Position numbers and translations under genes: made by a program
In this document: positions 1 to 64,000 of the stretch, one piece after another
Position numbering within the stretch: position 1 is the stretch's first letter
Layout: the number at the start of each line of letters is the position of its first letter
The notes under the pieces: model-generated
The model's input: only the letters and a program-made list of their open reading frames with translations
Told to the model about the DNA's origin: nothing
The model's database searches: none
Assembly: GCA_965227435.1 (NCBI GenBank)
Contig: CBDDGB010000002.1
Span: 678,181-742,180 of the forward strand
Origin: Halioglobus sp.
Lineage (GTDB): Bacteria > Pseudomonadota > Gammaproteobacteria > Pseudomonadales > Halieaceae
DNA: 64,000 nt
Direction of reading: 5' to 3'

Positions 1-395
1 GCACTTGCGAGACATGCGACCGCATTCGTCGATGTTCTACTCGCGCGCGATAGCAGGACCCGAGCCGCGATAGATCTTCACGGAGCCGTCAGGGACGCGC
101 CGAAGGAATGGCGCGAGACTCCGCAGGAGGCTCGCAACTGACTGAGGGCACCGCGGAGCGGCGCGGACAGCGTAGTGAAGAACTATCGCGGGTCGGGGCC
201 GGAGGGGCTAAAGAAACAAACACTGGCTCTAAACGCCAAAAGCCGCCAGGTCCACGCCAGCGAAGAGAAGACGATGACTCCATGCCGCGGGGCGAGAATC
301 AGGCACTGTACACACCGTCAGGACCGCCGATATTTAATTTGCGGGCGCGACTCTATACACTGACCAACTCTTCACGCAAAGAATAAGGCAAACCC

Positions 396-1502
396 ATGAA
401 GACACGCGCGGCAGTTGCATTCGAGGCGGGCAAGCCTCTGGAAATCGTTGAAGTGGATCTTGAGGGTCCGCGTGCGGGCGAGGTGTTGGTTGAGATCAAG
501 GCCACCGGCATCTGCCACACCGATGCGTTCACGTTGTCGGGCGATGACCCCGAAGGTGCATTCCCCGCTATCCTCGGCCACGAAGGCGCAGGTGTGGTGG
601 TCGAAGTTGGCCCCGGCGTTACCTCTGTAGAGCCCGGCGATCACGTCATCCCGCTGTATACGCCGGAGTGTCGCGAGTGCAATTTCTGCCTCAACCCGAA
701 GACCAACCTGTGCCAGGCGATCCGCACAACCCAGGGCGAAGGCGTGATGCCCGATGGTTCCAGCCGCTTTTCGCTCGACGGTAAGCCGATCCTGCACTAC
801 ATGGGCTGTTCCACGTTCTCCAACTACACGGTGCTGCCGGAAATCGCCGTCGCGAAAGTGCGCAAGGACGCACCCTTTGACAAGATCTGTTACATCGGCT
901 GCGGCGTCACAACGGGCATCGGTGCCGTTACCTTCACCATGGACGTTGAGCCAGGCGCCACAGTCGCAGTATGGGGGCTTGGCGGTATCGGCCTGAACGT
1001 CATCCAGGGCGCCAAACTCGTGGGTGCATCGCGCATCATCGGCGTGGATATCAATCCCGCGAAGGTGGAACTCGCCAAACAGTTCGGCATGACGGATTTC
1101 GTGAATCCAAAAGAGGTCGACGATGTGGTCGGACACCTGGTCGAGATTACCGGCGGCGGCCTCGACTACACCTTCGAGTGCATCGGCAACGTCACCACGA
1201 TGCGCCAGGCGCTGGAGGCCTGTCACAAGGGCTGGGGCGAGAGCTGCATTATTGGCGTGGCGGGCGCCGGCCAGGAAATTTCCACCCGTCCCTTCCAACT
1301 GGTCACCGGCCGCTCCTGGAAAGGTACAGCATTCGGCGGCGCGCGCGGGCGCACCGATGTACCCAAGATCGTCGATTGGTACATGGACGGCCGCATCAAC
1401 ATCGACGACCTCATTACGCACACCATGCCGCTCGATGACATCAACAAGGCGTTTGACCTGATGCATGCAGGCGAAAGCATCCGCTCGGTCGTTCTTTACT
1501 GA
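396..1502 (+). CDS. frmA: S-(hydroxymethyl)glutathione dehydrogenase / class III alcohol dehydrogenase
   Basis: GICHTD, GHEG, structural Zn CRECNFC...C, GCGVTTG, GLGGIG; coupled to the hydrolase by a TGATG overlap. Confidence 0.96.
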
Positions 1503-2335
1503 TGGAGAAGGTCAGCGAAATCGCCTGCTTCGGCGGGCGCCAGTTGCGCTATGCGCATCATTCCGAAGCGCTGTCCTCTGACATGCACTTTGCCGTGTAC
1601 CTGCCGCCGCAGGCCGAGAGCGGTGCAGTGCCGGTACTGTACTGGCTGTCGGGACTGACGTGCACCGATGAGAACTTTACCACCAAGGCCGGTGCGCAGC
1701 GGTACGCCGCCGAATATGGCATCGCCATCGTGGCACCAGACACCAGCCCCCGCGGTGACGATGTACCCGATGATCCGGAGGGCGCCTATGACTTCGGCCT
1801 GGGTGCGGGGTTCTACGTCAACGCTACCGAGGCGCCTTGGTCCAAGCACTACCACATGTACGACTACGTGGCTGAAGAGTTGCCGGCACTGGTGAACGGG
1901 GCCCTACCGCTAGACCCAACGCGCACCGGGATCAGCGGCCACTCCATGGGGGGGCACGGCGCCATTACGCTGGGGCTAAACAATCCCGAGCGCTACAAGA
2001 GCATCTCGGCATTTGCTCCCATCTCCTCACCCATGAATTGCCCATGGGGCGAGAAGGCACTCGGCAACTATCTCGGGTCGGATCGCGAACACTGGAAGAA
2101 GCACGACAGCGCGGAGTGTGTTCGCAGTGCAGCGAAACAGCTACCCTTATTGGTTGACCAGGGTGATGCCGACGGTTTTCTCGAAGAACAGTTGAAGCCG
2201 GAGCTACTGGCCTCGGCCTGCGCCGATGCCGACTATGCCGCAACGCTGCGCAGCCAGCCGGGCTATGACCACAGCTACTACTTTATCGCAAGCTTCATTG
2301 GCGACCACATCGCGTTTCACGCAGCGCACCTGTAG
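1502..2335 (+). CDS. fghA: S-formylglutathione hydrolase
   Basis: LYWLSGLTCTDENF, GHSMGGHG nucleophile elbow, GYDHSYYF; directly follows frmA. Confidence 0.95.
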   Translation: MEKVSEIACFGGRQLRYAHHSEALSSDMHFAVYLPPQAESGAVPVLYWLSGLTCTDENFTTKAGAQRYAAEYGIAIVAPDTSPRGDDVPDDPEGAYDFGLGAGFYVNATEAPWSKHYHMYDYVAEELPALVNGALPLDPTRTGISGHSMGGHGAITLGLNNPERYKSISAFAPISSPMNCPWGEKALGNYLGSDREHWKKHDSAECVRSAAKQLPLLVDQGDADGFLEEQLKPELLASACADADYAATLRSQPGYDHSYYFIASFIGDHIAFHAAHL

Positions 2336-2374
2336 TTCAAAACGTAAATTCAAAACATAAGTTCAGAACATAAG
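2336..2374. repeat. Three imperfect 13-bp AT-rich tandem repeats
   Basis: TTCAAAACGTAAA / TTCAAAACATAAG / TTCAGAACATAAG between convergent genes. Confidence 0.8.
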
Positions 2375-2388
2375 CGCAAAAACACGCG

Positions 2389-2913
2389 TCAGGGCTTCCA
2401 GTCTCGCTGCTCAATATGGCCGGGGCCGGACGCCTGCTTGCGCTTGATCGCCTGGTCACCGAGCCACTCAAACCACTCGCCCCAGGATGGCTGGTTCTGT
2501 TCAACACGCAGGTCCTCGTTCCACTGCCTGAGCTTGCGGCACATCGTCGAGACAATACCGCCCGCAAGGTCAAGCACGAGGTCCATCGGCGCAATCCGCT
2601 TGTAAACCAACAGGCCCATCGTCTCAAAGGACGTACAGAGCGTGATCGCAGCCTTCTCCACCTCCGGCCCGCGTGCCCGAATCTCCTCGAGCGTGATGCC
2701 GTCCGGCAGTGGCTGCAGTATTGCCATCGCCTGCGCGAGTTCATCGCTGTAGAAGGTCTGTGCAAGGTTAATGGCTACCGCGTCACGTTGCTGGCGCCGG
2801 AGGTGCCGAATCTGCACCCACCCCACAATAAGACCGGTAATGATACTGCCCGCACCAATGATCTCGGCGAGGGCTGCCCAGGTTCCCAGGCTGATTTCAC
2901 CCATGTCACGCAC
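2389..2913 (-). CDS. Hypothetical protein with N-terminal TM helix (DUF4760-like)
   Basis: Hydrophobic N-terminus, FETMGLLVYKRI and WFEWL motifs; fills the gap between genes. Confidence 0.6.
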   Translation of the reverse strand: MRDMGEISLGTWAALAEIIGAGSIITGLIVGWVQIRHLRRQQRDAVAINLAQTFYSDELAQAMAILQPLPDGITLEEIRARGPEVEKAAITLCTSFETMGLLVYKRIAPMDLVLDLAGGIVSTMCRKLRQWNEDLRVEQNQPSWGEWFEWLGDQAIKRKQASGPGHIEQRDWKP

Positions 2914-3050
2914 TCCCTGCGCCCGTCATTTTGTTATCGGCGCGGTGTTGTTACAGAGTATCCCACCGTGCGCCAAGCGCTCGCAAGCGCGGCGCTTTAC
3001 ACGCGCGTCCCGCGACACTACGCTCATGGCAGCCCCGTAAGGAGATGCCC

Positions 3051-4073
3051 ATGAACAACCCACTGATGCAGCGCCGCGAAGTGCTGGCGCACCTCACCAC
3101 TCTCGGCGTGTTAAGCGTGCTTCCCGCGCCGGTACTGGCACAGATCATTACGAAGACGCCAGGCGAGAGCCCCTTCGGCGGCAACTCGACGGCCGAGGAG
3201 GTAACGGAGGGTCTCGACCTGACCGGCATGACCATGGCGATTACGGGCTGCAACTCCGGCCTCGGCTTCGAAACAATGCGTGTGCTTGCCATGCGCGGCG
3301 CACACGTGATCGGCATCGCTCGCACCCAGGAGAAAGCTGAAGTCGCCTGCGACAGTGTGGACGGCAGAACCACCCCGGCGTTCTGCGATCTCGCCGACTG
3401 GGCATCCGTTGTCGACTGCGCCGATACGATTCGCGCGATGGACGTACCGCTCGATGCATTGATCACCAACGCCGGCATCATGGCGCTGCAAGAGCTAGAG
3501 TTAGTGAACGGCGTGGAAAAGCAGTTCGCCGTGAATCACCTGGGCCACTTCGTGCTCATTAACCAGCTGCGCGACACGGTACTCGCCGCGCCGCAGGGTC
3601 GCTTCGTCGTGTTGAGTTCCATGGCCCACAACGCCGCGGAAGACGGCATCGAGTTCGACAACCTCGATGGCAGCCAGGGTTATGCGCCATGGCGGGCGTA
3701 CGGTGTATCCAAACTGGCTAACGCGCTTTGCGCGCGTGAACTCGCAGCGCAAATCTCCGACACCAACGCGACGGCAAACAGCCTCCACCCCGGCGTAATA
3801 GAAACCAACCTGGGCCGGCATATGCCGTGGTACGTTCGCTGGGGAGCCGCCCTGTTCGGCTGGACGTTTATGAAGAGCATCCCCGAGGGCGCCGCCACGA
3901 CCTGCTATGTAGCCACTAACCCCGAACTCGAGGGGGTAAGGGGTTTCTATTTCGACGACTGCAACGTGGGCGAAGGAACCGAGTACCTCACTGATGACGC
4001 CATGGCAGCGAAGCTATGGCAGGTGTCGGAAGAACTGACGCGCGACTACCTCCCAGCAACGCAAAACGTCTAG
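3051..4073 (+). CDS. SDR oxidoreductase (retinol dehydrogenase/WWOX-like) with Tat-like leader
   Basis: TGCNSGLG, NAGIM, VNHLGHF, YGVSK, HPGVIETNL; AAGGAG RBS before ATG 3051 (ORF-track start 2931 is too long). Confidence 0.88.
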   Translation: MNNPLMQRREVLAHLTTLGVLSVLPAPVLAQIITKTPGESPFGGNSTAEEVTEGLDLTGMTMAITGCNSGLGFETMRVLAMRGAHVIGIARTQEKAEVACDSVDGRTTPAFCDLADWASVVDCADTIRAMDVPLDALITNAGIMALQELELVNGVEKQFAVNHLGHFVLINQLRDTVLAAPQGRFVVLSSMAHNAAEDGIEFDNLDGSQGYAPWRAYGVSKLANALCARELAAQISDTNATANSLHPGVIETNLGRHMPWYVRWGAALFGWTFMKSIPEGAATTCYVATNPELEGVRGFYFDDCNVGEGTEYLTDDAMAAKLWQVSEELTRDYLPATQNV

Positions 4074-5311
4074 CTGACCCCAAGCTCGCGCAGCTGGTTG
4101 CGCAACCAGGAAGACAGCCAGAAGTTCTCGCTCGAGGCCAGCAGGCGCTCGTGCGCGTTGCGCAGTGCGGCATTGACGCGTGGGTCATCGGAAGGCAGAA
4201 GATCCAGCAGGTGTAGCGCCTCTTCGAGCTTACCCGCGTCAAGCTTTTCCTCCGCCCGCGTCACCACCGCCTCGGCACCGCCCGCCAGTTCCACGAGGTC
4301 TGCGTGCACCGCACTCTGCGGCACTGCGTAGAGCTCGGTGGTCGAGCGATGCTTGAACCAACCCGCGTAGTTTTCCCAGATGGCACGCACACTCCAGGAC
4401 ACCTTGCCGTAGCCCTGACCCACTTCAAACTCAGGTGGTAGTGCGATCTCCGCCATCAGGGTATGCAGGTCCTTGCCCGCGTTCATACCCGCCACCGTCG
4501 CATCGTGAACGTGCAGAATCGCGCCGTGTAAAGCGGCGAGTTCAGACTGGATAAGTTCGGCGCCGTGCACGGGACCATGGTGACCGTAGAGAATCGATTC
4601 CGGCTCGAGCGCGCGCACACACTCAACGGCAGCCGCCACGGTAAGCGCATCGCGATAGCGATCTCCGCGAATCGTAACGAGGTTAGGGAAATGACCGAAG
4701 GGACAACCAAACAGGTTGCCGGTGAGGCAGATGCGATGCTGCGGGAGCCAGACTATAAGTGAGTCATTAGTTTCTGCACCGGGGACCGCGATGAGCTCAA
4801 CCTCGAGCCCGCCCAACGTAAAACGGTATTCGCCCTCAAAAAGTATGTCAGGCGTTGGTACATCCTGGTCGGGATAGTCCGTGTAGCCGGCCGCGCCGTA
4901 CTGCTCGAACGCGGCGCCGAACTTTTCAGTGAAGGCAAACGCGGAACGGCTCGCGCGAAACGGCGCAAGGCGCGCATCGTACTCCTGGTGCGCAGGATTC
5001 TCCGCCGTAGCAATCACCTTGAGGCCCGGGTGCTGCTCACGCAGCCAGGCCGTACCGCCCACGTGATCGACGTGGCCCTGGGTAAACACGAGGTAGCGCA
5101 CGGGCGCGTCGTTGAAGCTGTCAAAGTTCTGCTTGATCACGGGCGCCTCGATACCCATGCCGGCGTTCACCTGTATGTTGCCCTCGGGCGTTTCAATAAG
5201 GTACGCGTTGGAAAAAGCCTCCGACAACACGATGAAGTCGTTGATGCGCTCACCCCCAAATGCGGCGGGTTGCGGCTCGACGGGACGGCTCTTGTACAAA
5301 GGTGTTCTCAT
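4070..5311 (-). CDS. MBL-fold metallo-hydrolase, alkyl/aryl-sulfatase-like
   Basis: TQGHVDHVGG, GAETND, GHHGP, GQGYGKVSWSVRAIWENYAGWF (resembles the alkylsulfatase dimerisation region). Confidence 0.82.
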   Translation of the reverse strand: MRTPLYKSRPVEPQPAAFGGERINDFIVLSEAFSNAYLIETPEGNIQVNAGMGIEAPVIKQNFDSFNDAPVRYLVFTQGHVDHVGGTAWLREQHPGLKVIATAENPAHQEYDARLAPFRASRSAFAFTEKFGAAFEQYGAAGYTDYPDQDVPTPDILFEGEYRFTLGGLEVELIAVPGAETNDSLIVWLPQHRICLTGNLFGCPFGHFPNLVTIRGDRYRDALTVAAAVECVRALEPESILYGHHGPVHGAELIQSELAALHGAILHVHDATVAGMNAGKDLHTLMAEIALPPEFEVGQGYGKVSWSVRAIWENYAGWFKHRSTTELYAVPQSAVHADLVELAGGAEAVVTRAEEKLDAGKLEEALHLLDLLPSDDPRVNAALRNAHERLLASSENFWLSSWLRNQLRELGVS

Positions 5312-5325
5312 GGGAAGTCCCTGGG

Positions 5326-6594
5326 TCAGCGCACTTCCACCTGTACGGGGAAGCGATCGAAATAGAAATTGAAACGTTCACGGAGCGCGTCTGGCTCAAC
5401 GCCAAAGTCACCGCGCAGGTCGTAAACCACCTGGCCATGTTTGCCGCGTGGGTGCGCTGCTACAAAGCCCTCGAGTTCACCGCGGGCCGCTCCCGTAAGC
5501 TCAAGACCTGCCCGCTCGTAGATGCGCTCCACCATCGCCATGTCATCTGCCATAAATTCGTGGAACAACACGTCGATGCTCTGCTCGGGCGCTAGCAGGT
5601 CACGGTCGCGCACACAGGCCTCAAGCAGGCGCACCACGCGATCGCTCCAGTACTCGATCAGTCCTTCAAGGTCGACCCTCTCACGATTCAGCCGCTGGCC
5701 GTAGGCGAGCATCGTGGCGGCGGACTGTATGACGGAAACAGGATCACGATGCGTAATCGCAATAGTGGATTCGGGGAACACGCTGTGCAGCACCGGCAAC
5801 TGCTCAAGATGCTGGGGGCACTTCAGCACCCAACGCGTGTTTTCGCCGGTAAGGTCGCCGTCCTGCCAGGTGAGTATCTTCATCACCGTTTTCATGTAGT
5901 TGTAATGTGGCGTCTGGTCGGTAGACAGGTAGTGGTCGCGCCAGCGCGGTGACATCGACAGCCACTCATAGTTGTAAGACGCAAAATCGGGCCCCATGAG
6001 CTCCAACTCCTCGTGGATATGGTCGGGGTTCATGGGGTGCATTGCGGCGAGCAGGGGCGACATACCCTGCATCATCTGCCAGGTGTCTTCACAGCGCTGC
6101 CAGCGCGGGTCGATACCCTCTGCGGAGACGCCCTCCCCCGGTCGCGGCACAGGCTCGTAAGACTCCCAGAGCGGCAGCGAGCGGAAGCGGGTGTCGGCGC
6201 CCATAAGGTTCAACAGGTGCGTGGTGCCGGAACGCGGCAGCCCCGCGACAATAATGGGCGCGTGGACTTCGATATCGTGAATGGCGGGGTGGCGCTTGAG
6301 CGTGTCCTGTATGAGGAGCCGGCTGCTCGCGTGCTGCAGCAGCTTGTTGCGCAATGTAAGACGACCGATGTTCCGCAGGCCAGCGTCGCCGTTCCATTCA
6401 TCACAGAGCAGGCCAAGGCGCTCGAGGAAATCCTCCGGCCCGAAGTCTTGAAGACCGGTCTGCTGGGCAGCTTCTTCAAGGACACTCTGCACACTGAGGT
6501 CGACATCAAGCGTCTGCGTGAACTCAATCGCGGCGCGCTGCTGCTCTGTCAGTTCGGGCTCGGCGAGGTCTGTTATGCGTATTTTTTCTGCCAT
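5326..6594 (-). CDS. Sulfotransferase family protein
   Basis: 5'-PSB GLPRSGTTHL, WVLKCPQH, 3'-PB THRDPVSVIQS. Confidence 0.9.
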   Translation of the reverse strand: MAEKIRITDLAEPELTEQQRAAIEFTQTLDVDLSVQSVLEEAAQQTGLQDFGPEDFLERLGLLCDEWNGDAGLRNIGRLTLRNKLLQHASSRLLIQDTLKRHPAIHDIEVHAPIIVAGLPRSGTTHLLNLMGADTRFRSLPLWESYEPVPRPGEGVSAEGIDPRWQRCEDTWQMMQGMSPLLAAMHPMNPDHIHEELELMGPDFASYNYEWLSMSPRWRDHYLSTDQTPHYNYMKTVMKILTWQDGDLTGENTRWVLKCPQHLEQLPVLHSVFPESTIAITHRDPVSVIQSAATMLAYGQRLNRERVDLEGLIEYWSDRVVRLLEACVRDRDLLAPEQSIDVLFHEFMADDMAMVERIYERAGLELTGAARGELEGFVAAHPRGKHGQVVYDLRGDFGVEPDALRERFNFYFDRFPVQVEVR

Positions 6595-6636
6595 GATATT
6601 CCGCCGTGTCGGGCACGTGCCCGCGGGAGAAACGCA

Positions 6637-6666
6637 ATATTAATACGTATGTATTAACTTTGTAAA
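6637..6666 (-). promoter_or_regulatory. Sigma70-like promoter containing palindromic operator TTAATAC-N4-GTATTAA
   Basis: Minus strand TTTACA-N18-TAATAT; perfect 7-4-7 inverted repeat at 6640-6657. Confidence 0.7.
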
Positions 6667-6784
6667 GCCCTGCTCGCGCAATGATTGTGAGGCTCCGGGC
6701 ATACTCACCCTTTCCGGTACTAGCCCGCGCACCCAATCGGCTGTTAGCATGACCCGCCCACTTCGAATAACGGTGGCGATCACG

Positions 6785-7294
6785 ATGTTTGAGCGCAACA
6801 AGAACAAACCGGCTCCCGAACCCCCGAAGGCGCCGGCCTCCCCACCCCCCATTCCAGAGACAACCAGTACTGCCAGCGCGAGGAGCACTGCCATGATAGG
6901 ACCGAGTATTACGATCAAGGGCGAAGTTACCGGCGAGGAAGACCTGCTCATACAGGGCACGGTGGAAGGCACGGTCAACCTCGGCAACAATGAGGTGACC
7001 GTGGGCGATTCCGGCAAGGTGCACGCCGACGTCAAGGCGAAGAACATTCGCATCGACGGCGAAGTCACCGGTGATATCGACGGCGGCGAGAAGGTTGTCA
7101 TCTCTCGCTCGGGTAACGTTAAGGGCAACATCGTTGCGCCTCGCGTCACGCTGGAAGACGGTGCGATCTTCAAGGGCAGCATCGACATGGACCCGGGCGG
7201 CGCCTCCGACAAGGTCGGCATCACCGACAAGCAACCGGCCAACTCGCCGTCAGCGGAACCCGATGCGCCGGGACTGGACCTGAAGAGCGGCTGA
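6785..7294 (+). CDS. Bactofilin (polymer-forming cytoskeletal protein)
   Basis: IGPSITIKGEV...LLIQGTVEG...IRIDGEVTGDI...GNVKGNIVAPRVTLEDGAIFKGSIDM; Pro-rich N-terminus; start uncertain (6749 or 6785). Confidence 0.93.
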   Translation: MFERNKNKPAPEPPKAPASPPPIPETTSTASARSTAMIGPSITIKGEVTGEEDLLIQGTVEGTVNLGNNEVTVGDSGKVHADVKAKNIRIDGEVTGDIDGGEKVVISRSGNVKGNIVAPRVTLEDGAIFKGSIDMDPGGASDKVGITDKQPANSPSAEPDAPGLDLKSG

Positions 7295-7304
7295 GTCAGC
7301 ATCT

Positions 7305-7928
7305 ATGGCATCACTCGCGGCGGCCCGTCAGTCTGGCAACCCGATTACCACACAAGACTCCAAGATCCTGCCCGGCCTGGTTGCCGGGCTGGACGAGGAC
7401 AGCCGCCTGTCTGTGCTGCACGTGGGTCCTGCGTGTAGCGATACACTGGACTTCTTCGCCGGCTTTCGCAGCCGACTCTACATCACCGACGCCTTTACAG
7501 AACTACCGCTCAAGTCACCGGAAGACGCGGAGCTGAGTTACTTCGATCAGTGGCGCGAAATCCTGCAGCTGCCTGAGTCGGCCCAGTATGACCTTTGTCT
7601 CTTTTGGGATTTGTTCAACTTTCTCTCGCCTGACGCGCTCGCCGCGTTTTCACAGGTACTGGCACCGCACCTGCACCGCGAAACACGCGGCCACGCTTTC
7701 TCGGTGCACAACCCGCGCCATTCTCTTCAAAACTGCCTCTACGGTATTCGCGACGCCAACACGCTGAGCGCAAGACCACGGCAGCACGTACCTGAAGGCT
7801 ATGCGCCGCTCAGCCAGCGCCAGCTAAGTGAAGCCCTCGGCTGCTTCGCCATCGAACGCAGCGTGCTGCTGGCAGACAGCCGGCTCGAGCTGTCACTGCG
7901 GGCAAAAGGGCCCGCACAGAACTCCTAG
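7305..7928 (+). CDS. Hypothetical protein, possibly degenerate SAM-methyltransferase fold
   Basis: VLHVGP and YDLCLFWDLFNFL segments; 10 bp after bactofilin. Confidence 0.65.
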   Translation: MASLAAARQSGNPITTQDSKILPGLVAGLDEDSRLSVLHVGPACSDTLDFFAGFRSRLYITDAFTELPLKSPEDAELSYFDQWREILQLPESAQYDLCLFWDLFNFLSPDALAAFSQVLAPHLHRETRGHAFSVHNPRHSLQNCLYGIRDANTLSARPRQHVPEGYAPLSQRQLSEALGCFAIERSVLLADSRLELSLRAKGPAQNS

Positions 7929-8050
7929 CTCACCGCGGGGTCGAAACCCCAAGAGACAACAGTCTGCCGCCCTGGACAGCCAAACACAGCCTGGCTTCAC
8001 AATCTCGGCGCAAACCTGAAATATGCAGGCGAGTGAGCTAAAATAGCAGT

Positions 8051-8560
8051 ATGAACACGGCGGCCCGGCAACTGATGACCCTTACACTGGCGACACTTCT
8101 CGCCGGGGAGGCGACTGCCACCACGGTGTACCGCACGGTCGACGAGCACGGCGCGGTAAGCTTTTCCGACACGCCCCCGCTGCAGGCGGACATCCCCGCT
8201 GAAGAACTGCATATCGAAACAACAGGTAGCAGCGATGACAGCGGGACGGCTGAGCGACTGGAGGCAATGCGCGAAACAACCGAGCGCATGATCGCCAGCC
8301 GCATGGCACGCGAGCGGCACCGCGCAGAGCTGCGCAAACTCGATGCCGAGACCCAGCTGTCGCGGGCCGCGGTCGACCGCGACCAGGAATACGACTACTA
8401 CCCGGAGCCCGTCTACGTGGGCCCCTACCGACGTCACTACGTTGACCACAAGCCCGTGCCGCCCATCTATCGCCCCAGGCCCGAGCCACGCCGTTCCAGC
8501 TACCCCGCGTCGCTCATCCGCAAGCACTACAACCCGCAGGTGCGCCGCGTCTTCGAATAG
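8051..8560 (+). CDS. DUF4124-domain secreted protein
   Basis: Signal peptide then VYRTVDEHGAVSFSDTPP. Confidence 0.85.
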   Translation: MNTAARQLMTLTLATLLAGEATATTVYRTVDEHGAVSFSDTPPLQADIPAEELHIETTGSSDDSGTAERLEAMRETTERMIASRMARERHRAELRKLDAETQLSRAAVDRDQEYDYYPEPVYVGPYRRHYVDHKPVPPIYRPRPEPRRSSYPASLIRKHYNPQVRRVFE

Positions 8561-8597
8561 ACGAGCGGCAACCACGTTCTTTTCTTCGACCTGACGC

Positions 8598-9476
8598 ATG
8601 CGCCAGCCACGCGAGTTCACCATTGATGTCGGCGACATCGACCTTGCCATCCACGAGTGGGCTGGCGACGGCGACCCGCTGCTGCTTTTACACGCGACCG
8701 GTTTCCACGCACGCTGCTGGACGGAGGTCGTCGCACGCCTCCCCGGCCGCCACATCTATGCAGTGGACCTTCGCTACCACGGCTCCAGTGGCGCGGCCGG
8801 TGACGTCGACTGGGGCGTCATGAGCCAGGACATCCAGCGCTGCATTGAAACGCTGGACCTCAACCGCATCCTGGGTGTGGGCCATTCCATTGGCGGCTAC
8901 CTCTTGACGCGTACGGCCGCTGCCAACCCTGAACGCTTCACTCACCTGCTGCTACTGGACCCGGTCATCATGTCGCCCGAGCGTTACGCAGCGATCGGTG
9001 AGTTGCGAGAGGGTCTGTCGGCCAGCGATCATCCCGTAAGCCGGCGCCGAAACCAGTGGCGTGATGCTGACGAGATGTTCGAGCGCTTCCGCGACCGCGA
9101 ACCGTTCAACACATGGCGCAGCGAGGTGCTGCGCGACTACTGCGAGTACGCCCTCCGCCCACACAGTGAGGAAGAGTGGCAACAGCTGGCGTGTGACCCC
9201 ATCAATGAGGCCGCGATCTACATGCACCAGCGCGGCAACGACGTGTTGTACGAGCAACTTCCCAACCTGCAGCTGCCTGTCACCCTGCTGAGAGCGCCAC
9301 CCGGCGATGAAAGCGCGGGCCACAATTTCGCCAACTCCCCGACCTGGCCCAAGCTCGGTGCGGTGCTGCCCAACTGCCGCGAAACGCTGCTCGAAAACCA
9401 TAACCACTTCATCCCCATGCAGGACCCGGACCTCGTGGCGCGCCAGATTGAGGAGATCGCCGAGGCTGGCGCTTAA
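8598..9476 (+). CDS. Alpha/beta hydrolase
   Basis: LLHATGFH, DLRYHG, GHSIGG, NHFIPM. Confidence 0.9.
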   Translation: MRQPREFTIDVGDIDLAIHEWAGDGDPLLLLHATGFHARCWTEVVARLPGRHIYAVDLRYHGSSGAAGDVDWGVMSQDIQRCIETLDLNRILGVGHSIGGYLLTRTAAANPERFTHLLLLDPVIMSPERYAAIGELREGLSASDHPVSRRRNQWRDADEMFERFRDREPFNTWRSEVLRDYCEYALRPHSEEEWQQLACDPINEAAIYMHQRGNDVLYEQLPNLQLPVTLLRAPPGDESAGHNFANSPTWPKLGAVLPNCRETLLENHNHFIPMQDPDLVARQIEEIAEAGA

Positions 9477-9522
9477 GCGCTGGCTGGATATACTGGGCCT
9501 CCCGCCGTACCGGAACGCCCCC

Positions 9523-10890
9523 ATGAACTGTCTTCGCCTGACCACGATTACCCTGCTGTCGCTATTCGCGGTCGGCTGTAGTGACAACAACGACAATGGC
9601 CTGGGCGATCCCTCTTCCATCACGGTGATCTCCACAGCATCGCCCGAGGGCGCTGCAGGCAGCATGGGCTCGCTCAGTTTCCAGGTGGTTCTCGACAGAC
9701 CGCAGTCGACGCCAACGCGCATTGACTACCGCACGAAACCCGGGTCCGCGACCGCGGGGGTTGACTACCTGGACACAGAGGGGCGCATGACGATCCCTGC
9801 GGGCGCGCTGGCCGGTGTCATCGAAGTGGAGCTGATCGGCGATGCCGAGGACGAGACGAGCGAGACCTTCACCCTCTCCTATACCGCAAAAGGCAATGTC
9901 ACAGCCACCGCCGAAAGCGCCCTGGGCACCATTGCGAACGATGACAGCACCTGCGATGCGGCGTTTGATAAAGACCCCAATCCCTGGGTAGTCGGCGATG
10001 CAGACCCACTAAACTTTGCCCACCGCGGCGGTGTTATCGACTTCCCTGAAAATACGCTCTACGCGTATGCAGAAGCTGCGAAAGCGGGCGCCGACGTTCT
10101 GGAAATGGACGTTTACCAGACCAGGGACAATGAGCTGGTTATCCTGCACGACCTGACGGTCGACCGCACGACCAACGGCACAGGCCGGGTCGCGGACCTG
10201 ACACTCGCCGAACTGCGCGCACTGGACGCCGCGTACTGGTTTATTACCGGTGAGGGCACGCGGCGCGATCGGGAAGAAGAAGAGTATACGTTTCGCGGAA
10301 TAGCTACCGGAGCGAAGCCCCCACCACCGGGTTATGCGCCCGAAGACTTTCGCATTCCGACACTGGAAGAAGCGCTCGCACGATTTCCCCACGACCTTAT
10401 CAACCTCGAGCTAAAGCCCGACCTCGACGGTGAAGGCAACTACGAACAACAGATGGCCGACCTCTTACAGGCCTACGGGCGGCGCACCGATGTTATTGCC
10501 GCCTCGTTCGTCGACACGGCCGCAAACAACTTCAAGGCCGTTGCGCCATGCGTCTATACGTCAGTGCCGCTTGACCAGGGCACCGCACTCGTACTGGGCG
10601 CACTGGGCGACGGCGTGTTCCCGCCCGTGCCGGAACACATCACCTGGCAGGTACCACCCGACACCAGCAGCATCAGCCAGCTACCCGATGGCTTTTTCCT
10701 CGAGGTTGTCACACCGGACTTCATCGCAGACAGCCGCGCGGTAAATCTCGCCGTGCAGGTGTGGACGATCAACAGCTGCGAAGAAATGCTGCGAATGATC
10801 GATCTTGGTGTTGACGCCATCATGACCGACCGGCCCATACTGCTTGAGAATATCTTGAACACACCGCCCGCAGAGCGCAGTTGCGAGTAA
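9523..10890 (+). CDS. Lipoprotein: Calx-beta-like domain + glycerophosphodiester phosphodiesterase
   Basis: Lipobox AVGC; DYRT..GSATAGVDY...IGDAEDETSETF; AHRGG, PENT, EMDV, ILHD; start moved to ATG 9523. Confidence 0.85.
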   Translation: MNCLRLTTITLLSLFAVGCSDNNDNGLGDPSSITVISTASPEGAAGSMGSLSFQVVLDRPQSTPTRIDYRTKPGSATAGVDYLDTEGRMTIPAGALAGVIEVELIGDAEDETSETFTLSYTAKGNVTATAESALGTIANDDSTCDAAFDKDPNPWVVGDADPLNFAHRGGVIDFPENTLYAYAEAAKAGADVLEMDVYQTRDNELVILHDLTVDRTTNGTGRVADLTLAELRALDAAYWFITGEGTRRDREEEEYTFRGIATGAKPPPPGYAPEDFRIPTLEEALARFPHDLINLELKPDLDGEGNYEQQMADLLQAYGRRTDVIAASFVDTAANNFKAVAPCVYTSVPLDQGTALVLGALGDGVFPPVPEHITWQVPPDTSSISQLPDGFFLEVVTPDFIADSRAVNLAVQVWTINSCEEMLRMIDLGVDAIMTDRPILLENILNTPPAERSCE

Positions 10891-10935
10891 CAGGCGACTG
10901 CGACAAATAAAGAAAGAAGAAGGAGAACATCACCC

Positions 10936-11328
10936 ATGAACGCTGTCATCACCAGCCTGCTAATCCTCTGCATACTGCCCATCGCCTGCGCCTGGATCGC
11001 GGGCTATCACAAGCAGAAACAACTCGGCAACGTGGACAACAAGGAGCCTCGCACACAGGCGCTCGAACTCACGGGCGCCGGTGCTCGCGCCGTTGCGGCC
11101 CAGGGCAACACCTGGGAGGCACTCGCCATTTTCAGCGCCGCCGTATTGGCGCTGTTTGTCGCCGGCGTCGATCTCGCCACCGTCAGTACGCAGGCCATGG
11201 TGTACACCGCCCTACGCGTTGCCTACATCGGGCTGTACCTGGCCAACCTCGACAAGCTGCGCTCGATTGCCTTTCTCGCCGGATTCATTATCTGCATGCA
11301 CTTTTTCTATCTGGCACTGACGCACTGA
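10936..11328 (+). CDS. MAPEG family membrane protein
   Basis: Hydrophobic helices, RAVAAQGNTWE, LRVAYIGLY. Confidence 0.85.
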   Translation: MNAVITSLLILCILPIACAWIAGYHKQKQLGNVDNKEPRTQALELTGAGARAVAAQGNTWEALAIFSAAVLALFVAGVDLATVSTQAMVYTALRVAYIGLYLANLDKLRSIAFLAGFIICMHFFYLALTH

Positions 11329-11337
11329 CGCACTGAA
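11314..11337 (+). repeat. 8-bp tandem repeat x3 spanning the MAPEG stop
   Basis: GCACTGAC GCACTGAC GCACTGAA. Confidence 0.8.
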
Positions 11338-11352
11338 GGGAGACACTCGCGA

Positions 11353-11787
11353 ATGAGCACTGAAGACAACAAGGCCGTGGTAGAAAAAATGTGGCAGGCC
11401 CTGTCCGTCATGGACTGGGAAACGATGAAAGCCTGTATGCACCCGGACATCTTCTACGAAGACATCCCAACCGAAGATGCCGGCGCGCCAGGGCCGGACA
11501 ACACCGTCAAACGCCTGCAGATCGCGTTCAATCACCTGTCAAAACAGGAACAGACTACTCACCACTTCGCAGCCGAAGGCGACACGGTCTTCATTGACCA
11601 TACCGAGAAATGGACTTTCAAGAGCGGAGAGACCGCACAGCACCGCTTCGTGACCATGCACGAGATGAAAGACGGCCTGGTGTACCGCTGGAGTGATTTC
11701 TGGGACATGAACAAGTTCGTCAGTCAGTTTCCTGACTGGTTTCTTGAGGAAATGGCCAAGGCCAGCGCCGAGGATTTCGGCGGCTGA
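11353..11787 (+). CDS. NTF2-like/SnoaL protein (limonene-epoxide-hydrolase-like)
   Basis: NKAVVEKMW, DIFYED, GDTVFIDHTEKW, HEMKDGLVYRWSDFWD. Confidence 0.82.
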   Translation: MSTEDNKAVVEKMWQALSVMDWETMKACMHPDIFYEDIPTEDAGAPGPDNTVKRLQIAFNHLSKQEQTTHHFAAEGDTVFIDHTEKWTFKSGETAQHRFVTMHEMKDGLVYRWSDFWDMNKFVSQFPDWFLEEMAKASAEDFGG

Positions 11788-11793
11788 CATCCC

Positions 11794-12723
11794 GTGCGCA
11801 TCGGCATCATGACAGCGACGGGCTTCGACCCCGACCCGACGCTGGCGGGCATGCTCGCCAATGCCGCCCACATCGAATCACTGGGCTTCGACAGCCTGTG
11901 GATGGCGACGGTGTACAACTACGATGCTCTGACGGCTCTCACTGCAATCGGCGGCGCCACGCAGCGCATCGAGCTTGGCACCTGCGTGGTGGCTACACAC
12001 CCGCGCCACCCCATGGCAATGGCGCAACAGGCGCTCACCGCCTCGGCAGCGTGCGGTGGTCGCTTCACGCTCGGCGTTGGCCTGTCCCATCGCTACGTCA
12101 TCGAACACGAGATGGGGCTTTCCTATGACCGACCCGCGGCACATATGCGAGAGTATCTCGAGGTGCTGGTGCCCCTGCTCAACGCGGGCAACGTCGACTA
12201 CGCGGGAGATCGCTACCGCGTGAAGGCCGCTCTCGAGGTACCCGAGGCTCCCACACCGCCGCTACTCGTTGCGGCACTGGGGCCTGAGATGCTTAAGCTG
12301 GCGGGCAGCAAGGCAGACGGCACGACGCTATGGCTAACCGGCCCAAAGACGATAGCGGAACTCACCGTGCCGGCACTGCGCGAGGCCGCCGCCGCAGCGG
12401 GTCGTGCCGCCCCCCGGGTCGTAGCGGGCATGCCGGTTATGCTCACCGACGACGAGACAGGTGCCCGCGCACTGATCGATGAAAAGTTAGCGCTCTACAG
12501 CAAAATCCCCTCCTACCGGGCGATGCTCAATCGGGAGGGCGCGAACGGGCCCGGTGACGTGGCCATGGTGGGCAGTGCGAACAGCCTGCGCGAGCAGATT
12601 GCGCAGCTTGCGGAAATTGGCGTTACCGACCTCAATGCCGTTCTGGTGCACGAGACCCAGGAGCAATACCAGCGCACACTGGACTTTTTGGCCGGGGAGC
12701 TGACAGGAGTCGCATACCAATGA
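11794..12723 (+). CDS. LLM-class flavin/deazaflavin-dependent oxidoreductase
   Basis: GFDSLW, RIELGTCV, GRFTLGVGLSH, AALGPEMLKLAG; GTG start. Confidence 0.9.
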   Translation: MRIGIMTATGFDPDPTLAGMLANAAHIESLGFDSLWMATVYNYDALTALTAIGGATQRIELGTCVVATHPRHPMAMAQQALTASAACGGRFTLGVGLSHRYVIEHEMGLSYDRPAAHMREYLEVLVPLLNAGNVDYAGDRYRVKAALEVPEAPTPPLLVAALGPEMLKLAGSKADGTTLWLTGPKTIAELTVPALREAAAAAGRAAPRVVAGMPVMLTDDETGARALIDEKLALYSKIPSYRAMLNREGANGPGDVAMVGSANSLREQIAQLAEIGVTDLNAVLVHETQEQYQRTLDFLAGELTGVAYQ

Positions 12724-14039
12724 GCACCGGCAAGTATTTCACTCCACCGATCGATCCAGCAGCGCCACTGCCGGACCTCGGCCAGGGCCGCATCGATAGC
12801 GCACGCTTTTCGTCTCCCGAGGTAATGCAGCGGGAATGGACGCACCTGTGGCGCAAGGTTTGGAACATCGGTCCTCGCGTGGAGGAACTTGAGTCAACGG
12901 GAGACTACGTGACGCATACGCTGGGCAAGGAGTCCTTCCTGTTCACGCGCGCCGAAGACGGCAACATCCGGGGCTTCTACAACGTGTGCCAGCATCGCGG
13001 CAACAGGCTGCTGCCGAACACCTATTGCGGTAGCGAACGCTTCTTCCAGTGTCCATTCCACGCCTGGAGTTACAACCTCGACGGCAGCATCAAGGGCGTG
13101 CCCGGCGCTGCGGACTTTCCGCAGTTCACCGGCGGGCTACCCGAAGAGGGTCTCGGACTCGAGCCGATTGAAGTCGACTTCTGGGCGGGCTTCGTCTGGT
13201 TTCGCCTCGAACAAGGCGGCCCGGGTCTCCTCGATTTTCTCGGCGAACTACCTGAGCACCTCGCACCCTACCGTTTAGAAGACATGCGCCTGTTCGAGTA
13301 CAAGACCTTTCTCTGGGACTCCAACTGGAAAGTCGCCTGCGATGCGTTCAACGAGAGCTACCACTTCCGCGGATTGCACCCGCAGATGCTCAAGTGGGCT
13401 GACGAGAAAGCACGCATCGAGCTGTTGGGCGAACACAGCCGCATGATCAACAAGTACGGCACCACGAGTTCACCGTACACTGGCGGCAGCGAGGTCTACC
13501 CCGAACTGAAAGAGTGGCTGCTCTACAACGGCATGGACCCGGAGGGCTACAAGGGACCGCCGGAGGACACCTGGCGGTCAAAAGTAGACTTCGCGCGCTC
13601 GCTGCAGGACGCCCCCGGCGTGACCACACCCTACGCCGATATGACGGACGAGCAACTGACTGACGTCTATCACTACTTCATCTTTCCGGGCTTTGCGATG
13701 AACGTGTTCCCAGAGGGGATTAACGGCTTCCGCTACCGCCCGCACGAGACTGACCCGGAAAAAATGTACTACGACCTGATCATGCTAGTGCACTACTCCG
13801 AGGGCGAACAGCTACCCTGCGAACGAAAGTTCTTTGACGAGAAGGTGCGGTACGACGAGGTGGCCGACTACCCGCTGTCCTATATCGTGACGGATGTACT
13901 GCAGCAGGACGCCGACAACGTCTCGATCAACCAACACGGCCTGAATTCAGATGGCTTTCGCGGCATGCTGCTGGGTAACCAGGAACTGAGGCTGCGGCAC
14001 TTTCACAACACGCTGGACAGGTACCTCGCTGGCGGCTGA
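12720..14039 (+). CDS. Rieske aromatic ring-hydroxylating oxygenase alpha subunit
   Basis: NVCQHRG...CPFHAW Rieske motif; NESYHFRGLH and QQDADN mononuclear-iron ligands; ATGA overlap. Confidence 0.92.
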   Translation: MSTGKYFTPPIDPAAPLPDLGQGRIDSARFSSPEVMQREWTHLWRKVWNIGPRVEELESTGDYVTHTLGKESFLFTRAEDGNIRGFYNVCQHRGNRLLPNTYCGSERFFQCPFHAWSYNLDGSIKGVPGAADFPQFTGGLPEEGLGLEPIEVDFWAGFVWFRLEQGGPGLLDFLGELPEHLAPYRLEDMRLFEYKTFLWDSNWKVACDAFNESYHFRGLHPQMLKWADEKARIELLGEHSRMINKYGTTSSPYTGGSEVYPELKEWLLYNGMDPEGYKGPPEDTWRSKVDFARSLQDAPGVTTPYADMTDEQLTDVYHYFIFPGFAMNVFPEGINGFRYRPHETDPEKMYYDLIMLVHYSEGEQLPCERKFFDEKVRYDEVADYPLSYIVTDVLQQDADNVSINQHGLNSDGFRGMLLGNQELRLRHFHNTLDRYLAGG

Positions 14040-14075
14040 GCAGACCCGTTTCTCAACCCCGGATAAAGGAAAGAT

Positions 14076-14101
14076 AAACCCGGCCTCGAGAGGCCGGGTT
14101 T
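14076..14101. terminator. Bidirectional intrinsic terminator
   Basis: AAACCCGGCCT-CGAG-AGGCCGGGTTT between convergent genes. Confidence 0.8.
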
Positions 14102-14114
14102 GATCACAGAGGGG

Positions 14115-15458
14115 TTAGGCCACGCCGTACGCCAGCATCGCATCCGCCACCTTGATGAAGCCGGCGATGTTGGCGCCCTTCACATAGTTGGTGAAGTCGC
14201 CATCTTTGCCGTACTTGGCGCAATTGGCGTGAATGTCCGCCATGATGTCCTTGAGCTTCTGCTCAAGCTCTTCGGCGGTCCACGCCATGCGGATGCTGTT
14301 CTGCGTCATCTCAAGGCCAGACACCGCCACACCACCTGCGTTGGCGGCCTTGCCGGGGCCGTAGAGCAGCTTGTTGTCGAGTAAGACGCCGATGCCCTCG
14401 ACGGTTGTCGGCATGTTGGCACCCTCGGAAACGCCTTTGCAGCCGTTGGCCACGAGTGCTTTCGCATCGTCCTCGTCCAGTTCGTTCTGCGTAGCACAGG
14501 GGAACGCCAGGTCACAGGGAACGCCCCAGGGACGCTTGCCCTCGTGGTACTCCGCGCCAAACTTCTCTGCGTACTCCGAGATGCGGCCGCGGCGCACCGT
14601 TTTGAGCTCGATGATCCACTGCAGTTTCTCTTCGTCGATGCCGTCCTTGTCGTAGATGAAGCCGCCGGAGTCGGACAGGGTCACCACCTTGCCTCCGAGG
14701 TGGTTGATCTTCTGGGTGCAGTAAGTCGCCACGTTACCTGAACCGGAAACCGCGCAGGTTTTACCCTTAATTGCATCGCCGTGGTGGTTCAGCATGTTTT
14801 CCATGAAATAGGCGTTGCCGTAGCCCGTTGCCTCGGTACGAATGAGGCTGCCGCCGAACTCCAGCGCCTTACCGGTCAGCACACCGGTAAACTCGTGCGC
14901 CAGTCGCTTATACTGTCCGAACATGTAGCTGATCTCGCGCGCGCCAACGCCGATATCCCCTGCCGGGACGTCGGTATCGGGGCCGATGTGGTGATAGAGC
15001 TCGGTCATAAAGGCCTGGCAGAAGCGCATCACCTCGCGGTCTGACTTACCCTTCGGGTTGAAGTCAGCACCGCCCTTGCCCGCACCCATAGGCAAGGTTG
15101 TGAGGCTGTTCTTGAAGGTTTGCTCAAAGCCCAGGAACTTGAGGATGCTGAGATTCACCGAAGGGTGAAAACGAATACCGCCCTTGTAGGGCCCGATGGA
15201 GTTGTTGAACTGCACCCGGTAGCCGCGGTTGACGCGAATATGACCCTCATCGTCCTCCCAGTTCACGCGGAAGATAATCGTGCGGTCAGGCTCCGTCATA
15301 CGCTGGATGATCCCCGCTTGCTGGTACTTGGGGTTATCCAGGATAAACGGGATGACCGACTCCGCCACCTCGTAGACTGCCTGGTGGAACTCCGTCTCGC
15401 CGGGATTACGTTTCTTCAGTCCGGACATGAAGTGTTCCAGTGACAGATCGTCGTACAT
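14115..15458 (-). CDS. gdhA: NADP-specific glutamate dehydrogenase
   Basis: GPYKGGIRFHPSV, MGAGKGG, DVPAGDIGVG, GSGNVA, GKAANAGGVAVS; AAGGAG RBS before ATG 15458. Confidence 0.95.
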   Translation of the reverse strand: MYDDLSLEHFMSGLKKRNPGETEFHQAVYEVAESVIPFILDNPKYQQAGIIQRMTEPDRTIIFRVNWEDDEGHIRVNRGYRVQFNNSIGPYKGGIRFHPSVNLSILKFLGFEQTFKNSLTTLPMGAGKGGADFNPKGKSDREVMRFCQAFMTELYHHIGPDTDVPAGDIGVGAREISYMFGQYKRLAHEFTGVLTGKALEFGGSLIRTEATGYGNAYFMENMLNHHGDAIKGKTCAVSGSGNVATYCTQKINHLGGKVVTLSDSGGFIYDKDGIDEEKLQWIIELKTVRRGRISEYAEKFGAEYHEGKRPWGVPCDLAFPCATQNELDEDDAKALVANGCKGVSEGANMPTTVEGIGVLLDNKLLYGPGKAANAGGVAVSGLEMTQNSIRMAWTAEELEQKLKDIMADIHANCAKYGKDGDFTNYVKGANIAGFIKVADAMLAYGVA

Positions 15459-15642
15459 AGTTAAGCTCCTTCTTATACTCGTCTTGGTAAGGTTATTCTT
15501 GACGCACCGGTGGGCGATAGCTATGAAGTGTAGACAAGTTTTCAATAGTCACACGAAAATTGCACGGCCCTCGACCGGTGAACACCCACGCCGAGCACAT
15601 GGTAATTGAGGTCTATAACCCTTTGATACGAGTTGGCACGCC

Positions 15643-16377
15643 ATGAATGGCCCGCCGTCACCTCTTCGTCGCTTCGGGCGCGAGCTTAAACGCCGCGGCG
15701 TCACCCGCGCCTGCGTTCTCTATATTATCGCCTGCTGGGTCATCCTGCAGGTCGGCGATATCGTGCTGAACTCCCTCGAGTCGGACATGACTGCGGTTTC
15801 ACAGGGCCTGTTAGTGGCCGCCGTGCTGGGGCTGCCCGTCGTGATCACGATCTCCTGGTTTTACCAGTTCTCAGCCGCCGGCATTCGGCGCACGCCAGCG
15901 TTCACCGAGCGGCGAGTACTCGACAATATCGCCATCATCGACGACCGGCGCAAGGACCCGCCATCGCGGGGCTCACCCTCGCGACAGGAGGCGAGCTACG
16001 ACTGGGTTCTCGAGATCGACTCCGGCCCACTCTCAGGTAAACGCTACGGTGTAGACGCAGATGTCATCGTTGGCCGCTCCTCCAGTTGCGAATTGACGAT
16101 ACCGGTGGCGCATATTTCTCGGCGACACATGCGTTTTCGACTCGACGATGACGGACTGCTGCTCGAAGACCTCGATTCATCCAACGGCACAACGTTGAAC
16201 GGCCGAAAAATCAACGCCCCTACCCTCTTGCACCACCATGACACGATAGAAATTCCGAATGTAAAAATCAGAATCCTCGAAAATCTCGCAAGGTCGCGCG
16301 CGACCGATGCAGCCACTCAACACACACTGCAGATCGCCACAGAACGCGATACCCACAAAGTCTCTCGAGAAACTTGA
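15643..16377 (+). CDS. Membrane-anchored FHA-domain protein
   Basis: Two N-terminal TM helices; FHA motifs VGRS, ISRRH, DSSNGT. Confidence 0.85.
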   Translation: MNGPPSPLRRFGRELKRRGVTRACVLYIIACWVILQVGDIVLNSLESDMTAVSQGLLVAAVLGLPVVITISWFYQFSAAGIRRTPAFTERRVLDNIAIIDDRRKDPPSRGSPSRQEASYDWVLEIDSGPLSGKRYGVDADVIVGRSSSCELTIPVAHISRRHMRFRLDDDGLLLEDLDSSNGTTLNGRKINAPTLLHHHDTIEIPNVKIRILENLARSRATDAATQHTLQIATERDTHKVSRET

Positions 16378-16401
16378 CTTAGCATCCGCACCAGCTATAA
16401 A
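16374..16401 (+). promoter_or_regulatory. Sigma70-like promoter for the redox operon
   Basis: TTGACT-N16-TATAAA overlapping the upstream stop codon; GGGAG RBS before TTG 16486. Confidence 0.55.
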
Positions 16402-16485
16402 TAAGCAGACACGACAGGAACGTCCGCTAAGGCGCCGGAAGAGCGCCCATGCACCCGAAAATTACAAAAACGGGAGTGCACAGAA

Positions 16486-18984
16486 TTGGCTGAGAGCTAC
16501 CACATCGCCATTATTGGCGCTGGTCCGGCTGGCCTTAGTGCAGCTGGTAGAGCTGCCCACCACGACAGGGAGTCAGGTGTAAGTTCACCCACCTATGTTC
16601 TCCTTGAAGGCTTCTCTACCTTCGCGAAAACCATCCAGAAGTACCAGAAAGGCAAGCACGTCATGGACACGCCTGGCTTCCTGGACCTGCGCAGTCCCGT
16701 GCCCTTTGTCGCGGGTAAGCGCGAGGAAATCCTGGGCGGCTGGCAAAACAGTATCGACACCGACAGCATCAACATTCGCTACAACAGCGAAGTCACGGCT
16801 ATCGAGGGCGAGCGCGGCAACTTCTCTATCAAGACATCAAGCGGCGAGACCATCAACGCCGAGCATGTCGTCATGTCAATCGGCACACAGGGCAACCCGC
16901 GGGCACTCGGCGTAGAAGGTGATGCTGAATCTGACTTTGTGATGTATACCCTTGATGATCCTGAAGAATTCCAGGGCGAGAGCATCGTTGTGGTGGGCGC
17001 CGGCGACGCCGCAATCGAGAACGCCATCGCGCTCGCCGAGTACAACAAGGTCTACATAATCAACCGGCGGAACGAATTCAGCCGCGCCAAAGACGGCAAC
17101 CTCAATGCAGTGCTCGCGGCTATCAACGACAAGGGCCGCGACTTCCACTGCTTCTACGAGACCAACGTGGGCGGCCTCGAACTGCCCGGCGAGCCCGGCA
17201 GCGCGGGCGCCATCATCCTCAATACCGCGACCGGTGAGGAGCGCGTCGAGTGCCATCGCATTATCGCCCGCCTCGGCACCCTCCCCCCGCGCAAATTCGT
17301 CGAGTCCTGCGGCATCGAGATCTCCAGCCCCAGCGCTGACGCGGTGCCGGACGTCGACAACGAATACATGAGTAACGTCCCCGGTCTTTACGTAATCGGG
17401 GCGCTGGGTGGCTACCCGCTGATCAAGCAGGCAATGAACCAGGGTTACGACGTGGTGGAATACATCCACGGCAATCACGTCGAACCGGTCGATACGCCGA
17501 TCCTGAAGAAGAAGTTCCAGGGTCTGCCGATCAAGATGCCGACCCCGGAAGACGTGCTGTCGCTGTACCAGTCAAAGATTCCCATGTTCCGCCGCATGAG
17601 CCCGTTGGCCTTCCGCGAACTCATTATCGAGAGCCGGATACTCGTGGGGCTCGAGCCCGCAGAGTACGAGCGCACGAGCAAGGATGAGGACGAGCACGCC
17701 ACCGTCTTCATCAAGGATGGCGAGCCCGTGTACCAGCACGGCGAATACTCCACGTCGTTCTACACGCTGGTCGAGGGCGATGTGCGCATGCAGCTCGACG
17801 AGGACGGCACGTGGCACAACATTTCGCCCGGCCAGTTCTTCGGCGAGATGAGCCTGATTTCGGGGCGCCCCCGCCAGGGCAGCGCCATTGCCGATCGCGA
17901 CTGCATACTGATCGAGACCCCTCGCCGGATCATGGTCAAGCTCATGAACTCGAACGAGGAAGTGCGCGCCGGCATCGACAGGGTCTTCATCATGCGCGCG
18001 CTGCAGGCCGCGTTCCAGCCACAGCTTTCACTCGACGCGCTTGCCGACATTGCAGGGCGTGTCGAGCCCTGCACCTTCAAGGCGGGCGAAACCATCTTCA
18101 GCCAGGGCGAATCCGGCGACCACCTGCACCTCGTCCGAAGTGGCACCGTGACCTTGTCACGTGGCGACCAGGACATGGTTGTCGCACAGCTACAGTCCGG
18201 CGAACTGGTGGGCCAGATGGCGCTCATGGGCGCGCCGGTGCGCCGCGACACCGCCACGGCTGCGGTGCGCACGGAGACACTGAAGGTCTACCGCGACGAA
18301 TTCCTGGCCATGGTGAACAGCCAGCCGGGGCACGTTGAAGAGCTGCAGGAAGAACTCAGCGAGGTGATACGCCAGACCAACGCCATGGGCTCGCAGCCGG
18401 AGTCTGCGCGCGCCATCGGCTTCCTGATGGACCAGGGCCTCGGCGAGGCCACCAATGCGCTGGTGATCGACGAAGCGCTCTGCGTTGGCTGCGACAACTG
18501 TGAGAAAGCCTGCGCGGAAACCCACGGGGGTATCTCCCGACTGCGCCGCGAGGAAGGCGCATCGCTCGCTTCACTGCACGTGCCCGTTGTTTGCCGTCAC
18601 TGCGAGCTGCCGCACTGCATGAAGGATTGCCCACCGGATGCGCTGCGTCGCGCCGCCTCGGGTGAGGTCTTCATCGATGCAGAAACCTGCATAGGCTGCG
18701 GCAACTGCGAAACCAACTGCCCGTACGATGCCATCAAACTCAGCTACCAGCCGGAGCCGAAGCCTTCGCTCTTCTCCTGGCTGTTCTTCGGTCGCGGCTC
18801 AGGCCCGGGCGAACAGGATGACTTCACGGCCACCGAAGCCTCCAAGAACTCAGGCAAGAAAGCCGTGAAATGCGATGCCTGCATGGATCTCGCGGGCGGC
18901 CCCGCCTGCGTTCGCGCGTGCCCCACAGGCGCCGCGGTCAGGCTGGGCCCCGAACAGTTCGTTGAACTGGTGGAGGCCCGCTAG
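16486..18984 (+). CDS. FAD/NAD(P)H oxidoreductase + two cNMP-binding domains + 4x[4Fe-4S] ferredoxin domain
   Basis: GAGPAG, GAGDAA..INRR; FFGEMSLISGRPR and LVGQMALMGAPVRR; 16 Cys in four clusters (CVGCDNCEKAC, CRHCELPHCMKDC, CIGCGNCETNC, CDACMDLAGGPACVRAC). Confidence 0.9.
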   Translation: MAESYHIAIIGAGPAGLSAAGRAAHHDRESGVSSPTYVLLEGFSTFAKTIQKYQKGKHVMDTPGFLDLRSPVPFVAGKREEILGGWQNSIDTDSINIRYNSEVTAIEGERGNFSIKTSSGETINAEHVVMSIGTQGNPRALGVEGDAESDFVMYTLDDPEEFQGESIVVVGAGDAAIENAIALAEYNKVYIINRRNEFSRAKDGNLNAVLAAINDKGRDFHCFYETNVGGLELPGEPGSAGAIILNTATGEERVECHRIIARLGTLPPRKFVESCGIEISSPSADAVPDVDNEYMSNVPGLYVIGALGGYPLIKQAMNQGYDVVEYIHGNHVEPVDTPILKKKFQGLPIKMPTPEDVLSLYQSKIPMFRRMSPLAFRELIIESRILVGLEPAEYERTSKDEDEHATVFIKDGEPVYQHGEYSTSFYTLVEGDVRMQLDEDGTWHNISPGQFFGEMSLISGRPRQGSAIADRDCILIETPRRIMVKLMNSNEEVRAGIDRVFIMRALQAAFQPQLSLDALADIAGRVEPCTFKAGETIFSQGESGDHLHLVRSGTVTLSRGDQDMVVAQLQSGELVGQMALMGAPVRRDTATAAVRTETLKVYRDEFLAMVNSQPGHVEELQEELSEVIRQTNAMGSQPESARAIGFLMDQGLGEATNALVIDEALCVGCDNCEKACAETHGGISRLRREEGASLASLHVPVVCRHCELPHCMKDCPPDALRRAASGEVFIDAETCIGCGNCETNCPYDAIKLSYQPEPKPSLFSWLFFGRGSGPGEQDDFTATEASKNSGKKAVKCDACMDLAGGPACVRACPTGAAVRLGPEQFVELVEAR

Positions 18985-18986
18985 GT

Positions 18987-19859
18987 ATGCACCAGAGTCT
19001 CCTGAGCTGGCAGCGCTTTCGCTATCTCTACGTGGCGCTCACCGTTGCAGTGGTGAGCATCCTCCTGTACGCGACCCAGGGCGGCAACTCGGCACAGCCT
19101 CCCAACGGCGGCACCTGGCAGGGCTACGTGCTCGGCACGGTAGGCGCACTGCTGATTGTCTGGCTCAGCCTGCTGGGCGTGCGCAAGCGCCAATACAGCT
19201 CCAACGTGGGTTCAGTGCAGGGCTGGGCCTCCGCGCATGTCTACCTGGGTATCGCGCTGTTGCTCGTCGCTACGCTGCACTGTGCCGCGCAGTTCGGGTG
19301 GAATGTACACACGCTGGCCTATGTGCTGATGTGCCTCGTGATCGGCACAGGCATCTACGGACTCTACGTTTACCTGCACCTTCCGCGTGCGCTGGCGCGC
19401 AACCACGCGGGGCGCGACGCGCAGAGCTGGATGAAAGAGCTCAGCGAAGTCGACGATGGCATCCGCGACGCAGCGAGCAAGGTCGACGCCGACCTGCAGT
19501 CCATGACGCTGAGCGCACTGGACCACACCCGACTGGGCGGCGGAGTCATGGCGCAGCTGTTTGCCCAGGACCGTTGCCGCGTGCGACAGGGTGGCAGCCT
19601 CGTGTCCAACAGCGGGCAGGACGTCATGATCAACGAGCTCTCGCGGCGCATACCCGATGCCAGCCGGGTCTCGGAAGCCGAAGTGCTGATCGAGCTACTG
19701 TCGATGTTTGGTCGTCGGCAGGTGATCCTGCAGCTGTTGCGCAAGGACGTGCAATACCGTGCACTCCTCAAGGTGTGGCTCTATTTCCACGTGCCCCTGA
19801 CGATGGCCCTACTCGTGGCCCTCACAGTGCACATTATTGTTGTCTTCCTCTACTGGTAG
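18987..19859 (+). CDS. Integral membrane protein, ferric-reductase-like putative di-heme b
   Basis: About 5 TM helices; His pairs HVYLGIALLLVATLH and HVPLTMALLVALTVH. Confidence 0.75.
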   Translation: MHQSLLSWQRFRYLYVALTVAVVSILLYATQGGNSAQPPNGGTWQGYVLGTVGALLIVWLSLLGVRKRQYSSNVGSVQGWASAHVYLGIALLLVATLHCAAQFGWNVHTLAYVLMCLVIGTGIYGLYVYLHLPRALARNHAGRDAQSWMKELSEVDDGIRDAASKVDADLQSMTLSALDHTRLGGGVMAQLFAQDRCRVRQGGSLVSNSGQDVMINELSRRIPDASRVSEAEVLIELLSMFGRRQVILQLLRKDVQYRALLKVWLYFHVPLTMALLVALTVHIIVVFLYW

Positions 19860-19863
19860 CGCC

Positions 19864-21594
19864 GTGCACTATCTGATCAGAACTCTCACGGGACGCGGCG
19901 GCGACACAGCCCTCGACACAGAGTACTCCGCTGACCAGCTGACGCTCGGCAGCGGTGACAAAGACACGGTGCAGCTGCCCGGCCTCTCCGGCCAGCTCAG
20001 GTTCAGCCCCTCGGGTGATGGCAGCGCAAGTTTCTCCGCCAAGGGCATCAAGGCCACCATAGGCAGCGACACCACCGCCAAGGCAAAGGTCGCGATAGGC
20101 GACCAACTCAAGGTACCTGGCTATGCGATCGAGGTCATCGCGGCGCCCACAGGCTTCGACTTTGCACTGCAGATTGCCTCGGAAGGCGTCAGCTACGCCG
20201 ACAGCATGGATATCGGCGAACGCCTGTGGAGCATGCGCCGCTCCAGCTGGCTTCTCGCGTCACTGGTGCTTGTTCTTTGCTTCATTATTCCACTTGGCGT
20301 GCTGCTTTCACCCGACACGGCCAAAACGCTGCGGGATGCACCGCTGCCCGACGACGGCATGTGGTCCAGCGGCCCGCTGATCAGCGCGCACTCAACAGCG
20401 GGCATAGCGGAGGACTGCCAGTCCTGCCATACAACCCCGTTCGTCATGGTGGAAGACCAGGCCTGCCTGGACTGTCACCGCGACATCAAGGAACACGTGG
20501 ACATCGGCATACACGGCGCGGAGGACTTTGCAGACGTACGCTGTGCCACCTGTCACCGCGAGCACAATGAACCCGCTGCCCTGGTGCGCACAGACAACGG
20601 CCTCTGCGTCGACTGCCACGCCGAGCCCGCCCGTTTCCCGAAAGCCGAGGGTATGGCCGAGGCGCACAAGTTCACGGCCGACGATCACCCCGAGTTTCGC
20701 ATCGATCTTCTGGTACCCAAGGGTCGCGGCGGCTCCATGACCTGGGTGCGCGAGGCGCGCCGGCTTAACGAACCGGGTCTCGTGGAGCAGTCCGGGCTCA
20801 AGTTCAATCACGATGTGCACATGAACCCTGCCAAGGTGAAAGACCTTGTCACCGACGAGGCGCTGGTGTGCGACAGCTGTCACCAGCTTGAGGCGGACAA
20901 CGAGCACTTCGCGCCCATCACCATGGACGGCGAGTGTCGCAGCTGTCACGAACTGACCTTCGACAAGTTCGCACCCAAGATGGAGTTGCCGCACGGCAAC
21001 ACCGAAGCCGCCCTCGTGGCTATGGAAGCGCACTATATTCGCCAGTTTACCGACCCGGAACTGCGCGCCAAACGCTCCAGCGTTCGCGGTTCGGACTCCA
21101 GGCGCCGTAAGCCCGGCAGCAAGCGCAATGAAGGTGAAACCTGCGAAGGCACACCCTTCGAGTGCGGCCGCCAGGAAACCGCCCGACAAGCCGGGGTACA
21201 GTTCAGCAAAACAGGCTGTGTAACCTGCCACAACGTGGTTGATTCCGAGAGCGACAACCTTCTCGACCGCTACTACGTGCAGCCGGTGAAAATCACGGGC
21301 GACTGGTACACGGGCAACCGCTTCGACCATCGCGCCCATATGGCCTTCCGGGGCGAGAACCAGGACGAGGTCTGCATGACCTGCCACGAGGTCATGACCT
21401 CTTCGGTGTCGGAGGACATCCTGATACCCGGCCGCGACAACTGCCTTGCGTGTCACGACGACAACCTGGGCGACACCACCGTTTACTGCGTCAGCTGTCA
21501 CGCATTCCACCTGCCCGCGGGCACACTGTCGACCGAGAGCCGCAACATCGGCTCGATGTCCGGGAGTCCACATGGCAGCACTGAGGGAGAATAA
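19864..21594 (+). CDS. Membrane-anchored decaheme c-type cytochrome with FHA-like N-terminus
   Basis: 10 CxxCH motifs; TM WLLASLVLVLCFIIPLGVLL; GTG start at 19864 preferred over TTG 19837. Confidence 0.88.
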   Translation: MHYLIRTLTGRGGDTALDTEYSADQLTLGSGDKDTVQLPGLSGQLRFSPSGDGSASFSAKGIKATIGSDTTAKAKVAIGDQLKVPGYAIEVIAAPTGFDFALQIASEGVSYADSMDIGERLWSMRRSSWLLASLVLVLCFIIPLGVLLSPDTAKTLRDAPLPDDGMWSSGPLISAHSTAGIAEDCQSCHTTPFVMVEDQACLDCHRDIKEHVDIGIHGAEDFADVRCATCHREHNEPAALVRTDNGLCVDCHAEPARFPKAEGMAEAHKFTADDHPEFRIDLLVPKGRGGSMTWVREARRLNEPGLVEQSGLKFNHDVHMNPAKVKDLVTDEALVCDSCHQLEADNEHFAPITMDGECRSCHELTFDKFAPKMELPHGNTEAALVAMEAHYIRQFTDPELRAKRSSVRGSDSRRRKPGSKRNEGETCEGTPFECGRQETARQAGVQFSKTGCVTCHNVVDSESDNLLDRYYVQPVKITGDWYTGNRFDHRAHMAFRGENQDEVCMTCHEVMTSSVSEDILIPGRDNCLACHDDNLGDTTVYCVSCHAFHLPAGTLSTESRNIGSMSGSPHGSTEGE

Positions 21595-21597
21595 AAC

Positions 21598-23793
21598 ATG
21601 AAATGGCGTGCACTATTGCTCAGCGGGGTTCTTGTCCTCGGAGCCTGCGGAGGCGGCGGAGGTAGCGGCGCACCGGGCCAGGGTTCAGCACCCGGCGATG
21701 ACCCTGCCGGTCGTTCATGCGACGGCTTCTGCGCAGATGCGGGCGCACCGATCTTCCTGACCCAGGCAGACGTCAAACGCATTCTCGCGCAGGCCGTGCA
21801 CCAGGCCGATGCGCTCGGCGCAGAGCAGGTCACCGTCGCCGTTGTCGACCGCGTTGGCAACGTGCTCGCCATCCACCAGAAAGGCGGCGGACAGATTCTG
21901 CGGGTCACCACCGACGACCCCAACGAGGTGCGCGCCGCCCTCGACGGCCTGACGATTCCAGCGGAGTTCAGCCCGGACACGCTCGCAGCCCTGGCCAAGG
22001 CGATAACCGGCGCCTATCTGTCGAGTGAAGGCAATGCCTTCACCACGCGCACCGCGAACCAGATTGTGCAGGAGCACTTCAACCCCGGCGAACGCAACCA
22101 GCCCAGCGGGCCGCTGTTTGGCGTGCAGTTCAGCCAGCTCGCCTGCTCCGACTTCATGATGCGCGCCACCGGCAACGGTGTCAGCGTGGGCCCGCACCGC
22201 TCTCCCCTCGGTATGTCTGCTGACCCGGGCGGCCTGCCGCTCTACAAGGACGGCACGGTAGTCGGCGGCATTGGCGTTCTGTCCGATGGGCTCTACAGCG
22301 TCGATAAGAACATCCTCAACAACGACCGCGACAACGACGAAATGATCGCGGTGGCCGGCTCCTTCGGCTTCGCAGCGCCCAAACCGCGCCGCGCCGATCG
22401 CATCACGGTCGAGGGCAAGACATTCCGCTATGCGGACGTAGACTTTGACAACCTGCCCGTGTCGCCCGAAGACGCGCCTGCCTACGAGAACGTTGGCGGC
22501 ATGCTGGTCGGCGTTAACGGCTATTACACTGTGACTGGCGACGACGACGCCGACATACTCGCGGGCACGGCGTTTACAACACCCGCCTCCGGCGTTCGCG
22601 CAGTCCAGGCCGGCGACTACCCCGCACAGGACGTCGCCGACTTCCAGGAACTGCAGGCCTTTACCTTCGTCGACCAGAACAACGCCGTCCGCTTCCCGCC
22701 CATCGATGGCACAGACGCCGCACAGCTTGCCCAGAATGGCGGCGCCGCGCCGATCAGCGCCGAGGAAGTCACGCAGCTGATGAAGAACGCCCTTGGCGTT
22801 GCACTGCGCGGCCGCGCGCAGATCCGCACCCCCCAGGGCACGCCGATTCGGGTAACCATCTCTATCGTCGACTCGCAGGGCACCATTCTCGGCATGATGC
22901 GAACCCGCGACGGCCCGATTTTCGGGTCTGACGTGTCACTGCAGAAAGCGCGCACCGCCGCCTTCTTCTCATCGACAGATGCCGCCGATGTCCTGCGCTC
23001 AATCGACGACCTGACATTCATTCCGCGACTTGAGGTAGAAGGCCTGCCGCCGCTCGGACCCGTTCCCAACCTGCAGTACATCGAGATCGACCCGGAGCTG
23101 GTTCCACCAGGACTCCCGGTACTGCGAACCTATAGCACGCCGGTCTTTTTCGCAGATTACGTGACAGCCGCCAAGGAGTTCATCGGCCCCACTGCACTTG
23201 AGGACGGTGTGGCCTTTGCAGATCGCTCCGGCGGTAACCTCTCGCGGCCCTTTTATCCCGACGGGATTCGCAATACCGCAAACGGTCCGTTCAGCAAGCC
23301 ATTTGAGCTGGCCGACCCGGGCAGCGTCGAGTGGAGCGTCTTCTCTAGCGGACTGCAGCTCGACCTCGTGCTCGGGCGAGTGCTGCAGCACGCGCTGTTC
23401 TCGCTGGGCGACCCCCGAGTCCCTGACGTTGGCGACAACTGCATCGGCGTTGAGGCGGAAGCACCCCGACGCATCAATAACGGCATCCAGATCTTCCCGG
23501 GCTCGGTGCCCATTTTCCGAGGTGACCAGCTGGTTGGCGCCATCGGTATCTCGGGCGACGGTATCGACCAGGACGACATGATTTCATTCCTCGGGCTGCA
23601 CGAGGCTGGCCTCGCGCTGACGGAAGCGCGACAGGCGGAGGTCGACGCCGGCACGTATACGCCGATCGGCAATGCACCAAAGGATATGCGTGCTGACCAG
23701 CTGCAGCCCAAGGGCGAGCGCTTGCGCTATATCCAGTGCCCGCAAACACCATTTATAGGTAGCAGCGAAAACTTCGTCTGCGACGGCAAATAG
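21598..23793 (+). CDS. Lipoprotein with two GlcG/HbpS-like heme-binding domains
   Basis: Lipobox LGAC; repeats VTVAVVD..G / LAKAITGA / GGLPLYKDGTVVGGIGV and VTISIVD..G / LQKARTAA / GSVPIFRGDQLVGAIGISG. Confidence 0.85.
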   Translation: MKWRALLLSGVLVLGACGGGGGSGAPGQGSAPGDDPAGRSCDGFCADAGAPIFLTQADVKRILAQAVHQADALGAEQVTVAVVDRVGNVLAIHQKGGGQILRVTTDDPNEVRAALDGLTIPAEFSPDTLAALAKAITGAYLSSEGNAFTTRTANQIVQEHFNPGERNQPSGPLFGVQFSQLACSDFMMRATGNGVSVGPHRSPLGMSADPGGLPLYKDGTVVGGIGVLSDGLYSVDKNILNNDRDNDEMIAVAGSFGFAAPKPRRADRITVEGKTFRYADVDFDNLPVSPEDAPAYENVGGMLVGVNGYYTVTGDDDADILAGTAFTTPASGVRAVQAGDYPAQDVADFQELQAFTFVDQNNAVRFPPIDGTDAAQLAQNGGAAPISAEEVTQLMKNALGVALRGRAQIRTPQGTPIRVTISIVDSQGTILGMMRTRDGPIFGSDVSLQKARTAAFFSSTDAADVLRSIDDLTFIPRLEVEGLPPLGPVPNLQYIEIDPELVPPGLPVLRTYSTPVFFADYVTAAKEFIGPTALEDGVAFADRSGGNLSRPFYPDGIRNTANGPFSKPFELADPGSVEWSVFSSGLQLDLVLGRVLQHALFSLGDPRVPDVGDNCIGVEAEAPRRINNGIQIFPGSVPIFRGDQLVGAIGISGDGIDQDDMISFLGLHEAGLALTEARQAEVDAGTYTPIGNAPKDMRADQLQPKGERLRYIQCPQTPFIGSSENFVCDGK

Positions 23794-23803
23794 GGACAGG
23801 GGG

Positions 23804-25684
23804 ATGAACGTGAAGAGAAGCCTACTGTACTCCGCTCTGGTCGCCGGCGTTACCGGCCTGACCAGCCTGTCCACTCCCGCGCTGGCGCAGGATGGCCTGG
23901 AGGCGGCCGAGAGCGCTGCCGAGGCCAGTGACGATCGCCGCGACCGGCGCCGTCGCACGGGCCGCAGCAATCGCAACGACGATTACACGCGAGAGATCGT
24001 TGACGAGACCGCACCCGGCGGTATCCGCGAGGAAAAGGTCGAGAAGCGCACCGGCCCCGGGGCCAGTCGCAACGTACTGCCGCGCAAGTACCGCAACATT
24101 CCCAGGCCGCAGCAGGACCAGTTTGTGGACGCCGTCCCGATGCCAGATCGCTGGCGCATCATGGACAACTTTTACCCTGGCAATATGTGGGACCCGTACA
24201 ACAACCAGAACCTGATCAAGGGCGACGTGCCGCTGCACGACGACTGGTTTGTCAACGTTATCGCCATCAGCGACACGGTGCTGGAGTTTCGCCAGGTACC
24301 TACCCCGGTCGGGGTGCAAAGCACGCGGGACCCGGGGTCTCTTGATGTACTCGGCGCCACTGAACAGCTCACGTTCAACCAGAACTTCCCTATCGAGTTC
24401 GTTTACTACCAGGGCAACACCGTCTTTAAGCCACCGGACTGGGAATTCCGCTTCACGCCGGTGTTTAACTACAACTACACCGAGCTTGAAGAAATCACAG
24501 GGGTCAACGCCAACCCCGACGACGAGGCGCGGCGGCACGATGACCATATCGGCATTCAGACGCTGTTCGTCGACAAGCACCTGAGAAACGTATCCAATCG
24601 GTACGATTTCGATAGCCTGCGCGTGGGCATACAGCCCTTCTCCAGTGATTTCCGCGGTTTCTTGTTCCAGGATGTGCCGTTCGGTGTGCGCCTGTTCGGT
24701 ACACGCAACAACAACATCTTCCAGTACAATCTGGCCTGGTTCCGCCGCATGGAGAAGGACACCAACTCCGGCCTGAACGATGTCACGGAAGACCTACGCG
24801 ATGACGATGTGTTTATCGCCAACCTGTTCTGGCAGGACCTCGGGATCAAGGGTTTCTTCTCCCAGGGAACGATCGCCTACAACCGCAACCGTGAAGATTC
24901 TATCTTCTACGACAGCAACAACTTCATCCAGCGACCGGCCTCCATCGGCCAGGAACGCCCGCGTACGTACGATGTGTACTATCTGGGCTACAACGGCGAC
25001 GGGCACATCGGTCGCCTGAACCTGACGGTGTCGGCATACCTCGCGCTGGGTGAGGAGAACAACGGCGTATTCAACGGCGAGAACTCGGACATCGAGGCAT
25101 TCTTCTTCGCTGCCGAACCGGGCATCGACTTCGACTGGATTCGCCTGCGCGGTTCATTCCTGTATGGCTCGGGCGACGACGATCCCTTTGACAACAAGTC
25201 AACGGGCTTCGACGCGATCTTCGAGAACCCGCAGTTCGCGGGTGCCGACACCAGCTACTGGATTCGCCAGGGCGTGCCGCTGATCGGCGGTGGCCGTGTG
25301 GCGTTGCAACAGCGCAACGGCGTGCTGAATTCGCTGGAGTCCTCGAAGGAACACGGTCAGTCCAACTTCACCAACCCCGGTGTGATCCTTGTCGGCGGTG
25401 GTGTCGACCTGGACATCCTGCCGGAGTTCCGACTCAGCTTTAACGCCAATTACCTGGCGTTTGCCGAGACGGAAGTCCTGGAAGTTGCGCGCGCCCAGTC
25501 TAACGTCGATGAGGAAATCGGCTATGACTTGTCAGCGGCGATTATCTGGCGTCCGTTCATGAGCCAGAATATCGTGGTGCGATTGTCCTACGCGCAGCTG
25601 ATCGCCGGCGATGGGTTCCAGGACCTGTACGGCGATGAGGACGACCCCTACTCCATCCTGCTCAACACGACACTGACCTTCTGA
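23804..25684 (+). CDS. Putative outer-membrane beta-barrel protein
   Basis: Signal peptide (..TPALA), alternating amphipathic strands, C-terminal LLNTTLTF. Confidence 0.8.
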   Translation: MNVKRSLLYSALVAGVTGLTSLSTPALAQDGLEAAESAAEASDDRRDRRRRTGRSNRNDDYTREIVDETAPGGIREEKVEKRTGPGASRNVLPRKYRNIPRPQQDQFVDAVPMPDRWRIMDNFYPGNMWDPYNNQNLIKGDVPLHDDWFVNVIAISDTVLEFRQVPTPVGVQSTRDPGSLDVLGATEQLTFNQNFPIEFVYYQGNTVFKPPDWEFRFTPVFNYNYTELEEITGVNANPDDEARRHDDHIGIQTLFVDKHLRNVSNRYDFDSLRVGIQPFSSDFRGFLFQDVPFGVRLFGTRNNNIFQYNLAWFRRMEKDTNSGLNDVTEDLRDDDVFIANLFWQDLGIKGFFSQGTIAYNRNREDSIFYDSNNFIQRPASIGQERPRTYDVYYLGYNGDGHIGRLNLTVSAYLALGEENNGVFNGENSDIEAFFFAAEPGIDFDWIRLRGSFLYGSGDDDPFDNKSTGFDAIFENPQFAGADTSYWIRQGVPLIGGGRVALQQRNGVLNSLESSKEHGQSNFTNPGVILVGGGVDLDILPEFRLSFNANYLAFAETEVLEVARAQSNVDEEIGYDLSAAIIWRPFMSQNIVVRLSYAQLIAGDGFQDLYGDEDDPYSILLNTTLTF

Positions 25685-25693
25685 GTGACTGCC

Positions 25694-28600
25694 ATGAGAA
25701 TCTCGACAATAAAACTCCGTAGCCTCTCTACCATCGGCCGTCTCGCGGCGGTCGCACTGGTGGCAGGTCTCGCATGGGCCGGCCCGGCAAGTGCCGCCTC
25801 AAAGCTCGTTGCCGTGGAGCGGGATTACATCACCGCACCAGATGCACCACCGAGCCAGAAGGCAGCAGCGGTCACGGCAAAGTCGGAAGGGTGCGAAAGC
25901 TGCCACACGGCAACGGACCAGAAGACCATGCACGCCAACCCGGCAGTCAAGCTGGGCTGTACGGACTGCCACGGCGGCAACGCCGAGGTCTTCCGGCCCG
26001 AAGGGTCATCGACGCTGGATGACGCGCCGTACCTCGCTGCCATGGAATCGGCGCACGTTCTGCCCCGCTACCCCGATGCCTGGCATTACCCCTCCAGCGC
26101 CAATCCCAAGCGCACCTATACGCTGCTCAACAAGGAAAGCCCGGAATTTGTGCGCTTTATTAATCCATCAGACTACCGGATTGCCCGGGAAGCCTGTGGC
26201 GCTTGCCACCTGCCGATCATCCAGGCCGCCGAACGCAGCCTGATGGCCACCTCCGCCATGCTCTGGGGTGGTGCCGCGTACAACAACGGTATCCTGCCGT
26301 TCAAACGCTACATCCTTGGTGAGGCCTACAACCGTGAAGGTGTCGGCACGAGCCTACAGAACCCGATCGAGCCGACCGAGGAAATGATTCAGGCGAGCAT
26401 TCTGCCGCAGATCTTCCCACTGCCCGCCTGGGAGACCATCCACCCCGGCGATATCTTCCGTGTTTTCGAACGCGGCGGCCGCAACATCAGCAACCTGTTC
26501 CCGGAAACCGGGCTGCCCAATGCGCTCGGACTACTGCAACGTATTGAGGAACCGGGACGGCCCGACTTCCGCCAATCCAACCGCGGACCGGGTACAGGCG
26601 CACGTATCGCGGTACCCGTGATCAACATTACCAAGACGCGACTCAACGATCCGCACACCTGGTTTATGGGCACCAACGACCAGCCCGGCGACTTCCGCCA
26701 CTCGGGCTGTGCATCGTGTCACGTGGTGTACGCGAACGACCGCGATCCGCGTCACTCCGCAGGCTACAGCCAGTTCGGCCACACCGGGCGCACGCAGACG
26801 GCCGACCCCACCATTTCCAAGGAAGAAAAGGGTCACCCGCTCAAGCATGAGTTCACACGTGCGATTCCGACCAGCCAGTGTATGTCCTGTCACATGCACC
26901 AGCCGAACATGTTCATCAATACGTACCTCGGCTACACGATGTGGGATTACGAATCGGATGCGCCGCGCATGTGGCCCGAAGAGCAGTTCTACCCCACGGA
27001 CGAAGAACGCCACAACACGCTGGAACGCAACCCGGAGGGCGCTGCACCGCGTGGCAAGTGGAAGGACATCGAGTTCGTAGAACAGGTGTCTGAAATGAAT
27101 GACCAGATGCAGGACACCCAGTTCGCCGACTATCACGGTCACGGGTGGAACTTCCGGGCGATCTTCAAGCGCGACCGCGTGGGCAACCTGCTGGACGCTG
27201 AGGGTAATATCGTCAGTGACGATGACCCCGAAAAGTTCGACAAGGCGGTGCACATGTCCTCGATCCACGTGGATGTGGGAATGCACTGTGTCGACTGTCA
27301 CTTCGCGCAGGATAACCACGGTAACGGGCATATTTACGGAGAGGTCGCGGCCGCCGTCGAGATCGACTGTAAAGACTGCCACGGCTCTGCCGACGCCTAC
27401 CCGAACCTCTACACCTCGGGACCGGCCGCACTCGAGGGCGGCACGAACCTGGGTGCTATTCGCAACCCGGACGGCCGCAGACGCTTTGAGTGGATTGGCG
27501 ACAAGCTGATACAGCGCTCGGTGCTGAACCCCGATCTTGAGTGGGAGATGAGCCTCGTCAAGGACACGGTGACACCTGGCCACGCCAGCTACAACAAGAA
27601 GGCGGCCCGCTCCAAGCTCATGAGCGACGACACCGAGAAGCAGAACTGGGGCCTCAGTGTTGCCAACGAAGACCGGGCGCACTCGGATGACGACATCGAG
27701 TGTTACACCTGCCACACGTCCTGGACAACAAGCTGTGGTGGTTGTCACCTGCCCATCGAGGCGAACAACAAGACAGAACGTCATCACTACGAGGGCGGCG
27801 AAACGAGGAACTATGCCACCTACAACCCACAGGTGGCGCGCGACCAGATCTTTATGATCGGACGGCGCGAAACGGCGAAAGGCGGCAAGATCGCGCCGGT
27901 ACGCTCTACCTCGGCGCTGGTGTTGTCTTCCACCAACTCCAACCGCGAGAAGATCTACGTACAGCAGCCGCCGATCGCATCGTCTGGCTACAGCTCGCAG
28001 GCCATGAACCCGCACTTCCCGCACACGGCGCGTAAGACCGAGACTCGCGTGTGTGACGACTGTCACCTCTCGAAAGAGAAAGACAACAACGCGATCATGG
28101 CGCAAACGCTGATGTACGGCACCGACTTCATCGACCTGCTCGGTTACCACGCTTACGTGGGCGGTGAAGAACACATTACGCCTGTACAGGTCACGGAGTG
28201 GCAGGAACCGCAGGCGGTAATCGGCAGCTATCTGCAGCGTTACGCCTACCCCGACTACTTCGGTGAACACCAGGCGAATGGCAAAGTGCTGAAACACGCC
28301 TACCCGCACGGCAGCGGCCGCGCGGCGTGCATCCAGCTACGCGGTGAATACCTCTTCGTAGCCGAGGGTGATCGCGGCATGCAGGTGTACGATGCCGCCA
28401 GCGTCGGCAACAAGGGTATCTCGCAACGCGTGATAACCGCGCCGTTCAGCCCGCTGGGCCACGACACGCGCATCGAGAGCAAGAACGCCACCTGCGTTGC
28501 CCTCTCGACGACCCAGCCTGTCGCACCGGAGCGCAACGAGGGCGACCTGATGCGCGTGACCAACCAGGAGCAGCCGTTCCAGGCGCACTATACGTACGCG

Positions 28601-29434
28601 TTTATCACGGACTCCGAGGAAGGCCTGATCCTGACCAACATGGACACGCTCATGGATGGCGAGCCGCGCAACAACTTCATGGAGCGCCAGCTGACCTGGA
28701 ACGAGGGCGGCATTCTCGACGGCGCGCGGCACATCATCCTTGGCGGCTACTACGCCTACATCGTCGCCGATGCTGGCCTGGTCGTGCTGAACCTCGAGGA
28801 CCCGCTCAACCCGATCCACGAGGCAACGGTGCCGCTGAACGATGGTCACTCGGTCGCACAGCAGTTCCGTTACCTGTTCGTGACCGATGCCGATGGCCTC
28901 AAGGTGATCGACATCACCCACCCACCGAAGCCGCAGCTCGTGGAAGGCAGCATGATTCCACTCGCCGAGGCCGGCAGGTTGCACCTTGCACGCACGTACG
29001 CTTACGTGGCGGCGGGTTCAGAGGGAATGGCTATCGTGGATATCACCAGGCCTGAGAGCATGAAGCTCTACCAGATGTTCAGCGATGGCCTTGTAGACAG
29101 TCAGGATGTTACTGTAGCCACGACCAACGCATCGCTGTTCGCCTACGTGGCAGATGGCCGCGGTGGCCTGAAAGTAATACAGCTGACCTCGCCCGAAAGC
29201 CAGCCCAAGTTCTACGGCTTCAGCCCGGAACCCAAGCCAGTGCTGATTGCGAGCTACCCGACCAAATCGCCGGCGCTGTCGCTGTCGCGAGCCCTTGAGC
29301 GGGACCGCGGTGTTGACGAGACCGGTGGCCAGGTCGCGGTATTCGGACGTGTGGGCTCGCGCCCGCTGAACCTGGAAGAGATGCAACGCCTCTTCCTCGA
29401 TGATCAAGGCAAACCATGGTATGTAGAAAACTAG
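25694..29434 (+). CDS. Exported decaheme c-type cytochrome with C-terminal LVIVD-repeat domain
   Basis: Signal peptide (..GPASA); 10 CxxCH motifs; repeats such as YLFVTDADGLKVIDITHP and YAYVAAGSEGMAIVDITRP; alternative GTG start 25685. Confidence 0.88.
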   Translation: MRISTIKLRSLSTIGRLAAVALVAGLAWAGPASAASKLVAVERDYITAPDAPPSQKAAAVTAKSEGCESCHTATDQKTMHANPAVKLGCTDCHGGNAEVFRPEGSSTLDDAPYLAAMESAHVLPRYPDAWHYPSSANPKRTYTLLNKESPEFVRFINPSDYRIAREACGACHLPIIQAAERSLMATSAMLWGGAAYNNGILPFKRYILGEAYNREGVGTSLQNPIEPTEEMIQASILPQIFPLPAWETIHPGDIFRVFERGGRNISNLFPETGLPNALGLLQRIEEPGRPDFRQSNRGPGTGARIAVPVINITKTRLNDPHTWFMGTNDQPGDFRHSGCASCHVVYANDRDPRHSAGYSQFGHTGRTQTADPTISKEEKGHPLKHEFTRAIPTSQCMSCHMHQPNMFINTYLGYTMWDYESDAPRMWPEEQFYPTDEERHNTLERNPEGAAPRGKWKDIEFVEQVSEMNDQMQDTQFADYHGHGWNFRAIFKRDRVGNLLDAEGNIVSDDDPEKFDKAVHMSSIHVDVGMHCVDCHFAQDNHGNGHIYGEVAAAVEIDCKDCHGSADAYPNLYTSGPAALEGGTNLGAIRNPDGRRRFEWIGDKLIQRSVLNPDLEWEMSLVKDTVTPGHASYNKKAARSKLMSDDTEKQNWGLSVANEDRAHSDDDIECYTCHTSWTTSCGGCHLPIEANNKTERHHYEGGETRNYATYNPQVARDQIFMIGRRETAKGGKIAPVRSTSALVLSSTNSNREKIYVQQPPIASSGYSSQAMNPHFPHTARKTETRVCDDCHLSKEKDNNAIMAQTLMYGTDFIDLLGYHAYVGGEEHITPVQVTEWQEPQAVIGSYLQRYAYPDYFGEHQANGKVLKHAYPHGSGRAACIQLRGEYLFVAEGDRGMQVYDAASVGNKGISQRVITAPFSPLGHDTRIESKNATCVALSTTQPVAPERNEGDLMRVTNQEQPFQAHYTYAFITDSEEGLILTNMDTLMDGEPRNNFMERQLTWNEGGILDGARHIILGGYYAYIVADAGLVVLNLEDPLNPIHEATVPLNDGHSVAQQFRYLFVTDADGLKVIDITHPPKPQLVEGSMIPLAEAGRLHLARTYAYVAAGSEGMAIVDITRPESMKLYQMFSDGLVDSQDVTVATTNASLFAYVADGRGGLKVIQLTSPESQPKFYGFSPEPKPVLIASYPTKSPALSLSRALERDRGVDETGGQVAVFGRVGSRPLNLEEMQRLFLDDQGKPWYVEN

Positions 29435-30720
29435 TCGCCGCCTGTTTTGCGCTAGTCGGCGCCCTTGTTCTGGCCGGTGCCGCCCAGGCGGCGCCGTTGC
29501 CTGACTCAGGGGCGAACGTGCACGAGGGCGTTGCGAGCTGTTCAAACAGCGTCTGCCACGGCAAGAAAGCACCCAGCACCGACTCACCAGTGCTGCTCAA
29601 CGAGTACACCACCTGGATAGATGAAGACCAGCACTCGCAGGCTTACGCCACGCTCCGGTCCGACCAGTCGGTGCGCATCGCTAAAAACATGGGCCTGCCG
29701 AACGCACACACGGCCGATGTCTGCCTCGATTGTCACGCCGACAACGTACCGAAAGAGAAACGCGGACGGCGCTTCCAGATCACCGAGGGTGTCGGGTGCG
29801 AGGCCTGCCACGGCGGTTCGGGTAAGTGGCTGGAGTCACACGCTGAGGAAGGCACATCGCACGCGGACAACCTGGCCAAGGGTATGTACCCCACCGAGGA
29901 GCCCGTAGAACGCGCCCGCCTCTGCCTCTCGTGCCACCTCGGCACCGAGCGCAAGTTTGCGACCCATGAAATCATGGGCGCCGGCCACCCGCGACTGGCC
30001 TTTGAGCTGGAGCTGTACACCGTCTTCCAGCCACGCCACTACGAAACCGACGCGGATTACCGCGCACGCAAACCGTTCATCCCATCGGTCAACATGTGGC
30101 TGGCGGGCCTCCTGGTATCGAGCGAACAGACGCTCGAACTACTCCAGGAGGACTGGTTCACCAAGCGCAGCCTCGTACCGGAACTATCATTCTTCCAGTG
30201 CCATGCGTGCCACCATCCGCTGGATGACCTGCGCTGGCAGCCCGAGGGTGGCGCAGCCGCGCTGCCACCCGGATCAGTACGACTGAACGATGCCTCATTA
30301 CTGGTACTGCAATCGGTGCTCAGCATCCTCGGCAACGACGCCGCGGCGCAGATTCAGCGCGGCATCCACGAGTTGCACCAGTCGACGCTAACTGACCGCA
30401 ACGCGGTCGTTGCCGCGGCAGCGAAGCTGGAGAAAATACTGCCGCCGCTCGAGAAGGCCATCGTAGACAGGGACTACAATGCTGACGATATGAAGCGTTT
30501 GCGCGAGGGCATCATCAAGGCTGCCGCCAACCAGCGCTATCGCCACTTTACAGCGGCAGAGCAGGCTTACATGGCGGTCGAAAATCTCTGCATCGAGCTG
30601 AATGACGACAAGCGACTGCAGGCGAATCTCGACGAGTGGTTTGAGATCGTCGAAAAAGAGAATGAGTTCAACCCGCAAAAGTTCGCTGCCTCCGCCAACC
30701 GTTTCCTGGGTGCTCTGTGA
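29416..30720 (+). CDS. Exported multiheme cytochrome c (c554/c552-like)
   Basis: Signal peptide; CSNSVCH (CX4CH), CLDCH, GVGCEACHG, CLSCH, CHACH. Confidence 0.85.
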   Translation: MVCRKLVAACFALVGALVLAGAAQAAPLPDSGANVHEGVASCSNSVCHGKKAPSTDSPVLLNEYTTWIDEDQHSQAYATLRSDQSVRIAKNMGLPNAHTADVCLDCHADNVPKEKRGRRFQITEGVGCEACHGGSGKWLESHAEEGTSHADNLAKGMYPTEEPVERARLCLSCHLGTERKFATHEIMGAGHPRLAFELELYTVFQPRHYETDADYRARKPFIPSVNMWLAGLLVSSEQTLELLQEDWFTKRSLVPELSFFQCHACHHPLDDLRWQPEGGAAALPPGSVRLNDASLLVLQSVLSILGNDAAAQIQRGIHELHQSTLTDRNAVVAAAAKLEKILPPLEKAIVDRDYNADDMKRLREGIIKAAANQRYRHFTAAEQAYMAVENLCIELNDDKRLQANLDEWFEIVEKENEFNPQKFAASANRFLGAL

Positions 30721-31703
30721 CTGAAACCGGTGGTGTCGCAGGGTTAGAAACGAGCGGTCACACCGACGTTGGTAAGAGAAAGCATAACGAGGACGCTTTC
30801 CTTATTGACCGAGAACTGGGCCTTTATGTCGTCGCAGACGGCGTTGGCGGCCACCATTCCGGTGAAGTGGCGAGCGCGCTTACGATTGAGGTGATACAGC
30901 GCGAAGTCGCTGCGGGTAAAGACCTCGACACCGCCATTCAACTTGCCAACCAGGCAGTGATTGACGGCGTCGAGACCGGCAAAGGCAAAGCCGGCATGGC
31001 GACCACGGTGGTCGCCCTGAAGCTGACAGGTACTCGTTTCGAGGTCGCCTGGATTGGCGACAGCCGTGCCTATCTCTGGGACGGCAAGCTGACCCTGCTG
31101 ACGAGAGACCACTCGTATGTTGAGGCGCAGCTCGCGGCGGGCAAGATCACGCTGGAAGAAGCGCGTGTACACCCGAGGCGCCACGTGATACTGCAGGCGA
31201 TAGGCCTGCAAATGGAAGGCGAGCTGAACGTCGGCCACAACAGCGGCGAACTCGCTGAAGGCAACACCCTGCTGCTCTGCAGTGACGGCGTGACAGACCC
31301 GCTGGACAATGAACAGCTGTCGCACCTGTTGGGTCGCGACACGCCGCTGGAGCAAACCTGCAATGGGCTGGTGCAGACGGCCCTGCAGTGTGGCGGCAAG
31401 GACAACACCACCGCGGTCGCACTCGCCTACCAGCGAGACTCCGGGCGCGATAGCGCGCCGGGTACCGCAGACGATGCGGTCTGGGTCTACAATCCAGAGA
31501 CCGGCGAGTACGAAGGGTTGCCGGATACGACGCCCGAGATCAACCTGGAGGAAACCCAGGTCATGCGTGCGCGTCCCGCCTCGGCTGCGCCCGAAGCGCA
31601 ACAGGCGAGTGGGCACGAGGGCGGCAATGGCTGGCAATACATCTGGGGTGTCGCGATTGTCGGCACCGCAATGGGACTGGCCCTGGTCTACGCCTTGAGT
31701 TAG
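30717..31703 (+). CDS. PP2C-family Ser/Thr phosphatase with C-terminal TM anchor
   Basis: HNEDA, VADGVGGH, IGDSRAY, LLCSDG, GGKDNTT; GTGA overlap with the cytochrome gene. Confidence 0.92.
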   Translation: MTETGGVAGLETSGHTDVGKRKHNEDAFLIDRELGLYVVADGVGGHHSGEVASALTIEVIQREVAAGKDLDTAIQLANQAVIDGVETGKGKAGMATTVVALKLTGTRFEVAWIGDSRAYLWDGKLTLLTRDHSYVEAQLAAGKITLEEARVHPRRHVILQAIGLQMEGELNVGHNSGELAEGNTLLLCSDGVTDPLDNEQLSHLLGRDTPLEQTCNGLVQTALQCGGKDNTTAVALAYQRDSGRDSAPGTADDAVWVYNPETGEYEGLPDTTPEINLEETQVMRARPASAAPEAQQASGHEGGNGWQYIWGVAIVGTAMGLALVYALS

Positions 31704-31727
31704 GGCAGCCAGGCAAGGAGAACCATC

Positions 31728-31826
31728 ATGGCAGAAGAGCATCAACCGATCGGCTGGCAGTACATCTGGGGAGTCGCAATCGTGGGCACCGCCCTCGGAA
31801 TAGCGCTCGTTTACGTACTCCTGTAA
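31728..31826 (+). CDS. 32-aa membrane microprotein paralogous to the PP2C C-terminal helix
   Basis: AAGGAG RBS 31715-31720; MAEEHQPIGWQYIWGVAIVGTALGIALVYVLL*; not in the ORF track. Confidence 0.8.
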   Translation: MAEEHQPIGWQYIWGVAIVGTALGIALVYVLL

Positions 31827-31858
31827 ACGCAGTCGACGGAGAATCTGGGAGAAAGAAC

Positions 31859-32941
31859 ATGGCAGATCAAGGCGTCACCGCCCGTCTGGTCGCGAGCGAC
31901 GGCACGGCCTATGAATTGTCCGGTGAACAGACACTGGGCAGGTCCAAGGACGCAGACATTACTATCAGCGATCCGAAAATCTCGCGCCAACACGCTCGTT
32001 TCACACTCAGCGGCGAAAGCCTCACTGTAGAAGACCTCGGCTCGGCTAATGGCACCCGAATAAACCAGCGCAAGATCGACGGCGCTGCCGCACTTGCCAA
32101 CGGCGATACCGTCAGCTTCGACACCGTGGATCTCAGGGTTGAAGTCATCGGCGCCGATGCGGGTGGTGACGATTCCGACGAAGCCACTATCATCGGTAGT
32201 CTCGATGAAGAGGCCACCATGGTCGGCATGGCCGCGGCAGAACCTGCACCGGATCCGGAACCGGAGCCAGCGCCAGAACCGGAGCCCGCGCCAGAACCGG
32301 AGCCCGCGGCAGCACCGGAGGGCAAGGTAAGCGCTTCCGCGAAATCAGAATCCAAGGAAGCCGATGTGCCGGACTCCTGGACGGACGAGTCTGCGGGCGG
32401 CTCGGAAACCCAGTTCATCACACCCGAGATGGCCAAGCAGATCGCCGAGATGGCAGAGGACGTCAAGGTCGAAGCCGCGTCAGACCTGCCCCACCTGATT
32501 GTGCTCAACGACAACGGCACGCAACAGGTCGTTGAGCTTGAGACCGGCGCCGAAGGCGCTGACGTCTGGGAAATCGGCCGCGATGATTCCTGCCAGATCG
32601 TACTGCCGCAAGTCGGTGTCTCGGGGCGCCACGCGCAACTGGTTCACGAGGACGGACGCTGGCGGATCGTCAATCTCGTCTCAACGAACAGCATCTTCGT
32701 GAATGGCGAGAAGCGCCCCAAGGCCTTCCTCGGCAACGACGACAAGATCGGCCTCGGCGAAGCCAAGCTGGTATTCAAAGTGGGTAAAGGTGGCGCTGCA
32801 GCACCGCGTCCGGCCGACGCGAAGGCAACCTCAGGCGGCGGCGATTCAGCAGGTGGCGGCGGCATGTCTGCCGGCAAGATCGGTGGTATCGTCGGCGCGG
32901 TCGTGGTTCTCGCCGCGGTCGCTTACTTTCTGCTGGGCTGA
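31859..32941 (+). CDS. Double-FHA protein with PEPEPA linker and C-terminal TM anchor
   Basis: FHA1 LGRS..ISRQH..SANGT; FHA2 IGRD..VSGRH..STNS; C-terminal hydrophobic helix. Confidence 0.9.
   Translation: MADQGVTARLVASDGTAYELSGEQTLGRSKDADITISDPKISRQHARFTLSGESLTVEDLGSANGTRINQRKIDGAAALANGDTVSFDTVDLRVEVIGADAGGDDSDEATIIGSLDEEATMVGMAAAEPAPDPEPEPAPEPEPAPEPEPAAAPEGKVSASAKSESKEADVPDSWTDESAGGSETQFITPEMAKQIAEMAEDVKVEAASDLPHLIVLNDNGTQQVVELETGAEGADVWEIGRDDSCQIVLPQVGVSGRHAQLVHEDGRWRIVNLVSTNSIFVNGEKRPKAFLGNDDKIGLGEAKLVFKVGKGGAAAPRPADAKATSGGGDSAGGGGMSAGKIGGIVGAVVVLAAVAYFLLG
32242..32321 (+). repeat. Coding 18-bp repeats (PEPEPA linker)
   Basis: CCAGAACCGGAGCCCGCG-like units encoding EPAPDPEPEPAPEPEPAPEPEPAAAPE; boundaries approximate. 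Confidence 0.75.
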
Positions 32942-33834
32942 GGCCCTCCCGCCTCCGCCAGCGACGACAGCGTCGCTGGCCAACTCTCCAACCAACAACA
33001 GCGATGGTCGTAAACCGGCAGGGTCACGACCTCGCTGCGTGGTGGCTTGAGGCCGGTACGCTTCTGGAAAGACTCGGCGATCGACGCAGGCACCTCGCTG
33101 TCACGCTCACCCACGAGGTGTAACTGAACAAGCTCGTCGCGCCAGTTCGCAAGCGCCGCAGGGTTTGAGTTGGCGGCAAGCTCAGTGTAGCCGTGATGAC
33201 TCGTCCAGGCGGCCGTGTCCAACGGTGCTGCGATGGTAACAACACGCGCCACCCGCGCAACCTCGCGCGCCGCCAGCAACGCGATCACCCCTCCCCCGCT
33301 GTAGCCAACCAGTGTGACATGAGCCTCGGGATATCGCTCGACCACCTGTTGAAGCGCCGCGACAACCGCTGCAACCACTCTGGGGCTGTAGCGGGCGACG
33401 GTCCATAGCGTAGGGTCACAGGGCGAGTTCGACGCCTGGCCGTAGTAGCAGGGCCGGGCGAGGAACAAACTGGGTGCCGGGTCAGCGATCGCAAGCTGTA
33501 GTCCCAGGTGCTCACGACTCGTGGGATCGCGCGCGACACGCTGGCGAGAGAGAAATGCGCGCCCATCGCCGCCGAGGTAGATGTGTAGCTCCGCCGTACC
33601 TGGAGCGATCGATTCACTGAACAGCGGCAGTTGAAAGTCGCGCGCCCCGAGCGTTTCCCGAGCCCAGCCAGCATGCTCGAGTAGGTGTCTTTCAGCGGGG
33701 GCAGGCAGAACCGAACAGCCCTGCACGGCGAGGAACATGCCGACGATGGCCAGCGCACGAAAAAAGGGCACATTCGCTACATCGGCGCACCGCTTAAGCC
33801 ACTGTTTTTCTGAGAATTTATTGGTAGTTTTCAA
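32923..33834 (-). CDS. Putative lipoprotein alpha/beta hydrolase
   Basis: Lipobox VQGC, HIYLGGDG, GYSGGG, YDHRCCW; start uncertain. Confidence 0.75.
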   Translation of the reverse strand: MKTTNKFSEKQWLKRCADVANVPFFRALAIVGMFLAVQGCSVLPAPAERHLLEHAGWARETLGARDFQLPLFSESIAPGTAELHIYLGGDGRAFLSRQRVARDPTSREHLGLQLAIADPAPSLFLARPCYYGQASNSPCDPTLWTVARYSPRVVAAVVAALQQVVERYPEAHVTLVGYSGGGVIALLAAREVARVARVVTIAAPLDTAAWTSHHGYTELAANSNPAALANWRDELVQLHLVGERDSEVPASIAESFQKRTGLKPPRSEVVTLPVYDHRCCWLESWPATLSSLAEAGGPQPSRK

Positions 33835-33914
33835 GGTCCGACCCGGCCGAATTTTTAATGACGATCTGCGGCTCTTGGCCTAGTATATAACTGCTCGCCG
33901 ACAACACTAATTAC

Positions 33915-35408
33915 ATGAACGGAGTCGCTATGAAGTTGCCAATTGCAGGAGTTGTTACCACGGTTGCCCTCGCCTACGCAGGCCCACTGTCCGCGCAGGT
34001 AGACGATGACCTGAACGACCTGGGCCGCGCTGTACAGGCTGCAGCGAACGACACGCCCAACCAGGTCTCGGCGGGGAACTCGATCCAGAACACCTGCGCC
34101 GACCTTGCGAGTGAACGACCCAACGGCATTCCCATGAATGACGACCCGGAAGACAACCTCGCCCTGCGCTGTACGCAGATGGTCGTGACAGCCATCGACC
34201 TGAATACGCCAGGGCCGGGTCGCGGGGGCTTTAACATCGGCCTCAACAACGAGCAGCTGGCGGAAGCCATGCAGCAGCTGTCCGGTGAGGAACAAGTATC
34301 CAAGGGTCGACTGGCGACTGAGAGTTCCAATGGCCAGTTTGCCAACATCGGCATGCGCCTCGACGCAATCCGTGCCGGCGCTCGCGCAACCGCGGGCGGG
34401 CTGAGCGTTGCCATGAACGGCGTGCCGGTGTCGGGTGGCAACGCCGGTGACGAGGGCACGGGCTGGGGCTGGTTCCTGAACGGCGCGGTCGGGAACGGTG
34501 ATCGCGACGCCACCCAGGGCGAAGACGAGTACGAGTACGATTCCTTTGGCGCCACCCTGGGCTTCGACTACATGTACGACTCTGGCTTTGTGGCAGGTAT
34601 CGCTATTGGCTACAGTGACTATGAAGTCGACTTCGAAACCACCCAGTCCTTTGTGGCAGGCACGGATCTCACCAGCACGCAGTCAGGCGGCGGCTTCGAT
34701 ATCGACGGCTACGCCATCAGCCTCTATGGCATTGGCGATATCGGCCCGATATCGGTGGACGGCCTGATCAGCTATGGCCAGAGCGACTACGGCACCGAGC
34801 GCATCATCGATTACCGCAGCGCCCCTGGCGCGCAGGACACCATCATCGTAAATCGTTCGATGACGGGCAGCACAGACAGCGAATCACTCACCATCGGCCT
34901 CAACGCGAGCAAGGTGTTTGATCTCGGCGGAGTAGACCTCGCGCTCAGCGGTGGCTTCAGCTACCTCGACCTGACCGTCGACGGCTATACAGAGAAAGAC
35001 AGGGCGATCGGCATGGACACTGCCGCTGTCAGCGGCCTGGCCCTGCAGTACGACGACCAGGATGTTGACTCACTGCAGTCCGCCATCGGCGCGCAAGTGT
35101 CCAAAGTGTTCAGCACGGGCGCGGGCGTTGTACTGCCCTATGCAAAGGTCGAGTGGCGGCACGAGTTTGAGAACGACGCTGACGCACTGAAAACGCGCTA
35201 TGCGGCCTACGATACCGACACTCCGGCCGACAACAGCGACCTCATCGTGATCTCAGATGACCCTGACGAGGACTACTTCGAGGTAGGTATCGGCGTCTCC
35301 GCCGTATTTGCGCAAAACATCCAGGCGTTCATCGACTACACCACCACGGTTGACCTCGAGGACGTGGATGCCAACCTTTTGACTATCGGCATCAGGGGTT
35401 CGTTTTAA
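33915..35408 (+). CDS. Autotransporter beta-barrel protein with short passenger
   Basis: Signal peptide; WGWFLNG, GATLGFDY, LPYAKVEWRHEF, C-terminal IGIRGSF. Confidence 0.85.
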   Translation: MNGVAMKLPIAGVVTTVALAYAGPLSAQVDDDLNDLGRAVQAAANDTPNQVSAGNSIQNTCADLASERPNGIPMNDDPEDNLALRCTQMVVTAIDLNTPGPGRGGFNIGLNNEQLAEAMQQLSGEEQVSKGRLATESSNGQFANIGMRLDAIRAGARATAGGLSVAMNGVPVSGGNAGDEGTGWGWFLNGAVGNGDRDATQGEDEYEYDSFGATLGFDYMYDSGFVAGIAIGYSDYEVDFETTQSFVAGTDLTSTQSGGGFDIDGYAISLYGIGDIGPISVDGLISYGQSDYGTERIIDYRSAPGAQDTIIVNRSMTGSTDSESLTIGLNASKVFDLGGVDLALSGGFSYLDLTVDGYTEKDRAIGMDTAAVSGLALQYDDQDVDSLQSAIGAQVSKVFSTGAGVVLPYAKVEWRHEFENDADALKTRYAAYDTDTPADNSDLIVISDDPDEDYFEVGIGVSAVFAQNIQAFIDYTTTVDLEDVDANLLTIGIRGSF

Positions 35409-35426
35409 ACCGCCACCGGGCACAGT

Positions 35427-37004
35427 ATGAGTAGTGACCGTCCGCCCGGGAGTTCACCCCCGGGCGATTCTTCCAACAAGCAGGTCAATCCCGCAGACCT
35501 GGAACAGGAAACCGAGGTCCGCGACACGGCGGATGACCCCACCGCGCTGTCTGAAGACGAGACAGCGGCCAGCGCCCAATCCTCCTCTCCCGGCGGCGGA
35601 GACCCCGCGCCGGGTGACCTCGTGTCCGGGCGCTACCGACTCGAGAAAAAACTCGGCGAGGGCGGCATGGGTACCGTCTTCCTCGCACTCGATGAGGTAT
35701 ACGCAGGGGAGTTCGAAGACAAGAACGCCCATGTCGCGCTCAAGTTCTTAAACACCAAGTTCTCCCAGCACAAGATTTCGCGCATCGCGCTGCAACGTGA
35801 AACGCGCAAGTCGCAGCAGCTCGCCCACCCCAACGTGGTGCGTGTCATGCACTTCGACGTGTACGAAGACACGCCCTACATGATCATGGAGTTCATGCGC
35901 GGCCAGCCCATGGACGAGTACCTGGCTGAACGTCGCGGACAGGCAATGACCCTCGAGGAGGCCATGCCGCTGATCAAGGGCATGGCGAACGGGCTCAAGT
36001 ACATTCACGAAGAGGGCCTGGTGCATTCAGATTTCAAGCCGGGCAACGTGTTTGTCACCGAGTCGGGCGTGCCGAAGATCCTCGACCTCGGAATCGCGCG
36101 CATCAGTGAGTCGGTACAGGACGAGGATCACCAGACCAAGTTCGACGTGTCCGCCCTCGGCGCACTGACGCCGACGTACGCCAGCTGCGACATGTTTGAC
36201 GGCATGCCGCCCGACCCCAAGGACGACATCTACGCCCTCGCCCTGGTGATCTACGAGCTGCTGGCCGGGCATCATCCGTTCGAACGCACACCGGCCAACC
36301 GTGCCCGCGGTAACGGCATGCAGCCACCGCGTATCAAGTCGCTTAACCGCACCCGCTGGCGTGCGCTGGAGCAGGGCCTCGCCTTTGAGCGCGACAAGCG
36401 CATCGACAGCGCAGAGGCACTCTACAGCGCCCTGAAAGGCGACAAGCAGCGCCGCAAAATGGTGACGCGCGGTCTCGCCGGCGCCACGTTGCTGGCTATC
36501 CTGACGGCAGTAGCCATCGGCATCTTTGGCGTCAAACCAACAGACCCTGATGAGGCCTACAAAATCGAATTGATGGGCATCTCGCTGGATGCACCGCCGC
36601 CCGAGCCAGATGATATGGCGCGCATTGCACGCTGGCTGGACCAGGGCCAGGCTTATGTGAACATCGCGCGCGATATCTTCGACCAGGGTGACCTCGTCAC
36701 GGCGCACCACGTCCTGCAGGTCGGGGGCGACAATGCGCTTGAGGCCTTTATGTCGATCCTGAAACGCACCTCCCATGACGAAGCCGCGGCAGGCATGCTG
36801 GATATCGTAAACCTGTACGCGAGCTGGTCAGGGGCTAAACTGGAAGAAGGCGATGCTGCGGCCGCGCTGTGGACGGCTTGCCAGGGCCTTGCCCTGCACG
36901 GTGGCCACGAAGAGCTGAACAGCCTGTATGCGCGCGCCGCCAAGACACTGGGCCAGTCACAGCCGGACTGTGAGACCGTGATGCTCACAGAACCGGCAAC
37001 GTAG
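35427..37004 (+). CDS. Membrane-spanning Ser/Thr protein kinase (Hanks type, non-RD)
   Basis: LGEGGMG, VALK, HSDFKPGN, DLG, DIYALA; TM helix then C-terminal extracytoplasmic region. Confidence 0.92.
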   Translation: MSSDRPPGSSPPGDSSNKQVNPADLEQETEVRDTADDPTALSEDETAASAQSSSPGGGDPAPGDLVSGRYRLEKKLGEGGMGTVFLALDEVYAGEFEDKNAHVALKFLNTKFSQHKISRIALQRETRKSQQLAHPNVVRVMHFDVYEDTPYMIMEFMRGQPMDEYLAERRGQAMTLEEAMPLIKGMANGLKYIHEEGLVHSDFKPGNVFVTESGVPKILDLGIARISESVQDEDHQTKFDVSALGALTPTYASCDMFDGMPPDPKDDIYALALVIYELLAGHHPFERTPANRARGNGMQPPRIKSLNRTRWRALEQGLAFERDKRIDSAEALYSALKGDKQRRKMVTRGLAGATLLAILTAVAIGIFGVKPTDPDEAYKIELMGISLDAPPPEPDDMARIARWLDQGQAYVNIARDIFDQGDLVTAHHVLQVGGDNALEAFMSILKRTSHDEAAAGMLDIVNLYASWSGAKLEEGDAAAALWTACQGLALHGGHEELNSLYARAAKTLGQSQPDCETVMLTEPAT

Positions 37005-37045
37005 CTCGTGCTGCATTAAAGGGCCCAACCTAAGAGGACTTGACC

Positions 37046-39748
37046 ATGAAACGCCACATACCCCTCGTTGCCCTCGTGTTTATGGCGCTACCGACACTGG
37101 TGGCGTCCCAGCAGCAAGAGGCACTCAGCAAGGACTATGGCCTCGTGGACGCCAACAAGCCGGTGGTGTGCCTGCTGCCGGGGCGCGTGCGCAAACTCGG
37201 TTCCGTTATGACCTACCTGGAGCGCCGCAAGCCCGCGAAGATGACCGCATCAGAGTGCGAAATTCGCGGCGGTGAATACACACTGTACGATCGCGCGAAC
37301 TACGAGAACGCGCTGGCCGTGTGGATGAAAGCCGCCGAGGAAGGCGATGCCACCGCGCAGGTCTACGTGGGAGAAATCTACGAGAAGGGCTGGGTGGGTG
37401 AAGCCGACTTCGCCACCGCATCCACCTGGTATGCCAAGGCGGCGGAACAGGGTGATCGGCGTGCCCAGCGGCGCCTCGCCTATTTCTACGAAAACGGGCT
37501 GGGCGTCGGCGAGGACCGCGACAAGGCCCTCGGACTCTGGCGTACCGCACTTGGCCTGAAGGAGGATCTCGTACTGGCATCTGAGCTGGAAGCGGCCAAG
37601 TCAGAAGCGCAGCGCAAAATCGACTCGCTGGTGGCGCAACTCGAGGAACAGAACATCCAGACCGGTCGCCTGCAGCGCAATCTCGACGAAGTACGTGCCT
37701 CACTCGCAGAACAGTCCCGATCGCTGCAGACAGCGCAGTCAGAGGCGCGCAGGCTCGAACAACAGGTGGTGACGTCCCGCGCAGCGGGAGACAGCGCGCG
37801 GGTGCGGGAACTGGAGGCACAGCTGGCAGCCAGCGAGTCGCAGGTAGAGGAACAGGAAATCGCCATCGAACTACTTGAAGCTGATGTGGCCGCGCAACAG
37901 GCCCAGGTGAGCGCCAGCATGCGCCGCGCCGATGTCCGCGGCAAGCAGCTTGCCAAAGCGCAGGCTGACTTGCTCGCAGAGTCGAGCCGCGGTGCAGCAC
38001 TCCTCAGGCAGCTGAAGGAGAAAGACCAGGCGGTAGATGCGCTTGAACAGCAGGTCGCGGACGCACAAACACAGCTCGCGCAGTCCAAGAGTAGACAGCA
38101 ACAGCTCTCCAACCAGATCTCCACGGCACAGGGCGCAGGCAAGGCGCAACTGGAACAGGAACTCGCCCAGGCGCTCGCCGATGTCCAGAAGCGCGAGCAG
38201 CAGATGCAGACGCTAAAGAGCCAGGCCGCGCAGCAGCGCGCGGCGTTCGACGCCCAGCTCGCCGAATCCAAAATACGAGAAGCGGATCTCGGCACCGAGC
38301 TGGCAAAAAGCCAGCAGGAAAAAGCGCAGCTGGCGAAGCGCCTCTCCAGCACCAATGGCCGACTGGATGCACTGGAGAAAGAGCTTACCGATGCCCGATA
38401 CCAGCTAGTCGACCGGCAAGCGGCGGCCGAGGGCCTGCGTGACGAGCTTGCAGCACTCGGCAGCAATGACAGCGCCGCACGCGAGAGCCTGAATCTCAAA
38501 ATCGCCGAGCAGGAAAAAGCGATCGCCGCGCTTCAGAAAGAACGTGACGACCTGGTGGCCGGCTGGCAGGAAATGGAACAGGAGCGTGACACAGTCCGCT
38601 CAGAGCTATCAGACGAGGTAGACACCACGAGCTGGCTCAACGTGGAGCTGGAATCCGCGAGCAGCAAAATGGCAGGCCTGCGCGACGAACTGAAGGCCGC
38701 CCAGCTGGCACTTGCCGATGCCAACTTCGCTAAAACACAGTTGACGCAAGACCTGGCGCGGATGCAGGAGGACCTGGATCGCAGCGAGCAGCGCAGTGCG
38801 TCCGATCGACGTCTGATGGAACAACAGATGAGCAAACTGCGCGAGCAGCTGGCCGACGTGGACGCGGGCGTGGCTCAGGCTCGTACCGTGGCACTGCGTA
38901 CCGAGAGTGACTTCCAGCGCTTCGGGCAACGCCAACAGTCGCGTGCGCAGGCGCTGAGCGAGGCGCGCCCGCAGGTCGCTTCTATCACGAAGATTCCCAA
39001 GGGCGCACCCAAGGTTCGCTACCGTGCGGTGATCATCGCCAACTATGACTACGACTACCTGCCTGACCTTTCCTCGCCACCGAATGACGCTAACCAGTTG
39101 AAGAAGGTACTGGAACAGGCGTACAACTTCGACGTGAAGGTGCATATCAACCTCAGCCGCTCCGAGATGTACAAGGTGCTCGCCCAGGTCCGCAAGTTCG
39201 ACGAGAAAGATAGCGTGCTGCTGTACTACGTGGGCCACGGCAAGATGGACGAATTCGGTGACGGTTACTGGTTGCCTACCGACTACAGCGCCTCGCGGCC
39301 GCTCGCCGATGCGGTCTCGAGCGCCGACCTGACGCAGACGATGAGCCAGAGCAAGGCCAGACACCTCATGGTGATGGCCGACAGCTGCTATTCCGGCGCG
39401 CTGGCGCGCAATGGAGACCCCACGCTCGCCAAGAGCATCCCCGCCCTGCTCAACTACTGGATGGCAAACAAGTCGCGCACCGTGCTGACGTCTGGCGGCT
39501 TAAAGCCTGTACTGCGTGAGGGCCCAAACAACCACTCCATTTTTGCGAAGGCACTGATGGATGTGCTGCGCGACAACGGCGGCGCTATCAACGGCGAGAT
39601 GCTGCACGCGCAGCTCTACGACAGAGTGCGGGAATCGGCCGCACAGGCCGGCTTCCTCGACCAGAAACCGCAGTTTGCGGCGGTAGAGGACGCAGGGCAT
39701 GAAAACGGCCAGTTCGTGTTCCTGAAGCCGGATACGGTTAGGCTCTAG
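37046..39748 (+). CDS. Exported Sel1-repeat / long coiled-coil / caspase-like (peptidase C14) protein
   Basis: Signal peptide; Sel1 repeats; heptad-rich middle; YYVGHG and ADSCYSG dyad; alternative TTG start 37040. Confidence 0.85.
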   Translation: MKRHIPLVALVFMALPTLVASQQQEALSKDYGLVDANKPVVCLLPGRVRKLGSVMTYLERRKPAKMTASECEIRGGEYTLYDRANYENALAVWMKAAEEGDATAQVYVGEIYEKGWVGEADFATASTWYAKAAEQGDRRAQRRLAYFYENGLGVGEDRDKALGLWRTALGLKEDLVLASELEAAKSEAQRKIDSLVAQLEEQNIQTGRLQRNLDEVRASLAEQSRSLQTAQSEARRLEQQVVTSRAAGDSARVRELEAQLAASESQVEEQEIAIELLEADVAAQQAQVSASMRRADVRGKQLAKAQADLLAESSRGAALLRQLKEKDQAVDALEQQVADAQTQLAQSKSRQQQLSNQISTAQGAGKAQLEQELAQALADVQKREQQMQTLKSQAAQQRAAFDAQLAESKIREADLGTELAKSQQEKAQLAKRLSSTNGRLDALEKELTDARYQLVDRQAAAEGLRDELAALGSNDSAARESLNLKIAEQEKAIAALQKERDDLVAGWQEMEQERDTVRSELSDEVDTTSWLNVELESASSKMAGLRDELKAAQLALADANFAKTQLTQDLARMQEDLDRSEQRSASDRRLMEQQMSKLREQLADVDAGVAQARTVALRTESDFQRFGQRQQSRAQALSEARPQVASITKIPKGAPKVRYRAVIIANYDYDYLPDLSSPPNDANQLKKVLEQAYNFDVKVHINLSRSEMYKVLAQVRKFDEKDSVLLYYVGHGKMDEFGDGYWLPTDYSASRPLADAVSSADLTQTMSQSKARHLMVMADSCYSGALARNGDPTLAKSIPALLNYWMANKSRTVLTSGGLKPVLREGPNNHSIFAKALMDVLRDNGGAINGEMLHAQLYDRVRESAAQAGFLDQKPQFAAVEDAGHENGQFVFLKPDTVRL

Positions 39749-39787
39749 TTATAGAACTAGATAACGCTAGCGGGCCAAGCGGCCCGC
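39744..39787. terminator. Two hairpins between convergent genes (possible terminator)
   Basis: TCTAGTT-ATAG-AACTAGA and GCGGGCC-AAGC-GGCCCGC; no clear U-tract. Confidence 0.4.
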
Positions 39788-39793
39788 CGATCG

Positions 39794-41227
39794 TCAGCGA
39801 TCCTTGTTGCGAATCACCAGGTTGCGGATCTCCGACATATCTTCGATAGCGAAGATGATGCCCTCGCGACCGAGGCCAGAGTCCTTCACACCGCCGTAGG
39901 GCATGTTGTCAACGCGGAACGACGGCACATCGCCGATCACCACGCCACCCACGTCGAGTTCGTCCCAGGCCTTCTGCGCCTTGTACAGGTCGCGCGTGAA
40001 GATGCCCGCTTGCAGACCGAATTTTGAGTCGTTGACATCAGCGAGCGCCGCATCAAAGTCGTCAAACGTGGAGATGCTTGCAACCGGCCCGAACGCCTCC
40101 TCGGTACCGAGTGTGCAGTCTGCGGGAGTATTCTCTACCAGCGTTGGCTCCATCATCACGCCCTCGCGCTTGCCGCCGCACAGTATCGTGCCGCCCTTCT
40201 CCGCTGCCTCGTTTGCCCAGCTCTCCAGGCGCGCGGCATCCTTTTCAGAGATCACCGGCCCGATGAAGGTGTTCTCCTCCTTCGGATCGCCCATGGGCAG
40301 ACTCTCCACCTTGGCCACCAACTTATCCCGCAGTTCGGGGTATATGGACGAGTGCACCATGATGCGCTGCACACTGATACAGCTCTGGCCCGACTGGTAG
40401 AACGCGCCAAACACGATGCGCTCTACCGCGTCATCGATGTCTGCGTCCTCGTCTACGATACAGGCCGCGTTACCGCCGAGCTCAAGCACCACAGGCTTCT
40501 TGCCCGCGCGCGCCTTCAGCGCCCAGCCGACATCGGGTGAGCCGGTAAAGCTGAGCAGCTTGAGCCGGTCGTCCGTCGTCAGCAGGTCCGCGCCATCACG
40601 CGAGGCGGGTAAGATCGAGAAAGCTCCAGCGGGGAGGTCGGTCTCGCCCATCACCTCACCGATCAACAGCGCGCCGATGGGCGTCAGACTGGCCGGCTTC
40701 ATCACGAAGGGGCAACCAATCGCCAGCGCGGGCGCAATCTTGTGCGCCGCGAGGTTAAGCGGAAAGTTAAACGGCGAGATGAACGAACAGGGCCCAATGG
40801 GCACCCGCTTCCACATTGCGCTGTAGCCGCGAGCACGGGGCGAGATCTCCAGATTCATTACCTCGCCGTTGATACGCACCGACTCCTCCGCGGCGATGCG
40901 GAAGGTGTCGATCAGGCGACTCACCTCACCGCGAGCGTCCTTGATCGGCTTGCCCGCTTCCACACAGAGGGAGTAGGCAAACTCTTCGAAGCGCTCGGTG
41001 AAACGCGCCACACAGTGATTCAGGATGTCCTGGCGCTGGTAGGCAGGCATCGTGCGCATGGCGTCGAAGCTGTCATCTGCTGCCGCGATAGCCTGCTCGA
41101 TGGCAGTCGCGTCCGCGAGTGCGACCTTGGTGGCCACCTCCCCGGAGTACTTATCGATGACATCGAGGTCTTCGTTGGCGTAAACGGCCTTGTTCGCCAG
41201 GTAGTAGGGATAGGCTTCCTTCAGCAT
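39794..41227 (-). CDS. NAD(P)-dependent aldehyde dehydrogenase
   Basis: ISPFNFP, SFTGS, LELGGN, GQSCIS, EEAFGP, FGLQAG, GGVKDSG. Confidence 0.95.
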   Translation of the reverse strand: MLKEAYPYYLANKAVYANEDLDVIDKYSGEVATKVALADATAIEQAIAAADDSFDAMRTMPAYQRQDILNHCVARFTERFEEFAYSLCVEAGKPIKDARGEVSRLIDTFRIAAEESVRINGEVMNLEISPRARGYSAMWKRVPIGPCSFISPFNFPLNLAAHKIAPALAIGCPFVMKPASLTPIGALLIGEVMGETDLPAGAFSILPASRDGADLLTTDDRLKLLSFTGSPDVGWALKARAGKKPVVLELGGNAACIVDEDADIDDAVERIVFGAFYQSGQSCISVQRIMVHSSIYPELRDKLVAKVESLPMGDPKEENTFIGPVISEKDAARLESWANEAAEKGGTILCGGKREGVMMEPTLVENTPADCTLGTEEAFGPVASISTFDDFDAALADVNDSKFGLQAGIFTRDLYKAQKAWDELDVGGVVIGDVPSFRVDNMPYGGVKDSGLGREGIIFAIEDMSEIRNLVIRNKDR

Positions 41228-41239
41228 GACCGCTCTCCC

Positions 41240-42886
41240 CTACAGCTCTGCAGCGCGCTGCTGGATTTCGTTGTTGAGGATGCGGTGGTTGTCACTGTAG
41301 TCCACGGGGCAGTCGATCACGTGCACGCCGGGCGTGGTATGGCAGTGCTCCAGCAGCGGGATCAAGCCATCGGCCGATTCAACGCGGTGGCCGTTGGCAC
41401 CGTAGGCCTCTGCGTACTTGATGAAGTCCGGGTTGCCGTAGTCGAGGGCGAAGTTGGGGAAACCGTAGCCCAGCTGCTTCCACTTGATCATGCCATAGGC
41501 ATCGTCCCTGAGGATCAGCACGACAAGGTTCATGTTGAGACGCACGCAGGTCTCCAGCTCCTGCGAGTTCATCATGAAGCCGCCATCGCCGCAGATCGCC
41601 ATGACGCGGCGGTCGGGATACACGAGGCGCGCCGCCATTGCTGAAGGCAGGCCGGCACCCATTGTGGCGAGCGCATTGTCCAGCAGCACTGTATTGGGCT
41701 CTTGCGCGGGGTAGTTGCGCGCAAACCAGATCTTATACACACCATTGTCGAGCGCGATGATGCCGTCGGAGCTCATCACCTGGCGAACGTCCTTGACGAG
41801 ACGCTGGGGATAGATCGGGCAACGGTCGTCCTCGGTGCCCTCAGCGATCTGGTCGATCAGCTTGTCGCGCACGTGCTCGAAGAAGCTGAAGTCCCAGTGT
41901 TCTTGCTTTTCCATGCCCTGGTTGATGCGCCACACCGCGTTGGCGATGTCACCCACTACCTCCAGCTGCGGGAAGTAAACAGGGTCCACCTCGGCGGTGT
42001 TGAAACTCATATGAATGACCTTTACATCGTGGTCGGTCATGAAGAACGGTGGCTTCTCGATCACATCGTGGCCAACGTTCACAATCACGTCCGCCGCGTT
42101 GATTGCACGGTGCACATAATCGTTTGCAGACAGTGCGCAGTTGCCAATGAACTCGGGACGCGTTTCGTCGACAACGCCCTTGCCCATCTGGGTGGTGCAG
42201 AAGGGAATGCCGAGCTTGTCGACCATCTCGGTGAGCATCTTGCTGGTGATCTTGCGATTGGCGCCCGCACCGATGACCAGCAGCGGGCTCTTTGCCTTGG
42301 AGAGCATGTCGATCGCGGCAGCAATGCTCTTGTCTTCCGCAATGGGACGTCGCACCGCGCTGGCCTTGAATGGCTGAAGGTCGACATCTTCTTCGCAGAT
42401 ATCCTCGGGAAACTCGAGGTGAGTTGCACCGGGGCGCTCCTCCTCGGCAAGACGAAACGCCTCACGCACCTTGTTCGGTACGTTGTCGCCACTCACGAGC
42501 TGGTGTGTGAACTTCGTGATCGGCCTCATCATTCCCACGACATCCAGGATCTGGAAAGCGCCCTGCTTGGACGTCTTCACCGGCTTCTGGCCCGTCACCA
42601 TCACCATGGGCATCGCGCCGAGCGTGGCGTATGCAGCGGCCGTAACAAAGTTGGTTGCACCAGGACCGAGGGTTGCCATGCAGACGCCCGCCTTCCCCGT
42701 CAGCCGGCCGTAGGTCGTGGCCATAAAGCCGGCGGCCTGTTCGTGGCGGGTGAGCACCAGTTTGACGTTGGAATTTCGCATGGACTCCAGCATGTCGAGG
42801 TTTTCCTCCCCCGGCACGCCGTAAATGAACTCGACCCCCTCCTCTTCGAGACATTTCACGAACAGGTCTGATGCTTTCATGGGCAA
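41240..42886 (-). CDS. Thiamine-diphosphate enzyme, acetolactate synthase large-subunit-like
   Basis: GVPGEEN, RHEQAA, GPGATN, GDGGFMM..N TPP motif; no small subunit adjacent. Confidence 0.9.
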   Translation of the reverse strand: MPMKASDLFVKCLEEEGVEFIYGVPGEENLDMLESMRNSNVKLVLTRHEQAAGFMATTYGRLTGKAGVCMATLGPGATNFVTAAAYATLGAMPMVMVTGQKPVKTSKQGAFQILDVVGMMRPITKFTHQLVSGDNVPNKVREAFRLAEEERPGATHLEFPEDICEEDVDLQPFKASAVRRPIAEDKSIAAAIDMLSKAKSPLLVIGAGANRKITSKMLTEMVDKLGIPFCTTQMGKGVVDETRPEFIGNCALSANDYVHRAINAADVIVNVGHDVIEKPPFFMTDHDVKVIHMSFNTAEVDPVYFPQLEVVGDIANAVWRINQGMEKQEHWDFSFFEHVRDKLIDQIAEGTEDDRCPIYPQRLVKDVRQVMSSDGIIALDNGVYKIWFARNYPAQEPNTVLLDNALATMGAGLPSAMAARLVYPDRRVMAICGDGGFMMNSQELETCVRLNMNLVVLILRDDAYGMIKWKQLGYGFPNFALDYGNPDFIKYAEAYGANGHRVESADGLIPLLEHCHTTPGVHVIDCPVDYSDNHRILNNEIQQRAAEL

Positions 42887-43118
42887 TATCCTTATATGGC
42901 TAGAGTTTTTTATTCGTGTTCCGACTGCGTAAGTCTAGACGCTATTTGGGCGTTGTGTGGCGTCTAGGCACATTTATTGTCTGCTAATGAGGCAATGCTG
43001 CCGAGCGGGTGAGAACCTCCCTCCAACCGTATGAAATTTAAGCAATTATGGCGGCCCGCCGGGCGCGGTGTTGTGACTGCTCGTTGCCATGCTTCCAGAC
43101 GGGTGGCAGGATAGTCAT

Positions 43119-44327
43119 ATGCCTGCGTTTGACTACAGCGCATCACTCTATCCCGTCCGCGATGACCTCCCAGCGGCGTACAAAAACTACTGGCAAAAAC
43201 TGGCCCAACCTGGCAACTGGTGGAGCGGCGCCGAGCGGGTCGCCATAGCGGAGGAAGTGCGCAATGCGACGCACTGCGAGTTCTGCAAGCGCCGCAAAGC
43301 TTCGCTCTCTCCCTACCAATTCCCCGGCGAGCACGACCACTCAGGTAAGCTACCTGAGGCGGCCGTCGACGCGGTGCACCGGATTATCACCGACCAGAAT
43401 CGCATTACCGGTAATTGGATCGAAGAGCTTGCAAAAGACGGCATCAGTGACGGCCACTTCGTGGAGCTGCTTGGCGTAACGGTCACGGTGTTCAGCATCG
43501 ACGAGTTTAATCGCGGCCTTGGCCTTCCGCTTGAGCCACTCCCAGAGCCAGTACCCGGCGAACCGGACGGTTACCGCCCCGCGAGCGCAGTGCACGACAC
43601 CGGTCACGTCGCCATGGTTCCCTCCAGGGGTCCTTTCAGCGCGCGTGAATCAGGCATGTGGCCACCGGGAAGAAGCGCTAACGTGTTGCGCGCGCTGAGC
43701 CTCGTGCCCGACGCCGTGCGAGACTGGTCAGCCGTCGCGGGCGCGCAATACCTTTCCCTGCCGCAGATGACGCAGTTCAGTGGCGACCTCGGCCGCAGCA
43801 TCGACCGCATGCAGATGGAGGTCGTTGCGGGTCGCGTGTCGTCACACAACGAGTGCTTTTACTGAACTAACTCACACGCGACCATGCTCAGTTTGAGCGC
43901 GGATATCTCGAAACAGGACGTTGATCTCGCCGTAATCAACGGTGAGGGTCACGGTGGCGTCCCCTTCGGTGCCGAACTAGCAGAGTTCGCCGGCGCACTC
44001 GCCAGCCGCGACGAGACCGCATTGGCAACTGCCAGGGATGCTCTCGCGGATGCGGCGGGGTCGGAGGTATTGGTCGATGCCGCTGCCGTTGCGGCCAACT
44101 TCCAGCGCATGGTGCGCATCGCGGACTCCACGGGCATTCCCGCTGACGACCTGGTTCAGGCCATCAGCGGTGATATCGCTGATCAACTGGATCTGAGGCG
44201 GTTTGAATCTGCCGGCAACACGCCGCCACAGTCCGCGTGGCAACGCATCAAGAACGTACCGTTGCGCCTGCTAGCAGGGCTCATTTTGCGCGCCGGCGAC
44301 CGCCGCGCACGCGCGTCTCGCCACTAG
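43119..44327 (+). CDS. AhpD-like alkylhydroperoxidase-related protein, probable selenoprotein (Sec at UGA 43863-43865)
   Basis: ECFY-TGA-TNSH continues in frame into ORF 43884-44327, giving CxxUxxxH; N-terminal CEFC; alternative reading is two ORFs (43119-43865, 43884-44327). Confidence 0.8.
43866..43902 (+). promoter_or_regulatory. Putative bacterial SECIS element
   Basis: Stem GCTCA/TGAGC extended by CC..T/G..GG; loop GTT starts with G, 25 nt after the UGA. Confidence 0.65.
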
Positions 44328-44341
44328 GCTGTCACCAGGGC

Positions 44342-45112
44342 TTACTCACCCTTTTCGCTGCGACCGCGCGCCATGACGTCCTCTCGCCGCTCAGCCAGCG
44401 TGGCGGCAAACGCATTGCGCGCTGATTCGATCGCCTTGGCTTCCTCCCACTTGAGCGCCTCGGCATAGGGCAGCGAGTACCCCTCATCGATCAGCGGCTT
44501 GTAGGCTGCAAGCACCTGGGGGACGCAAGCGCACATATCCTCTGCCATCTTGATTGCCCTCGGCAGGAGTTCATCAGCGGAAAGCACGTGGTTCACGAGC
44601 CCCCACTCGTAGGCCTGGCGGGCAAACACGGGGGCGCCCGTAAAGGAAATCTCCTTGGCACGCGACAGCCCGATAAGACGCGGCAGTTTTTGAGACAACC
44701 CCCAACCCGGCAAAATGCCAACACGCGCGTGAGTATCGGCGAAGCGTGCCTCCTCGGAAGCCACCAGAATGTCACAGGCCAGCGCCATCTCGAAACCGCC
44801 GGTCACCGCGTGGCCATTGATGGCGCCGATGATAGGGCCGGTGAAGGACTCCATAGCACGCGCTATGACATTGTCAGCCTCCTCCGCCGCCGTGCTGTCG
44901 GTAGACGACAGTTCCTTCAGGTCGAAGCCAGCGCAGAACGCGCGACCATTGCCCGTTAGAATCACTACCCGAATACTCTCGTCGCGCACGCATTCATCGA
45001 AGACGTCGACGAAGTCGGCGCGCAACTCACGCGACAGCGCGTTCATTTCGTCCGGGCGGTTGAGCGTGACGATGGCGAAGCCTTCGCGCTTGTCGAGCAG
45101 TACTTTATTCAT
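44342..45112 (-). CDS. Enoyl-CoA hydratase/isomerase family protein
   Basis: VTLNRPDEMNAL, AFCAGFDL, GGFEMALACD, FADTHARVGILPGWG. Confidence 0.93.
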   Translation of the reverse strand: MNKVLLDKREGFAIVTLNRPDEMNALSRELRADFVDVFDECVRDESIRVVILTGNGRAFCAGFDLKELSSTDSTAAEEADNVIARAMESFTGPIIGAINGHAVTGGFEMALACDILVASEEARFADTHARVGILPGWGLSQKLPRLIGLSRAKEISFTGAPVFARQAYEWGLVNHVLSADELLPRAIKMAEDMCACVPQVLAAYKPLIDEGYSLPYAEALKWEEAKAIESARNAFAATLAERREDVMARGRSEKGE

Positions 45113-45113
45113 A

Positions 45114-45953
45114 TCAGCCTCCGAGGTAAGACGGCACGGTCAACAGGTCGAGTTGTTTGGCGATCGCCGGGGCAGCGAGCACCTCCTCAGGATGCCAATC
45201 ATCGTGCGGTTCGTTGTCGGCAAGCCAGGCGACAACGGCGGCAATCGCCTGAGGTGTGCAGGGCTTGTACCGCGCCATGACCTCCTCCGTGATCCCCGCC
45301 GCCTTCATGACCTCGGTAACCACCGTGCCGGGTTCGAGATTGAAGACACGGAGCCCGCGATCGGCATGCTCTACGCGCAAGGCCCCTGCCATGCGCGCAA
45401 ACGCCGCCTTTGAGGATGGGTATGCAAAACCCCAGCCGCCCCTGGCTGCAGGTGCCGGCGGATTGTTGAACGCCGTGTACGACACCATGTTGAGTACTGT
45501 GCCGTTACCGCGCTCTAGCATGCCCGGCAGGAGCTCTCGCACCAACGCCAACGGAGTAAAGACGTTCCCCTGGTAGATGGCATCGAGTTGCGGCCGTGTA
45601 AGCTCGAGGACCGGCTCGAGGTTACCCGTGCCCTGGTACACCGCGTTGTTAAACAGCAGATCGATGTGACCAAACGCAGAGAGCGCCGCCTGGGCCGCTG
45701 CAACAACGCTAGCCTCGTCGAGGATATCGGCACCCAGGCACAGCGCCTCACCACCGGCCTCCTCGACCGCTTTCGCCGTAGCCTCAAGGCTACCGGGTAG
45801 AGGCGCATCGCTGCCCACGTGGTCGTGCTGTTCACCCTCGGTAACCGTACGCGCGGTGATAGCAACCCGATAGCCCGAACGCGCGAGCGCCACCGCAGCC
45901 TCTGCACCAATACCGCGGCTCGCGCCGGTGATAAATGCGGTCTTGTCACTCAT
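45114..45953 (-). CDS. SDR family oxidoreductase
   Basis: TGASRGIG, NNA, YPSSK. Confidence 0.9.
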   Translation of the reverse strand: MSDKTAFITGASRGIGAEAAVALARSGYRVAITARTVTEGEQHDHVGSDAPLPGSLEATAKAVEEAGGEALCLGADILDEASVVAAAQAALSAFGHIDLLFNNAVYQGTGNLEPVLELTRPQLDAIYQGNVFTPLALVRELLPGMLERGNGTVLNMVSYTAFNNPPAPAARGGWGFAYPSSKAAFARMAGALRVEHADRGLRVFNLEPGTVVTEVMKAAGITEEVMARYKPCTPQAIAAVVAWLADNEPHDDWHPEEVLAAPAIAKQLDLLTVPSYLGG

Positions 45954-46396
45954 AGCGTTTCCTCTGCACTGCGCTGAACCAGGCGCTTCAGCGCCGTCAT
46001 GGTGCGATCGAGTTCTTTCTCGCCAAGCAGCGCGGCGTACTCGGCCCAGACGCGTTCCGTTGCCGCACTGAGCTGCGCGATCAAGCGTCTCCCGGCCGGT
46101 GTGAACTCGACCAGCTTGGCGCGGGAATCCGCCGGGTCCTCCGCGCGACTGACGAGGCCCAGTTCTTCCAGTTCGTGAACGCTTTTCATCATGGACTGGG
46201 GTGTGATGCCCGCGGCGGCGGCCAAATCGACGCTGCGGCTGGCGCCGTGTTGCTCAAGGTGCATGAACACCGCCCGATGCCGGTGCCTCAGCCCTGGAAA
46301 ACCCGCCGTGGCGAGGTCCCTGTCCAGCCGTTGGCGAAAATCCCTGAGCGCCAACATCAGCGTCTGCCCAAGCTCACTTTCCGGGTGGCGAGACAT
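45950..46396 (-). CDS. MarR family transcriptional regulator
   Basis: ITPQSMMKSVHELEELGLVSR..DPADSRAKLVEFTPAG; start at ATG 46396. Confidence 0.92.
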   Translation of the reverse strand: MSRHPESELGQTLMLALRDFRQRLDRDLATAGFPGLRHRHRAVFMHLEQHGASRSVDLAAAAGITPQSMMKSVHELEELGLVSRAEDPADSRAKLVEFTPAGRRLIAQLSAATERVWAEYAALLGEKELDRTMTALKRLVQRSAEETL

Positions 46397-46418
46397 TGCG
46401 CACCCCCACTTAATCATC

Positions 46419-46437
46419 TAAACTTATTATAAGTTTA
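46419..46437. promoter_or_regulatory. Perfect 9-1-9 palindrome, putative MarR operator
   Basis: TAAACTTAT-T-ATAAGTTTA in the short divergent intergenic region. Confidence 0.75.
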
Positions 46438-46453
46438 ACTGACTATTTACAGA

Positions 46454-47488
46454 GTGCAAGCCATGTTCCAGGTTTTTGCTGCCACCCCCGAAGACATGGG
46501 GCCGGGTGAGATCGGGGCCCACGCCGCGCGCGCAGAGGCGATGGGCTTCGACGGTCTTCAGGTGCCTGACGCCATTCACGACGGCCTGCTGCTCTCGGCC
46601 ATGGCACTGAATGCCACGCAGTCGCTGATCGTTGGTACCGGCGTACTGCTTGCCTTCCCGCGCAGCCCGATGATCACCGCAATCGCCGCATGGGATCTCC
46701 AGAAGATGAGCGGTGGTCGCTTCGAATTGGGCCTCGGTACCCAGATCAAACCAAACATCGAACAGCGCTACTCCGCCCGTTGGGATTCACCGGTGCCACA
46801 ACTGCGCGAATACGTGCAGGCGATGAAAGCGGTCTTCCACAGCTTCCAGACCGGGGAAAGACTCAACTTTGTCGGCGAGCACTACAGCCTCACCAAGCTG
46901 CAGCCATTCTTCAACCCGGGGCCGATAGACCATCCCGACATCCCTATTCTCTGCGGCGCGGTGGGACCTGCCATGACGCGAATGGTGGGGCGCATCGCCG
47001 ACGGCATGATCACCCACCCGACCAATACGCCGCCGGAGTACATACGCGAAGTGTGTTTGCCTCGCCTGGAAGCGGGCTTCGAGCGGGCGGGACGTGATGG
47101 CAGTGACTTCAAACTGGTGCTGGGGCCGTTGACCGCTACAGGTAAGGACGAGGCCACCGTCGCGGCGGAATGGGAGAAACAGCGCAACCTGCTGGGCTTC
47201 CTGTACTCCACCCCCGCCTACTGGCCCAGCCTCGAGCTCTTTGGCTGGCAGGACAAGGGGCAGCAGCTGCTGGACCTCACCCGCGCAGGCGATTGGGGCG
47301 CCATGACCGAGGTCGTGACCGATGAGATGCTGGAGAAGTTCGTACCGCGCGGCACCTACGACGACATCGCAGATGTGTATCGCGAGCGCTACGGTGAGCT
47401 CACACGGCGTATCACGTTTCCGCTGCCGGGCGATCCTAGCGACGACCCATTGGCCGCCGAAGCGATCGCGCGTCTGAAGACGGGGTGA
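46454..47488 (+). CDS. LLM-class flavin/deazaflavin-dependent oxidoreductase
   Basis: AFPRSPM..A..AWDLQ..SGGRF.LGLGTQIK; start GTG 46454 or ATG 46463. Confidence 0.9.
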   Translation: MQAMFQVFAATPEDMGPGEIGAHAARAEAMGFDGLQVPDAIHDGLLLSAMALNATQSLIVGTGVLLAFPRSPMITAIAAWDLQKMSGGRFELGLGTQIKPNIEQRYSARWDSPVPQLREYVQAMKAVFHSFQTGERLNFVGEHYSLTKLQPFFNPGPIDHPDIPILCGAVGPAMTRMVGRIADGMITHPTNTPPEYIREVCLPRLEAGFERAGRDGSDFKLVLGPLTATGKDEATVAAEWEKQRNLLGFLYSTPAYWPSLELFGWQDKGQQLLDLTRAGDWGAMTEVVTDEMLEKFVPRGTYDDIADVYRERYGELTRRITFPLPGDPSDDPLAAEAIARLKTG

Positions 47489-47494
47489 TCGGCG

Positions 47495-48259
47495 CTAGAT
47501 GTGATCGGTGCGCGTGTGCGCGTCAAAACCGCCATCGATAAACAGGAGTGAGCCGTGCACATAGCTGGCCTTGTCGCTGAGAAGGAACAGGATGCACTCA
47601 GAAATCTCGCCCGCCTCTGCGGCGCGTTCAATCGGCGTCTGTTCGAGTAGCCCCTGCATGATGGGCGCATACTCTTCGCTCTCGAACAGCGGTTTGGTCA
47701 TGGGCGTCAGTGTGGGGCCAGGCGCAACGCCGTTCATGCGAATACCGTCGCGGCCGTAGGCCATCGCATTGCGGCGCATCCAGTAGTTGAGCGCACGCTT
47801 GGTCTGCATGTAATGCGTTCCTGCGTTAATGGTGGCGGACAGCTCCAGCGCCTTCGGCTCGTCGCCGGTCAGCAACGCCTCCATAAATGCATCGTCAACC
47901 ACATTCATCGGCGCGGAGTTGGAGCAGAGCAACACGATGCTGCCCGATTTTTTCGCGAGCAATGGACGCAAGCCCTCGACAACCTCGACGGTGCCGAAAT
48001 AGTTCAGCTTCGTAATGAGATCATCCGGCGCGCTGCCGCCACCGAGACCCGCCAGCGGCACAAATCCATCGAGGCCTTCAGGGGCTGCTTCTTGGACCGC
48101 GGCGACCGTCGCCTGCCGGCCCTCGGGGGTCGTGAGGTCCGCGATGATGTCGGCGTCCTTGATATCAATGGTGACCACGCGGTGGCCCTCGGCCGCCAGT
48201 GAAGCCGCCAACACGGCGCCAATGCCGGATGCGCTGCCCGTGAGTGCGTATGTGCCCAT
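47495..48259 (-). CDS. SDR oxidoreductase, 3-alpha-hydroxysteroid-dehydrogenase/carbonyl-reductase-like
   Basis: TGSASGIG, LNYFG, YMQTK, NGVAPG..TPM. Confidence 0.88.
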   Translation of the reverse strand: MGTYALTGSASGIGAVLAASLAAEGHRVVTIDIKDADIIADLTTPEGRQATVAAVQEAAPEGLDGFVPLAGLGGGSAPDDLITKLNYFGTVEVVEGLRPLLAKKSGSIVLLCSNSAPMNVVDDAFMEALLTGDEPKALELSATINAGTHYMQTKRALNYWMRRNAMAYGRDGIRMNGVAPGPTLTPMTKPLFESEEYAPIMQGLLEQTPIERAAEAGEISECILFLLSDKASYVHGSLLFIDGGFDAHTRTDHI

Positions 48260-48331
48260 GGTGCTTACTCTCTCAGTATTTCGCTGTACATGTGTATCCC
48301 GGTCGTCCTGCGGCGCCGGGCTGAAGCGCGC

Positions 48332-48361
48332 ATTTTAATACGGTCGTATTATCAAGATCAA
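48332..48361 (-). promoter_or_regulatory. Sigma70-like promoter with second copy of the TAATAC-N4-GTATTA operator
   Basis: Minus strand TTGATC-N18-TAAAAT; palindrome TAATACG-GT-CGTATTA at 48336-48351. Confidence 0.7.
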
Positions 48362-48452
48362 CCGCCTTCGGGGTCGCGGCTTACCCCCATGCAGCTATGG
48401 GTCCCGCGACTCGCCGGTCATCAGTCAGGCGCCACATCAACCCGGCAGCAAA

Positions 48453-48538
48453 TGTCAGGGCGCTTTACATGTGCGGGCCGGCGCAGCGCCTCGTTCAACG
48501 TAACTCATTGATATACCGTGCGTGGAATGTAATTTGCA
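48453..48538 (+). promoter_or_regulatory. Sigma54 -24/-12 promoter with candidate upstream activator site
   Basis: TGGAATG-TAAT-TTGCA (GG-N10-GC) at 48523-48538; TGTCAG-N5-TTTACA at 48453-48469. Confidence 0.6.
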
Positions 48539-48592
48539 TAGTTTTAGGTAGCATAATAAAAACCTGGCTGGTCACCACGGAGAATCCGAATA

Positions 48593-49177
48593 ATGCACCG
48601 CACTGCCCGCCTCGCAACCCCTTTGGTGAAAGCCTGCTTCGCCACCATCATCGTCTTGTTTGCCGTTAACGCCCACGCTGGATTCGTGCGCTATGGCGTA
48701 AGCTACGCAGGAAGCTCGTTCGTACCCGCGTTCGATGGCTACATGCTGTTCGACGACAGCACGCCCGTTGCAGGAGATATCTGGGGCGGCATCGTCGACT
48801 GGTACTTCGTAGCAGGCAGCATGGTTTTCGACCCGGGCAACACCGTGGCGGCCAGCACCGGCTACTTCGAGGTCGATGCCGGGTGGAATCTCGTCAGCGA
48901 CTTTGACCTCGTGGGCGGGCCGCCCGCCGTCGGTCACGCGCCGTGTTTCTCTGATGTGGCACTCTGCGACTCAACGGGCAGCCTGCAGCTTGGCTTTACC
49001 AATGATCCCGTCTTTGGCAGCGTGGTGCTGCTTCATCCGGACAACCCTGGGTTCAACCTCGACTTTGGCGGCAACGTCGTCTATTCAGGTCCACAGTTCA
49101 TCACTGTTCCCCTGCCAGGCGGTCTCGTTCTGTTTGCAACCGGGTTATTCCTGCTGCGCCTCAGAAAATTTGCCTGA
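48593..49177 (+). CDS. VPLPA-CTERM (PEP-CTERM-like) surface protein
   Basis: Signal peptide (..NAHA); C-terminal VPLPGGLVLFATGLFLLRLRK. Confidence 0.85.
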   Translation: MHRTARLATPLVKACFATIIVLFAVNAHAGFVRYGVSYAGSSFVPAFDGYMLFDDSTPVAGDIWGGIVDWYFVAGSMVFDPGNTVAASTGYFEVDAGWNLVSDFDLVGGPPAVGHAPCFSDVALCDSTGSLQLGFTNDPVFGSVVLLHPDNPGFNLDFGGNVVYSGPQFITVPLPGGLVLFATGLFLLRLRKFA

Positions 49178-49219
49178 CGTTGCTTGCCGCCGGCCCGCGG
49201 AGTGGGTCACACTGGCCCC

Positions 49220-49636
49220 ATGATGAAGAAAACTCTATTGCTCGCCTGTGGCGTGGCGCTGGCCGCCTGCGCTTCACCCCCCGAACGCCCTCAAGCGGGC
49301 GACCCGCTACCGGCCTGCGGCAGCTCTCCCAACTGCGTCAGCAGCCAGGAGAGTCGCGAGGACTTCAAGGTGGCGCCAATAGCAGCCACGGAGGAGCAGT
49401 GGCGGCAGCTCGTGCAGTCGCTTGCCGAGTGGGAGAACTGGTCGATCACTGAAGAGGACGATTACTTTGTCCAGGCCGTGGCGATTACACCGCTCATGCG
49501 CTACCGCGATGACATACAGCTCACCTTCGACCCGGACAAAGGCCTTATTCACGTGCGCTCTTCATCGCGTGTGGGCTACGGTGATATGGGCGCGAATCGT
49601 GATCGCGTCGAGAAGCTGAGAGCAGAGCTCGAGTAG
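49220..49636 (+). CDS. DUF1499 family lipoprotein
   Basis: Lipobox LAAC; CGSSPNCVSS; RYRDDI; HVRSSSRVGYGDMGANRDR. Confidence 0.88.
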   Translation: MMKKTLLLACGVALAACASPPERPQAGDPLPACGSSPNCVSSQESREDFKVAPIAATEEQWRQLVQSLAEWENWSITEEDDYFVQAVAITPLMRYRDDIQLTFDPDKGLIHVRSSSRVGYGDMGANRDRVEKLRAELE

Positions 49637-49692
49637 TCACTCGCCCGGCGATTTCACCTATACTTGAGGCGATAACCTATAAGGAACGCCTC

Positions 49693-51582
49693 ATGTCGCG
49701 ACGCAGAGCACTGACCCCGCTTTTCAGCCTTTCTTTCGCCACGCTTTTCCTGAGTACTCCGGCACTCGCCCAATACACCCCCTGGGAAAGCGAAGACTAC
49801 CCGCTCAATCTGTACTGGGGCGACACACACCTGCACACGTCCTACAGCGTCGACGCCAACGCGATGGGGAACGTGTCACTGCCCCCCGCCGACGCCTATC
49901 GCTTCGCACGCGGCGACGCGGTGCGAGCCACCACCGGTATGGTGGCAAAACTCAATCGCCCACTCGACTTCCTGGTGGTATCGGATCATGCGGAGCAGTT
50001 GGGCACCATGTTGAAGCTGCGCGAGGGTGACCCGAGAATCATCGACAAGCCGGCGGCACGCGAGGTTTACGAGGCACTGAAAAACAGCACGACCGGCGAC
50101 GAGTCCGCCATGGCCGTTATGCAGAACTTCCTGGCACAAATGGCCGCGGGCGAGGCGCTGCTGTCCAGTCCCGAGGTGTCGTCGGAGATCTGGCAGGATT
50201 CCATCAAGACCGCAGACGAATTTAACGACCCGGGTAACTTTACCGCGCTGATTGGATTCGAATGGACCTCGATGCCTGACTCCAACAACCTGCATCGCGT
50301 TGTCATCTACGCAGACGATGCAGACAAGGCGAGCACCATGCAGCCCGTATCGTCCAACGATGGCGAAGACCCCGACAGCCTGTGGGATTTTATGGAGGAA
50401 TACATGGCTTCGACGGGTGGGCGAATCCTGGCGATCCCCCATAACGGCAACCTCAGCAACGGCAAGATGTTCGCGACTACCGACTATTCAGGCAGCCCGA
50501 TAGACAAGGCCTACGCAGAGCGGCGCGCTCGACTTGAGCCAATCGTTGAAGTCACCCAGATCAAAGGTGATGGCGAGGCACACCCATTCCTCTCCCCGGA
50601 CGACGAATTCGCCGACTTCGAAACCTGGGACGGCGGCAATTTCGCCGCGATGGCCGAGGTGAACAAGACAGGCGAAATGCTCAGGCACGAGTATGCGCGC
50701 GGCGCACTGAAGCTGGGTCTGGAACTTGAGAAAAGCGTCGGAGTTAATCCCTACCAGTTCGGCATGATCGGCAGCACTGATTCGCACACGTCGTTGGCAA
50801 CGGGGGCTGAGGACAATTTCTGGGGCAAGGCCACGATCACCGAACCGGGCATGGAGCGCACTGTGCCGGGAAGTACCGGCATGCCGGGTGCAGACAGCCC
50901 GGGAACCCAGCTCACCAAGGGTTGGACGTTTACCGCGTCCGGGTACACGGGCGTCTGGGCGCGGGCCAATACCCGGGACGAGATATTCAACGCCATGCAG
51001 CGGCGCGAGGTTTACGCCACCACAGGGTCGCGCATAAGCCTGCGACTCTTCGGTGGCTACAACTACGCCGCCTCAGACGTACACGACCCCCATGCGGCGC
51101 GCATCGGTTACCGTGAGGGTGTACCCATGGGCGGCGAGTTACAGGCGGCAGGCGACGGCAAGGTGCCCGGCTTCATGCTGATGGCGCTGAAAGACCCGGA
51201 AGGTGCGAACCTGGATCGACTCCAGATCATCAAGGGTTGGCTGGACGCCGATGGTAACGTACAGGAGAAGGTGTATACGGTCGCCGCCTCGGATGAACGT
51301 CGCATTCGTCGCAACGGCAAAGTAAAGGCGCTGAAATCAACGGTTGACCTTGAGACGGCAAGCTACAGCAATACCGTAGGGGCCGTTGCGCTGAGCGCGT
51401 TCTGGGAAGACCCCGACTTCGACCCTGCAGAGCGCGCGTTTTACTACGCGCGCGTGATCGAGATCGAGACGCCCCGCTGGTCAGCTTACGATGCAGTTCG
51501 CCTCGGCAAGCCGCTCGATCCGGCAGACCCGAAAGTGGTCCAGGACAGGGCCTACAGTTCGCCGATCTGGTACAACCCCTAG
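49693..51582 (+). CDS. DUF3604 domain protein (putative metal-dependent hydrolase)
   Basis: YWGDTHLHTSYS, LDFLVVSDH, NNLHR, IPHNGN, GSTDSH, FYYARV, RAYSSPIWY. Confidence 0.9.
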   Translation: MSRRRALTPLFSLSFATLFLSTPALAQYTPWESEDYPLNLYWGDTHLHTSYSVDANAMGNVSLPPADAYRFARGDAVRATTGMVAKLNRPLDFLVVSDHAEQLGTMLKLREGDPRIIDKPAAREVYEALKNSTTGDESAMAVMQNFLAQMAAGEALLSSPEVSSEIWQDSIKTADEFNDPGNFTALIGFEWTSMPDSNNLHRVVIYADDADKASTMQPVSSNDGEDPDSLWDFMEEYMASTGGRILAIPHNGNLSNGKMFATTDYSGSPIDKAYAERRARLEPIVEVTQIKGDGEAHPFLSPDDEFADFETWDGGNFAAMAEVNKTGEMLRHEYARGALKLGLELEKSVGVNPYQFGMIGSTDSHTSLATGAEDNFWGKATITEPGMERTVPGSTGMPGADSPGTQLTKGWTFTASGYTGVWARANTRDEIFNAMQRREVYATTGSRISLRLFGGYNYAASDVHDPHAARIGYREGVPMGGELQAAGDGKVPGFMLMALKDPEGANLDRLQIIKGWLDADGNVQEKVYTVAASDERRIRRNGKVKALKSTVDLETASYSNTVGAVALSAFWEDPDFDPAERAFYYARVIEIETPRWSAYDAVRLGKPLDPADPKVVQDRAYSSPIWYNP

Positions 51583-51629
51583 AGGCATCGCGCCGGGTAA
51601 AGCAACGCCGCCCCGAAGATTCGCAACGC

Positions 51630-53432
51630 CTAAGGCCCGTTCTCCGTATCGCGCTGCTTCTGCTGTGCTGCCCAGAGCTGCGCGTAATGGCCGCCGGCAG
51701 CAAGCAACTCATCGTGACCACCCGACTCGGCAATCTCGCCGTCGTGCAATACAACGATGCGATCGGCATCGACTACCGTTGACAGGCGGTGCGCGATCAC
51801 GAGGCTGGTGTGACCCGCCGAAATCTCCTCCAGCGCCGCGAGAATCGCGCGCTCTGACTTGCTGTCGAGTGAGGATGTGGCCTCGTCAAACACAAGGATC
51901 GGGGGGCGCTTTAGGATGGTTCGCGCGATAGACACCCGCTGGCGCTCGCCGCCTGAAAGTTTGAGGCCGCGCTCCCCGACGAGCGTCGCCACCCCCTCTG
52001 GCAGGTTGGCGATGAAGGTGTCGAGGTGTGCAAGGCGGATCGCTTCCATCACTTGTTCATCACTGGCCTGTGGGTCACCGTAACGCACGTTCTCGAGAAT
52101 ACTGTCATTAAACAACACGGTGTCCTGGGGCACGATGCCGATGGCACGCCGAAGGGAATACTGACTGACGTTGCAGATATCCTGGCCGTCAACCGTGATA
52201 CGGCCAACCTGTGGTTCGTAAAACCGAAACAGCAACTTCACCAGCGTTGACTTGCCCGAGCCCGAATCGCCGACAACGGCGACTTTCTCCCCCGCTTCCA
52301 TGGCGAAATTGACACCCTTGAGTATTTTGCGCTGCGGATTGTAGGAGAAGTCGATACTATCGAAGCGCACCTCGCCCTTCGACACCACAAGCTCCGATGC
52401 ATTCTGTGCATCGGTGATACCCGGCCGCAGGGCAAGCAGCTCGTACATTTTCTCGATGTTTGCCATCGAGCCTTTCATTTCACGAAAGACAAAGCCGAGA
52501 AAACCCAGCGGAATAAACAGCTGCAGCATGAACTGGTTGATCAGAATGAAATCACCCAGCGTGATCGTGCCGTCACGCACCTGCCAACCTGCTAGCCCGA
52601 TCATCGTGGTCTGGGCCACCGCAATAATCAGCGCCTGGCCACCGTTTAAGCCGAACAGCGACAGCCGGTTGCGACGTCGCGCGCCTTCGAGGCTCTCCAG
52701 TTCGCTGTCATAGCGCCGAGCCTCGAACTCTTCATTGGTAAAGTACTTCACCGTCTCGAAGTTGAGCAGGCTGTCGACGGCACGGGTGTTCGACATGGAG
52801 TCCGCCTCGGCCACCTCGCGCACGAACTGCGTTCGCCACTCGGTCGCGCGGAAGGAAAACAGGCCGTACAGAAATACCGAGGCGAGTGTGATCAGCGCAA
52901 AGCTGGGGCCGTAGTTGAAGAACAGAATGCCCGCAACCATCAATATCTCGAAAATATTGGGCGCGATATTGAAGACGAAGAAGCGCATCAGGAACCCGAT
53001 GCCCGTCACCCCCCGCTCTATATCACGCGCAAGACCGCCTGTTCGCCGATTGAGGTGGTACTCGAGATCAAGGCTATGCACATGGCGAAACACCTCGAGG
53101 GCGATCTTGCGCATCGCCTGTTCCGTCACGCGGCCGAAAATCGTATCGCGCAATTCGGAGAACAGCACGTTCGAAAAGCGCGCCGCACCGTACGCGATTA
53201 CCAGCCCAAACAACACGCCGCTCGCCAGCGACTCGATGGTTGCGCCCTCAAGCGAGTCGACGAGGTACTTCATGACGAAGGGCACCACGAGAATCGCGCC
53301 CTTGGCCGCAAGCAGCAGCACAAAGGTCAGTGCCACGCGACCGCGGTACTGTCTCAGGTAGGGAATAAAGTGCCAGATGATGCGCCAGTTGACGGGCGCA
53401 TCGGGCTGATGCTCGAAGTTACCGTGTTGCAT
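51630..53432 (-). CDS. ATM1/ABCB-type ABC exporter (TMD+NBD)
   Basis: DSLLNFETVKYF, GDSGSGKS, LSGGERQR, FDEATSSLD. Confidence 0.93.
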   Translation of the reverse strand: MQHGNFEHQPDAPVNWRIIWHFIPYLRQYRGRVALTFVLLLAAKGAILVVPFVMKYLVDSLEGATIESLASGVLFGLVIAYGAARFSNVLFSELRDTIFGRVTEQAMRKIALEVFRHVHSLDLEYHLNRRTGGLARDIERGVTGIGFLMRFFVFNIAPNIFEILMVAGILFFNYGPSFALITLASVFLYGLFSFRATEWRTQFVREVAEADSMSNTRAVDSLLNFETVKYFTNEEFEARRYDSELESLEGARRRNRLSLFGLNGGQALIIAVAQTTMIGLAGWQVRDGTITLGDFILINQFMLQLFIPLGFLGFVFREMKGSMANIEKMYELLALRPGITDAQNASELVVSKGEVRFDSIDFSYNPQRKILKGVNFAMEAGEKVAVVGDSGSGKSTLVKLLFRFYEPQVGRITVDGQDICNVSQYSLRRAIGIVPQDTVLFNDSILENVRYGDPQASDEQVMEAIRLAHLDTFIANLPEGVATLVGERGLKLSGGERQRVSIARTILKRPPILVFDEATSSLDSKSERAILAALEEISAGHTSLVIAHRLSTVVDADRIVVLHDGEIAESGGHDELLAAGGHYAQLWAAQQKQRDTENGP

Positions 53433-53515
53433 TACAGCGAGTGTACACGATCAGGACTGCCCAGCGGCGCTATGGCGGCAAGGATTTCCGCTACGCGCGA
53501 CAATACGTGGACAGC

Positions 53516-54844
53516 TTAACTCGCCGCCGCATCGTACTGCTCGTACAGATAGACGTGCCTGCTGTTGTCATGCTCCCACATGTCCTTGCCCGTCACATCA
53601 GCAAAGTCACTGCGGGTCGCGGGCTCTGCCTGCGGATCGATCACGATTTCCCAGGCCTGTCGTACCCGCTTGTCGCCGACGAATTCCTGCACTTCAGCAG
53701 CCGCGACAGGCCGCACTAGCGCGCGTGGATTGACCTCTTCGGCCAACCGGTGAAAACCCGGCTCATCAGGGTGCTCCATCATCAGGCTGGCGATGCCCCG
53801 TTTGACGGGTTCCCTGCTGCCCGCGCAATCGCCCAGCCAGACAAGGCCGCGGGTTGCGGAGACCTGCGCGTAGCCGAGGTCGAAATACTCGTGGGGCGCA
53901 AAATAGTTGAGCTGCAAGACCTTCAGAATCGCCGCTATGTCGTCGCCCTCGATGCCAAACGCATTGCGCAGTCGATGCACGGTTATGGGGGCCAGGTGGT
54001 GGTATTGCTCCTTGGCTATATCTGATAGATGCTCGACGCCGTGTCGCTCGCCAATCGCGTAATGGCAGGCGTAGTTCAGGAGAAACACGTCGAGCATAAA
54101 TTCACGGCACAACGCTGCAAGGGTGCCGTGGGCAAGGTCTTCCAGGCAGAAGTCGCGTTTGAAGGGCCCGTTATAATCGACGAGGCCGTCACCGCTATCG
54201 GTGGGCGACGAGAATTCGAAACGTGCAGCCAGCGTATTAGAGGTGTGAGAAAGGTAGGGGCAGTCTTCCACCAGCCCTATCTCATCGCTGATAAACACAT
54301 GCCAGCGACAGGGGCCGGTCTCGGGGATCTCCGCTACAGGTGGGCGAAAGACCGCGCGACAGCGCATCTGCGGATGCACCGCCATCACAGTAGCGTCGAA
54401 CGTTGGGTCCTCCATGTGGTGGCAGATCTGCGTTTGCATCGCCTCGTCGCCCCCCGACATGCGATAGACATGGTTGAACGGGCCGCAGGTGCTGGTCCAG
54501 AAATACCCCTCCGTGTCGGAAACCTCCTGGTAGTGAAAGTTGAGGTAGTTGTGCGGCGCGCCAATATCGACCTGCAGACCCTTCAGCGCTACCGCGACAG
54601 TCTCGCCCTCAATATTCAGGAACTGGCGATTGCGCTGGTTGTAGATCGGGCTGGTACTCATCCACTCGTCGCAGGCAATGTCGGTTTGCGCCTCCATGCC
54701 GAACTTCAGCACAACCGGCAACAGGCCGCTGCGGTCGTGAATATGGTTCGCAAGCATCAGGTCGCGGCCGTACTGGGCCAGCAGGTCATGATCGAAGTCT
54801 TCCAGCTTCAGGTCGGGCCGGAACTCGCTACTGTAGTTTTTCAT
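53516..54844 (-). CDS. Hypothetical protein with internal two-domain duplication
   Basis: Halves align (LKLEDFDHDLL.. vs FCLEDLAHGTL..; GAPHNY vs FAPHEY); start 54844 or 54874. Confidence 0.75.
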   Translation of the reverse strand: MKNYSSEFRPDLKLEDFDHDLLAQYGRDLMLANHIHDRSGLLPVVLKFGMEAQTDIACDEWMSTSPIYNQRNRQFLNIEGETVAVALKGLQVDIGAPHNYLNFHYQEVSDTEGYFWTSTCGPFNHVYRMSGGDEAMQTQICHHMEDPTFDATVMAVHPQMRCRAVFRPPVAEIPETGPCRWHVFISDEIGLVEDCPYLSHTSNTLAARFEFSSPTDSGDGLVDYNGPFKRDFCLEDLAHGTLAALCREFMLDVFLLNYACHYAIGERHGVEHLSDIAKEQYHHLAPITVHRLRNAFGIEGDDIAAILKVLQLNYFAPHEYFDLGYAQVSATRGLVWLGDCAGSREPVKRGIASLMMEHPDEPGFHRLAEEVNPRALVRPVAAAEVQEFVGDKRVRQAWEIVIDPQAEPATRSDFADVTGKDMWEHDNSRHVYLYEQYDAAAS

Positions 54845-54967
54845 TCTCGCTTCCATACCGGGTTTGCAGGACAAGTGCAGCCGAAGCCATCATCTCCAGC
54901 GCAAGATTATAGTTCAAGCTATGTTTTGGCAATGCTCGGTTCCGCCAAGATGTGCGAAGCGCACGGG

Positions 54968-56599
54968 CTACGAGAAATCGAGCCCGCTCAGGAGGTCTTT
55001 GATGCTGTGGTGAATGTCACGGGTGACGTTGAGCACCGAGGATGCCCCGGGTTCTGACACCGCCCTCGCGGCTGCGAGAGAGCGAAGCAACGCGTTCGCT
55101 TCCCTGTAATGTTCGTCGTTCGCCTGGATCAACGCCGTCACCACCTCATCGACCACCCCGGCAGATGCGCCCTCGCCCATCAGCTGCAGGTAGTCGCCAT
55201 ACACTTTCCTGGCGAACTTGCGATGGAACTTGTACAGCGCCTCCAATTCGCTGTCCCCTGCATGTCGCAGTGCGGCGATGTTCTCGCGGATATCCATCTG
55301 CGTCTTGCTGCTGTACACGAGCGCTCGGGCCTCGCGTACCTGCCGGTGCAGCTGTTCGGCTTCGGTCGCTGTAAGGGCCTGCTCCTGCAAACTCATCGAG
55401 AAGCGTAACAGGTCGGCCTCCCGATCTTTCAAGGCCGCGTAACGCTCAGTGACCCGCATGCGCTCGTCGTAGCGCTGCAGCAACGGGGAGGCAACACCCG
55501 CGGGCAAGGCGAGCGTCTCAGGGCGCAGGTGAAACTGGTGCAGGGCAAGTACAACGGTGTCCATGCGCATGACATGAAGCGCCGCGGCAGACGCTGCCAG
55601 CGCGGCTTCCGGCACCTGCGTGGTGTGGCCGGGCAACCGCCCCGCCTCGCCGACCGTACTGAACCGCCTCCCCAGCCAGTCGGCATAGGGCCGCAGGACC
55701 GGCAGGAAGACCAGGAGCCCCAACAGGTTGAACAGGCTGTGAAAGGCGACCAGGGAATACAGCGGGTCAGCAAGCCCCAGGACGCCGAGTAACTGCGGCA
55801 GGAACGGGAGTAGCAGCAGCAACGCCGCGACGTCCACCGCCACATTGAACAGGAAATGGCCCAGCGCAAGTTGCCGCTTGATCGCGTGTCCCGTCAGGCT
55901 TCCCAGCGCCGTGGTACTGGTGGTCCCAAGGTCAGCGCCGATCACAACGGCGGCGGCTGACGGCAGGTCGATCAGGCCACCATGGAGCGCCGCGAGTGTC
56001 AGCATCATCGTCGCCGAACTCGACTGGACGACCGCAGCAACCACCGCGCCGAGAAGGAAGAACACCCAGGGACCGAACTCCGTAAAGGCCGAGAGATCCC
56101 AGAGCTCGGGTAGCGCGGCTACCGCGTCCTTCATGATATCGAGCCCAAAGAGAATGAGGCCCAGGCCAAACACCGCGCAGCCCGTGCCGGACAACCAGCG
56201 TCGCCGCTCGGGCAACAGCTGCATCACCGCGCCAATAGCCATGGCTGGCAAAGCGAGTTGCGAGAGCGACAACTTGAAACCGATCGAAGCGACAACCCAG
56301 CCGGTGACCGTGGTGCCGAGATTGGCGCCCAGGATGACGCCTACTGCGTTGTAGAGGGGCAGCACGCCGGCGCTTGCAAACGCGAGCACCAGCAGGCTGA
56401 CCAGGGAACTGCTCTGAAGCAAGGCAGTGATCACAATGCCCAGCCCCGCGCTGCGTACCGGGGACGCCGTGGAGGTGGCTATCCAGCGCTTGAAGGTGTC
56501 GTATCCCAGCGCCCGCACTCCCGCCTCCAGCCGGTCCATACCGAACAGGAACAGCGCGAGGCCAATCACGATGAGAACGGGTGTGCCGAGGAACTCCAT
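54968..56599 (-). CDS. Na/Pi cotransporter family protein
   Basis: Repeated LLQSSS..GANLGTT and VQSSS..GADLGTT; start ATG 56599. Confidence 0.9.
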   Translation of the reverse strand: MEFLGTPVLIVIGLALFLFGMDRLEAGVRALGYDTFKRWIATSTASPVRSAGLGIVITALLQSSSLVSLLVLAFASAGVLPLYNAVGVILGANLGTTVTGWVVASIGFKLSLSQLALPAMAIGAVMQLLPERRRWLSGTGCAVFGLGLILFGLDIMKDAVAALPELWDLSAFTEFGPWVFFLLGAVVAAVVQSSSATMMLTLAALHGGLIDLPSAAAVVIGADLGTTSTTALGSLTGHAIKRQLALGHFLFNVAVDVAALLLLLPFLPQLLGVLGLADPLYSLVAFHSLFNLLGLLVFLPVLRPYADWLGRRFSTVGEAGRLPGHTTQVPEAALAASAAALHVMRMDTVVLALHQFHLRPETLALPAGVASPLLQRYDERMRVTERYAALKDREADLLRFSMSLQEQALTATEAEQLHRQVREARALVYSSKTQMDIRENIAALRHAGDSELEALYKFHRKFARKVYGDYLQLMGEGASAGVVDEVVTALIQANDEHYREANALLRSLAAARAVSEPGASSVLNVTRDIHHSIKDLLSGLDFS

Positions 56600-56707
56600 A
56601 ATCGCTACGATACAGGCGGACCTCACCCCTGGGCTTGCGGCAAATCAATTCGATCAGCGCTCTCGGGGCTAGACTGGCAGCTGCAAGAGGCACGGAACGG
56701 AGAATCT

Positions 56708-58108
56708 ATGGCCACCATCATCTTTCACGGCGCGGCCCAGGAGGTCACAGGCTCCTGCTACGAGCTCGAATCGCCCGCCACAGGAAGGGTCCTGCTGGAC
56801 TGCGGTATGCACCAGGGCGGTGACGCTGTCGATCGCATACGGGAGGAGCGATTCGACTTCGGCCCTACCGCGATCGATTCGGTGATCCTGTCGCACGCGC
56901 ACCTGGATCACAGCGGCCTCCTGCCGAAGCTGTTCAAGGAAGGTTTTCGCGGAGACGTCATCTGCACGCAGGCTAGTGCCGAGCTGCTGGACGTGATGCT
57001 GAACGACTCCGTGGGGCTCTACCTCAGGGACCTGGAACGGACCAACCTGCGCAATGCCCGCCGCGGCAAGCCGCTGCTCGAACCGGACTACAACAAGCAG
57101 GACGTAGAGGGCGTACTGGCGCTGTGCAGGGGCTGTGCCTACGGCGAATCGGTCACGCTGGGCCCAGGCGGGACGCTCACGTTTCACGATGCGGGCCATA
57201 TTCTCGGTTCCGCCATCATTGAGCTGTCGTTCAGCGAAAAAGGCGAAGACAAGACGCTGGTCTTTTCGGGCGACCTCGGTAAACGCGACTCGGTACTGAT
57301 GAACGAACCTGCGCGTCCCGGAAAAGCCGATGTGCTGCTCGTCGAAAGCACCTATGGCGACAGGGAACATCGCGATGAAATCGACTCGATGGCGCAGCTG
57401 CGAGACATACTGCGCGAGACCTGGCGTCGCGGGGGCAACGTCTTGATCCCGGCATTCGCGGTGGGTCGCACACAGGACATCCTGTTTCACCTAGGTTGCC
57501 TGTACCACCAGGGTGAACTGGACCCCTGGGAGGTCTTTCTCGACAGCCCGATGGCGATCGCCATCACCCAGATCTACGACCGCTGGCTCGACACAATGAA
57601 CGGTGATGTACGGGATCTCAGCGAGGCGCATCGCCAGTCGCTCGCCAGCTTTCTTCCCCGCCTGAACCTGGCGCTGGAGACCGAGGCGTCGATGGCGATC
57701 AACCGCATCAGGAGCGGCGCCATCATTATCGCGGGATCGGGCATGTGCACCGGCGGCCGTATCCGACATCACCTCAAGCAGCGCATCTGGGATGACCGCA
57801 ACACCGTGATTTTCACGGGCTACCAGGCGCGGGGAACACTCGGCCGCATTCTTGTCGACGGTGCACAGCGCATCAAACTGTTCGGCGAGGACTATGTGGT
57901 AAAGTCCTCCATTGAAACCTTGGGTGGACTCTCGGCGCACGCGGGCCAGACCGGCCTGGTGAACTGGATTAACTCTTTCCAGCCCCCGCCCAAGACATAC
58001 CTGGTGCACGGGGAGCCGCGGGCGCAGGACGCGCTCGCGCAACGTCTCTGGAGCGAACTGGGTATGAAGACCATCGTACCCGCCACCGGGCAGAGTGCGG
58101 TGTTCTAA
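56708..58108 (+). CDS. MBL-fold beta-CASP nuclease family protein
   Basis: VTGSC, DCG, SHAHLDHSG, GHILGS, FSGDLG, ESTYG, SAHAG, LVHGE; start ATG 56708. Confidence 0.92.
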   Translation: MATIIFHGAAQEVTGSCYELESPATGRVLLDCGMHQGGDAVDRIREERFDFGPTAIDSVILSHAHLDHSGLLPKLFKEGFRGDVICTQASAELLDVMLNDSVGLYLRDLERTNLRNARRGKPLLEPDYNKQDVEGVLALCRGCAYGESVTLGPGGTLTFHDAGHILGSAIIELSFSEKGEDKTLVFSGDLGKRDSVLMNEPARPGKADVLLVESTYGDREHRDEIDSMAQLRDILRETWRRGGNVLIPAFAVGRTQDILFHLGCLYHQGELDPWEVFLDSPMAIAITQIYDRWLDTMNGDVRDLSEAHRQSLASFLPRLNLALETEASMAINRIRSGAIIIAGSGMCTGGRIRHHLKQRIWDDRNTVIFTGYQARGTLGRILVDGAQRIKLFGEDYVVKSSIETLGGLSAHAGQTGLVNWINSFQPPPKTYLVHGEPRAQDALAQRLWSELGMKTIVPATGQSAVF

Positions 58109-58118
58109 GGACAACCCT

Positions 58119-58958
58119 ATGGCGGACTTCCTACAGTTTGTGGACAGCATGCCCGAATGGCAGAAAGTTGGCTGGTTCATCGGCTGCCTCGCGTTCTGCT
58201 GGACGCTCGAGGCACTGACACCGCTGGTTCGCGCCGACTACCACAAGCTCAGGCACGACGCGTTCAACCTCGGGCTGTTTTTCCTCAACGGCATCATCGC
58301 CGCTCCCGTGGTGGTGCTGACAAGCGCCGTGATCGTGTGGAGCGACACGCACCAGTTTGGCCTGCTTTACCACGTCGACCTGCCCGTCTGGGCTGAACTC
58401 TTTATCGCGATCCTGCTCCTGGATTTCGTCGCACAGTACGGCATTCACTACCTGCTGCACCACGTGAAATGGCTGTGGCGCCTGCACCTGGTGCACCACG
58501 CCGATACGCATGTCGACGCCACGACCGGCACCCGCCACCACCCCGGCGACCTGATCATGCGGCTCGTCGCCGCCATGGCAATCATCCTCGTACTTGGCAT
58601 ACCCGCGGTCTACTATCTGGTCTACCGCCTGCTGACGCTGTTCTTCGGCTACTTCACGCACGCCAACATTCGCCTGCCTGCCCAGCTTGACCGGGCACTA
58701 AGTTACGTCATCGTCACACCTGACATGCACAAGTTTCATCATCACCACGAGGCACCCTGGACCGACTCCAACTTCGGCAACGTCTTTTCGGTCTGGGATC
58801 GCCTTTTCGGCACACTGGTTTACGAAAATACAGCAGACATCCGCTACGGCCTCGATGTCATGGATGACAGCCGAGACACCGACTTCCTCTACCAGATAAA
58901 GGCGCCCATCGATCGCGGCATCGATACCAGCAGGCGCCCGGGAGAACCCGCACTGTGA
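58119..58958 (+). CDS. Sterol desaturase / fatty-acid hydroxylase family membrane protein
   Basis: His boxes HYLLH, HLVHH, HAN, HKFHH; NFGN..WDRLFGT. Confidence 0.9.
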   Translation: MADFLQFVDSMPEWQKVGWFIGCLAFCWTLEALTPLVRADYHKLRHDAFNLGLFFLNGIIAAPVVVLTSAVIVWSDTHQFGLLYHVDLPVWAELFIAILLLDFVAQYGIHYLLHHVKWLWRLHLVHHADTHVDATTGTRHHPGDLIMRLVAAMAIILVLGIPAVYYLVYRLLTLFFGYFTHANIRLPAQLDRALSYVIVTPDMHKFHHHHEAPWTDSNFGNVFSVWDRLFGTLVYENTADIRYGLDVMDDSRDTDFLYQIKAPIDRGIDTSRRPGEPAL

Positions 58959-60238
58959 GAAAACTGCCCACAATTGCCCTGTTGGCCTGTTTCAGCCTGG
59001 CGCTGCTCGCCTGCTCCGACAGCAATAATGATGTTCTTCCAACGCCAACCTTTACGGTCACGGTGACCGAACGTACCTTCGTGGACAGCAACCGCGGCAC
59101 GCCGCCAACGGGTGAGTTTCCCGCACTGCCCGGCCGAACGCTGAACACGCTTGTGTTTGTGCCGGACGGCAACCGCCGGTTCCCCCTACTCATCTTCTCT
59201 CACGGCCTGGGTGGCTCTCCGCAGTTCTACCAGTTCCTGCTGGAGGCTATCGCGGCAGCGGGATTTGTAATCGTGGCGCCGGAGTTCCCGCTCACGAATA
59301 CCAACGCACCGGCGGGGCCAGACCCGGTCGACACGCAACAGCAACCTGGCGATGTGAGCTTCCTTATCGATGAAGTAGCAGCAGCGGTCGCCGCACAAGA
59401 GGCGCCCTTCCACAAGCGCGTGGACCTGGAGCGCGTGGGAACGTTTGGCCACTCCAACGGGGGCATCACCACGCTGGGCATACTGGCACACAGCTGCTGT
59501 CGTGACGAACGGATTGATGCGGCAGCTTCACTGGCGGCTACCGCCGCACCCTACAACAACGGCACCTACGACTTCACGACAACAGCACCGCTCCTGCTGA
59601 TTCACGGTACCGCGGATGCACTGATACCGCACGAGGAGTCCATCAGGGTGTTCAACATGGTTGAAGCCGCCAAGGGCATACTCATCATGCAGGACGTCGG
59701 CCATTCCACCTTCCTCGCCCCGTCCGGTCACGGCTACGACAGCACGGCGAATACGCTTATCAACTTTTTCCGCACACACCTACTAGGAGACAGCGCGGCA
59801 GAGGAGAGCCTGCTCGCGGGTGAGGTGCTGGACACGGCAGTGGAGCTGCTCTACACGATCACCGGCGGCACCGATGTCACCCTGCCCTTGCCGCCGCCCA
59901 TCATCAACCGGGTGGCCGGGGTGGATCCAAGCACGAATCTTGTGGGGGGCCAATTCGTCACAGTGACCTGGCGAAACTTCATTGCTGGCAACACAATCAA
60001 CATTCTTCAGTGCTCACAGGGCGGCCTCGGCGGCAACGATGTTTGCGACTTCAGCAAGGGTTTCATCCTCCGGCCCAACCCGGATGGCGAGGGTTCTCTG
60101 CAGCTTGAAATTATCGAGGGCGATGTGGGTTCGGGGCGTTGCGATGCCACCGACAACGATTGCGTGATCGTGGTGAACGATGGCGGATCACTTGCAGAGG
60201 AAGCGACTCTGCGGATCCCGATAAGCTTCGCCGAATAA
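58955..60238 (+). CDS. Lipoprotein alpha/beta hydrolase with C-terminal neocarzinostatin-like domain
   Basis: Lipobox LLAC; SHGLGG, GHSNGG, HGTAD, GH; C-terminus VDPSTNLVGGQFVTVTW..QC..C..C..C. Confidence 0.8.
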   Translation: MRKLPTIALLACFSLALLACSDSNNDVLPTPTFTVTVTERTFVDSNRGTPPTGEFPALPGRTLNTLVFVPDGNRRFPLLIFSHGLGGSPQFYQFLLEAIAAAGFVIVAPEFPLTNTNAPAGPDPVDTQQQPGDVSFLIDEVAAAVAAQEAPFHKRVDLERVGTFGHSNGGITTLGILAHSCCRDERIDAAASLAATAAPYNNGTYDFTTTAPLLLIHGTADALIPHEESIRVFNMVEAAKGILIMQDVGHSTFLAPSGHGYDSTANTLINFFRTHLLGDSAAEESLLAGEVLDTAVELLYTITGGTDVTLPLPPPIINRVAGVDPSTNLVGGQFVTVTWRNFIAGNTINILQCSQGGLGGNDVCDFSKGFILRPNPDGEGSLQLEIIEGDVGSGRCDATDNDCVIVVNDGGSLAEEATLRIPISFAE

Positions 60239-60253
60239 GACAGGCTGGCTAGC

Positions 60254-60574
60254 CTACTGCAGCGTTGGCACGTCGTCCCGGGGGAGCTCCAGGGGTACTT
60301 CCAGCGTATTGTCGCCCTCACGCACCCCTTGCCCAATCATCTCGTCGTAGGCGGATTGTTGGCGAAGCACCAGCGAGGCAACAGGGAATCGTGTGAGCAC
60401 TTCACGCATTTGCTGCAGGCTATGGCTACGTAGTGGCTTTTGGTCGGCGTCAACCAGCAGGCGCTCGGCGCCCTCAACAATCACTGTAACCTGGTACAGC
60501 GCCTGGTCGAGCGAATGGATGACCACCGGCACCTTGCCACTGAGCGCTGCAAATTCTTTCACTGATATCCTCAT
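60254..60574 (-). CDS. Small conserved protein (DUF6482-like)
   Basis: VVIHSLD..LY, LRQQSAYDEMIG. Confidence 0.7.
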   Translation of the reverse strand: MRISVKEFAALSGKVPVVIHSLDQALYQVTVIVEGAERLLVDADQKPLRSHSLQQMREVLTRFPVASLVLRQQSAYDEMIGQGVREGDNTLEVPLELPRDDVPTLQ

Positions 60575-60589
60575 GCGCCCGCGCGGTGC

Positions 60590-61120
60590 CTAGAGCACGT
60601 CCTCGATCGCACCGGTAAGTCGCTTGCTCTTTGGCTCGACGAGACTACCGAAGTGCCGCACCACCTTGCCGGAGTCATCGAGCAGGTACTTGTTGAAGTT
60701 CCAGCCGGGTTCCTCGCTCTGCTCGGCCAGCGCCTTGAAGACGGGATTTGCCGACTCGCCGCGCACCGAACTGGGTGCCAGCATCGTGAACGTTACACCG
60801 TAGTTTACGTAGCAGATTTCAGCGGCCTTCGCTTCGTCCTTGGCCGCCTGCTTAAAGTCGTCACTCGGGAAACCGACAACGACGAGACCCTCATCGACAT
60901 AACGCTCGTGCAGCGCCTCAAGGCCCTCAAACTGGTAGGTGTAGCCACAGTGGCTTGCCGTGTTCACGATCAGCATAGGGCGGCCGTCTCGCAGCGCGCA
61001 CAGATTCACCTCTTCCTTGGAATGCAGCTTGCGCATGGTCTGGTCGAGATAATCAGGACAGCTGGCCAGAGCGCCGCTGGAGGCCATCAACATGGCAAGA
61101 GAAAGCCCAATTCGTTTCAT
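60590..61120 (-). CDS. Glutathione peroxidase family protein (Cys type, signal peptide)
   Basis: NTASHCGYTYQ, GFPSDDF, WNFNKYL; start ATG 61120. Confidence 0.92.
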   Translation of the reverse strand: MKRIGLSLAMLMASSGALASCPDYLDQTMRKLHSKEEVNLCALRDGRPMLIVNTASHCGYTYQFEGLEALHERYVDEGLVVVGFPSDDFKQAAKDEAKAAEICYVNYGVTFTMLAPSSVRGESANPVFKALAEQSEEPGWNFNKYLLDDSGKVVRHFGSLVEPKSKRLTGAIEDVL

Positions 61121-61172
61121 AAAAGATACCCCGCAGGTCATACCTTCGATACGACGAAGACACTGGGTCGGA

Positions 61173-62009
61173 TCAAATGGACAGACTCGACAGCCACCCT
61201 TCGATGTCTAAAAAGACCTGCTCTCGCTCGGGTTCGTTGAACACCTCGTGATAGGCGCCCGGGTAGATATGCAGCCCTTTTTCGTCGGAGCCAACTTGCT
61301 CATAGAGGAGCTTCGACCCCGAGGGCGATGTCATCTGGTCGGCTCCCCCGTGCACCAGTAACACAGGCAGGCGAATCTCACCCGCGTGCCGCTGCACCAG
61401 CTTCATACCCCGAAACAGCTCCGCCACCATGCGCGCAGTGAGCATGCCGGTATAGTTCAGCGGATCGTTGCGATAGCGCTCCACCTCCTCGGGTATTCGG
61501 CTCACGCCGCGTGCGTCCAGTTGCATGGCGCCGCTGTCTGGAGAGAAGAACGACTGAAGTTTTAGCAGAATGACCTGGTGCCACGGCGGCACGAGTTCAG
61601 TCTTTATCGCCGGGCCGGACAGCACGCAGGCTGCGAGTTTATCCTGGTGCTGCAACAGGTAAACACAGGCGATCAGCCCGCCCATACTGTGCCCCAGCAG
61701 AATCTGCGGTAGATCAGGGAAGGACGACGCCACCCGTGCGCGAAAAGTCTCAAGATTCGTGACGTGATCGTCAAGACGCTTGAGACAGCACCGACCACCG
61801 TCTGACTTGCCGTGCCCGAAGTGGTCCAGCGCAGCCACCACATAGCCCTTGCCGACAAAATGCTCGGCGAAGATATCGTAGCGCCCGCCGTGTTCCGCGG
61901 CGCCGTGGGAGATAAGGATAAGGGCACGCGGGTCGACGTCTGGCGCCCAGCTCTGGTAGTAAATGTTGGCCCCGTGCGCCCCGGTAAAGCTCCCTTCGCT
62001 GTGCTGCAT
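61173..62009 (-). CDS. Lysophospholipase / monoacylglycerol lipase
   Basis: HGAAEHGGRY, DHFGHGKS, GHSMGG, HGGAD, YHEVFNE; TGATG coupling to gpsA. Confidence 0.9.
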   Translation of the reverse strand: MQHSEGSFTGAHGANIYYQSWAPDVDPRALILISHGAAEHGGRYDIFAEHFVGKGYVVAALDHFGHGKSDGGRCCLKRLDDHVTNLETFRARVASSFPDLPQILLGHSMGGLIACVYLLQHQDKLAACVLSGPAIKTELVPPWHQVILLKLQSFFSPDSGAMQLDARGVSRIPEEVERYRNDPLNYTGMLTARMVAELFRGMKLVQRHAGEIRLPVLLVHGGADQMTSPSGSKLLYEQVGSDEKGLHIYPGAYHEVFNEPEREQVFLDIEGWLSSLSI

Positions 62010-63010
62010 CAACCGGGCTCCGACTCGGCACCGGGTTGCACGCGGAGCAGGCCGCGAAATGCCTGCCGGGCTGTGCCGCCTTGAGAGATTACTTTATAGA
62101 CGTCGCGGGCAATCGGCATATCGATGTCGTACTGCTCCGCCAGCGCCATCACTGTTGGCGCACTCTTCACGCCCTCGGCGACCATCACCATGTCGTTGAT
62201 GATGTCGTCCAGCTTACGGCCCTGGCCCAGCTCAACACCCACGTGCCGGTTGCGGCTCTGGGGGCTTGTGCAGGTGGCGATCATGTCGCCCATGCCCGCG
62301 AGACCGGCGAAGGTCTGCTCGCGCCCACCCATTGCCGTACCAAGGCGCGTCATCTCTGCGAGGCCGCGCGTAATCAGCGCCGAACGCGTGTTGTCGCCCG
62401 CGCCCTGCCCGTCGCCCATTCCCACAGCGATGGCGATAATGTTCTTCAGAACGCCACCCAACTCGCAACCGATAACATCGTTGTTGGTATAGACGCGAAA
62501 CAGACCACTGCGGAACAAGTTCTGTAGTTCGCGCACGATGATCTCGTCTTCCATCGCGATAACGCTCGCCGCTGCCTGCCCGGCCATAATCTCACGCGCC
62601 AGGTTCGGACCTGTCAGCACGCCTACCGGGTGCCCGGGCAAGACCTCTTCGATCAGCTGGGTCATTCGCTTGCCCGACTCGCGCTCCAGGCCTTTCGTCA
62701 GGCTGATCACCGGCACCCATGCCCGCAGGTGCGGTTTGACCTCTTCCAGTACACCGCGGAACCCCTGCGACGGCACGCCCATTACGAGCACATCGATATC
62801 ACTTACCGCCTCCTCGATGGTGCCGACCGCCTGTAGATTGTCAGGCAACCTCGCGTCGGGCAGGTACTTGCGGTTGGTGTGCTCCGTGTTGATCTCTGTA
62901 ACGGTAGCGGCGTCGCGCGCCCAGATTTTCACATCGGTATTCCGCGCCACCAGGGACGCCACGGTGGTGCCCCAGGACCCGCCACCAAGTAGTGCGACTC
63001 GCAGTGCCAT
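62009..63010 (-). CDS. gpsA: NAD(P)H-dependent glycerol-3-phosphate dehydrogenase
   Basis: GGGSWGT, TKG, GPNLA, KNIIAIAVG, GDNTR, SRNR, EGV. Confidence 0.95.
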   Translation of the reverse strand: MALRVALLGGGSWGTTVASLVARNTDVKIWARDAATVTEINTEHTNRKYLPDARLPDNLQAVGTIEEAVSDIDVLVMGVPSQGFRGVLEEVKPHLRAWVPVISLTKGLERESGKRMTQLIEEVLPGHPVGVLTGPNLAREIMAGQAAASVIAMEDEIIVRELQNLFRSGLFRVYTNNDVIGCELGGVLKNIIAIAVGMGDGQGAGDNTRSALITRGLAEMTRLGTAMGGREQTFAGLAGMGDMIATCTSPQSRNRHVGVELGQGRKLDDIINDMVMVAEGVKSAPTVMALAEQYDIDMPIARDVYKVISQGGTARQAFRGLLRVQPGAESEPG

Positions 63011-63021
63011 AATTGGACCTC

Positions 63022-64000
63022 TTATTGTCTAGGCTTGGGATGTCTCGCCTTCGGCGCTGACTTTTTCCTGGCGCCGGATTTCATCTCTTTTGTCTGCTTC
63101 GCTTTGCCCGCGCCCGTCTTGGCCTTCTTGCGGGCCTTTTTCCGCTTGGCGGGCTCCTGGGCAAGCGCCAACAACTCGTCGTGCGAGGCCCGCAGGCAAT
63201 CCGTGAAGAAATCGATGTCAGGCATCACCTCGCGGGTAGACGTCACAGCGAATGACATCTTGCCGTTGTAACTGGGTGTCGCGATGAACAGCCCCATGCC
63301 GTTGCTAAGCGGCGCCATACCGTAGGTGCCCAGTTGCCGCGCGCCGTTCATATACAGCTGTACCTGCGGCCCCGGCACGTTCGACACGAAGAGATTACAG
63401 ACCCTCGCAGCGGCGCCGGTGCTGAGCACCAGGCGGCTGGCTAGTACCTGCGTGGCGGCCGGTACATGGCGGGTGAGATCCGTCATGATTCGGGCAGACA
63501 GGCCGGACCGCGCTTCCTTGCTGTCCAGCGTCGACTCGTAGATCGCACGCAGTCGCTTCACCGGGTCCTTGATATCGGTGTGTATCGCCGCGGTCATGGC
63601 CGTGATGTTGTTGCCGGGCGCATCGGTATCGCCCGCACCGCCGGGCCTCGCGTTAATCGGCACCCAGGCCACCAGCGGCTCGTCAGGCAACTCACCGTGG
63701 TGCTTCAGGTATTTGCGCAGCGCGCCGCTGCAGATCGCCAGCACCACGTCGTTGACTTTGCACTCGGGCACCAGCGTGCGGATCGCCTTGATGGAATCGA
63801 GCGAAAACTCGAGACCGTCGAACATCTTATGGGGTGAGACCGGCACGTTGAAGCGAGTCTCCGGCACCTCGGTGGCCGGCTCCCCGCGCGACATCAGCGC
63901 CCGTTGCGCCGCCTGGTAGATACCCGGCGTGGCGCGCAGCAACGCATCGGCGATGCGTACGGGGGAACGCAGGTTGTTTTCGGTCGCACGACGCGCCATC
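63022..64000 (-). CDS. Wax ester synthase/diacylglycerol acyltransferase (WS/DGAT), 5' part outside window
   Basis: KVNDVVLAIC.GALR.YL, VPINAR, GNN, VSNVPGP, SYNG; the catalytic HHxxxDG would lie beyond the window edge. Confidence 0.88.
   Translation of the reverse strand, partial: MARRATENNLRSPVRIADALLRATPGIYQAAQRALMSRGEPATEVPETRFNVPVSPHKMFDGLEFSLDSIKAIRTLVPECKVNDVVLAICSGALRKYLKHHGELPDEPLVAWVPINARPGGAGDTDAPGNNITAMTAAIHTDIKDPVKRLRAIYESTLDSKEARSGLSARIMTDLTRHVPAATQVLASRLVLSTGAAARVCNLFVSNVPGPQVQLYMNGARQLGTYGMAPLSNGMGLFIATPSYNGKMSFAVTSTREVMPDIDFFTDCLRASHDELLALAQEPAKRKKARKKAKTGAGKAKQTKEMKSGARKKSAPKARHPKPRQ

Follow-up and report, generated by a model that had tools for sequence, protein, structure and literature searches.

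Of published gene sets, the one closest in description to the cluster studied here is the ptd operon, presented in a preprint in 2024 (10.1101/2023.11.21.568154). The ptdABCDEFG genes occur in Alphaproteobacteria of marine oxygen-deficient zones and in other bacteria, and the authors call their function completely unknown (10.1101/2023.11.21.568154). The set includes PtdE, with a cyclic-nucleotide-binding (CNB) domain and 4Fe-4S clusters, the ferric-reductase-like membrane protein PtdF and the periplasmic decahaem cytochrome PtdG, as well as a porin, penta- and tetra-haem cytochromes and a separate FAD/NAD(P) oxidoreductase, PtdC (10.1101/2023.11.21.568154).

We analysed a window of 64,000 nucleotides from Halioglobus sp., in which a gene encoding a flavin, CNB and Fe-S protein of 832 aa is the first of a tightly packed nine-gene cluster. 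From 16486 to 31703 the genes overlap or lie at most 10 nt apart; 2 nt separate the first gene from that of a 290-aa membrane protein, and a gap of 155 nt separates the PP2C gene from the two-FHA-domain gene. The features of the locus are as follows.

16486..18984, + strand: flavo/CNB/Fe-S protein, the subject gene, 832 aa, TTG start
16486..17475, + strand: its FAD/NAD(P)H domain, aa 1-330, low-Mr thioredoxin-reductase (TrxR) fold with no CxxC (Pfam, Foldseek, TrxR-B3 alignment)
17488..18015, + strand: its N-terminal helices and CNB domain 1, aa 335-510 (Pfam, PDB matches to PKA regulatory subunits, alignment)
18016..18390, + strand: its CNB domain 2, aa 511-635 (best Pfam stretch aa 530-612)
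18448..18960, + strand: its four-[4Fe-4S] ferredoxin-like domain, aa 655-825 (Fer4 families, PDB matches)
18987..19859, + strand: integral membrane protein, 290 aa, 5 predicted TM helices, candidate di-haem b electron carrier
19837..21594, + strand: decahaem c-type cytochrome, 585 aa, 10 CxxCH
21598..23793, + strand: lipoprotein, 731 aa, lipobox LGAC, HbpS-like repeats
23804..25684, + strand: secreted protein, 626 aa, outer-membrane beta-barrel candidate (signal peptide, C-terminal …LLNTTLTF)
25685..29434, + strand: secreted cytochrome, 1249 aa, 10 CxxCH motifs and LVIVD repeats
29416..30720, + strand: cytochrome c554-like protein, 434 aa, 4 CxxCH and 1 CxxxxCH
30717..31703, + strand: PP2C-type Ser/Thr phosphatase, its start overlapping the end of the 434-aa cytochrome gene
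31859..32941, + strand: two-FHA-domain protein (Pfam FHA, E 1e-35)
35427..37004, + strand: Ser/Thr protein kinase, with relatives at most 10 kb from the flavo gene in 24 of 82 related loci

Compared by description, the order of the genes at 16486, 18987 and 19837 fits the published PtdE-PtdF-PtdG, and the carriers of both clusters are marine or saline bacteria. However, the ptd set has PtdC as a protein of its own and its PtdE is described with two clusters, whereas here a TrxR-fold domain is fused to a protein with four clusters and the window holds no separate FAD/NAD(P) oxidoreductase. The window also adds the HbpS-like lipoprotein, the 1249-aa LVIVD decahaem cytochrome, PP2C and FHA genes, and its gene order differs. 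That PtdC is a flavoprotein on its own agrees with a scheme in which the CNB-Fe-S subunit receives its electrons from a flavin dehydrogenase. Looking up the Ptd accessions (Table S7 of the preprint) among 30 clusters gave no match. Identity of the ORF at 29416 with PtdA was not established either, as 5ze8, the relative named for PtdA, matched at E 0.5 only.

The ORF at 16486-18984 is confirmed as a real gene for a flavin, iron-sulfur and cyclic-nucleotide-sensor protein. GGGAG lies 9 nt upstream of the TTG, and alignment showed that homologues share the start MA(E/D)xYH, the same start as that of the 832-aa ORF. The domain order is FAD/NAD(P)H domain, CNB-1, CNB-2 and a 16-Cys domain of HycB/DmsB type. 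Pfam, motifs and alignments thereby upheld the original prediction, which had read from the letters a TrxR-like NADPH flavoprotein with two CNB domains and four [4Fe-4S] clusters. In an alignment of 25 close homologues (56-81% identity to the 832-aa protein) all key residues of the FAD, NAD(P)H, CNB and Cys motifs are invariant; a wider-family check covered 41 full-length representatives (34-63% identity). Judged from such alignments, conservation of the motif residues lies far beyond chance. The 832-aa protein has no predicted TM helix, and its full-length AF2 model is moderately confident (pLDDT 74.7), less so in the Fe-S domain.

The flavin domain matched Pyr_redox_3 (E 1.1e-27, aa 9-305) and Pyr_redox_2 (E 2.2e-25) in Pfam. 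It carries the FAD GxGxxG and NADPH GxGxxA/HRRxxxR motifs of low-Mr TrxB, as GAGPAG (aa 11-16) and GAGDAA (aa 171-176) followed by NRRNEFSRA (aa 193-201). Sulfolobus TrxR-B3, aligned by phmmer, has 'yCsvCd' opposite 'y-tlDD' of the 832-aa protein and 'HRRdtfkA' opposite 'NRRnefsrA'; therefore the redox-active CxxC is absent, as had been noticed from the sequence, and the NADPH-type arginine motif is kept. Y154, L156 and D158 at the site of the lost CxxC are invariant (n=25). A hidden redox disulfide between C222 and C256, the sole Cys of the flavin domain invariant in close homologues, was considered and rejected, as these residues are kept in 16/41 and 23/41 of the wider representatives. The scores fell short of the family cut-offs for TrxB (NCBIfam TIGR01292, 65.9 bits vs 343.45) and YpdA (TIGR04018, 91.5 bits vs 339.9).

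The top Foldseek matches of the flavin domain were YpdA (7a7b, E 1.5e-21) and the TrxR-like FNRs 6gas, 3lzw and 3ab1 (E ~1e-20). As the best structural matches, the TrxR-like FNRs (Bacillus, Chlorobaculum) and YpdA/Bdr share with the domain the FAD/NADPH motifs and the lack of CxxC. However, identity is 15-22% and the window domain is fused to CNB and Fe-S modules; TrxR-like FNRs exchange electrons with Fe-S ferredoxins, and for the window protein it is the fusion that suggests a transfer to Fe-S. YpdA/bacillithiol disulfide reductases have a conserved Cys in an N-terminal GGGPCG motif; the 832-aa protein has GAGPAG, with that Cys absent.

The central region matched cNMP_binding (PF00027) in two stretches with E 1.6e-35 and 121.3 bits vs a gathering score of 27.5. 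In a PDB search aa 335-606 aligned with residues 84-353 of PKA RI-alpha (E ~1e-12 to 1e-16), covering both CNB domains and the preceding helices, and the Gly-Glu…Arg cassette of the PKA/PKG tandem is present. Here the output is a redox module, not a kinase, and in the window clade the second cassette has Gln for Glu. Translation of the 832-aa protein gives the CNB-1 cassette as FGEMSLISGRPRQGSA; within FGEMSLISGRPR, G453, E454 and R463 are invariant in close homologues. Against the canonical G-E-[LM]-x-L…R-[ST]-A, CNB-1 keeps these three residues, with R followed by Q-G-S. The CNB-2 cassette, VGQMALMGAPVRRDTATA (G576, Q577, R586), reads G-Q and R-R-D-T-A, with Gln for Glu. The translation and the 25-homologue alignment thus agree with the earlier view of a phosphate cassette in the first domain and a degenerate one in the second. 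Across the wider representatives the CNB-1 Gly-Glu is kept in 39-40/41 and the Arg in just 26/41. Both cassettes are fully canonical in the Woeseiaceae and Nisaea orthologues, and those of the window protein are more diverged than in the Woeseiaceae relatives.

Six Woeseiaceae loci have a CHASE2 class III adenylate/guanylate cyclase in the same gene string as the flavo gene, and a class III cyclase gene lies directly upstream of one stand-alone CNB-Fe-S relative (L085). A true cyclic-nucleotide link of the family gains support from these cyclase genes. In the 64-kb window tblastn with two cyclases and Pfam on 45 window ORFs detected no cyclase gene. The invariance of the CNB-1 Gly-Glu, Arg and much of the cassette in close homologues points to selection on the pocket; the CNB domains may bind a nucleotide and gate electron flow.

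The C-terminal domain matched several Fer4 dicluster families over aa 660-817 (Pfam, E 1e-10 to 1e-12). Its 16 Cys fall into four motifs at 666/669/672/676, 703/706/711/715, 735/738/741/745 and 796/799/808/812, which fit the DmsB/NrfC/HycB class (CxxCxxCxxxC, CxxCx(n)CxxxCP, CxxCxxCxxxCP, CxxCx(n)CxxxCP), as the original prediction had proposed; they are invariant in the close homologues and kept in 39-40/41 full-length representatives, down to 34% identity. A hydrophobic insert between Cys motifs III and IV is conserved. The PDB sequence matches were HycB3 (7qv7_A, E 5.8e-17) and HycB (7z0s_B, E 9.2e-17). Matches to NCBIfam reached ~1e-16 to 1e-17, all well under the family cut-offs, those of the named subunits included (DmsB 60 bits vs 214, ArrB 63 vs 450, NrfC 46 vs 378). 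The domain resembles HycB (formate hydrogenlyase), HycB3/4 (HDCR), DmsB, NrfC and ArrB in its 16-Cys pattern and in its presumed role as electron wire; it differs from HycB/DmsB in being cytoplasmic, fused and without a Tat signal, and in its hydrophobic insert. Pfam on the window ORFs detected no molybdo- or hydrogenase partner gene.

Stand-alone CNB-Fe-S relatives of ~475 aa, without the flavoprotein domain, also exist. Their genes are followed by one for a 253-aa protein without a Pfam match and then by a multihaem cytochrome gene; at one such locus (L083), where a small protein precedes the multihaem cytochrome, a molybdopterin oxidoreductase and its Fe-S subunit are the next genes. Judging from these relatives, the CNB and Fe-S modules together are the conserved core of the family. 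The flavin-less proteins suggest that the nucleotide sensor is tied to the Fe-S wire and the membrane partner rather than to the flavin, and that not every member of the family need draw its electrons from NAD(P)H.

The 290-aa membrane protein is a candidate di-haem b transmembrane electron carrier, with haem binding proposed from its His pattern. H84/H98 and H268/H282 form two His-x13-His pairs that are invariant (n=29 sequences), the first within the predicted helix 77-101 and the second within 228-289, a bis-His pattern with pairs ~13 residues apart on two TM helices. The protein has a ~115-aa cytoplasmic insert, and R66-K67-R68 places its TM2-TM3 loop in the cytoplasm. A close homologue is named 'ferric reductase like' in UniRef, the term that the preprint uses for PtdF. 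The sole Pfam match was Ni_hydr_CYTB (PF01292, E 6e-4, 20 bits vs a cut-off of 30), which is sub-threshold. With a good AF2 model (pLDDT 81) as query, Foldseek returned no PDB structure at E < 0.4; a PDB sequence search gave no match, and hhalign with E. coli MsrQ and YodB gave probabilities <1%. Hence we found no significant sequence or fold match to ferric reductase (PF01794) or b561 (PF01292).

The gene neighbours are conserved. In 82 related loci we found the membrane gene in 79, the decahaem gene in 71, the lipoprotein in 63, the barrel candidate in 57 and the 1249-aa LVIVD cytochrome in 58 (63-91% identity), and absences lie mostly at contig ends. Permuted loci (L027, L032, L040, L051) tie the c554-like 434-aa cytochrome to the cluster, and in permuted loci the PP2C gene is co-located with it as well. 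Genes for kinase, PP2C and FHA proteins cluster in the window and in many relatives. The domain content, cofactor-binding motifs, family-wide conservation and operon linkage of the cluster are direct observations. A promoter and terminator scan of 15400-33100 gave counts at shuffle level.

The 585-aa decahaem cytochrome has a cytoplasmic N-terminal segment of ~130 aa and one TM anchor before its haem domain. Pfam gave no FHA match at its N-terminus at E up to 1; the orthologue in one related locus (L001) showed a weak FHA match. The 434-aa cytochrome gave a profile match to cytochrome c554 (1bvb, E 1.9e-4). No Pfam match was found for the 626-aa barrel candidate, and MtrC/F-domain matches in the cluster were weak and sub-threshold.

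On balance, we lean towards reading the 832-aa protein as the subunit through which electrons enter, from the cytoplasm, a conserved conduit across the cell envelope, and the cluster appears to be a widespread, uncharacterised operon that would link the NAD(P)H of the cytoplasm, across the membrane, with cell-surface multi-haem cytochromes. We infer the electron path, its direction and its physiological acceptor as follows, a NOX-like route that bypasses quinones and ends in a multihaem wire instead of O2. NAD(P)H would reduce FAD in the TrxR-fold domain that lost its disulfide, with NADPH favoured over NADH because of the NRR…R motif. Electrons would then pass through the four [4Fe-4S] clusters of the HycB-like C-terminal domain to two b haems on the His-x13-His pairs of the 5-TM protein and so across the inner membrane, on to the membrane-anchored decahaem cytochrome and to a module of lipoprotein, barrel and LVIVD decahaem cytochrome located at the outer membrane or outside it. 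Between the flavin and Fe-S modules lie the two PKA-like CNB domains in tandem, which could serve as a ligand-controlled switch or brake on the drain of reducing power, and the Ser/Thr kinase, PP2C and FHA proteins may add a further layer of control. Quinone-free export of electrons from NAD(P)H should not conserve energy, which favours an assimilatory or dissipative role over respiration; the electrons might reduce Fe(III) or another oxidant outside the cell, or their export might balance the redox state.

A more specific version of this conduit, which we offer tentatively as a possible rather than a probable account, is a quinone-independent wire controlled by a second messenger and probably by phosphorylation, a bacterial analogue of NADPH oxidase made from unrelated parts. 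In such an analogue the cyclic nucleotide would act directly on the electron-transfer subunit, not via transcription, and Halieaceae, Woeseiaceae, Rhodospirillales and others, which are abundant aerobic marine bacteria, would export cytoplasmic reducing power to the surface on demand, either to acquire Fe(III) or other oxidants by reducing them or to balance redox state. The logic proposed for the conduit as a whole resembles that of NOX/FRE/STEAP and MsrQ-Fre, where two haems, stacked across the membrane on His pairs of two helices, receive electrons from a flavoenzyme that oxidises NAD(P)H in the cytoplasm, and, as in NOX, cytosolic regulatory domains would control electron flow; NOX5 is controlled by EF-hands and phosphorylation. 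However, the dehydrogenase here has a TrxR fold rather than the FNR fold and is on a separate polypeptide, with a four-cluster wire interposed; the membrane partner has 5 TM helices and the ~115-aa insert with no detectable FRD/b561 match; and the electrons would be handed to a multihaem cytochrome in place of O2, Fe(III) or MsrP. Several periplasmic or surface multihaem cytochromes together with an outer-membrane-barrel candidate in one cluster recall MtrCAB/Pcc. Those systems are entered through quinol dehydrogenases (CymA, ImcH, CbcL), whereas the entry proposed here is the NAD(P)H flavo-Fe-S protein with a di-haem b candidate.

The cofactor domains of the NADPH:Fe-S oxidoreductase in the original prediction are confirmed, and one chain does carry all the cofactor motifs for transfer from NADPH to Fe-S, without a predicted TM helix. 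Yet a soluble, self-contained, cAMP/cGMP-switched NADPH:acceptor oxidoreductase (a diaphorase or ferredoxin-like reductase) acting independently of the neighbouring genes seems very improbable to us, for the conserved cluster around the gene speaks against self-containment: the same membrane protein and multihaem cytochromes lie directly downstream nearly always and in two proteobacterial classes, the next gene in the window begins after those 2 nt, and even the stand-alone CNB-Fe-S relatives retain the multihaem neighbour, in L083 with the small protein between. The conserved neighbours could also form a conduit that runs in reverse, drawing electrons from an extracellular donor, for instance a mineral, a partner cell or Fe(II), with which the flavoprotein would reduce NAD(P)+. 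In principle TrxR-like FNRs and Fe-S wires can work in either direction, and multihaem and barrel systems serve electron uptake in iron oxidisers according to the literature. By standard bioenergetics, though, moving electrons inward across a membrane that is negative inside, to a couple of about -320 mV, would be doubly uphill, Pfam revealed no energy-coupling subunit in the cluster, and the carriers identified are mostly of aerobic heterotroph lineages, so we regard import as improbable.

The remaining alternative concerns the ligand. The CNB domains might bind another small molecule, like the bacterial CNB-fold domains of CooA, CprK and NtcA, or be a dimerisation or scaffolding linker, in which case the protein would be constitutive or controlled by kinase, PP2C and FHA proteins; by extension, it might mainly be a redox sensor for the complex and not a bulk donor. 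Divergence of both cassettes in the window clade, the window without a cyclase gene and the clustering of kinase, PP2C and FHA genes here and in many relatives all point this way. Against it stand the cassette residues of CNB-1 that close homologues hold invariant, and an ancestral state that is canonical in both domains, with an operon-linked cyclase in relatives. We judge a CNB pair with no cyclic-nucleotide ligand to be rather unlikely, while giving it real weight.

If the proposed nucleotide-controlled conduit is true, the 832-aa protein would be the first characterised cyclic-nucleotide sensor built into an electron-transport-chain subunit, and control of electron flow would be post-translational and immediate. 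It would also provide a new inner-membrane entry point for conduits of multihaem/porin type, fed by NAD(P)H and not by the quinone pool. Relatives of the 832-aa protein were found in at least 593 species-representative genomes, with the same cluster in Gammaproteobacteria and Alphaproteobacteria; the best 80 loci of the genome scan were all gammaproteobacterial. Woeseiaceae and Halieaceae are major groups of marine sediment and coastal water, and since the cluster occurs in so many species-level genomes, including these families, the conduit, if true, could influence how iron and redox equivalents are cycled in the sea. The genome scan also identified cultured carriers, namely Kineobactrum sediminis, Pseudohalioglobus lutimaris, Parahaliea maris, Marinobacter salexigens and Nisaea acidiphila, which make the model directly testable by genetics and biochemistry.

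The open reading frame at 16486-18984 is a real gene. GGGAG lies 9 nt upstream of its start, and alignment gave its 832-aa product and the homologues a common N-terminus, MA(E/D)xYH. A Pfam search of the protein detected Pyr_redox_3 (E 1e-27) and Pyr_redox_2 (E 2e-25) at residues 5-320, cNMP_binding in two stretches (E 1.6e-35) and several 4Fe-4S dicluster families at residues 660-817. The top NCBIfam matches, YpdA, TrxR, AegA, ArrB and DmsB, were all far under their cut-offs. The original prediction had read the protein as a cAMP/cGMP-switched NADPH:Fe-S oxidoreductase, and all the motifs it listed were found: GAGPAG for FAD, GAGDAA followed by NRRNEFSRA for NAD(P)H, FGEMSLISGRPR in the first cyclic-nucleotide-binding domain (CNB-1), VGQMALMG…R in the second (CNB-2), and 16 cysteines in four groups in the Fe-S domain. 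Its remark that no active-site CxxC is evident agreed with a residue-level alignment to Sulfolobus TrxR-B3, in which the C-x-x-C faces 'TLDD' of the 832-aa protein and HRR…A aligns with NRR…A, indicating that the protein lacks the disulfide and keeps the NADPH-type arginine motif. The domain reading holds; the inference built on it has partial support and was too narrow, given the conserved membrane and cytochrome genes that follow the flavo gene.

Genes of the cluster and its upstream neighbor (window numbering)
15643-16377, + strand: TM-FHA protein, 244 aa, two TM helices and an FHA domain, just 5' of the flavo gene
16486-18984, + strand: flavo gene, 832 aa, TTG start
18987-19859, + strand: 290-aa protein, five predicted TM helices
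19837-21594, + strand: 585-aa cytochrome, 10 CxxCH, one TM anchor behind an N-terminal segment of ~130 aa
21598-23793, + strand: 731-aa lipoprotein, lipobox LGAC, HbpS-like repeats
23804-25684, + strand: 626-aa secreted protein, no Pfam match, C-terminus …LLNTTLTF
25685-29434, + strand: 1249-aa secreted protein, 10 CxxCH, LVIVD repeats
29416-30720, + strand: 434-aa cytochrome c554-like protein
30717-31703, + strand: PP2C phosphatase
31859-32941, + strand: two-FHA-domain protein, after a 155-nt gap

Outer-membrane barrels have C-terminal endings of the …LLNTTLTF kind. A close-packed string on the + strand, its genes 10 nt or less apart or overlapping, begins with the flavo gene. Searching 82 related loci with the window proteins (tblastn) showed that the 290-aa membrane gene adjoins the flavo gene in 79, and that the decahaem is present in 71/82, the lipoprotein in 63/82, the barrel candidate in 57/82 and the LVIVD cytochrome in 58/82, the absences being mostly contig ends. 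Four loci are permuted, with the LVIVD, c554-like, PP2C and FHA genes followed within a few kb by the flavo gene; these four genes therefore belong with the flavo-gene unit. Called-gene tables gave a matching gene order in Halomonas denitrificans, an ENA MAG, Nisaea acidiphila and Rhodospirillaceae MAGs. Upstream lie a divergently oriented glutamate dehydrogenase gene and the small TM-FHA protein, which is probably non-core: apart from weak matches in two further loci, its conservation was confined to the closest relative, locus L021 (78%). Downstream of the two-FHA gene are an alpha/beta hydrolase (- strand), an autotransporter beta-domain protein, a Ser/Thr kinase and a Sel1-caspase protein, with relatives at most 10 kb from the flavo gene in 12-24 of the 82 loci. 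The stretch at 30717-39748, from PP2C through the Sel1-repeat/coiled-coil/caspase-domain protein, forms a signalling/surface module beyond the cytochrome genes.

Relatives of the 832-aa protein number in the thousands. The top 120 are without exception full length (about 820-880 aa), share its Pfam content and are 54-100% identical to it; those that carry a name are annotated simply as 'cyclic nucleotide-binding domain-containing protein'. In a close alignment of 25 homologues (56-81% identity), the FAD and NAD(P)H glycines, N193, R194, R200, the CNB-1 cassette (the phosphate-binding cassette, F451-R463), G576 and R586 of CNB-2 and all 16 cysteines were invariant or nearly so. An exhaustive HMMER search over 1.8 billion cluster representatives (E ≤ 1e-30) returned 492 matches, ~50 of them full-length representatives, with a lowest identity of 34%. 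Among 41 of full length, the 16 cysteines and the CNB-1 Gly-Glu were each retained in 39-40, the CNB-1 cassette Arg in 26, the CNB-2 Glu in 25 and the CNB-2 Arg in 27. A cryptic redox pair, C222/C256, was excluded, neither residue being conserved across these 41. Scanning one genome per species, we found relatives in at least 593 genomes, the nearest at 89% identity. The best 80 of these were Gammaproteobacteria throughout (Halieaceae, Woeseiaceae, Steroidobacteraceae, Wenzhouxiangellaceae, Alcanivoracaceae and Marinobacter salexigens), and a second search revealed a large alphaproteobacterial branch whose members include Nisaea, Zavarzinia, Oceanibacterium and Rhodospirillaceae MAGs. Full-text literature searches turned up no biochemical work on this architecture. 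The family, widespread and conserved, is wholly uncharacterised.

A PDB sequence search showed that the whole architecture is absent among solved structures, and its parts resemble known ones. The C-terminal domain is like the four-cluster subunit HycB3 of HDCR (7qv7_A, E 5.8e-17) and HycB of formate hydrogenlyase (7z0s_B, E 9.2e-17), residues 335-606 are like the tandem CNB-A/B of PKA regulatory subunits, and the N-terminal domain is like TrxR and TrxR-like ferredoxin-NADP+ reductases (FNRs). When an AF2 model predicted from the alignment (pLDDT 74.7) was put through Foldseek, the top match was YpdA/Bdr (E 1.5e-21), followed by TrxR-like FNRs of Bacillus, Thermus and Chlorobaculum (~1e-20), all at only 15-22% identity. 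Between Cys motifs III and IV lies a conserved insert of hydrophobic/amphipathic character (residues 752-795, window 18739-18870), …KP(S/G)L(L/F)SWL(L/F)FG.G.GPGE…, in which K759, W765, G771, P774 and G775 are invariant; judged by its sequence, it could be a docking surface for the membrane or for the 290-aa membrane protein.

In the 290-aa protein, H84, H98, H108, H268 and H282 are invariant among 29 homologues. Two His-x13-His pairs, H84/H98 and H268/H282, are located on predicted helices 77-101 and 228-289. Since an invariant R66-K67-R68 follows helix 2, the positive-inside rule would make the loop after this helix cytoplasmic, putting H84 and H268 towards the cytoplasmic side and H98 and H282 towards the periplasmic side. 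We infer that this is the placement expected of two b haems stacked across the membrane. The cytochrome b561 Pfam match was sub-threshold (E 6e-4), Foldseek and a PDB sequence search returned nothing, and neither did hhalign against E. coli MsrQ and YodB; one close homologue bears the UniRef name 'Ferric reductase like transmembrane component'. A soluble insert of ~115 aa between TM4 and TM5 (residues 138-258, window 19398-19760) was modelled as helices and a small beta unit with pLDDT 80-94; predicted to be cytoplasmic, it may be where the Fe-S domain docks. The N-terminal segment of the decahaem (19837-20250) should also be cytoplasmic, because RR precedes its TM anchor. This segment had no Pfam match in the window protein, and its counterpart in the orthologue at locus L001 showed a weak FHA match.

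Together with the gene order, these features suggest a path in which NAD(P)H would reduce the FAD of the 832-aa protein, and electrons would pass to its four [4Fe-4S] clusters, to the two putative b haems of the 290-aa protein, to the membrane-anchored decahaem and on to a module of lipoprotein, barrel and LVIVD-decahaem, with the PKA-like tandem CNB domains acting as a switch on the path. We lean slightly towards this overall model of NAD(P)H-to-surface electron export, and hold gating by the CNB domains with less confidence than the path itself. The front end of the path is supported by the nearest CxxC-less structural relatives, which include TrxR-like FNRs; such enzymes exchange electrons with Fe-S proteins. 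It is supported too by the closest published description, the ptdABCDEFG cluster of marine bacteria, which pairs a separate FAD/NAD(P) oxidoreductase with a CNB-Fe-S protein (2024 preprint, 10.1101/2023.11.21.568154). By description, PtdE-F-G fits the first three genes of the window cluster (the 30 sequence clusters checked for Ptd accessions contained none of them), and the PSORTb call for PtdE is 'cytoplasmic membrane' (10.1101/2023.11.21.568154). The window cluster differs in having a fused flavoprotein, four clusters and HbpS-like, LVIVD, PP2C and FHA genes. In Tenderiales, LVIVD proteins have been noted close to gene clusters for electron uptake, but as candidates for adhesion and in another setting. 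Outward flow appears the likelier direction, because the inside-negative membrane potential would aid it, whereas the inward route to NAD(P)+ would be energetically uphill and the cluster shows no evident coupling subunit. As the quinone pool would be bypassed, we expect a non-respiratory role, e.g. reductive iron acquisition, detoxification or redox balancing, which would account for the usefulness of tight control. The cluster is best classed as a variant on known themes: NOX/FRE-like electron export across a membrane, conduits of the porin-cytochrome type and enzymes regulated by CNB domains.

Evidence on the nucleotide came from related loci. In six Woeseiaceae-type loci (L065, L069, L070, L072, L079 and L080) the flavo gene is the fourth of four co-directional genes. 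The three ahead of it (4750-9989 in L079) encode, in order, a CHASE2 sensor joined to a class III cyclase in one protein (Pfam 5e-52 and 1.5e-22), a Slam-like TPR/SlipAM protein and a protein with a FecR domain; the 3' end of the third overlaps the flavo gene start. The Slam-like surface-lipoprotein assembly gene hints that the cluster lipoprotein is displayed at the cell surface. Both cassettes are textbook, FGEMSLLSGRRRSATVRA and VGEMGLLGQSNRSATVRA, in the six orthologues, in Nisaea and in stand-alone CNB-Fe-S proteins; those of the window clade have diverged, to RPRQGSA in CNB-1 and GQ…RRDTA in CNB-2. By tblastn with two cyclases and by Pfam over 45 window ORFs, the window holds no cyclase gene; it has the kinase, PP2C and FHA set instead. 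Taken together, these observations make cyclic-nucleotide binding very likely ancestral for the family, plausible for CNB-1 of the window protein and uncertain for its CNB-2.

The stand-alone proteins, of ~440-506 aa, were recovered in the representative search as matches to residues 409-828 only, comprising two CNB domains and the four-cluster domain without the flavoprotein, and occur in Thermodesulfobacteriota, Gemmatimonadota and Latescibacterota. The nucleotide sensor therefore goes with the Fe-S wire, not the flavin. Two loci, L083 (10001-16005) and L085 (5945-13515), encode such proteins of about 475-482 aa near multihaem cytochromes. The order in L083 is a Ser/Thr kinase, the CNB-Fe-S gene, a 253-aa protein without Pfam match, a multihaem cytochrome, and a molybdopterin oxidoreductase with its Fe-S subunit; in L085 it is a class III adenylate/guanylate cyclase, the CNB-Fe-S gene and a 696-aa multihaem protein. 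Varied donors and periplasmic endpoints appear to be attached to the CNB-Fe-S core.

Elsewhere in the window, a 629-aa protein unrelated to the flavo cluster (49693-51582) matches DUF3604 over its full length (E 5e-237). The remaining genes are of ordinary catabolism: a Rieske oxygenase, luciferase-like monooxygenases, SDRs, an enoyl-CoA hydratase, an aldehyde dehydrogenase and a TPP enzyme.

What the first reader, a model, noticed from the sequence alone, without database searches (positions are those of the whole stretch)
18987..19859. Stand-alone NOX/ferric-reductase-like heme b membrane subunit
Seen: two His pairs, each 14 residues apart, on predicted TM3 (HVYLGIALLLVATLH) and TM5 (HVPLTMALLVALTVH). 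Established: NOX/FRD proteins ligate two b hemes with His pairs 13-14 apart on TM3 and TM5, and carry a fused FAD/NADPH domain. Inference: a split NOX-like architecture in which the adjacent flavo-Fe-S protein supplies the dehydrogenase part.
Basis: partly seen in the sequence, partly recalled or inferred. Interest (0 to 1): 0.6.

Follow-up and report, generated by a model that had tools for sequence, protein, structure and literature searches.

The report
Two-haem membrane relay of electron-export operon
This gene most likely encodes a five-helix membrane protein holding two b-type haems that passes electrons from a cytoplasmic NAD(P)H-linked flavin/iron-sulfur protein to a ten-haem cytochrome outside the inner membrane; the family was already described from sequence in 2017 but has never been tested at the bench.

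Summary
ORF 18987-19859 (+) encodes a 290-aa protein with five membrane helices. H84/H98 lie on helix 3 and H268/H282 on helix 5, each pair 14 apart. These four His are 4 of only 9 invariant columns among 88 relatives of 31-51% identity.

- **Same as NOX/FRD:** ligand pattern and N-in topology.
- **Not shown to be a family member:** no PF01794 match, five helices rather than six, and only sub-threshold PF01292 hits in shifting register. Profile and fold comparisons were inconclusive.
- **"Split NOX" logic is supported:** a flavo-Fe-S gene lies upstream in 67 of 69 parsed loci and a cytochrome gene with at least 8 CxxCH downstream in 66. Three species of one genus fuse flavoprotein, Fe-S domain and this domain into one 1118-1135-aa chain. 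This genome also holds a second, fused version.
- **Differs from NOX:** the partner is a TrxR-type flavoprotein with a polyferredoxin domain, and the likely acceptor is a decahaem cytochrome c, not O2.

It is not new. He et al. 2017 described this five-helix protein with two WX3HX13H motifs in PCC3/PCC4 clusters. Elbon et al. 2024 named the equivalent PtdF "ferric reductase-like". This scan has also met homologues on other DNA. Function is untested.

The parts
18987..19859 (+). Gene for the 290-aa five-helix putative di-haem b membrane protein (the 'IMP' of PCC4-type clusters, PtdF-like)
   Evidence: ORF. More than 2710 homologues and 1863 representatives at 50% identity. AF2 pLDDT 96.
18972..18976 (+). 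GGAGG ribosome-binding site, 10 nt before the ATG. The upstream gene's stop is at 18982-18984.
   Evidence: Read from the sequence.
19095..19127 (+). Conserved periplasmic loop 1-2 (QPPNGGTWQGY, residues 37-47) with no Lys or Arg
   Evidence: N40 G41 G42 W44 G46 Y47 invariant in A1/A6. Side assigned by the positive-inside rule.
19182..19202 (+). Cytoplasmic loop 2-3 start, R66-K67-R68-x-Y70-x-S72. It corresponds in position to the NOX B-loop.
   Evidence: R68 invariant and R66/K67 at least 90% conserved in 88 sequences. Side assigned by the positive-inside rule.
19215..19283 (+). Helix 3 with W80-x3-H84-x13-H98. H84 (19236-19238) is the predicted inner-haem ligand and H98 (19278-19280) the outer-haem ligand.
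   Evidence: Motif as defined in PMC5566968.
19308..19310 (+). H108, a nearly invariant fifth His at the periplasmic start of helix 4 (N106-V-H108-T). Its role is unknown.
   Evidence: Invariant in A1/A6 and at least 90% conserved in A2.
19305..19376 (+). Helix 4 with the S/T121-G122-x-x-G125 motif (TGIYG here)
   Evidence: G122 invariant and G125 at least 90% conserved. SGXXG motif of PMC5566968.
19377..19772 (+). Cytoplasmic helical insert of about 130 aa between helices 4 and 5. With the extensions of helices 4 and 5 it forms a second bundle stacked under the membrane bundle.
   Evidence: AF2 secondary structure. Whole-model matches to double four-helix-bundle sensor domains, Z 10-12. 19 K+R.
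19773..19853 (+). Helix 5 with W264-x3-H268-x13-H282. H268 (19788-19790) is the predicted inner-haem ligand and H282 (19830-19832) the outer-haem ligand. The C-terminus is periplasmic.
16486..18984 (+). Upstream partner gene: an 832-aa cytoplasmic flavoprotein (Pyr_redox), two cNMP-binding domains and a DmsB-like polyferredoxin domain (residues about 640-832, 18403-18981)
   Evidence: Pfam and NCBIfam. An Fe-S ORF lies upstream in 67 of 69 loci. Fused to the membrane domain in L145-L147.
19864..21594 (+). Downstream partner gene: a membrane-anchored decahaem cytochrome c. Start is GTG 19864 (4-nt gap, as in relatives) or TTG 19837 (23-nt overlap).
   Evidence: Gaps of 3-7 nt in most relatives. 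A downstream ORF with at least 8 CxxCH in 66 of 69 loci.

Best explanation
The gene encodes the inner-membrane electron relay of a PCC4/ptd-type trans-envelope redox operon.

Shown from sequence and model: it is a five-helix protein, N-terminus in the cytoplasm and C-terminus in the periplasm. Helices 3 and 5 run in parallel from inside to outside and each carries W-x3-H-x13-H.

Inferred: H84 with H268 bind a b haem near the cytoplasmic face, and H98 with H282 bind a second near the periplasmic face.

Inferred mechanism: the upstream cytoplasmic protein oxidises NAD(P)H at its flavin and passes electrons along its [4Fe-4S] clusters. This Fe-S domain docks on the cytoplasmic face of the membrane protein, at the RKR-Y-S loop and the 130-aa helical insert. 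Electrons cross the membrane haem to haem and leave to the decahaem cytochrome c encoded immediately downstream. From there they go on to the lipoprotein, outer-membrane barrel and outer cytochromes of the operon.

In logic it works like NOX/FRE, carrying cytoplasmic pyridine-nucleotide electrons through two stacked b haems. It is built from different parts and has a cytochrome c as acceptor rather than O2.

Outward flow is argued from thermodynamics only: NAD(P)H at -320 mV is far below typical haem potentials, and outward electron movement is favoured by the membrane potential.
For: - **Haem ligands.** The four His are 4 of 9 invariant columns in 88 relatives. The W-x3-H-x13-H and S/T-G-x-x-G motifs match the published description of this protein group.
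- **Fold.** The AF2 model has pLDDT 96. Its helix 2-5 bundle superposes on a designed two-haem bundle (7ah0, Z 8.6, rmsd 2.5 A over 103 residues).
- **Topology.** No K/R in loops 1-2 and 3-4, RKR in loop 2-3, and 19 K+R in the insert. In the fused forms the cytoplasmic Fe-S domain is joined about 25 residues before helix 1, which independently forces N-in.
- **Partner on the inside.** The upstream protein starts directly with its Rossmann motif and has no signal peptide. An Fe-S ORF lies upstream in 67 of 69 parsed loci, and at least 593 species genomes carry a relative.
- **Natural fusion.** ORFs of 1118-1135 aa join flavoprotein, cNMP domains, Fe-S domain and this domain in three species that are 73-81% identical, with a conserved linker (domains).
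- **Second system in this genome.** A 709-aa chain carries Pyr_redox_2, a BFD-like [2Fe-2S] domain and a 5-TM domain with two H-x13-H pairs. It is followed by a cytochrome with 10 CxxCH.
- **Complex prediction.** Fe-S domain plus this protein plus two haems scored ipSAE 0.52 against a best control of 0.26, graded weak support. The mark was reached by 58 of 80 solved complexes and 2 of 110 mismatched pairs. At 0.60 or under it was reached by only 7 of those 80, and by both mismatches that passed. The runs agree in at least 88% of contacts and the partner pLDDT is at least 83.
- **Partner on the outside.** A downstream ORF with at least 8 CxxCH is present in 66 of 69 loci, at gaps of 3-7 nt in most relatives.
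Against: - No haem binding, redox activity or complex has been measured for any member.
- The complex-prediction pass is weak, and such a pass is more often wrong than right unless the prior was high.
- No sequence or fold search ties the protein significantly to any solved haem protein.
- He et al. report the same kind of protein in PCC3 and PCC4 subgroup I clusters that lack the Fe-S gene. A cytoplasmic Fe-S donor is therefore not universal for this protein type, and a quinone site cannot be excluded.
- The direction of flow rests on thermodynamic argument only.
- The role of the nearly invariant H108 is unexplained.
Confidence: 0.6

Rival explanations
1. It is a quinone-active cytochrome b, as in the model of He et al. 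2017. The two haems connect the periplasmic cytochrome chain to the membrane quinone pool, as in cytochrome b of bc1, CybB or the hydrogenase and formate-dehydrogenase b subunits. Electrons might enter from an extracellular donor such as Fe(II). The flavo-Fe-S protein would then be a side input or a regulator.
For: Published proposal. The same protein type occurs in clusters without the Fe-S gene, namely PCC3 and PCC4 subgroup I. Pfam PF01292, whose members are quinone-reactive, matches 60 of 88 relatives at E up to 0.1, best 3.8e-8, and none of those inspected reached the cut-off. E. coli CybB appears among the fold matches (5oc0, Z 7.7, rmsd 3.5 A, 130 residues aligned).
Against: In this subfamily the Fe-S flavoprotein gene is almost always adjacent, and in one genus it is fused. 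The PF01292 hits are below the cut-off and shift register, with helix 3 or helix 5 each aligning to the one double-His helix of b561. The His distribution also differs: b561 has His on helices 1, 2 and 4, whereas here two helices each carry two. No quinone-site motif could be tested. The closest relatives are heterotrophic marine Halieaceae. The two readings are not mutually exclusive.
Confidence: 0.2
2. It is a true NOX-type oxidase. The outer haem reduces O2 directly to superoxide on the periplasmic side, and the cytochromes are accessory.
For: The His geometry and topology are those of NOX/FRD. Conserved polar residues Q102, N106 and H108 lie near the predicted outer haem.
Against: The NOX-specific His four residues after the second helix-3 ligand (His-119 of NOX2) is Gln102 here. 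The gene is followed by a decahaem cytochrome gene in 66 of 69 loci. There is no PF01794 match.
Confidence: 0.07
3. Electrons flow inwards. The module takes electrons from the cytochrome chain and delivers them through the Fe-S clusters to reduce NAD(P)+ or another cytoplasmic acceptor.
For: PCC3 and PCC4 clusters were first found in Fe(II) oxidisers and were modelled with inward flow.
Against: This is argued from established thermodynamics, not tested. Reducing NAD(P)+ (-320 mV) from haem c or Fe(II) is uphill. Inward electron movement also works against an inside-negative membrane potential, and the module has no evident coupling site.
Confidence: 0.05
4. It is not a haem protein. The conserved His bind another metal or serve a structural or transport role.
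For: No experimental haem data exist for any member. Stray weak Pfam hits to CopD and other membrane families occur in a few relatives.
Against: Four invariant His at two matched depths on two parallel helices, each preceded by Trp at -4, is the classical bis-His di-haem arrangement. The operon is otherwise made of redox proteins.
Confidence: 0.05

Closest known systems
Conserved inner-membrane protein ('IMP') of the putative porin-cytochrome clusters PCC3/PCC4 (He et al. 2017, Front Microbiol 8:1584, PMC5566968)
   Same: Five helices, WX3HX13H on helices 3 and 5, and SGXXG on helix 4. It lies in a cluster with a porin and multihaem cytochromes. The Fe-S gene is directly upstream, as in PCC4 subgroup II.
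   Different: The cluster here has a different cytochrome set: a TM-anchored decahaem, a decahaem with LVIVD repeats and a c554-like cytochrome, with no tetrahaem found. It also has a tandem HbpS-like lipoprotein and FHA/PP2C/kinase genes. The FAD and Fe-S modules are on one chain. He et al. proposed a quinone-active role and inward flow. Direct sequence comparison with their proteins was not done.
PtdF of the ptdABCDEFG operon (Elbon, Stewart and Glass, bioRxiv 10.1101/2023.11.21.568154)
   Same: It is described as a transmembrane 'ferric reductase-like' protein encoded between a cNMP/4Fe-4S protein (PtdE) and a decahaem cytochrome (PtdG). This is the same gene order as here.
   Different: In ptd the FAD/NAD(P) oxidoreductase (PtdC) is a separate gene, whereas here it is fused to the cNMP/Fe-S part. 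The function of Ptd is stated to be completely unknown. Sequence identity to PtdF was not tested.
Ferric reductase domain superfamily: NOX/FRE transmembrane domain, MsrQ/YedZ, STEAP (Pfam PF01794; Zhang et al. 2013, PMC3591440)
   Same: Two His on helix 3 and two on helix 5, 13-14 apart, giving an inner and an outer b haem. N-in topology, a basic loop 2-3, and Trp four residues before the first helix-5 His. The last is seen in my MsrQ and bacterial NOX-like alignments as W140/H144 and W173/H177. The job is the same: carrying cytoplasmic reducing power across a membrane.
   Different: Five helices rather than six, and a 130-aa insert in loop 4-5. There is no PF01794 match. The donor is a TrxR-type flavoprotein plus [4Fe-4S] clusters instead of an FNR-type FAD/NADPH domain or a soluble flavin reductase. 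The acceptor is probably cytochrome c.
Prokaryotic cytochrome b561 family (Pfam PF01292: CybB, FdnI, HyaC)
   Same: It is the Pfam family most often hit: 20.1 bits for this protein, and 60 of 88 relatives. CybB is among the fold matches (Z 7.7). It too is a di-haem four-helix membrane bundle.
   Different: All scores inspected are below the 30.1-bit cut-off and the register is inconsistent. b561 has four helices with His on helices 1, 2 and 4. It is quinone-reactive and has no cytoplasmic Fe-S partner of this kind.
Tmc/Hmc/DsrMKJOP-type transmembrane redox complexes of sulfate reducers (from my own knowledge, not tested here)
   Same: The overall wiring is the same: a cytoplasmic Fe-S protein, a membrane di-haem cytochrome b and a periplasmic multihaem cytochrome c.
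   Different: Their b subunit is NarI/HdrE-like and their Fe-S subunit HdrD-like. Electrons flow inwards to sulfate reduction, and they have no flavin or NAD(P)H module.

Membership tests
Ferric reductase domain (FRD) superfamily / NOX | Four canonical haem His: two on TM3 and two on TM5, 13-14 apart (Zhang et al. 2013) | tested here: met
   H84/H98 and H268/H282 are each i/i+14 and invariant in 88 relatives.
Ferric reductase domain (FRD) superfamily / NOX | N-terminus cytoplasmic, with TM3 and TM5 running from inside to outside | tested here: met
   Positive-inside rule. In the natural fusions the cytoplasmic Fe-S domain is joined just before TM1.
Ferric reductase domain (FRD) superfamily / NOX | Six transmembrane helices | tested here: not met
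   There are five helices. The chain ends at W290, right after TM5.
Ferric reductase domain (FRD) superfamily / NOX | Match to Pfam PF01794 at or above its 28-bit cut-off | tested here: not met
   No hit at E up to 0.1 for this protein. Only 5 of 88 relatives match, best E 1.4e-3. The genome's true PF01794 member lies elsewhere.
Ferric reductase domain (FRD) superfamily / NOX | Profile-profile homology to MsrQ or NOX transmembrane domains | tested here: inconclusive
   hhalign gave 0.2% against MsrQ and 3.4% against bacterial NOX-like proteins. The positive control, MsrQ against NOX-like, reached only 5.7%, so the test had no power.
Ferric reductase domain (FRD) superfamily / NOX | Fold similarity to solved FRD structures | tested here: inconclusive
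   STEAP1 8ucd scored Z 6.9, rmsd 5.0 A, 150 residues aligned. This is within the noise range for helical bundles.
Ferric reductase domain (FRD) superfamily / NOX | FNR-type FAD/NADPH dehydrogenase domain, fused or supplied (NOX/FRE subclass) | tested here: not met
   The partner has Pyr_redox_2/3, two cNMP_binding domains and Fer4 domains. It has no FAD_binding_8 or NAD_binding_1/6, unlike the true bacterial NOX-like proteins.
Ferric reductase domain (FRD) superfamily / NOX | NOX signature His four residues after the second TM3 ligand (His-119 of NOX2) | tested here: not met
   The residue at position 98+4 is Q102, invariant in close relatives.
Prokaryotic cytochrome b561 (PF01292) | Match at or above the 30.1-bit cut-off, in a consistent register | tested here: not met
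   This protein scores 20.1 bits. The relatives inspected reach 27-28 bits at most, and helix 3, 4 or 5 aligns to different profile parts.
Prokaryotic cytochrome b561 (PF01292) | Four helices with haem His on helices 1, 2 and 4 (two on helix 4) | tested here: not met
   In the family alignment A4 the invariant His are H21, H54, H146 and H160. Here there are two His on each of two helices.
Prokaryotic cytochrome b561 (PF01292) | Fold similarity to CybB or FdnI | tested here: inconclusive
   5oc0 scored Z 7.7, rmsd 3.5 A, 130 residues aligned. Plant b561 4o6y scored Z 8.1. Both are in the noise range for helical bundles.
PCC3/PCC4 inner-membrane protein group (He et al. 2017) | Five predicted helices | tested here: met
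PCC3/PCC4 inner-membrane protein group (He et al. 2017) | WX3HX13H on helix 3 and on helix 5 | tested here: met
   W80-H84-H98 and W264-H268-H282. W80 and W264 are at least 90% conserved.
PCC3/PCC4 inner-membrane protein group (He et al. 2017) | SGXXG on helix 4 | tested here: met
   The family consensus is S-G-x-x-G, and this protein has T121-G122-I-Y-G125. G122 is invariant.
PCC3/PCC4 inner-membrane protein group (He et al. 2017) | Encoded in a cluster with a porin and multihaem cytochromes, with the Fe-S gene upstream (subgroup II) | tested here: met
PCC3/PCC4 inner-membrane protein group (He et al. 2017) | Direct sequence homology to the published PCC4 proteins or to PtdF | not tested
   No reference sequence from those papers was available through the tools.
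Any b-type cytochrome | Binds haem b | not testable with these tools
   Needs a pyridine haemochrome or spectroscopy on purified protein.

The most novel reading that the evidence does not exclude
The two-His-pair five-helix module is a reusable bacterial 'electron exit' domain that pairs with different cytoplasmic NAD(P)H flavo-Fe-S dehydrogenases. It is split from its partner here, fused in a Magnetococcus-like genus, and fused to a different flavoprotein with a [2Fe-2S] domain elsewhere in this genome. Together these would form a prokaryotic, modular counterpart of NOX/FRE. It would export cytoplasmic reducing power through a cytochrome chain to the cell surface under cyclic-nucleotide and phospho-signalling control, for example for regulated extracellular Fe(III) reduction or superoxide production by aerobic marine heterotrophs.
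Probability: 0.3. Interest if true: 0.75.

Novelty: new member of a known kind. Interest (0 to 1): 0.42.

Why it matters
If the reading is right, this small protein is the step that carries electrons across the inner membrane in an operon present in at least 593 species genomes. That operon could link cytoplasmic NAD(P)H directly to the cell surface without passing through the quinone pool. No such route has been shown biochemically in Gram-negative bacteria.

It would bear on extracellular iron reduction, on superoxide production by marine heterotrophs, and on the unexplained PCC3/PCC4/ptd clusters of iron oxidisers and oxygen-deficient-zone bacteria.

As a finding on its own it is a rediscovery. 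The motif and the FRD comparison were published in 2017.

Tried and rejected
- **Sequence against solved structures.** The single protein gave no hit at E up to 10. The 88-sequence profile matched only coiled-coil noise in the insert.
- **Foldseek against PDB.** Nothing at E up to 1e-3 with either model.
- **VIA-align.** Two wide searches and one second look gave only generic bundles. These were double four-helix-bundle sensor domains (Z 10-12), designed haem bundles (Z about 8.6), plant b561 (Z 8.1), CybB (Z 7.7) and STEAP1 (Z 6.9). All lie in the range the tool calls common for helical proteins, and no NOX chain was listed.
- **hhalign against three family alignments built here.** These were MsrQ, bacterial NOX-like and b561. 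All probabilities were low, and the MsrQ against NOX control also failed, so the test cannot decide. An earlier 99.8% 'control' was circular, because that alignment contained two NOX-like sequences.
- **ESM Atlas.** It returned only the protein's own unnamed or automatically named clusters.
- **Fused forms in the protein database.** Of four singletons, P0272 looks frameshifted and was discounted. The fusion claim rests instead on three genome ORFs.
- **The search for related loci with the deep alignment.** It failed for lack of a conserved stretch and was rerun with the closer alignment.
- **Haem-to-His and haem-to-cluster distances.** They could not be measured because model coordinates are not exposed.
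Full report
**What is there.** ORF 18987-19859 on the + strand encodes 290 residues. It starts at an ATG 2 nt after the stop of the upstream gene and 10 nt after a GGAGG. The closest database relatives are hypothetical proteins of Halioglobus, Parahaliea, Haliea and Kineobactrum, at up to 84% identity for named records. The window therefore probably comes from a marine Halieaceae gammaproteobacterium.

Hydropathy and an AF2 model built on 88 diverse relatives (pLDDT 96, pTM 0.88) agree on five membrane helices, at about 12-29, 44-68, 77-99, 107-130 and 263-289. Between helices 4 and 5 lies a helical insert of about 130 residues. Helices 4 and 5 continue into this insert, so the whole protein looks like two stacked helical bundles. 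The best whole-model matches are double four-helix-bundle sensor domains, at Z 10-12 and rmsd 6-7 A. That is an architectural resemblance only.

**The observation.** They lie on helices 3 and 5, and each His pair is i/i+14. All four His are invariant in 24 close homologues. In 88 representatives of 31-51% identity only nine columns are invariant, and four of them are these His. By a simple hypergeometric count the P is about 5e-5. Both pairs are preceded by a conserved Trp at -4 (W80, W264), and helix 4 carries S/T121-G122-x-x-G125. A fifth His, H108, at the periplasmic start of helix 4, is nearly invariant and unexplained.

**Topology.**
- Loops 1-2 (QPPNGGTWQGY) and 3-4 contain no Lys or Arg.
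- Loop 2-3 starts with the conserved R66-K67-R68.
- The insert has 19 K+R.

This gives N-in and C-out. Helices 3 and 5 both run from inside to outside, so H84 and H268 sit at the inner level and H98 and H282 at the outer level. The natural fusions described below support this independently. In them a cytoplasmic Fe-S domain is joined about 25 residues before helix 1.

**Which family?**

*Pfam.* Only a sub-threshold hit to prokaryotic cytochrome b561 was found (PF01292, 20.1 bits against a 30.1-bit cut-off). There was no hit to Ferric_reduct, PF01794. Across the 88 relatives the counts at E up to 0.1 were:

| Pfam family | Relatives matched (of 88) | Best E |
|---|---|---|
| PF01292 | 60 | 3.8e-8 |
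| DUF4405 | 14 | 4.1e-5 |
| PF01794 | 5 | 1.4e-3 |

The PF01292 hits shift register. Helix 3 in some proteins, and helix 5 in others, aligns to the single double-His helix of b561. The similarity is therefore to a generic bis-His helix.

*Profile-profile comparison.* I built family alignments from genomes of the same class and from the protein database: MsrQ-type (A8), bacterial NOX-like with FAD/NAD domains (A7) and b561 (A4). The hhalign results were:

| Comparison | Probability |
|---|---|
| This family vs MsrQ | 0.2% |
| This family vs NOX-like | 3.4% |
| This family vs b561 (21 columns only) | 20.8% |
| Control: MsrQ vs NOX-like (both true PF01794 members) | 5.7% |

Because the positive control failed, this test had no power and decides nothing.

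*Fold searches.* With the high-confidence model the natural haem proteins found were plant cytochrome b561 (Z 8.1), E. coli CybB (Z 7.7) and STEAP1 (Z 6.9). A designed two-haem bundle scored Z 8.6 at rmsd 2.5 A. All lie within the range the tool calls common for helical bundles.

*Conclusion.* The protein has the ligand pattern and topology of the FRD/NOX plan. It fails the testable membership criteria, having five helices rather than six and no PF01794 match. It also differs from b561 in where the His sit. It is best treated as its own family within the broad class of di-haem membrane bundles.

**It has been described before.** A note from an earlier follow-up in this scan pointed to two papers, which I read.

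He et al. 2017 (PMC5566968) found a conserved inner-membrane protein of about 300 aa in their putative porin-cytochrome clusters PCC3 and PCC4. It has five helices, an SGXXG motif on helix 4 and WX3HX13H on helices 3 and 5. They compared it with the FRD domain and with cytochrome b, and proposed a quinone-active di-haem cytochrome b. In PCC4 subgroup II an Fe-S gene lies directly upstream. In one genome the two were annotated as a single gene.

Elbon et al. (bioRxiv 10.1101/2023.11.21.568154) named a related marine operon ptdABCDEFG. They describe PtdF as a 'ferric reductase-like' membrane protein lying between a cNMP/4Fe-4S protein and a decahaem cytochrome, with function 'completely unknown'.

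This protein meets every motif and context criterion of that group. Later papers only report PCC3 gene presence and expression. I found no biochemical work. Homologues on other DNA were also noted by this scan before, with the same reading.

**Context and partners.** The gene sits in a co-oriented run of genes:

| Coordinates | Product |
|---|---|
| 16486-18984 | 832-aa Pyr_redox flavoprotein with two cNMP domains and a DmsB-like polyferredoxin domain |
| 18987-19859 | This gene |
| 19864-21594 | Membrane-anchored decahaem cytochrome |
| 21598-23793 | Tandem HbpS-like lipoprotein |
| 23804-25684 | Porin-like barrel |
| 25685-29434 | Multihaem cytochrome with LVIVD repeats |
| 29416-30720 | c554-like cytochrome |
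| 30717-32941 | PP2C phosphatase, then a double-FHA protein |

The flavoprotein begins directly with its Rossmann motif, so it is cytoplasmic.

A scan of one genome per species found relatives in at least 593 genomes. In the 69 of the best 80 loci that my script could parse, 67 have an Fe-S ORF ending at the gene's start. In 66 a downstream ORF with at least 8 CxxCH follows, at gaps of 3-7 nt in most relatives. Most of the exceptions are contig ends.

**Fusions.** A profile search of 401 genomes of the phylum found three species of one genus with the match inside open frames of 1118-1135 aa. One of them is very probably the Magnetococcus sp. YQC-9 MAG, to judge from the record name and contig length. 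I fetched the DNA. Each frame carries the flavoprotein motifs, the Fe-S motifs and both WX3HX13H motifs, and is followed by a cytochrome with 8-9 CxxCH. The three are 73-81% identical along their whole length, including the linker. The domain content was confirmed by Pfam on P0232. The fusion is therefore inherited and maintained, not a sequencing error. One database singleton, P0272, does look frameshifted and was discounted.

A second case lies elsewhere in this genome (G000:C2, about 130 kb upstream of the window). A 709-aa chain has Pyr_redox_2, Rubredoxin_C and a BFD-like [2Fe-2S] domain. It ends in a five-helix domain with RKR after helix 2, WRIFH-x13-H and a second H-x13-H, but without the long insert. 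It is followed by a cytochrome with 10 CxxCH. The same wiring thus occurs twice in one genome, once split and once fused.

**Complex prediction.** The Fe-S domain (alignment A5), this protein (A6) and two haems gave ipSAE 0.52 against a best control of 0.26, graded 'weak support'. The mark was reached by 58 of 80 solved complexes and 2 of 110 mismatched pairs. At 0.60 or under it was reached by only 7 of those 80, and by both mismatches that passed. The runs agree in at least 88% of contacts and the partner pLDDT is at least 83. Given the high prior from synteny and fusion I count it as a small addition.

**Mechanism.**
- Shown: the architecture, the conservation, the topology and the genetic linkage to a cytoplasmic flavo-Fe-S protein and to a decahaem cytochrome.
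- Inferred: two b haems are ligated H84/H268 and H98/H282. The Fe-S domain docks on the cytoplasmic face. Electrons pass from NAD(P)H through flavin, the [4Fe-4S] clusters, the inner haem and the outer haem to the decahaem cytochrome.
- Direction: outward flow is argued from potentials and from the sign of the membrane potential only.

I put this relay model at 0.6 and haem binding as such at about 0.85. The main rival is the published quinone-active model at 0.2. It is supported by the existence of Fe-S-less clusters with the same protein type and is not exclusive of mine. Direct O2 reduction as in NOX (0.07), inward flow (0.05) and a non-haem role (0.05) are less likely, for the reasons given under each rival.

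**Verdict.** In novelty terms this is a new member of a kind already described from sequence, and it remains biochemically untested.

Noticed in passing
Outside the window, same genome: G000:C2:547748-549874 (L148:5749-7875, minus strand), with neighbours at L148:1876-5727: A 709-aa single chain carries Pyr_redox_2, Rubredoxin_C and a BFD-like [2Fe-2S] domain, then a C-terminal five-helix domain with two H-x13-H pairs (H621/H635 and H688/H702). Downstream lie a cytochrome with 10 CxxCH, a Tll0287-like protein and a globin. It is a second, fused 'flavin, Fe-S, two-haem membrane domain, decahaem' system. Similar long frames of 712 and 689 aa occur in two genomes of the same order.
   Followed up: partly
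L145:2380-5784, L146:2053-5421, L147:2350-5703 (three species of one genus; one is probably Magnetococcus sp. YQC-9): Natural single-chain fusions of 1118-1135 aa join the flavoprotein, two cNMP domains, the polyferredoxin domain and the five-helix membrane domain. They share a conserved linker and a long basic insertion in loop 2-3. They would suit structural work on the whole inner-membrane unit.
   Followed up: yes
window 19308-19310 (H108), with Q102 and N106: A fifth, nearly invariant His sits at the periplasmic start of helix 4, next to the conserved Q102 and N106. It is not needed for bis-His ligation of two haems. It could contact the outer haem, O2 or the cytochrome partner.
   Followed up: no
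window 19837-19864: The decahaem gene's start is ambiguous. TTG 19837 would overlap this gene by 23 nt. GTG 19864 leaves a 4-nt gap, which matches the 3-7-nt gaps seen in most relatives.
   Followed up: partly
window 30717-39748: The cytochrome genes are followed by a PP2C phosphatase, a double-FHA protein, an autotransporter beta-domain protein, a Ser/Thr kinase and a Sel1/coiled-coil/caspase-domain protein. An FHA membrane protein also lies before the operon, at 15643-16377. The redox operon appears to be embedded in a phospho-signalling neighbourhood.
   Followed up: no
P0271 (832 aa) and P0273 (824 aa), database singletons: Two further apparent fusions were found. One joins the N-terminal half of this protein to a multihaem cytochrome. 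The other joins a cNMP/Fe-S protein to about half of this protein. Each is known from one contig only and may be a frameshift or a gene-calling artefact.
   Followed up: no

What the first reader, a model, noticed from the sequence alone, without database searches (positions are those of the whole stretch)
31629..31826. Unannotated 32-aa microprotein duplicating the PP2C membrane anchor under purifying selection
Seen: PP2C ends GWQYIWGVAIVGTAMGLALVYALS; 24 bp later an AAGGAG-led ORF encodes MAEEHQPI-GWQYIWGVAIVGTALGIALVYVLL. Over 24 aligned codons, 20 residues are identical, 10 of them via synonymous changes, and three of the four replacements are conservative (M>L, L>I, A>V; plus S>L). That pattern indicates selection on protein. 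Inference: the helix is a specific interaction motif, and the free peptide acts as a decoy or competitor for phosphatase docking, or as a stoichiometric subunit of the membrane complex.
Basis: partly seen in the sequence, partly recalled or inferred. Interest (0 to 1): 0.78.

Follow-up and report, generated by a model that had tools for sequence, protein, structure and literature searches.

The report
Mini-gene copied from phosphatase membrane anchor
A 32-codon gene wedged between a membrane phosphatase gene and its partner gene is a conserved, selected copy of the phosphatase's own membrane anchor, which makes it a rare bacterial case of a tiny protein born from a piece of a bigger one, though what it does is still untested.

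Summary
The PP2C gene (30717-31703) ends in a 24-residue membrane helix. After 24 nt and an AAGGAG site, a 32-codon ORF (31728-31826) repeats that helix: 20 of 24 residues are identical, 10 of them through synonymous codons.

The ORF is a real gene. It is intact, with ATG, GGAG and stop, in every sequenced lineage where it occurs except one, across two clades of Halieaceae gammaproteobacteria. Orthologue comparisons give pN/pS 0.18 in its own frame (p = 1e-6). Four of the other five frames give at least 1.4; the fifth, which shares its third codon positions, gives 0.33.

One lineage (L004) has lost the start and stop codons. There the PP2C anchor has also drifted (58-62% against 88% identity at equal catalytic divergence).

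The closest outgroup has PP2C, a 32-nt spacer, then FHA, with no mini-gene. The mini-gene's RBS and first 8 nt match the FHA gene's start. This points to a tandem duplication of about 125 bp.

Conservation is one-sided on the helix (A9, G12, G16). The most likely role is a free anchor that pairs with the PP2C anchor or competes for its membrane partner. That role is inferred, not shown. "Unannotated" is not generally true, because public gene callers call this ORF.

The parts
30717..31703 (+). PP2C/PPM Ser/Thr phosphatase gene (328 aa), tail-anchored. Its start overlaps the stop of the upstream c554-like cytochrome gene.
   Evidence: Pfam PP2C_2, SpoIIE and PP2C. Homologues are all named PP2C/PrpC and come from Halieaceae. 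Every complete homologue ends in a hydrophobic tail.
31629..31700 (+). Copy 1 of the repeat: the 24-codon C-terminal membrane anchor of PP2C (GWQYIWGVAIVGTAMGLALVYALS).
   Evidence: KD hydropathy 2.00 over 19 residues. Orthologue pN/pS 0.25.
31715..31720 (+). Shine-Dalgarno AAGGAG, 7 nt upstream of the mini-gene ATG.
   Evidence: A GGAG-type site is kept at the same place in all 9 intact lineages aligned.
31728..31826 (+). Mini-gene: 32-aa protein MAEEHQPIGWQYIWGVAIVGTALGIALVYVLL, an 8-residue acidic N-terminus followed by one TM helix.
   Evidence: ORF. Orthologues in L001/L003, L002, L163-L176. Frame-specific purifying selection. KD hydropathy 2.26. No Pfam match.
31752..31823 (+). Copy 2 of the repeat: the 24 codons of the mini-gene that are homologous to the PP2C anchor.
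31847..31866 (+). RBS (GGGAGA) and first 8 nt (ATGGCAGA) of the FHA gene. This is the proposed source of the mini-gene's RBS and start.
   Evidence: Repeat D5, 31717-31735 against 31848-31866, 84%. IGR plus start alignments give p = 0.0000-0.015 (none of 2,000 shuffles at best), but IGR alone is not significant. The outgroup FHA start has the same ATGGCAGA.
31859..32941 (+). Double-FHA protein (360 aa) with a PEPEPA repeat linker and its own C-terminal TM anchor. It is the downstream operon partner.
   Evidence: Pfam FHA x2. Tail ...IGGIVGAVVVLAAVAYFLLG.
35427..37004 (+). Hanks-type Ser/Thr kinase with one TM segment. It is the likely cognate kinase of the module.
   Evidence: Pfam Pkinase. 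The same position in L001. TM region.
25685..30720 (+). Two multihaem cytochrome genes (1249 aa with LVIVD repeats; 434 aa c554-like) overlapping head-to-tail with each other and with PP2C. They form the upstream part of the same transcription unit.
   Evidence: Synteny conserved in L001, L002, L163 and L177. No promoter or terminator between PP2C and FHA.

Best explanation
The ORF is a genuine, translated gene for a 32-residue single-pass membrane protein. It consists of little more than a second copy of the PP2C phosphatase's tail anchor.

Origin (inferred from anatomy and an outgroup): one tandem duplication of about 125 bp, running from the last codons of the PP2C linker through the PP2C stop, the intergenic spacer, and the RBS plus first 8 nt of the FHA gene. 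That event fused the FHA gene's translation start in frame to the PP2C anchor and so produced a ready-made mini-gene inside the operon.

Mechanism (inferred, not shown): the peptide is made from the same mRNA as PP2C and the FHA protein. It inserts in the inner membrane like the PP2C tail. It then uses the conserved small-residue face of the helix (A9, G12xxxG16) either to pair with the PP2C anchor or to occupy the membrane site that this anchor docks to, on the kinase, the FHA protein or another partner. Either way it would tune how much phosphatase sits in the signalling complex. In function it is a bacterial trans-microProtein built from a transmembrane helix.
For: Shown:
- The ORF, ATG, GGAG site and stop are kept in 9 of 10 aligned lineages in two clades whose PP2C catalytic domains are only 70-74% identical.
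- Four independent orthologue pairs give Sd 21 and Nd 12, pN/pS 0.18, p = 1.1e-6 in the ORF's frame. Four other frames give 1.4-3.4, and the antisense frame that shares third positions gives 0.33.
- The mini-gene is at least as constrained as the PP2C anchor itself (0.18 against 0.25).
- Paralogue synonymous sites are near saturation (pS 0.5-0.8) with pN 0.09-0.20, so the similarity is not a recent copy.
- One lineage (L004) lost it: ATG>ATA, a 12-nt insertion in the RBS region, stop TAA>TAC, and Sd 5.5 with Nd 11.5 against L164.

For the origin:
- The outgroup L177 (58%) and more distant relatives have the PP2C stop followed by 11-34 nt and then the FHA start, with no ORF.
- The spacer from mini-gene stop to FHA start is 32 nt, the same as the outgroup spacer.
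- ATGGCAGA and a GGAGA-type RBS are shared by the mini-gene and the FHA gene.
- Homology to the PP2C linker extends a few codons upstream of GW.

For an in-membrane interaction:
- Variability peaks at 100-105 degrees per residue, and the invariant or small residues lie on one face.
- PP2C anchors are 88-96% identical in all 7 pairs that keep the mini-gene. The background is 38-100% (typically 60-80%) at the same catalytic divergence, and L004 gives 58-62%.
- Both helices carry the same lineage-specific states at positions 7, 8 and 16.
- No promoter, terminator or Rfam RNA lies in the region.
Against: - There is no direct evidence of translation, membrane insertion or any interaction.
- The helical-periodicity test is only marginal (p = 0.03-0.09), and the sequences are related.
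- The 'anchor drifts when the mini-gene is lost' result rests on a single loss event. Some PP2C lineages without a mini-gene also have very conserved anchors (100% and 96% pairs).
- The shared lineage-specific residues could come from an old gene conversion rather than co-evolution. In the window, codons 1-13 differ at 5 of 39 nt against 15 of 33 for codons 14-24.
- Similarity of the two intergenic spacers, without the RBS and start, is not significant (p = 0.05-0.55), so the exact duplication breakpoints are a model.
- The family is confined to one narrow clade and can be lost, so any role is accessory.
Confidence: 0.5

Rival explanations
1. It is a functional small membrane protein, but its target is not the PP2C anchor or that anchor's docking site. 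After duplication it was recruited as a subunit or stabiliser of something else in the membrane, such as the kinase, the tail-anchored FHA protein, the neighbouring cytochrome system or an insertase. Its likeness to the PP2C tail would then be only a trace of its origin.
For: Purifying selection and conserved signals fit any peptide-level function. Known bacterial small membrane proteins mostly bind unrelated larger partners, for example MgrB-PhoQ and CydX-CydAB (PMC12648545). The mini-gene has fixed differences of its own from the tail: V22 and L/Q24 in the window clade, H21 in the L164 clade.
Against: After synonymous saturation the two helices still share 20 of 24 residues and the same conserved face. 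They carry the same lineage-specific states at positions 7, 8 and 16. The PP2C anchor relaxed where the mini-gene died. An unrelated target would not be expected to hold the two helices together.
Confidence: 0.27
2. Most of the paralogue similarity is kept by gene conversion between the two tandem copies (concerted evolution), not by selection for a shared interface. The ORF is selected for generic membrane insertion only.
For: Paralogues are closer within a clade (22-29% nt) than orthologues are between clades (32-44%). In most window-clade lineages the 5' half of the repeat is much more alike than the 3' half (5/39 against 15/33 in the window). Residue -1 before GW also matches between paralogues within lineages.
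Against: Synonymous divergence between paralogues is near saturation (pS 0.5-0.8), so any conversion is old. Since then both copies have kept their residues under pN/pS 0.18-0.25. Generic hydrophobicity would not hold G1, W2, Y4, W6, A9, G12, L19, V20 and L23 invariant in 19 distinct sequences, given how freely PP2C anchors change elsewhere.
Confidence: 0.12
3. The ORF acts in cis as an upstream or leader ORF. What matters is that it is translated, for example to bring the mRNA to the membrane or to set FHA-gene translation, and the peptide has no role once released.
For: It lies 32 nt upstream of the FHA gene in the same operon. A nascent TM helix could in principle target the transcript to the membrane, where the tail-anchored FHA protein must insert. 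That last point is an inference of mine, not a tool result.
Against: The FHA gene has its own GGGAGA RBS, and the same 32-nt spacer works without any ORF in the outgroup. Residue-level conservation on one helix face, with pN/pS 0.18, is more than a generic hydrophobic leader needs.
Confidence: 0.07
4. It is a non-functional leftover of a duplication, or the second half of a PP2C read-through isoform with two TM helices.
For: In the window the ORF is in frame with PP2C, with a single TAG between them. One lineage has let it decay.
Against: The frame relation is not conserved: the spacer is 24 nt in the window, 25 in L171, and 26 in L001 and L002. A leftover would not keep ATG, RBS and stop, nor pN/pS 0.18, while synonymous sites reach 0.4-0.6 divergence within the clade.
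Confidence: 0.03

Closest known systems
Trans-microProteins (miPs) of plants and animals, e.g. Id versus bHLH factors and LITTLE ZIPPER versus HD-ZIPIII. Definition taken from PMC9638782; the named examples are from my own knowledge.
   Same: It is a very small, single-domain protein that is an evolutionary copy of the interaction module of a larger multi-domain protein, made by duplication and domain loss. It is expected to engage the parent protein or the parent's partners.
   Different: The module here is a transmembrane anchor, not a soluble dimerisation domain. The organism is a bacterium. The gene sits next to its parent in the same operon. No interaction or dominant-negative effect has been shown.
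Bacterial small membrane proteins that regulate signalling proteins, e.g. MgrB (47 aa) on the sensor kinase PhoQ (PMC12648545, PMC8404706), and SafA and Prli42 (the latter two from my own knowledge).
   Same: It is under 50 aa, has a single TM helix, is encoded with or near the pathway it would affect, and is presumed to act by helix-helix contacts in the membrane.
   Different: Those proteins are not copies of a segment of their target. A 2025 review of the class never uses the word 'duplication'. The pathway here is a Hanks-type kinase / PP2C / FHA module, not a two-component system.
Small accessory subunits encoded next to their complex, e.g. CydX with CydAB and KdpF with KdpABC (PMC12648545 for CydX; KdpF from my own knowledge).
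   Same: It is a short single-TM ORF directly downstream of the partner gene in the same operon. It is easily missed by annotation and is conserved in order.
   Different: Those subunits are widespread and old, with no sequence relation to their partners. This one is confined to one clade of Halieaceae and is a paralogue of its neighbour's anchor.
Bacterial tail-anchored membrane proteins, including Ser/Thr kinases (PMC3087755, PMC6794478).
   Same: The PP2C, the FHA protein and the mini-protein all have the hydrophobic segment at the extreme C-terminus and no signal peptide.
   Different: The mini-protein has almost no cytoplasmic domain (8-9 residues), so it is essentially an anchor with nothing to anchor.
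Inhibitory fragments of a protein's own sequence (dominant-negative fragment screens in E. coli, PMC9245647).
   Same: The principle is the same: a piece of a protein expressed on its own can compete with the parent's interactions.
   Different: Those fragments are laboratory constructs. This would be a naturally evolved and selected one.

Membership tests
Bacterial small membrane proteins (SMPs, fewer than 50 aa, single TM) | Independent ORF of fewer than 50 codons with its own start codon and ribosome-binding site | tested here: met
   32 codons. ATG preceded by AAGGAG with a 7-nt spacer. Conserved in 9 intact lineages.
Bacterial small membrane proteins (SMPs, fewer than 50 aa, single TM) | One hydrophobic alpha-helical segment long enough to span the membrane | tested here: met
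   The best 19-residue KD mean is 2.26. The segment is homologous to the C-terminal anchor of the PP2C. No dedicated TM predictor or structure prediction was run.
Bacterial small membrane proteins (SMPs, fewer than 50 aa, single TM) | The peptide is actually translated and found in the membrane | not testable with these tools
   Only indirect evidence: frame-specific purifying selection.
Trans-microProtein (miP) | Small single-domain protein (under 20 kDa) | tested here: met
   32 aa, about 3.4 kDa, one helix.
Trans-microProtein (miP) | Evolutionarily related to a domain of a larger multi-domain protein; arose by duplication and domain loss | tested here: met
   20 of 24 residues identical to the PP2C anchor. 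Outgroups lack the ORF and have PP2C directly followed by FHA. Tandem-repeat anatomy.
Trans-microProtein (miP) | Binds the related protein or its complex and modulates its activity | not testable with these tools
   Only circumstantial evidence: a one-sided conservation pattern and a relaxed PP2C anchor after loss of the ORF in L004.
Tail-anchored membrane proteins | Single TM segment at the extreme C-terminus, with no N-terminal signal peptide | tested here: met
   The TM segment occupies residues 9-32 of 32, and the N-terminus is MAEEHQPI. The insertion pathway was not tested.
PP2C/PPM phosphatases | PPM catalytic domain with metal-binding aspartates | tested here: not met
   The mini-protein has no Pfam match. 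It aligns only to the last 24 residues of PP2C, outside the catalytic domain. It is a relative of the PP2C gene's tail, not a phosphatase.
Regulatory leader peptide / translationally coupled upstream ORF | Stop codon overlapping or abutting the downstream start, or a downstream gene that lacks its own RBS | tested here: not met
   A 32-nt spacer holds a GGGAGA site for the FHA gene. The same spacer and RBS serve the FHA gene in the outgroup, which has no ORF.
Known RNA elements | Match to an Rfam covariance model | tested here: not met
   No hit with E up to 1 in 31300-32100.

The most novel reading that the evidence does not exclude
This is a naturally evolved bacterial 'anchor mimic'. A transmembrane microProtein was created in one step by a 125-bp tandem duplication. 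It now co-evolves with, and sets the membrane partnering or stoichiometry of, a tail-anchored PP2C phosphatase in a kinase/phosphatase/FHA module that is genetically linked to multihaem cytochromes. If true, it would show that the eukaryotic microProtein principle also operates inside bacterial membranes, and that partial tandem duplication across a gene boundary is a route to new small-protein regulators.
Probability: 0.35. Interest if true: 0.72.

Novelty: new variant of a known kind. Interest (0 to 1): 0.56.

Why it matters
Hundreds of bacterial small membrane proteins are known, but where they come from and how they find their targets is mostly unclear. The usual discussion is of de novo birth, and two recent reviews do not mention duplication at all.

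In this case the origin can be read from the sequence. It is a piece of the neighbouring phosphatase gene fused to the neighbour's start signals. The likely target is therefore suggested by ancestry, and nature has supplied a loss-of-function comparison (L004).

This gives a concrete, testable model for three things: how a membrane anchor can become a free regulator, a search rule for finding more such cases (a short ORF next to a gene whose terminal TM helix it copies), and a handle on how tail-anchored Ser/Thr phosphatases are positioned relative to their kinases.

The limits are that the clade is narrow, the organisms are little studied, and nothing functional has been measured.

Tried and rejected
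A padded 40-aa query returned only the peptide's own cluster.
- The exhaustive search of 1.84 billion representatives found only that cluster, one PP2C C-terminal fragment and two marginal hits to long proteins, which I regard as chance hydrophobic matches. So there are no distant relatives to learn from.
- Read-through of the PP2C TAG into the in-frame ORF is rejected, because the spacer is 24, 25 or 26 nt in different lineages.
- The antisense 44-aa ORF 31726-31860 is rejected as coding: its frame has pN/pS 3.4.
- Rfam, promoter and terminator scans found nothing in or beside the ORF.
- There are no further copies of the helix elsewhere in the 64-kb window (tblastn).
- Similarity of the two intergenic spacers on their own is not significant, so I do not claim exact duplication breakpoints.
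- The FHA-protein and kinase TM segments show no likeness to the repeated helix. Their variation across lineages gave no usable signal for or against partnership.
- I did not run structure prediction. A single 32-residue helix would be uninformative, and a peptide-plus-anchor complex cannot be submitted with these tools.
- P0003 and P0129 contigs returned gene maps but no DNA.
Full report
**1. What is in the sequence**

- A PP2C-type phosphatase gene (30717-31703; Pfam PP2C_2, SpoIIE and PP2C) ends in the hydrophobic tail GWQYIWGVAIVGTAMGLALVYALS.
- Twenty-four nucleotides further on, 7 nt after an AAGGAG (31715-31720), an ATG opens a 32-codon ORF (31728-31826) encoding MAEEHQPIGWQYIWGVAIVGTALGIALVYVLL.
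- Over the 24 aligned codons, 10 are the same codon, 10 are synonymous and 4 are replacements. The 20 nucleotide differences fall 4/2/14 on codon positions 1/2/3.
- The repeat finder recovers the pair on its own (80% identity, spacing 123 nt).
- With 20 random substitutions, none of 200,000 simulations kept 20 identical residues (maximum 18).
- By Nei-Gojobori counting, the two copies differ at 68% of synonymous sites but only 14% of non-synonymous sites.

**2. Setting**

The window comes from a Halieaceae gammaproteobacterium of the Halioglobus/Haliea group (source names). The gene order on the + strand is:
- a 1249-aa multihaem protein with LVIVD repeats;
- a 434-aa c554-like cytochrome;
- PP2C;
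- the mini-gene;
- a double-FHA protein with its own C-terminal TM anchor.

Further along come a hydrolase on the other strand, an autotransporter barrel and a Hanks-type Ser/Thr kinase. The first three genes overlap head to tail. No promoter-like or terminator-like site lies between PP2C and the FHA gene, and no Rfam family matches. The mini-gene therefore sits inside an operon. This order is conserved in relatives.

**3. Is the free ORF conserved?**

Yes, within a defined clade. I recovered the locus from many public assemblies.
- The ORF is intact in strain-level relatives (L163, L169-L176).
- It is intact in four further lineages of the 'window clade', with PP2C about 85-90% identical: L001/L003, L002, L167/L168/L166 and L171/L172.
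- It is intact in a second clade, where the PP2C catalytic domain is only 70-74% identical (L164, L165). There it reads MADNNS[HN]SSGWQYVWITAVIGT[TM]LAM[AT]LVHVLR.
- The ATG, a GGAG-type site and the stop line up in all of these.
- Public gene callers have called it repeatedly. The exact window peptide and eight variants are in the protein collection. It was not called in L002, L163, L164 or L165, which shows how easily it is missed.

**4. Selection on the free ORF itself**

I used four phylogenetically independent orthologue pairs: WIN-L171, L167-L168, L001-L002 and L164-L165.
- The ORF's frame shows 21 synonymous against 12 non-synonymous differences, pN/pS 0.18, binomial p = 1.1e-6.
- The other two sense frames give 2.27 and 1.42.
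- The antisense frames give 1.76, 0.33 and 3.38. The 0.33 frame shares third positions with the sense frame. The 3.38 frame is that of the 44-aa antisense ORF.
- Within the window clade, pS averages 0.40 against pN 0.06.
- The same pairs give 0.25 for the PP2C anchor, so the mini-gene is at least as constrained as the anchor it copies.

**5. A natural loss**

L004 carries the Halieaceae cluster, although its contig is labelled as a Bacteroidia MAG and is probably mis-binned. In L004 the homologous stretch is still visible (…STGWQYTCMTCVVGITLAMTLVHAPRYPER*) but it is degraded:
- the start is ATA;
- 12 nt are inserted in the RBS region;
- the stop has become TAC, which extends the frame;
- replacements outnumber silent changes against its nearest intact relative (Sd 5.5, Nd 11.5).

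So the gene is dispensable in at least one lineage.

By catalytic domain, L004 is as close to L164 (90%) as L165 is (91%). Yet its PP2C anchor is only 58-62% identical to theirs, while L164 and L165 share 88%. Among PP2C homologues without a mini-gene, pairs at 86-91% catalytic identity have anchors 38-100% identical, typically 60-80%. All seven pairs with an intact mini-gene are 88-96%.

The direction fits the idea that the mini-protein adds a sequence-specific constraint on the PP2C anchor. It is one loss event and few independent contrasts, so I treat it as suggestive only.

**6. Where it came from**

- Relatives at 58% PP2C identity or less have unrelated anchor sequences. Where the FHA gene follows, its start comes 11-34 nt after the PP2C stop, with no ORF between.
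- The closest outgroup with the same synteny, L177, has a 32-nt spacer. That is the same length as the spacer between the mini-gene stop and the FHA start in the window.
- The mini-gene's RBS and first eight nucleotides (GGAGAAC…ATGGCAGA) match those of the FHA gene (GGAGAAAG…ATGGCAGA). This is repeat D5, and it holds in every lineage. The outgroup FHA gene starts the same way.
- Upstream of GW, the mini-protein still resembles the PP2C linker: a His 3-5 residues before GW, and matching residue -1 within lineages.

The simplest account is one tandem duplication of about 125 bp, from the end of the PP2C linker to the eighth nucleotide of the FHA gene. Its junction placed the FHA start signals in frame with a second PP2C anchor. 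Observed periods are 123-135 nt, and 147 nt in L004 with its insertion.

The two spacers without the RBS and start are not significantly alike (p = 0.05-0.55). That is expected after synonymous saturation, so the breakpoints remain a model.

**7. Concerted change of the two helices**

Within the window clade, orthologues are closer than paralogues: tail-tail up to 21% nt difference, mini-mini up to 24%, tail-mini 22-29%. The duplication therefore predates that clade. Between the two clades, orthologues differ by 32-44%, yet tail and mini-gene within the L164 clade differ by only 25-29%.

Both helices have G7, V8 and G16 in the window clade, with A7 in the mini-protein of the L166-L168 lineage. 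Both have L/I7, T8 and A16 in the other clade. L7 looks ancestral from outgroup tails.

Three accounts are possible:
- an old gene conversion, hinted at by the more similar 5' half (5/39 against 15/33 nt in the window);
- two independent duplications of the same design;
- co-evolution.

Synonymous saturation rules out recent conversion but cannot separate the three. I leave this open.

**8. Shape of the constraint**

Across 19 distinct helix sequences, G1, W2, Y4, W6, A9, G12, L19, V20 and L23 never vary. Variability has its spectral peak at 100-105 degrees per residue (permutation p = 0.03 without the last residue, 0.09 with it). The conserved face carries A9, G12 and G16, a GxxxG-type small-residue stripe. 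The variable face carries positions 3, 7, 10, 14, 17, 18 and 21.

That is what a helix looks like when it packs against a protein on one side and faces lipid on the other. The support is modest.

**9. How it most likely works**

Shown: it is a conserved, selected coding gene for a 32-33-residue hydrophobic peptide, paralogous to the PP2C anchor, inside the PP2C-FHA operon, lineage-restricted and occasionally lost.

Inferred: it inserts like the PP2C tail. Through the conserved face it either pairs with that tail or occupies the site the tail docks to. Either way it would set how much phosphatase engages the kinase/FHA complex.

I put about 0.5 on this family of mechanisms (partner or decoy) and cannot split it further. 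Rivals are:
- an unrelated membrane target (0.27);
- similarity maintained mainly by conversion, with only generic selection (0.12);
- a cis-acting leader (0.07);
- a dead remnant or read-through isoform (0.03), which is largely refuted.

**10. Comparison with what is known**

In function it resembles the trans-microProteins of eukaryotes: small copies of an interaction domain of a larger relative, made by duplication and domain loss (PMC9638782). It meets the size and ancestry criteria, but the interaction criterion is untested.

It also fits the bacterial small-membrane-protein class in size, single TM helix and operon position (PMC12648545). The described members of that class, such as MgrB, CydX and others, are not copies of their partners. 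'Duplication' does not occur in either of two recent reviews.

Tail anchoring of bacterial Ser/Thr signalling proteins is known for kinases (PMC3087755). Laboratory fragments of a protein can inhibit their parent (PMC9245647).

It is not a phosphatase, because it has no catalytic domain. It does not have the anatomy of a coupled leader ORF. I file it as a new variant of a known kind.

**11. Verdict**

The inference of protein-level selection is confirmed, and strengthened by orthologues. The interaction or decoy idea is plausible and now has some circumstantial support, but it is untested. The claim that the ORF is unannotated is not generally true.

Interest is moderate to good (0.56). It is a clean, readable example of how a bacterial microprotein can be born, and it comes with a built-in hypothesis for its target. 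Against that, it occurs in a narrow, little-studied clade and has no functional data.

Noticed in passing
L084:5001-5447 (Ga0209254_10009952): The PP2C homologue is split. The catalytic part stops at 5250, and the linker plus TM tail continue as a separate 66-aa ORF (5247-5447) in another frame. This is either a frameshift or assembly error, or a naturally split phosphatase and anchor.
   Followed up: no
L004 (JBLFXU010000016.1, whole locus): The contig is deposited as a 'Bacteroidia bacterium' MAG but carries the Halieaceae cytochrome-PP2C-FHA cluster, with a PP2C catalytic domain 90% identical to L164. It is probably mis-binned.
   Followed up: partly
window 32234-32323: The linker between the two FHA domains is an 18-nt-period repeat encoding (PEPEPA)n. 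The protein length varies (353-367 aa) between close relatives, probably at this repeat.
   Followed up: no
window 32860-32941; L004, L177: The double-FHA protein is itself tail-anchored. Its TM segment is nearly invariant in the window clade (IGGIVGAVVVLAAVAYFLLG) but unrelated in L004 and in the outgroup L177. So all three signalling proteins of the module change their TM segments between clades.
   Followed up: partly
window 25685-30720: Two multihaem cytochrome genes (1249 aa with LVIVD repeats; 434 aa c554-like) overlap each other and the PP2C start (29416-29434, 30717-20). This linkage is conserved down to 58% PP2C identity. It suggests that the kinase/phosphatase/FHA module is tied to an extracytoplasmic redox system.
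   Followed up: partly
window 31701-31727: In the window and its strain-level relatives the mini-gene is in frame with PP2C, with one TAG and no other stop between them. In L001, L002 and L171 the spacer length breaks the frame, so this looks incidental.
   Followed up: yes
L001:12357-12987: Directly downstream of the kinase in the 87% relative lies a 900-aa protein with Peptidase_C14 (caspase-like) and Sel1 hits. I did not check the equivalent position in the window (after 37004).
   Followed up: no
window 31726-31860 (- strand): A 44-aa antisense ORF overlaps the mini-gene. Its frame shows pN/pS 3.4 across orthologues, so it is not coding.
   Followed up: yes
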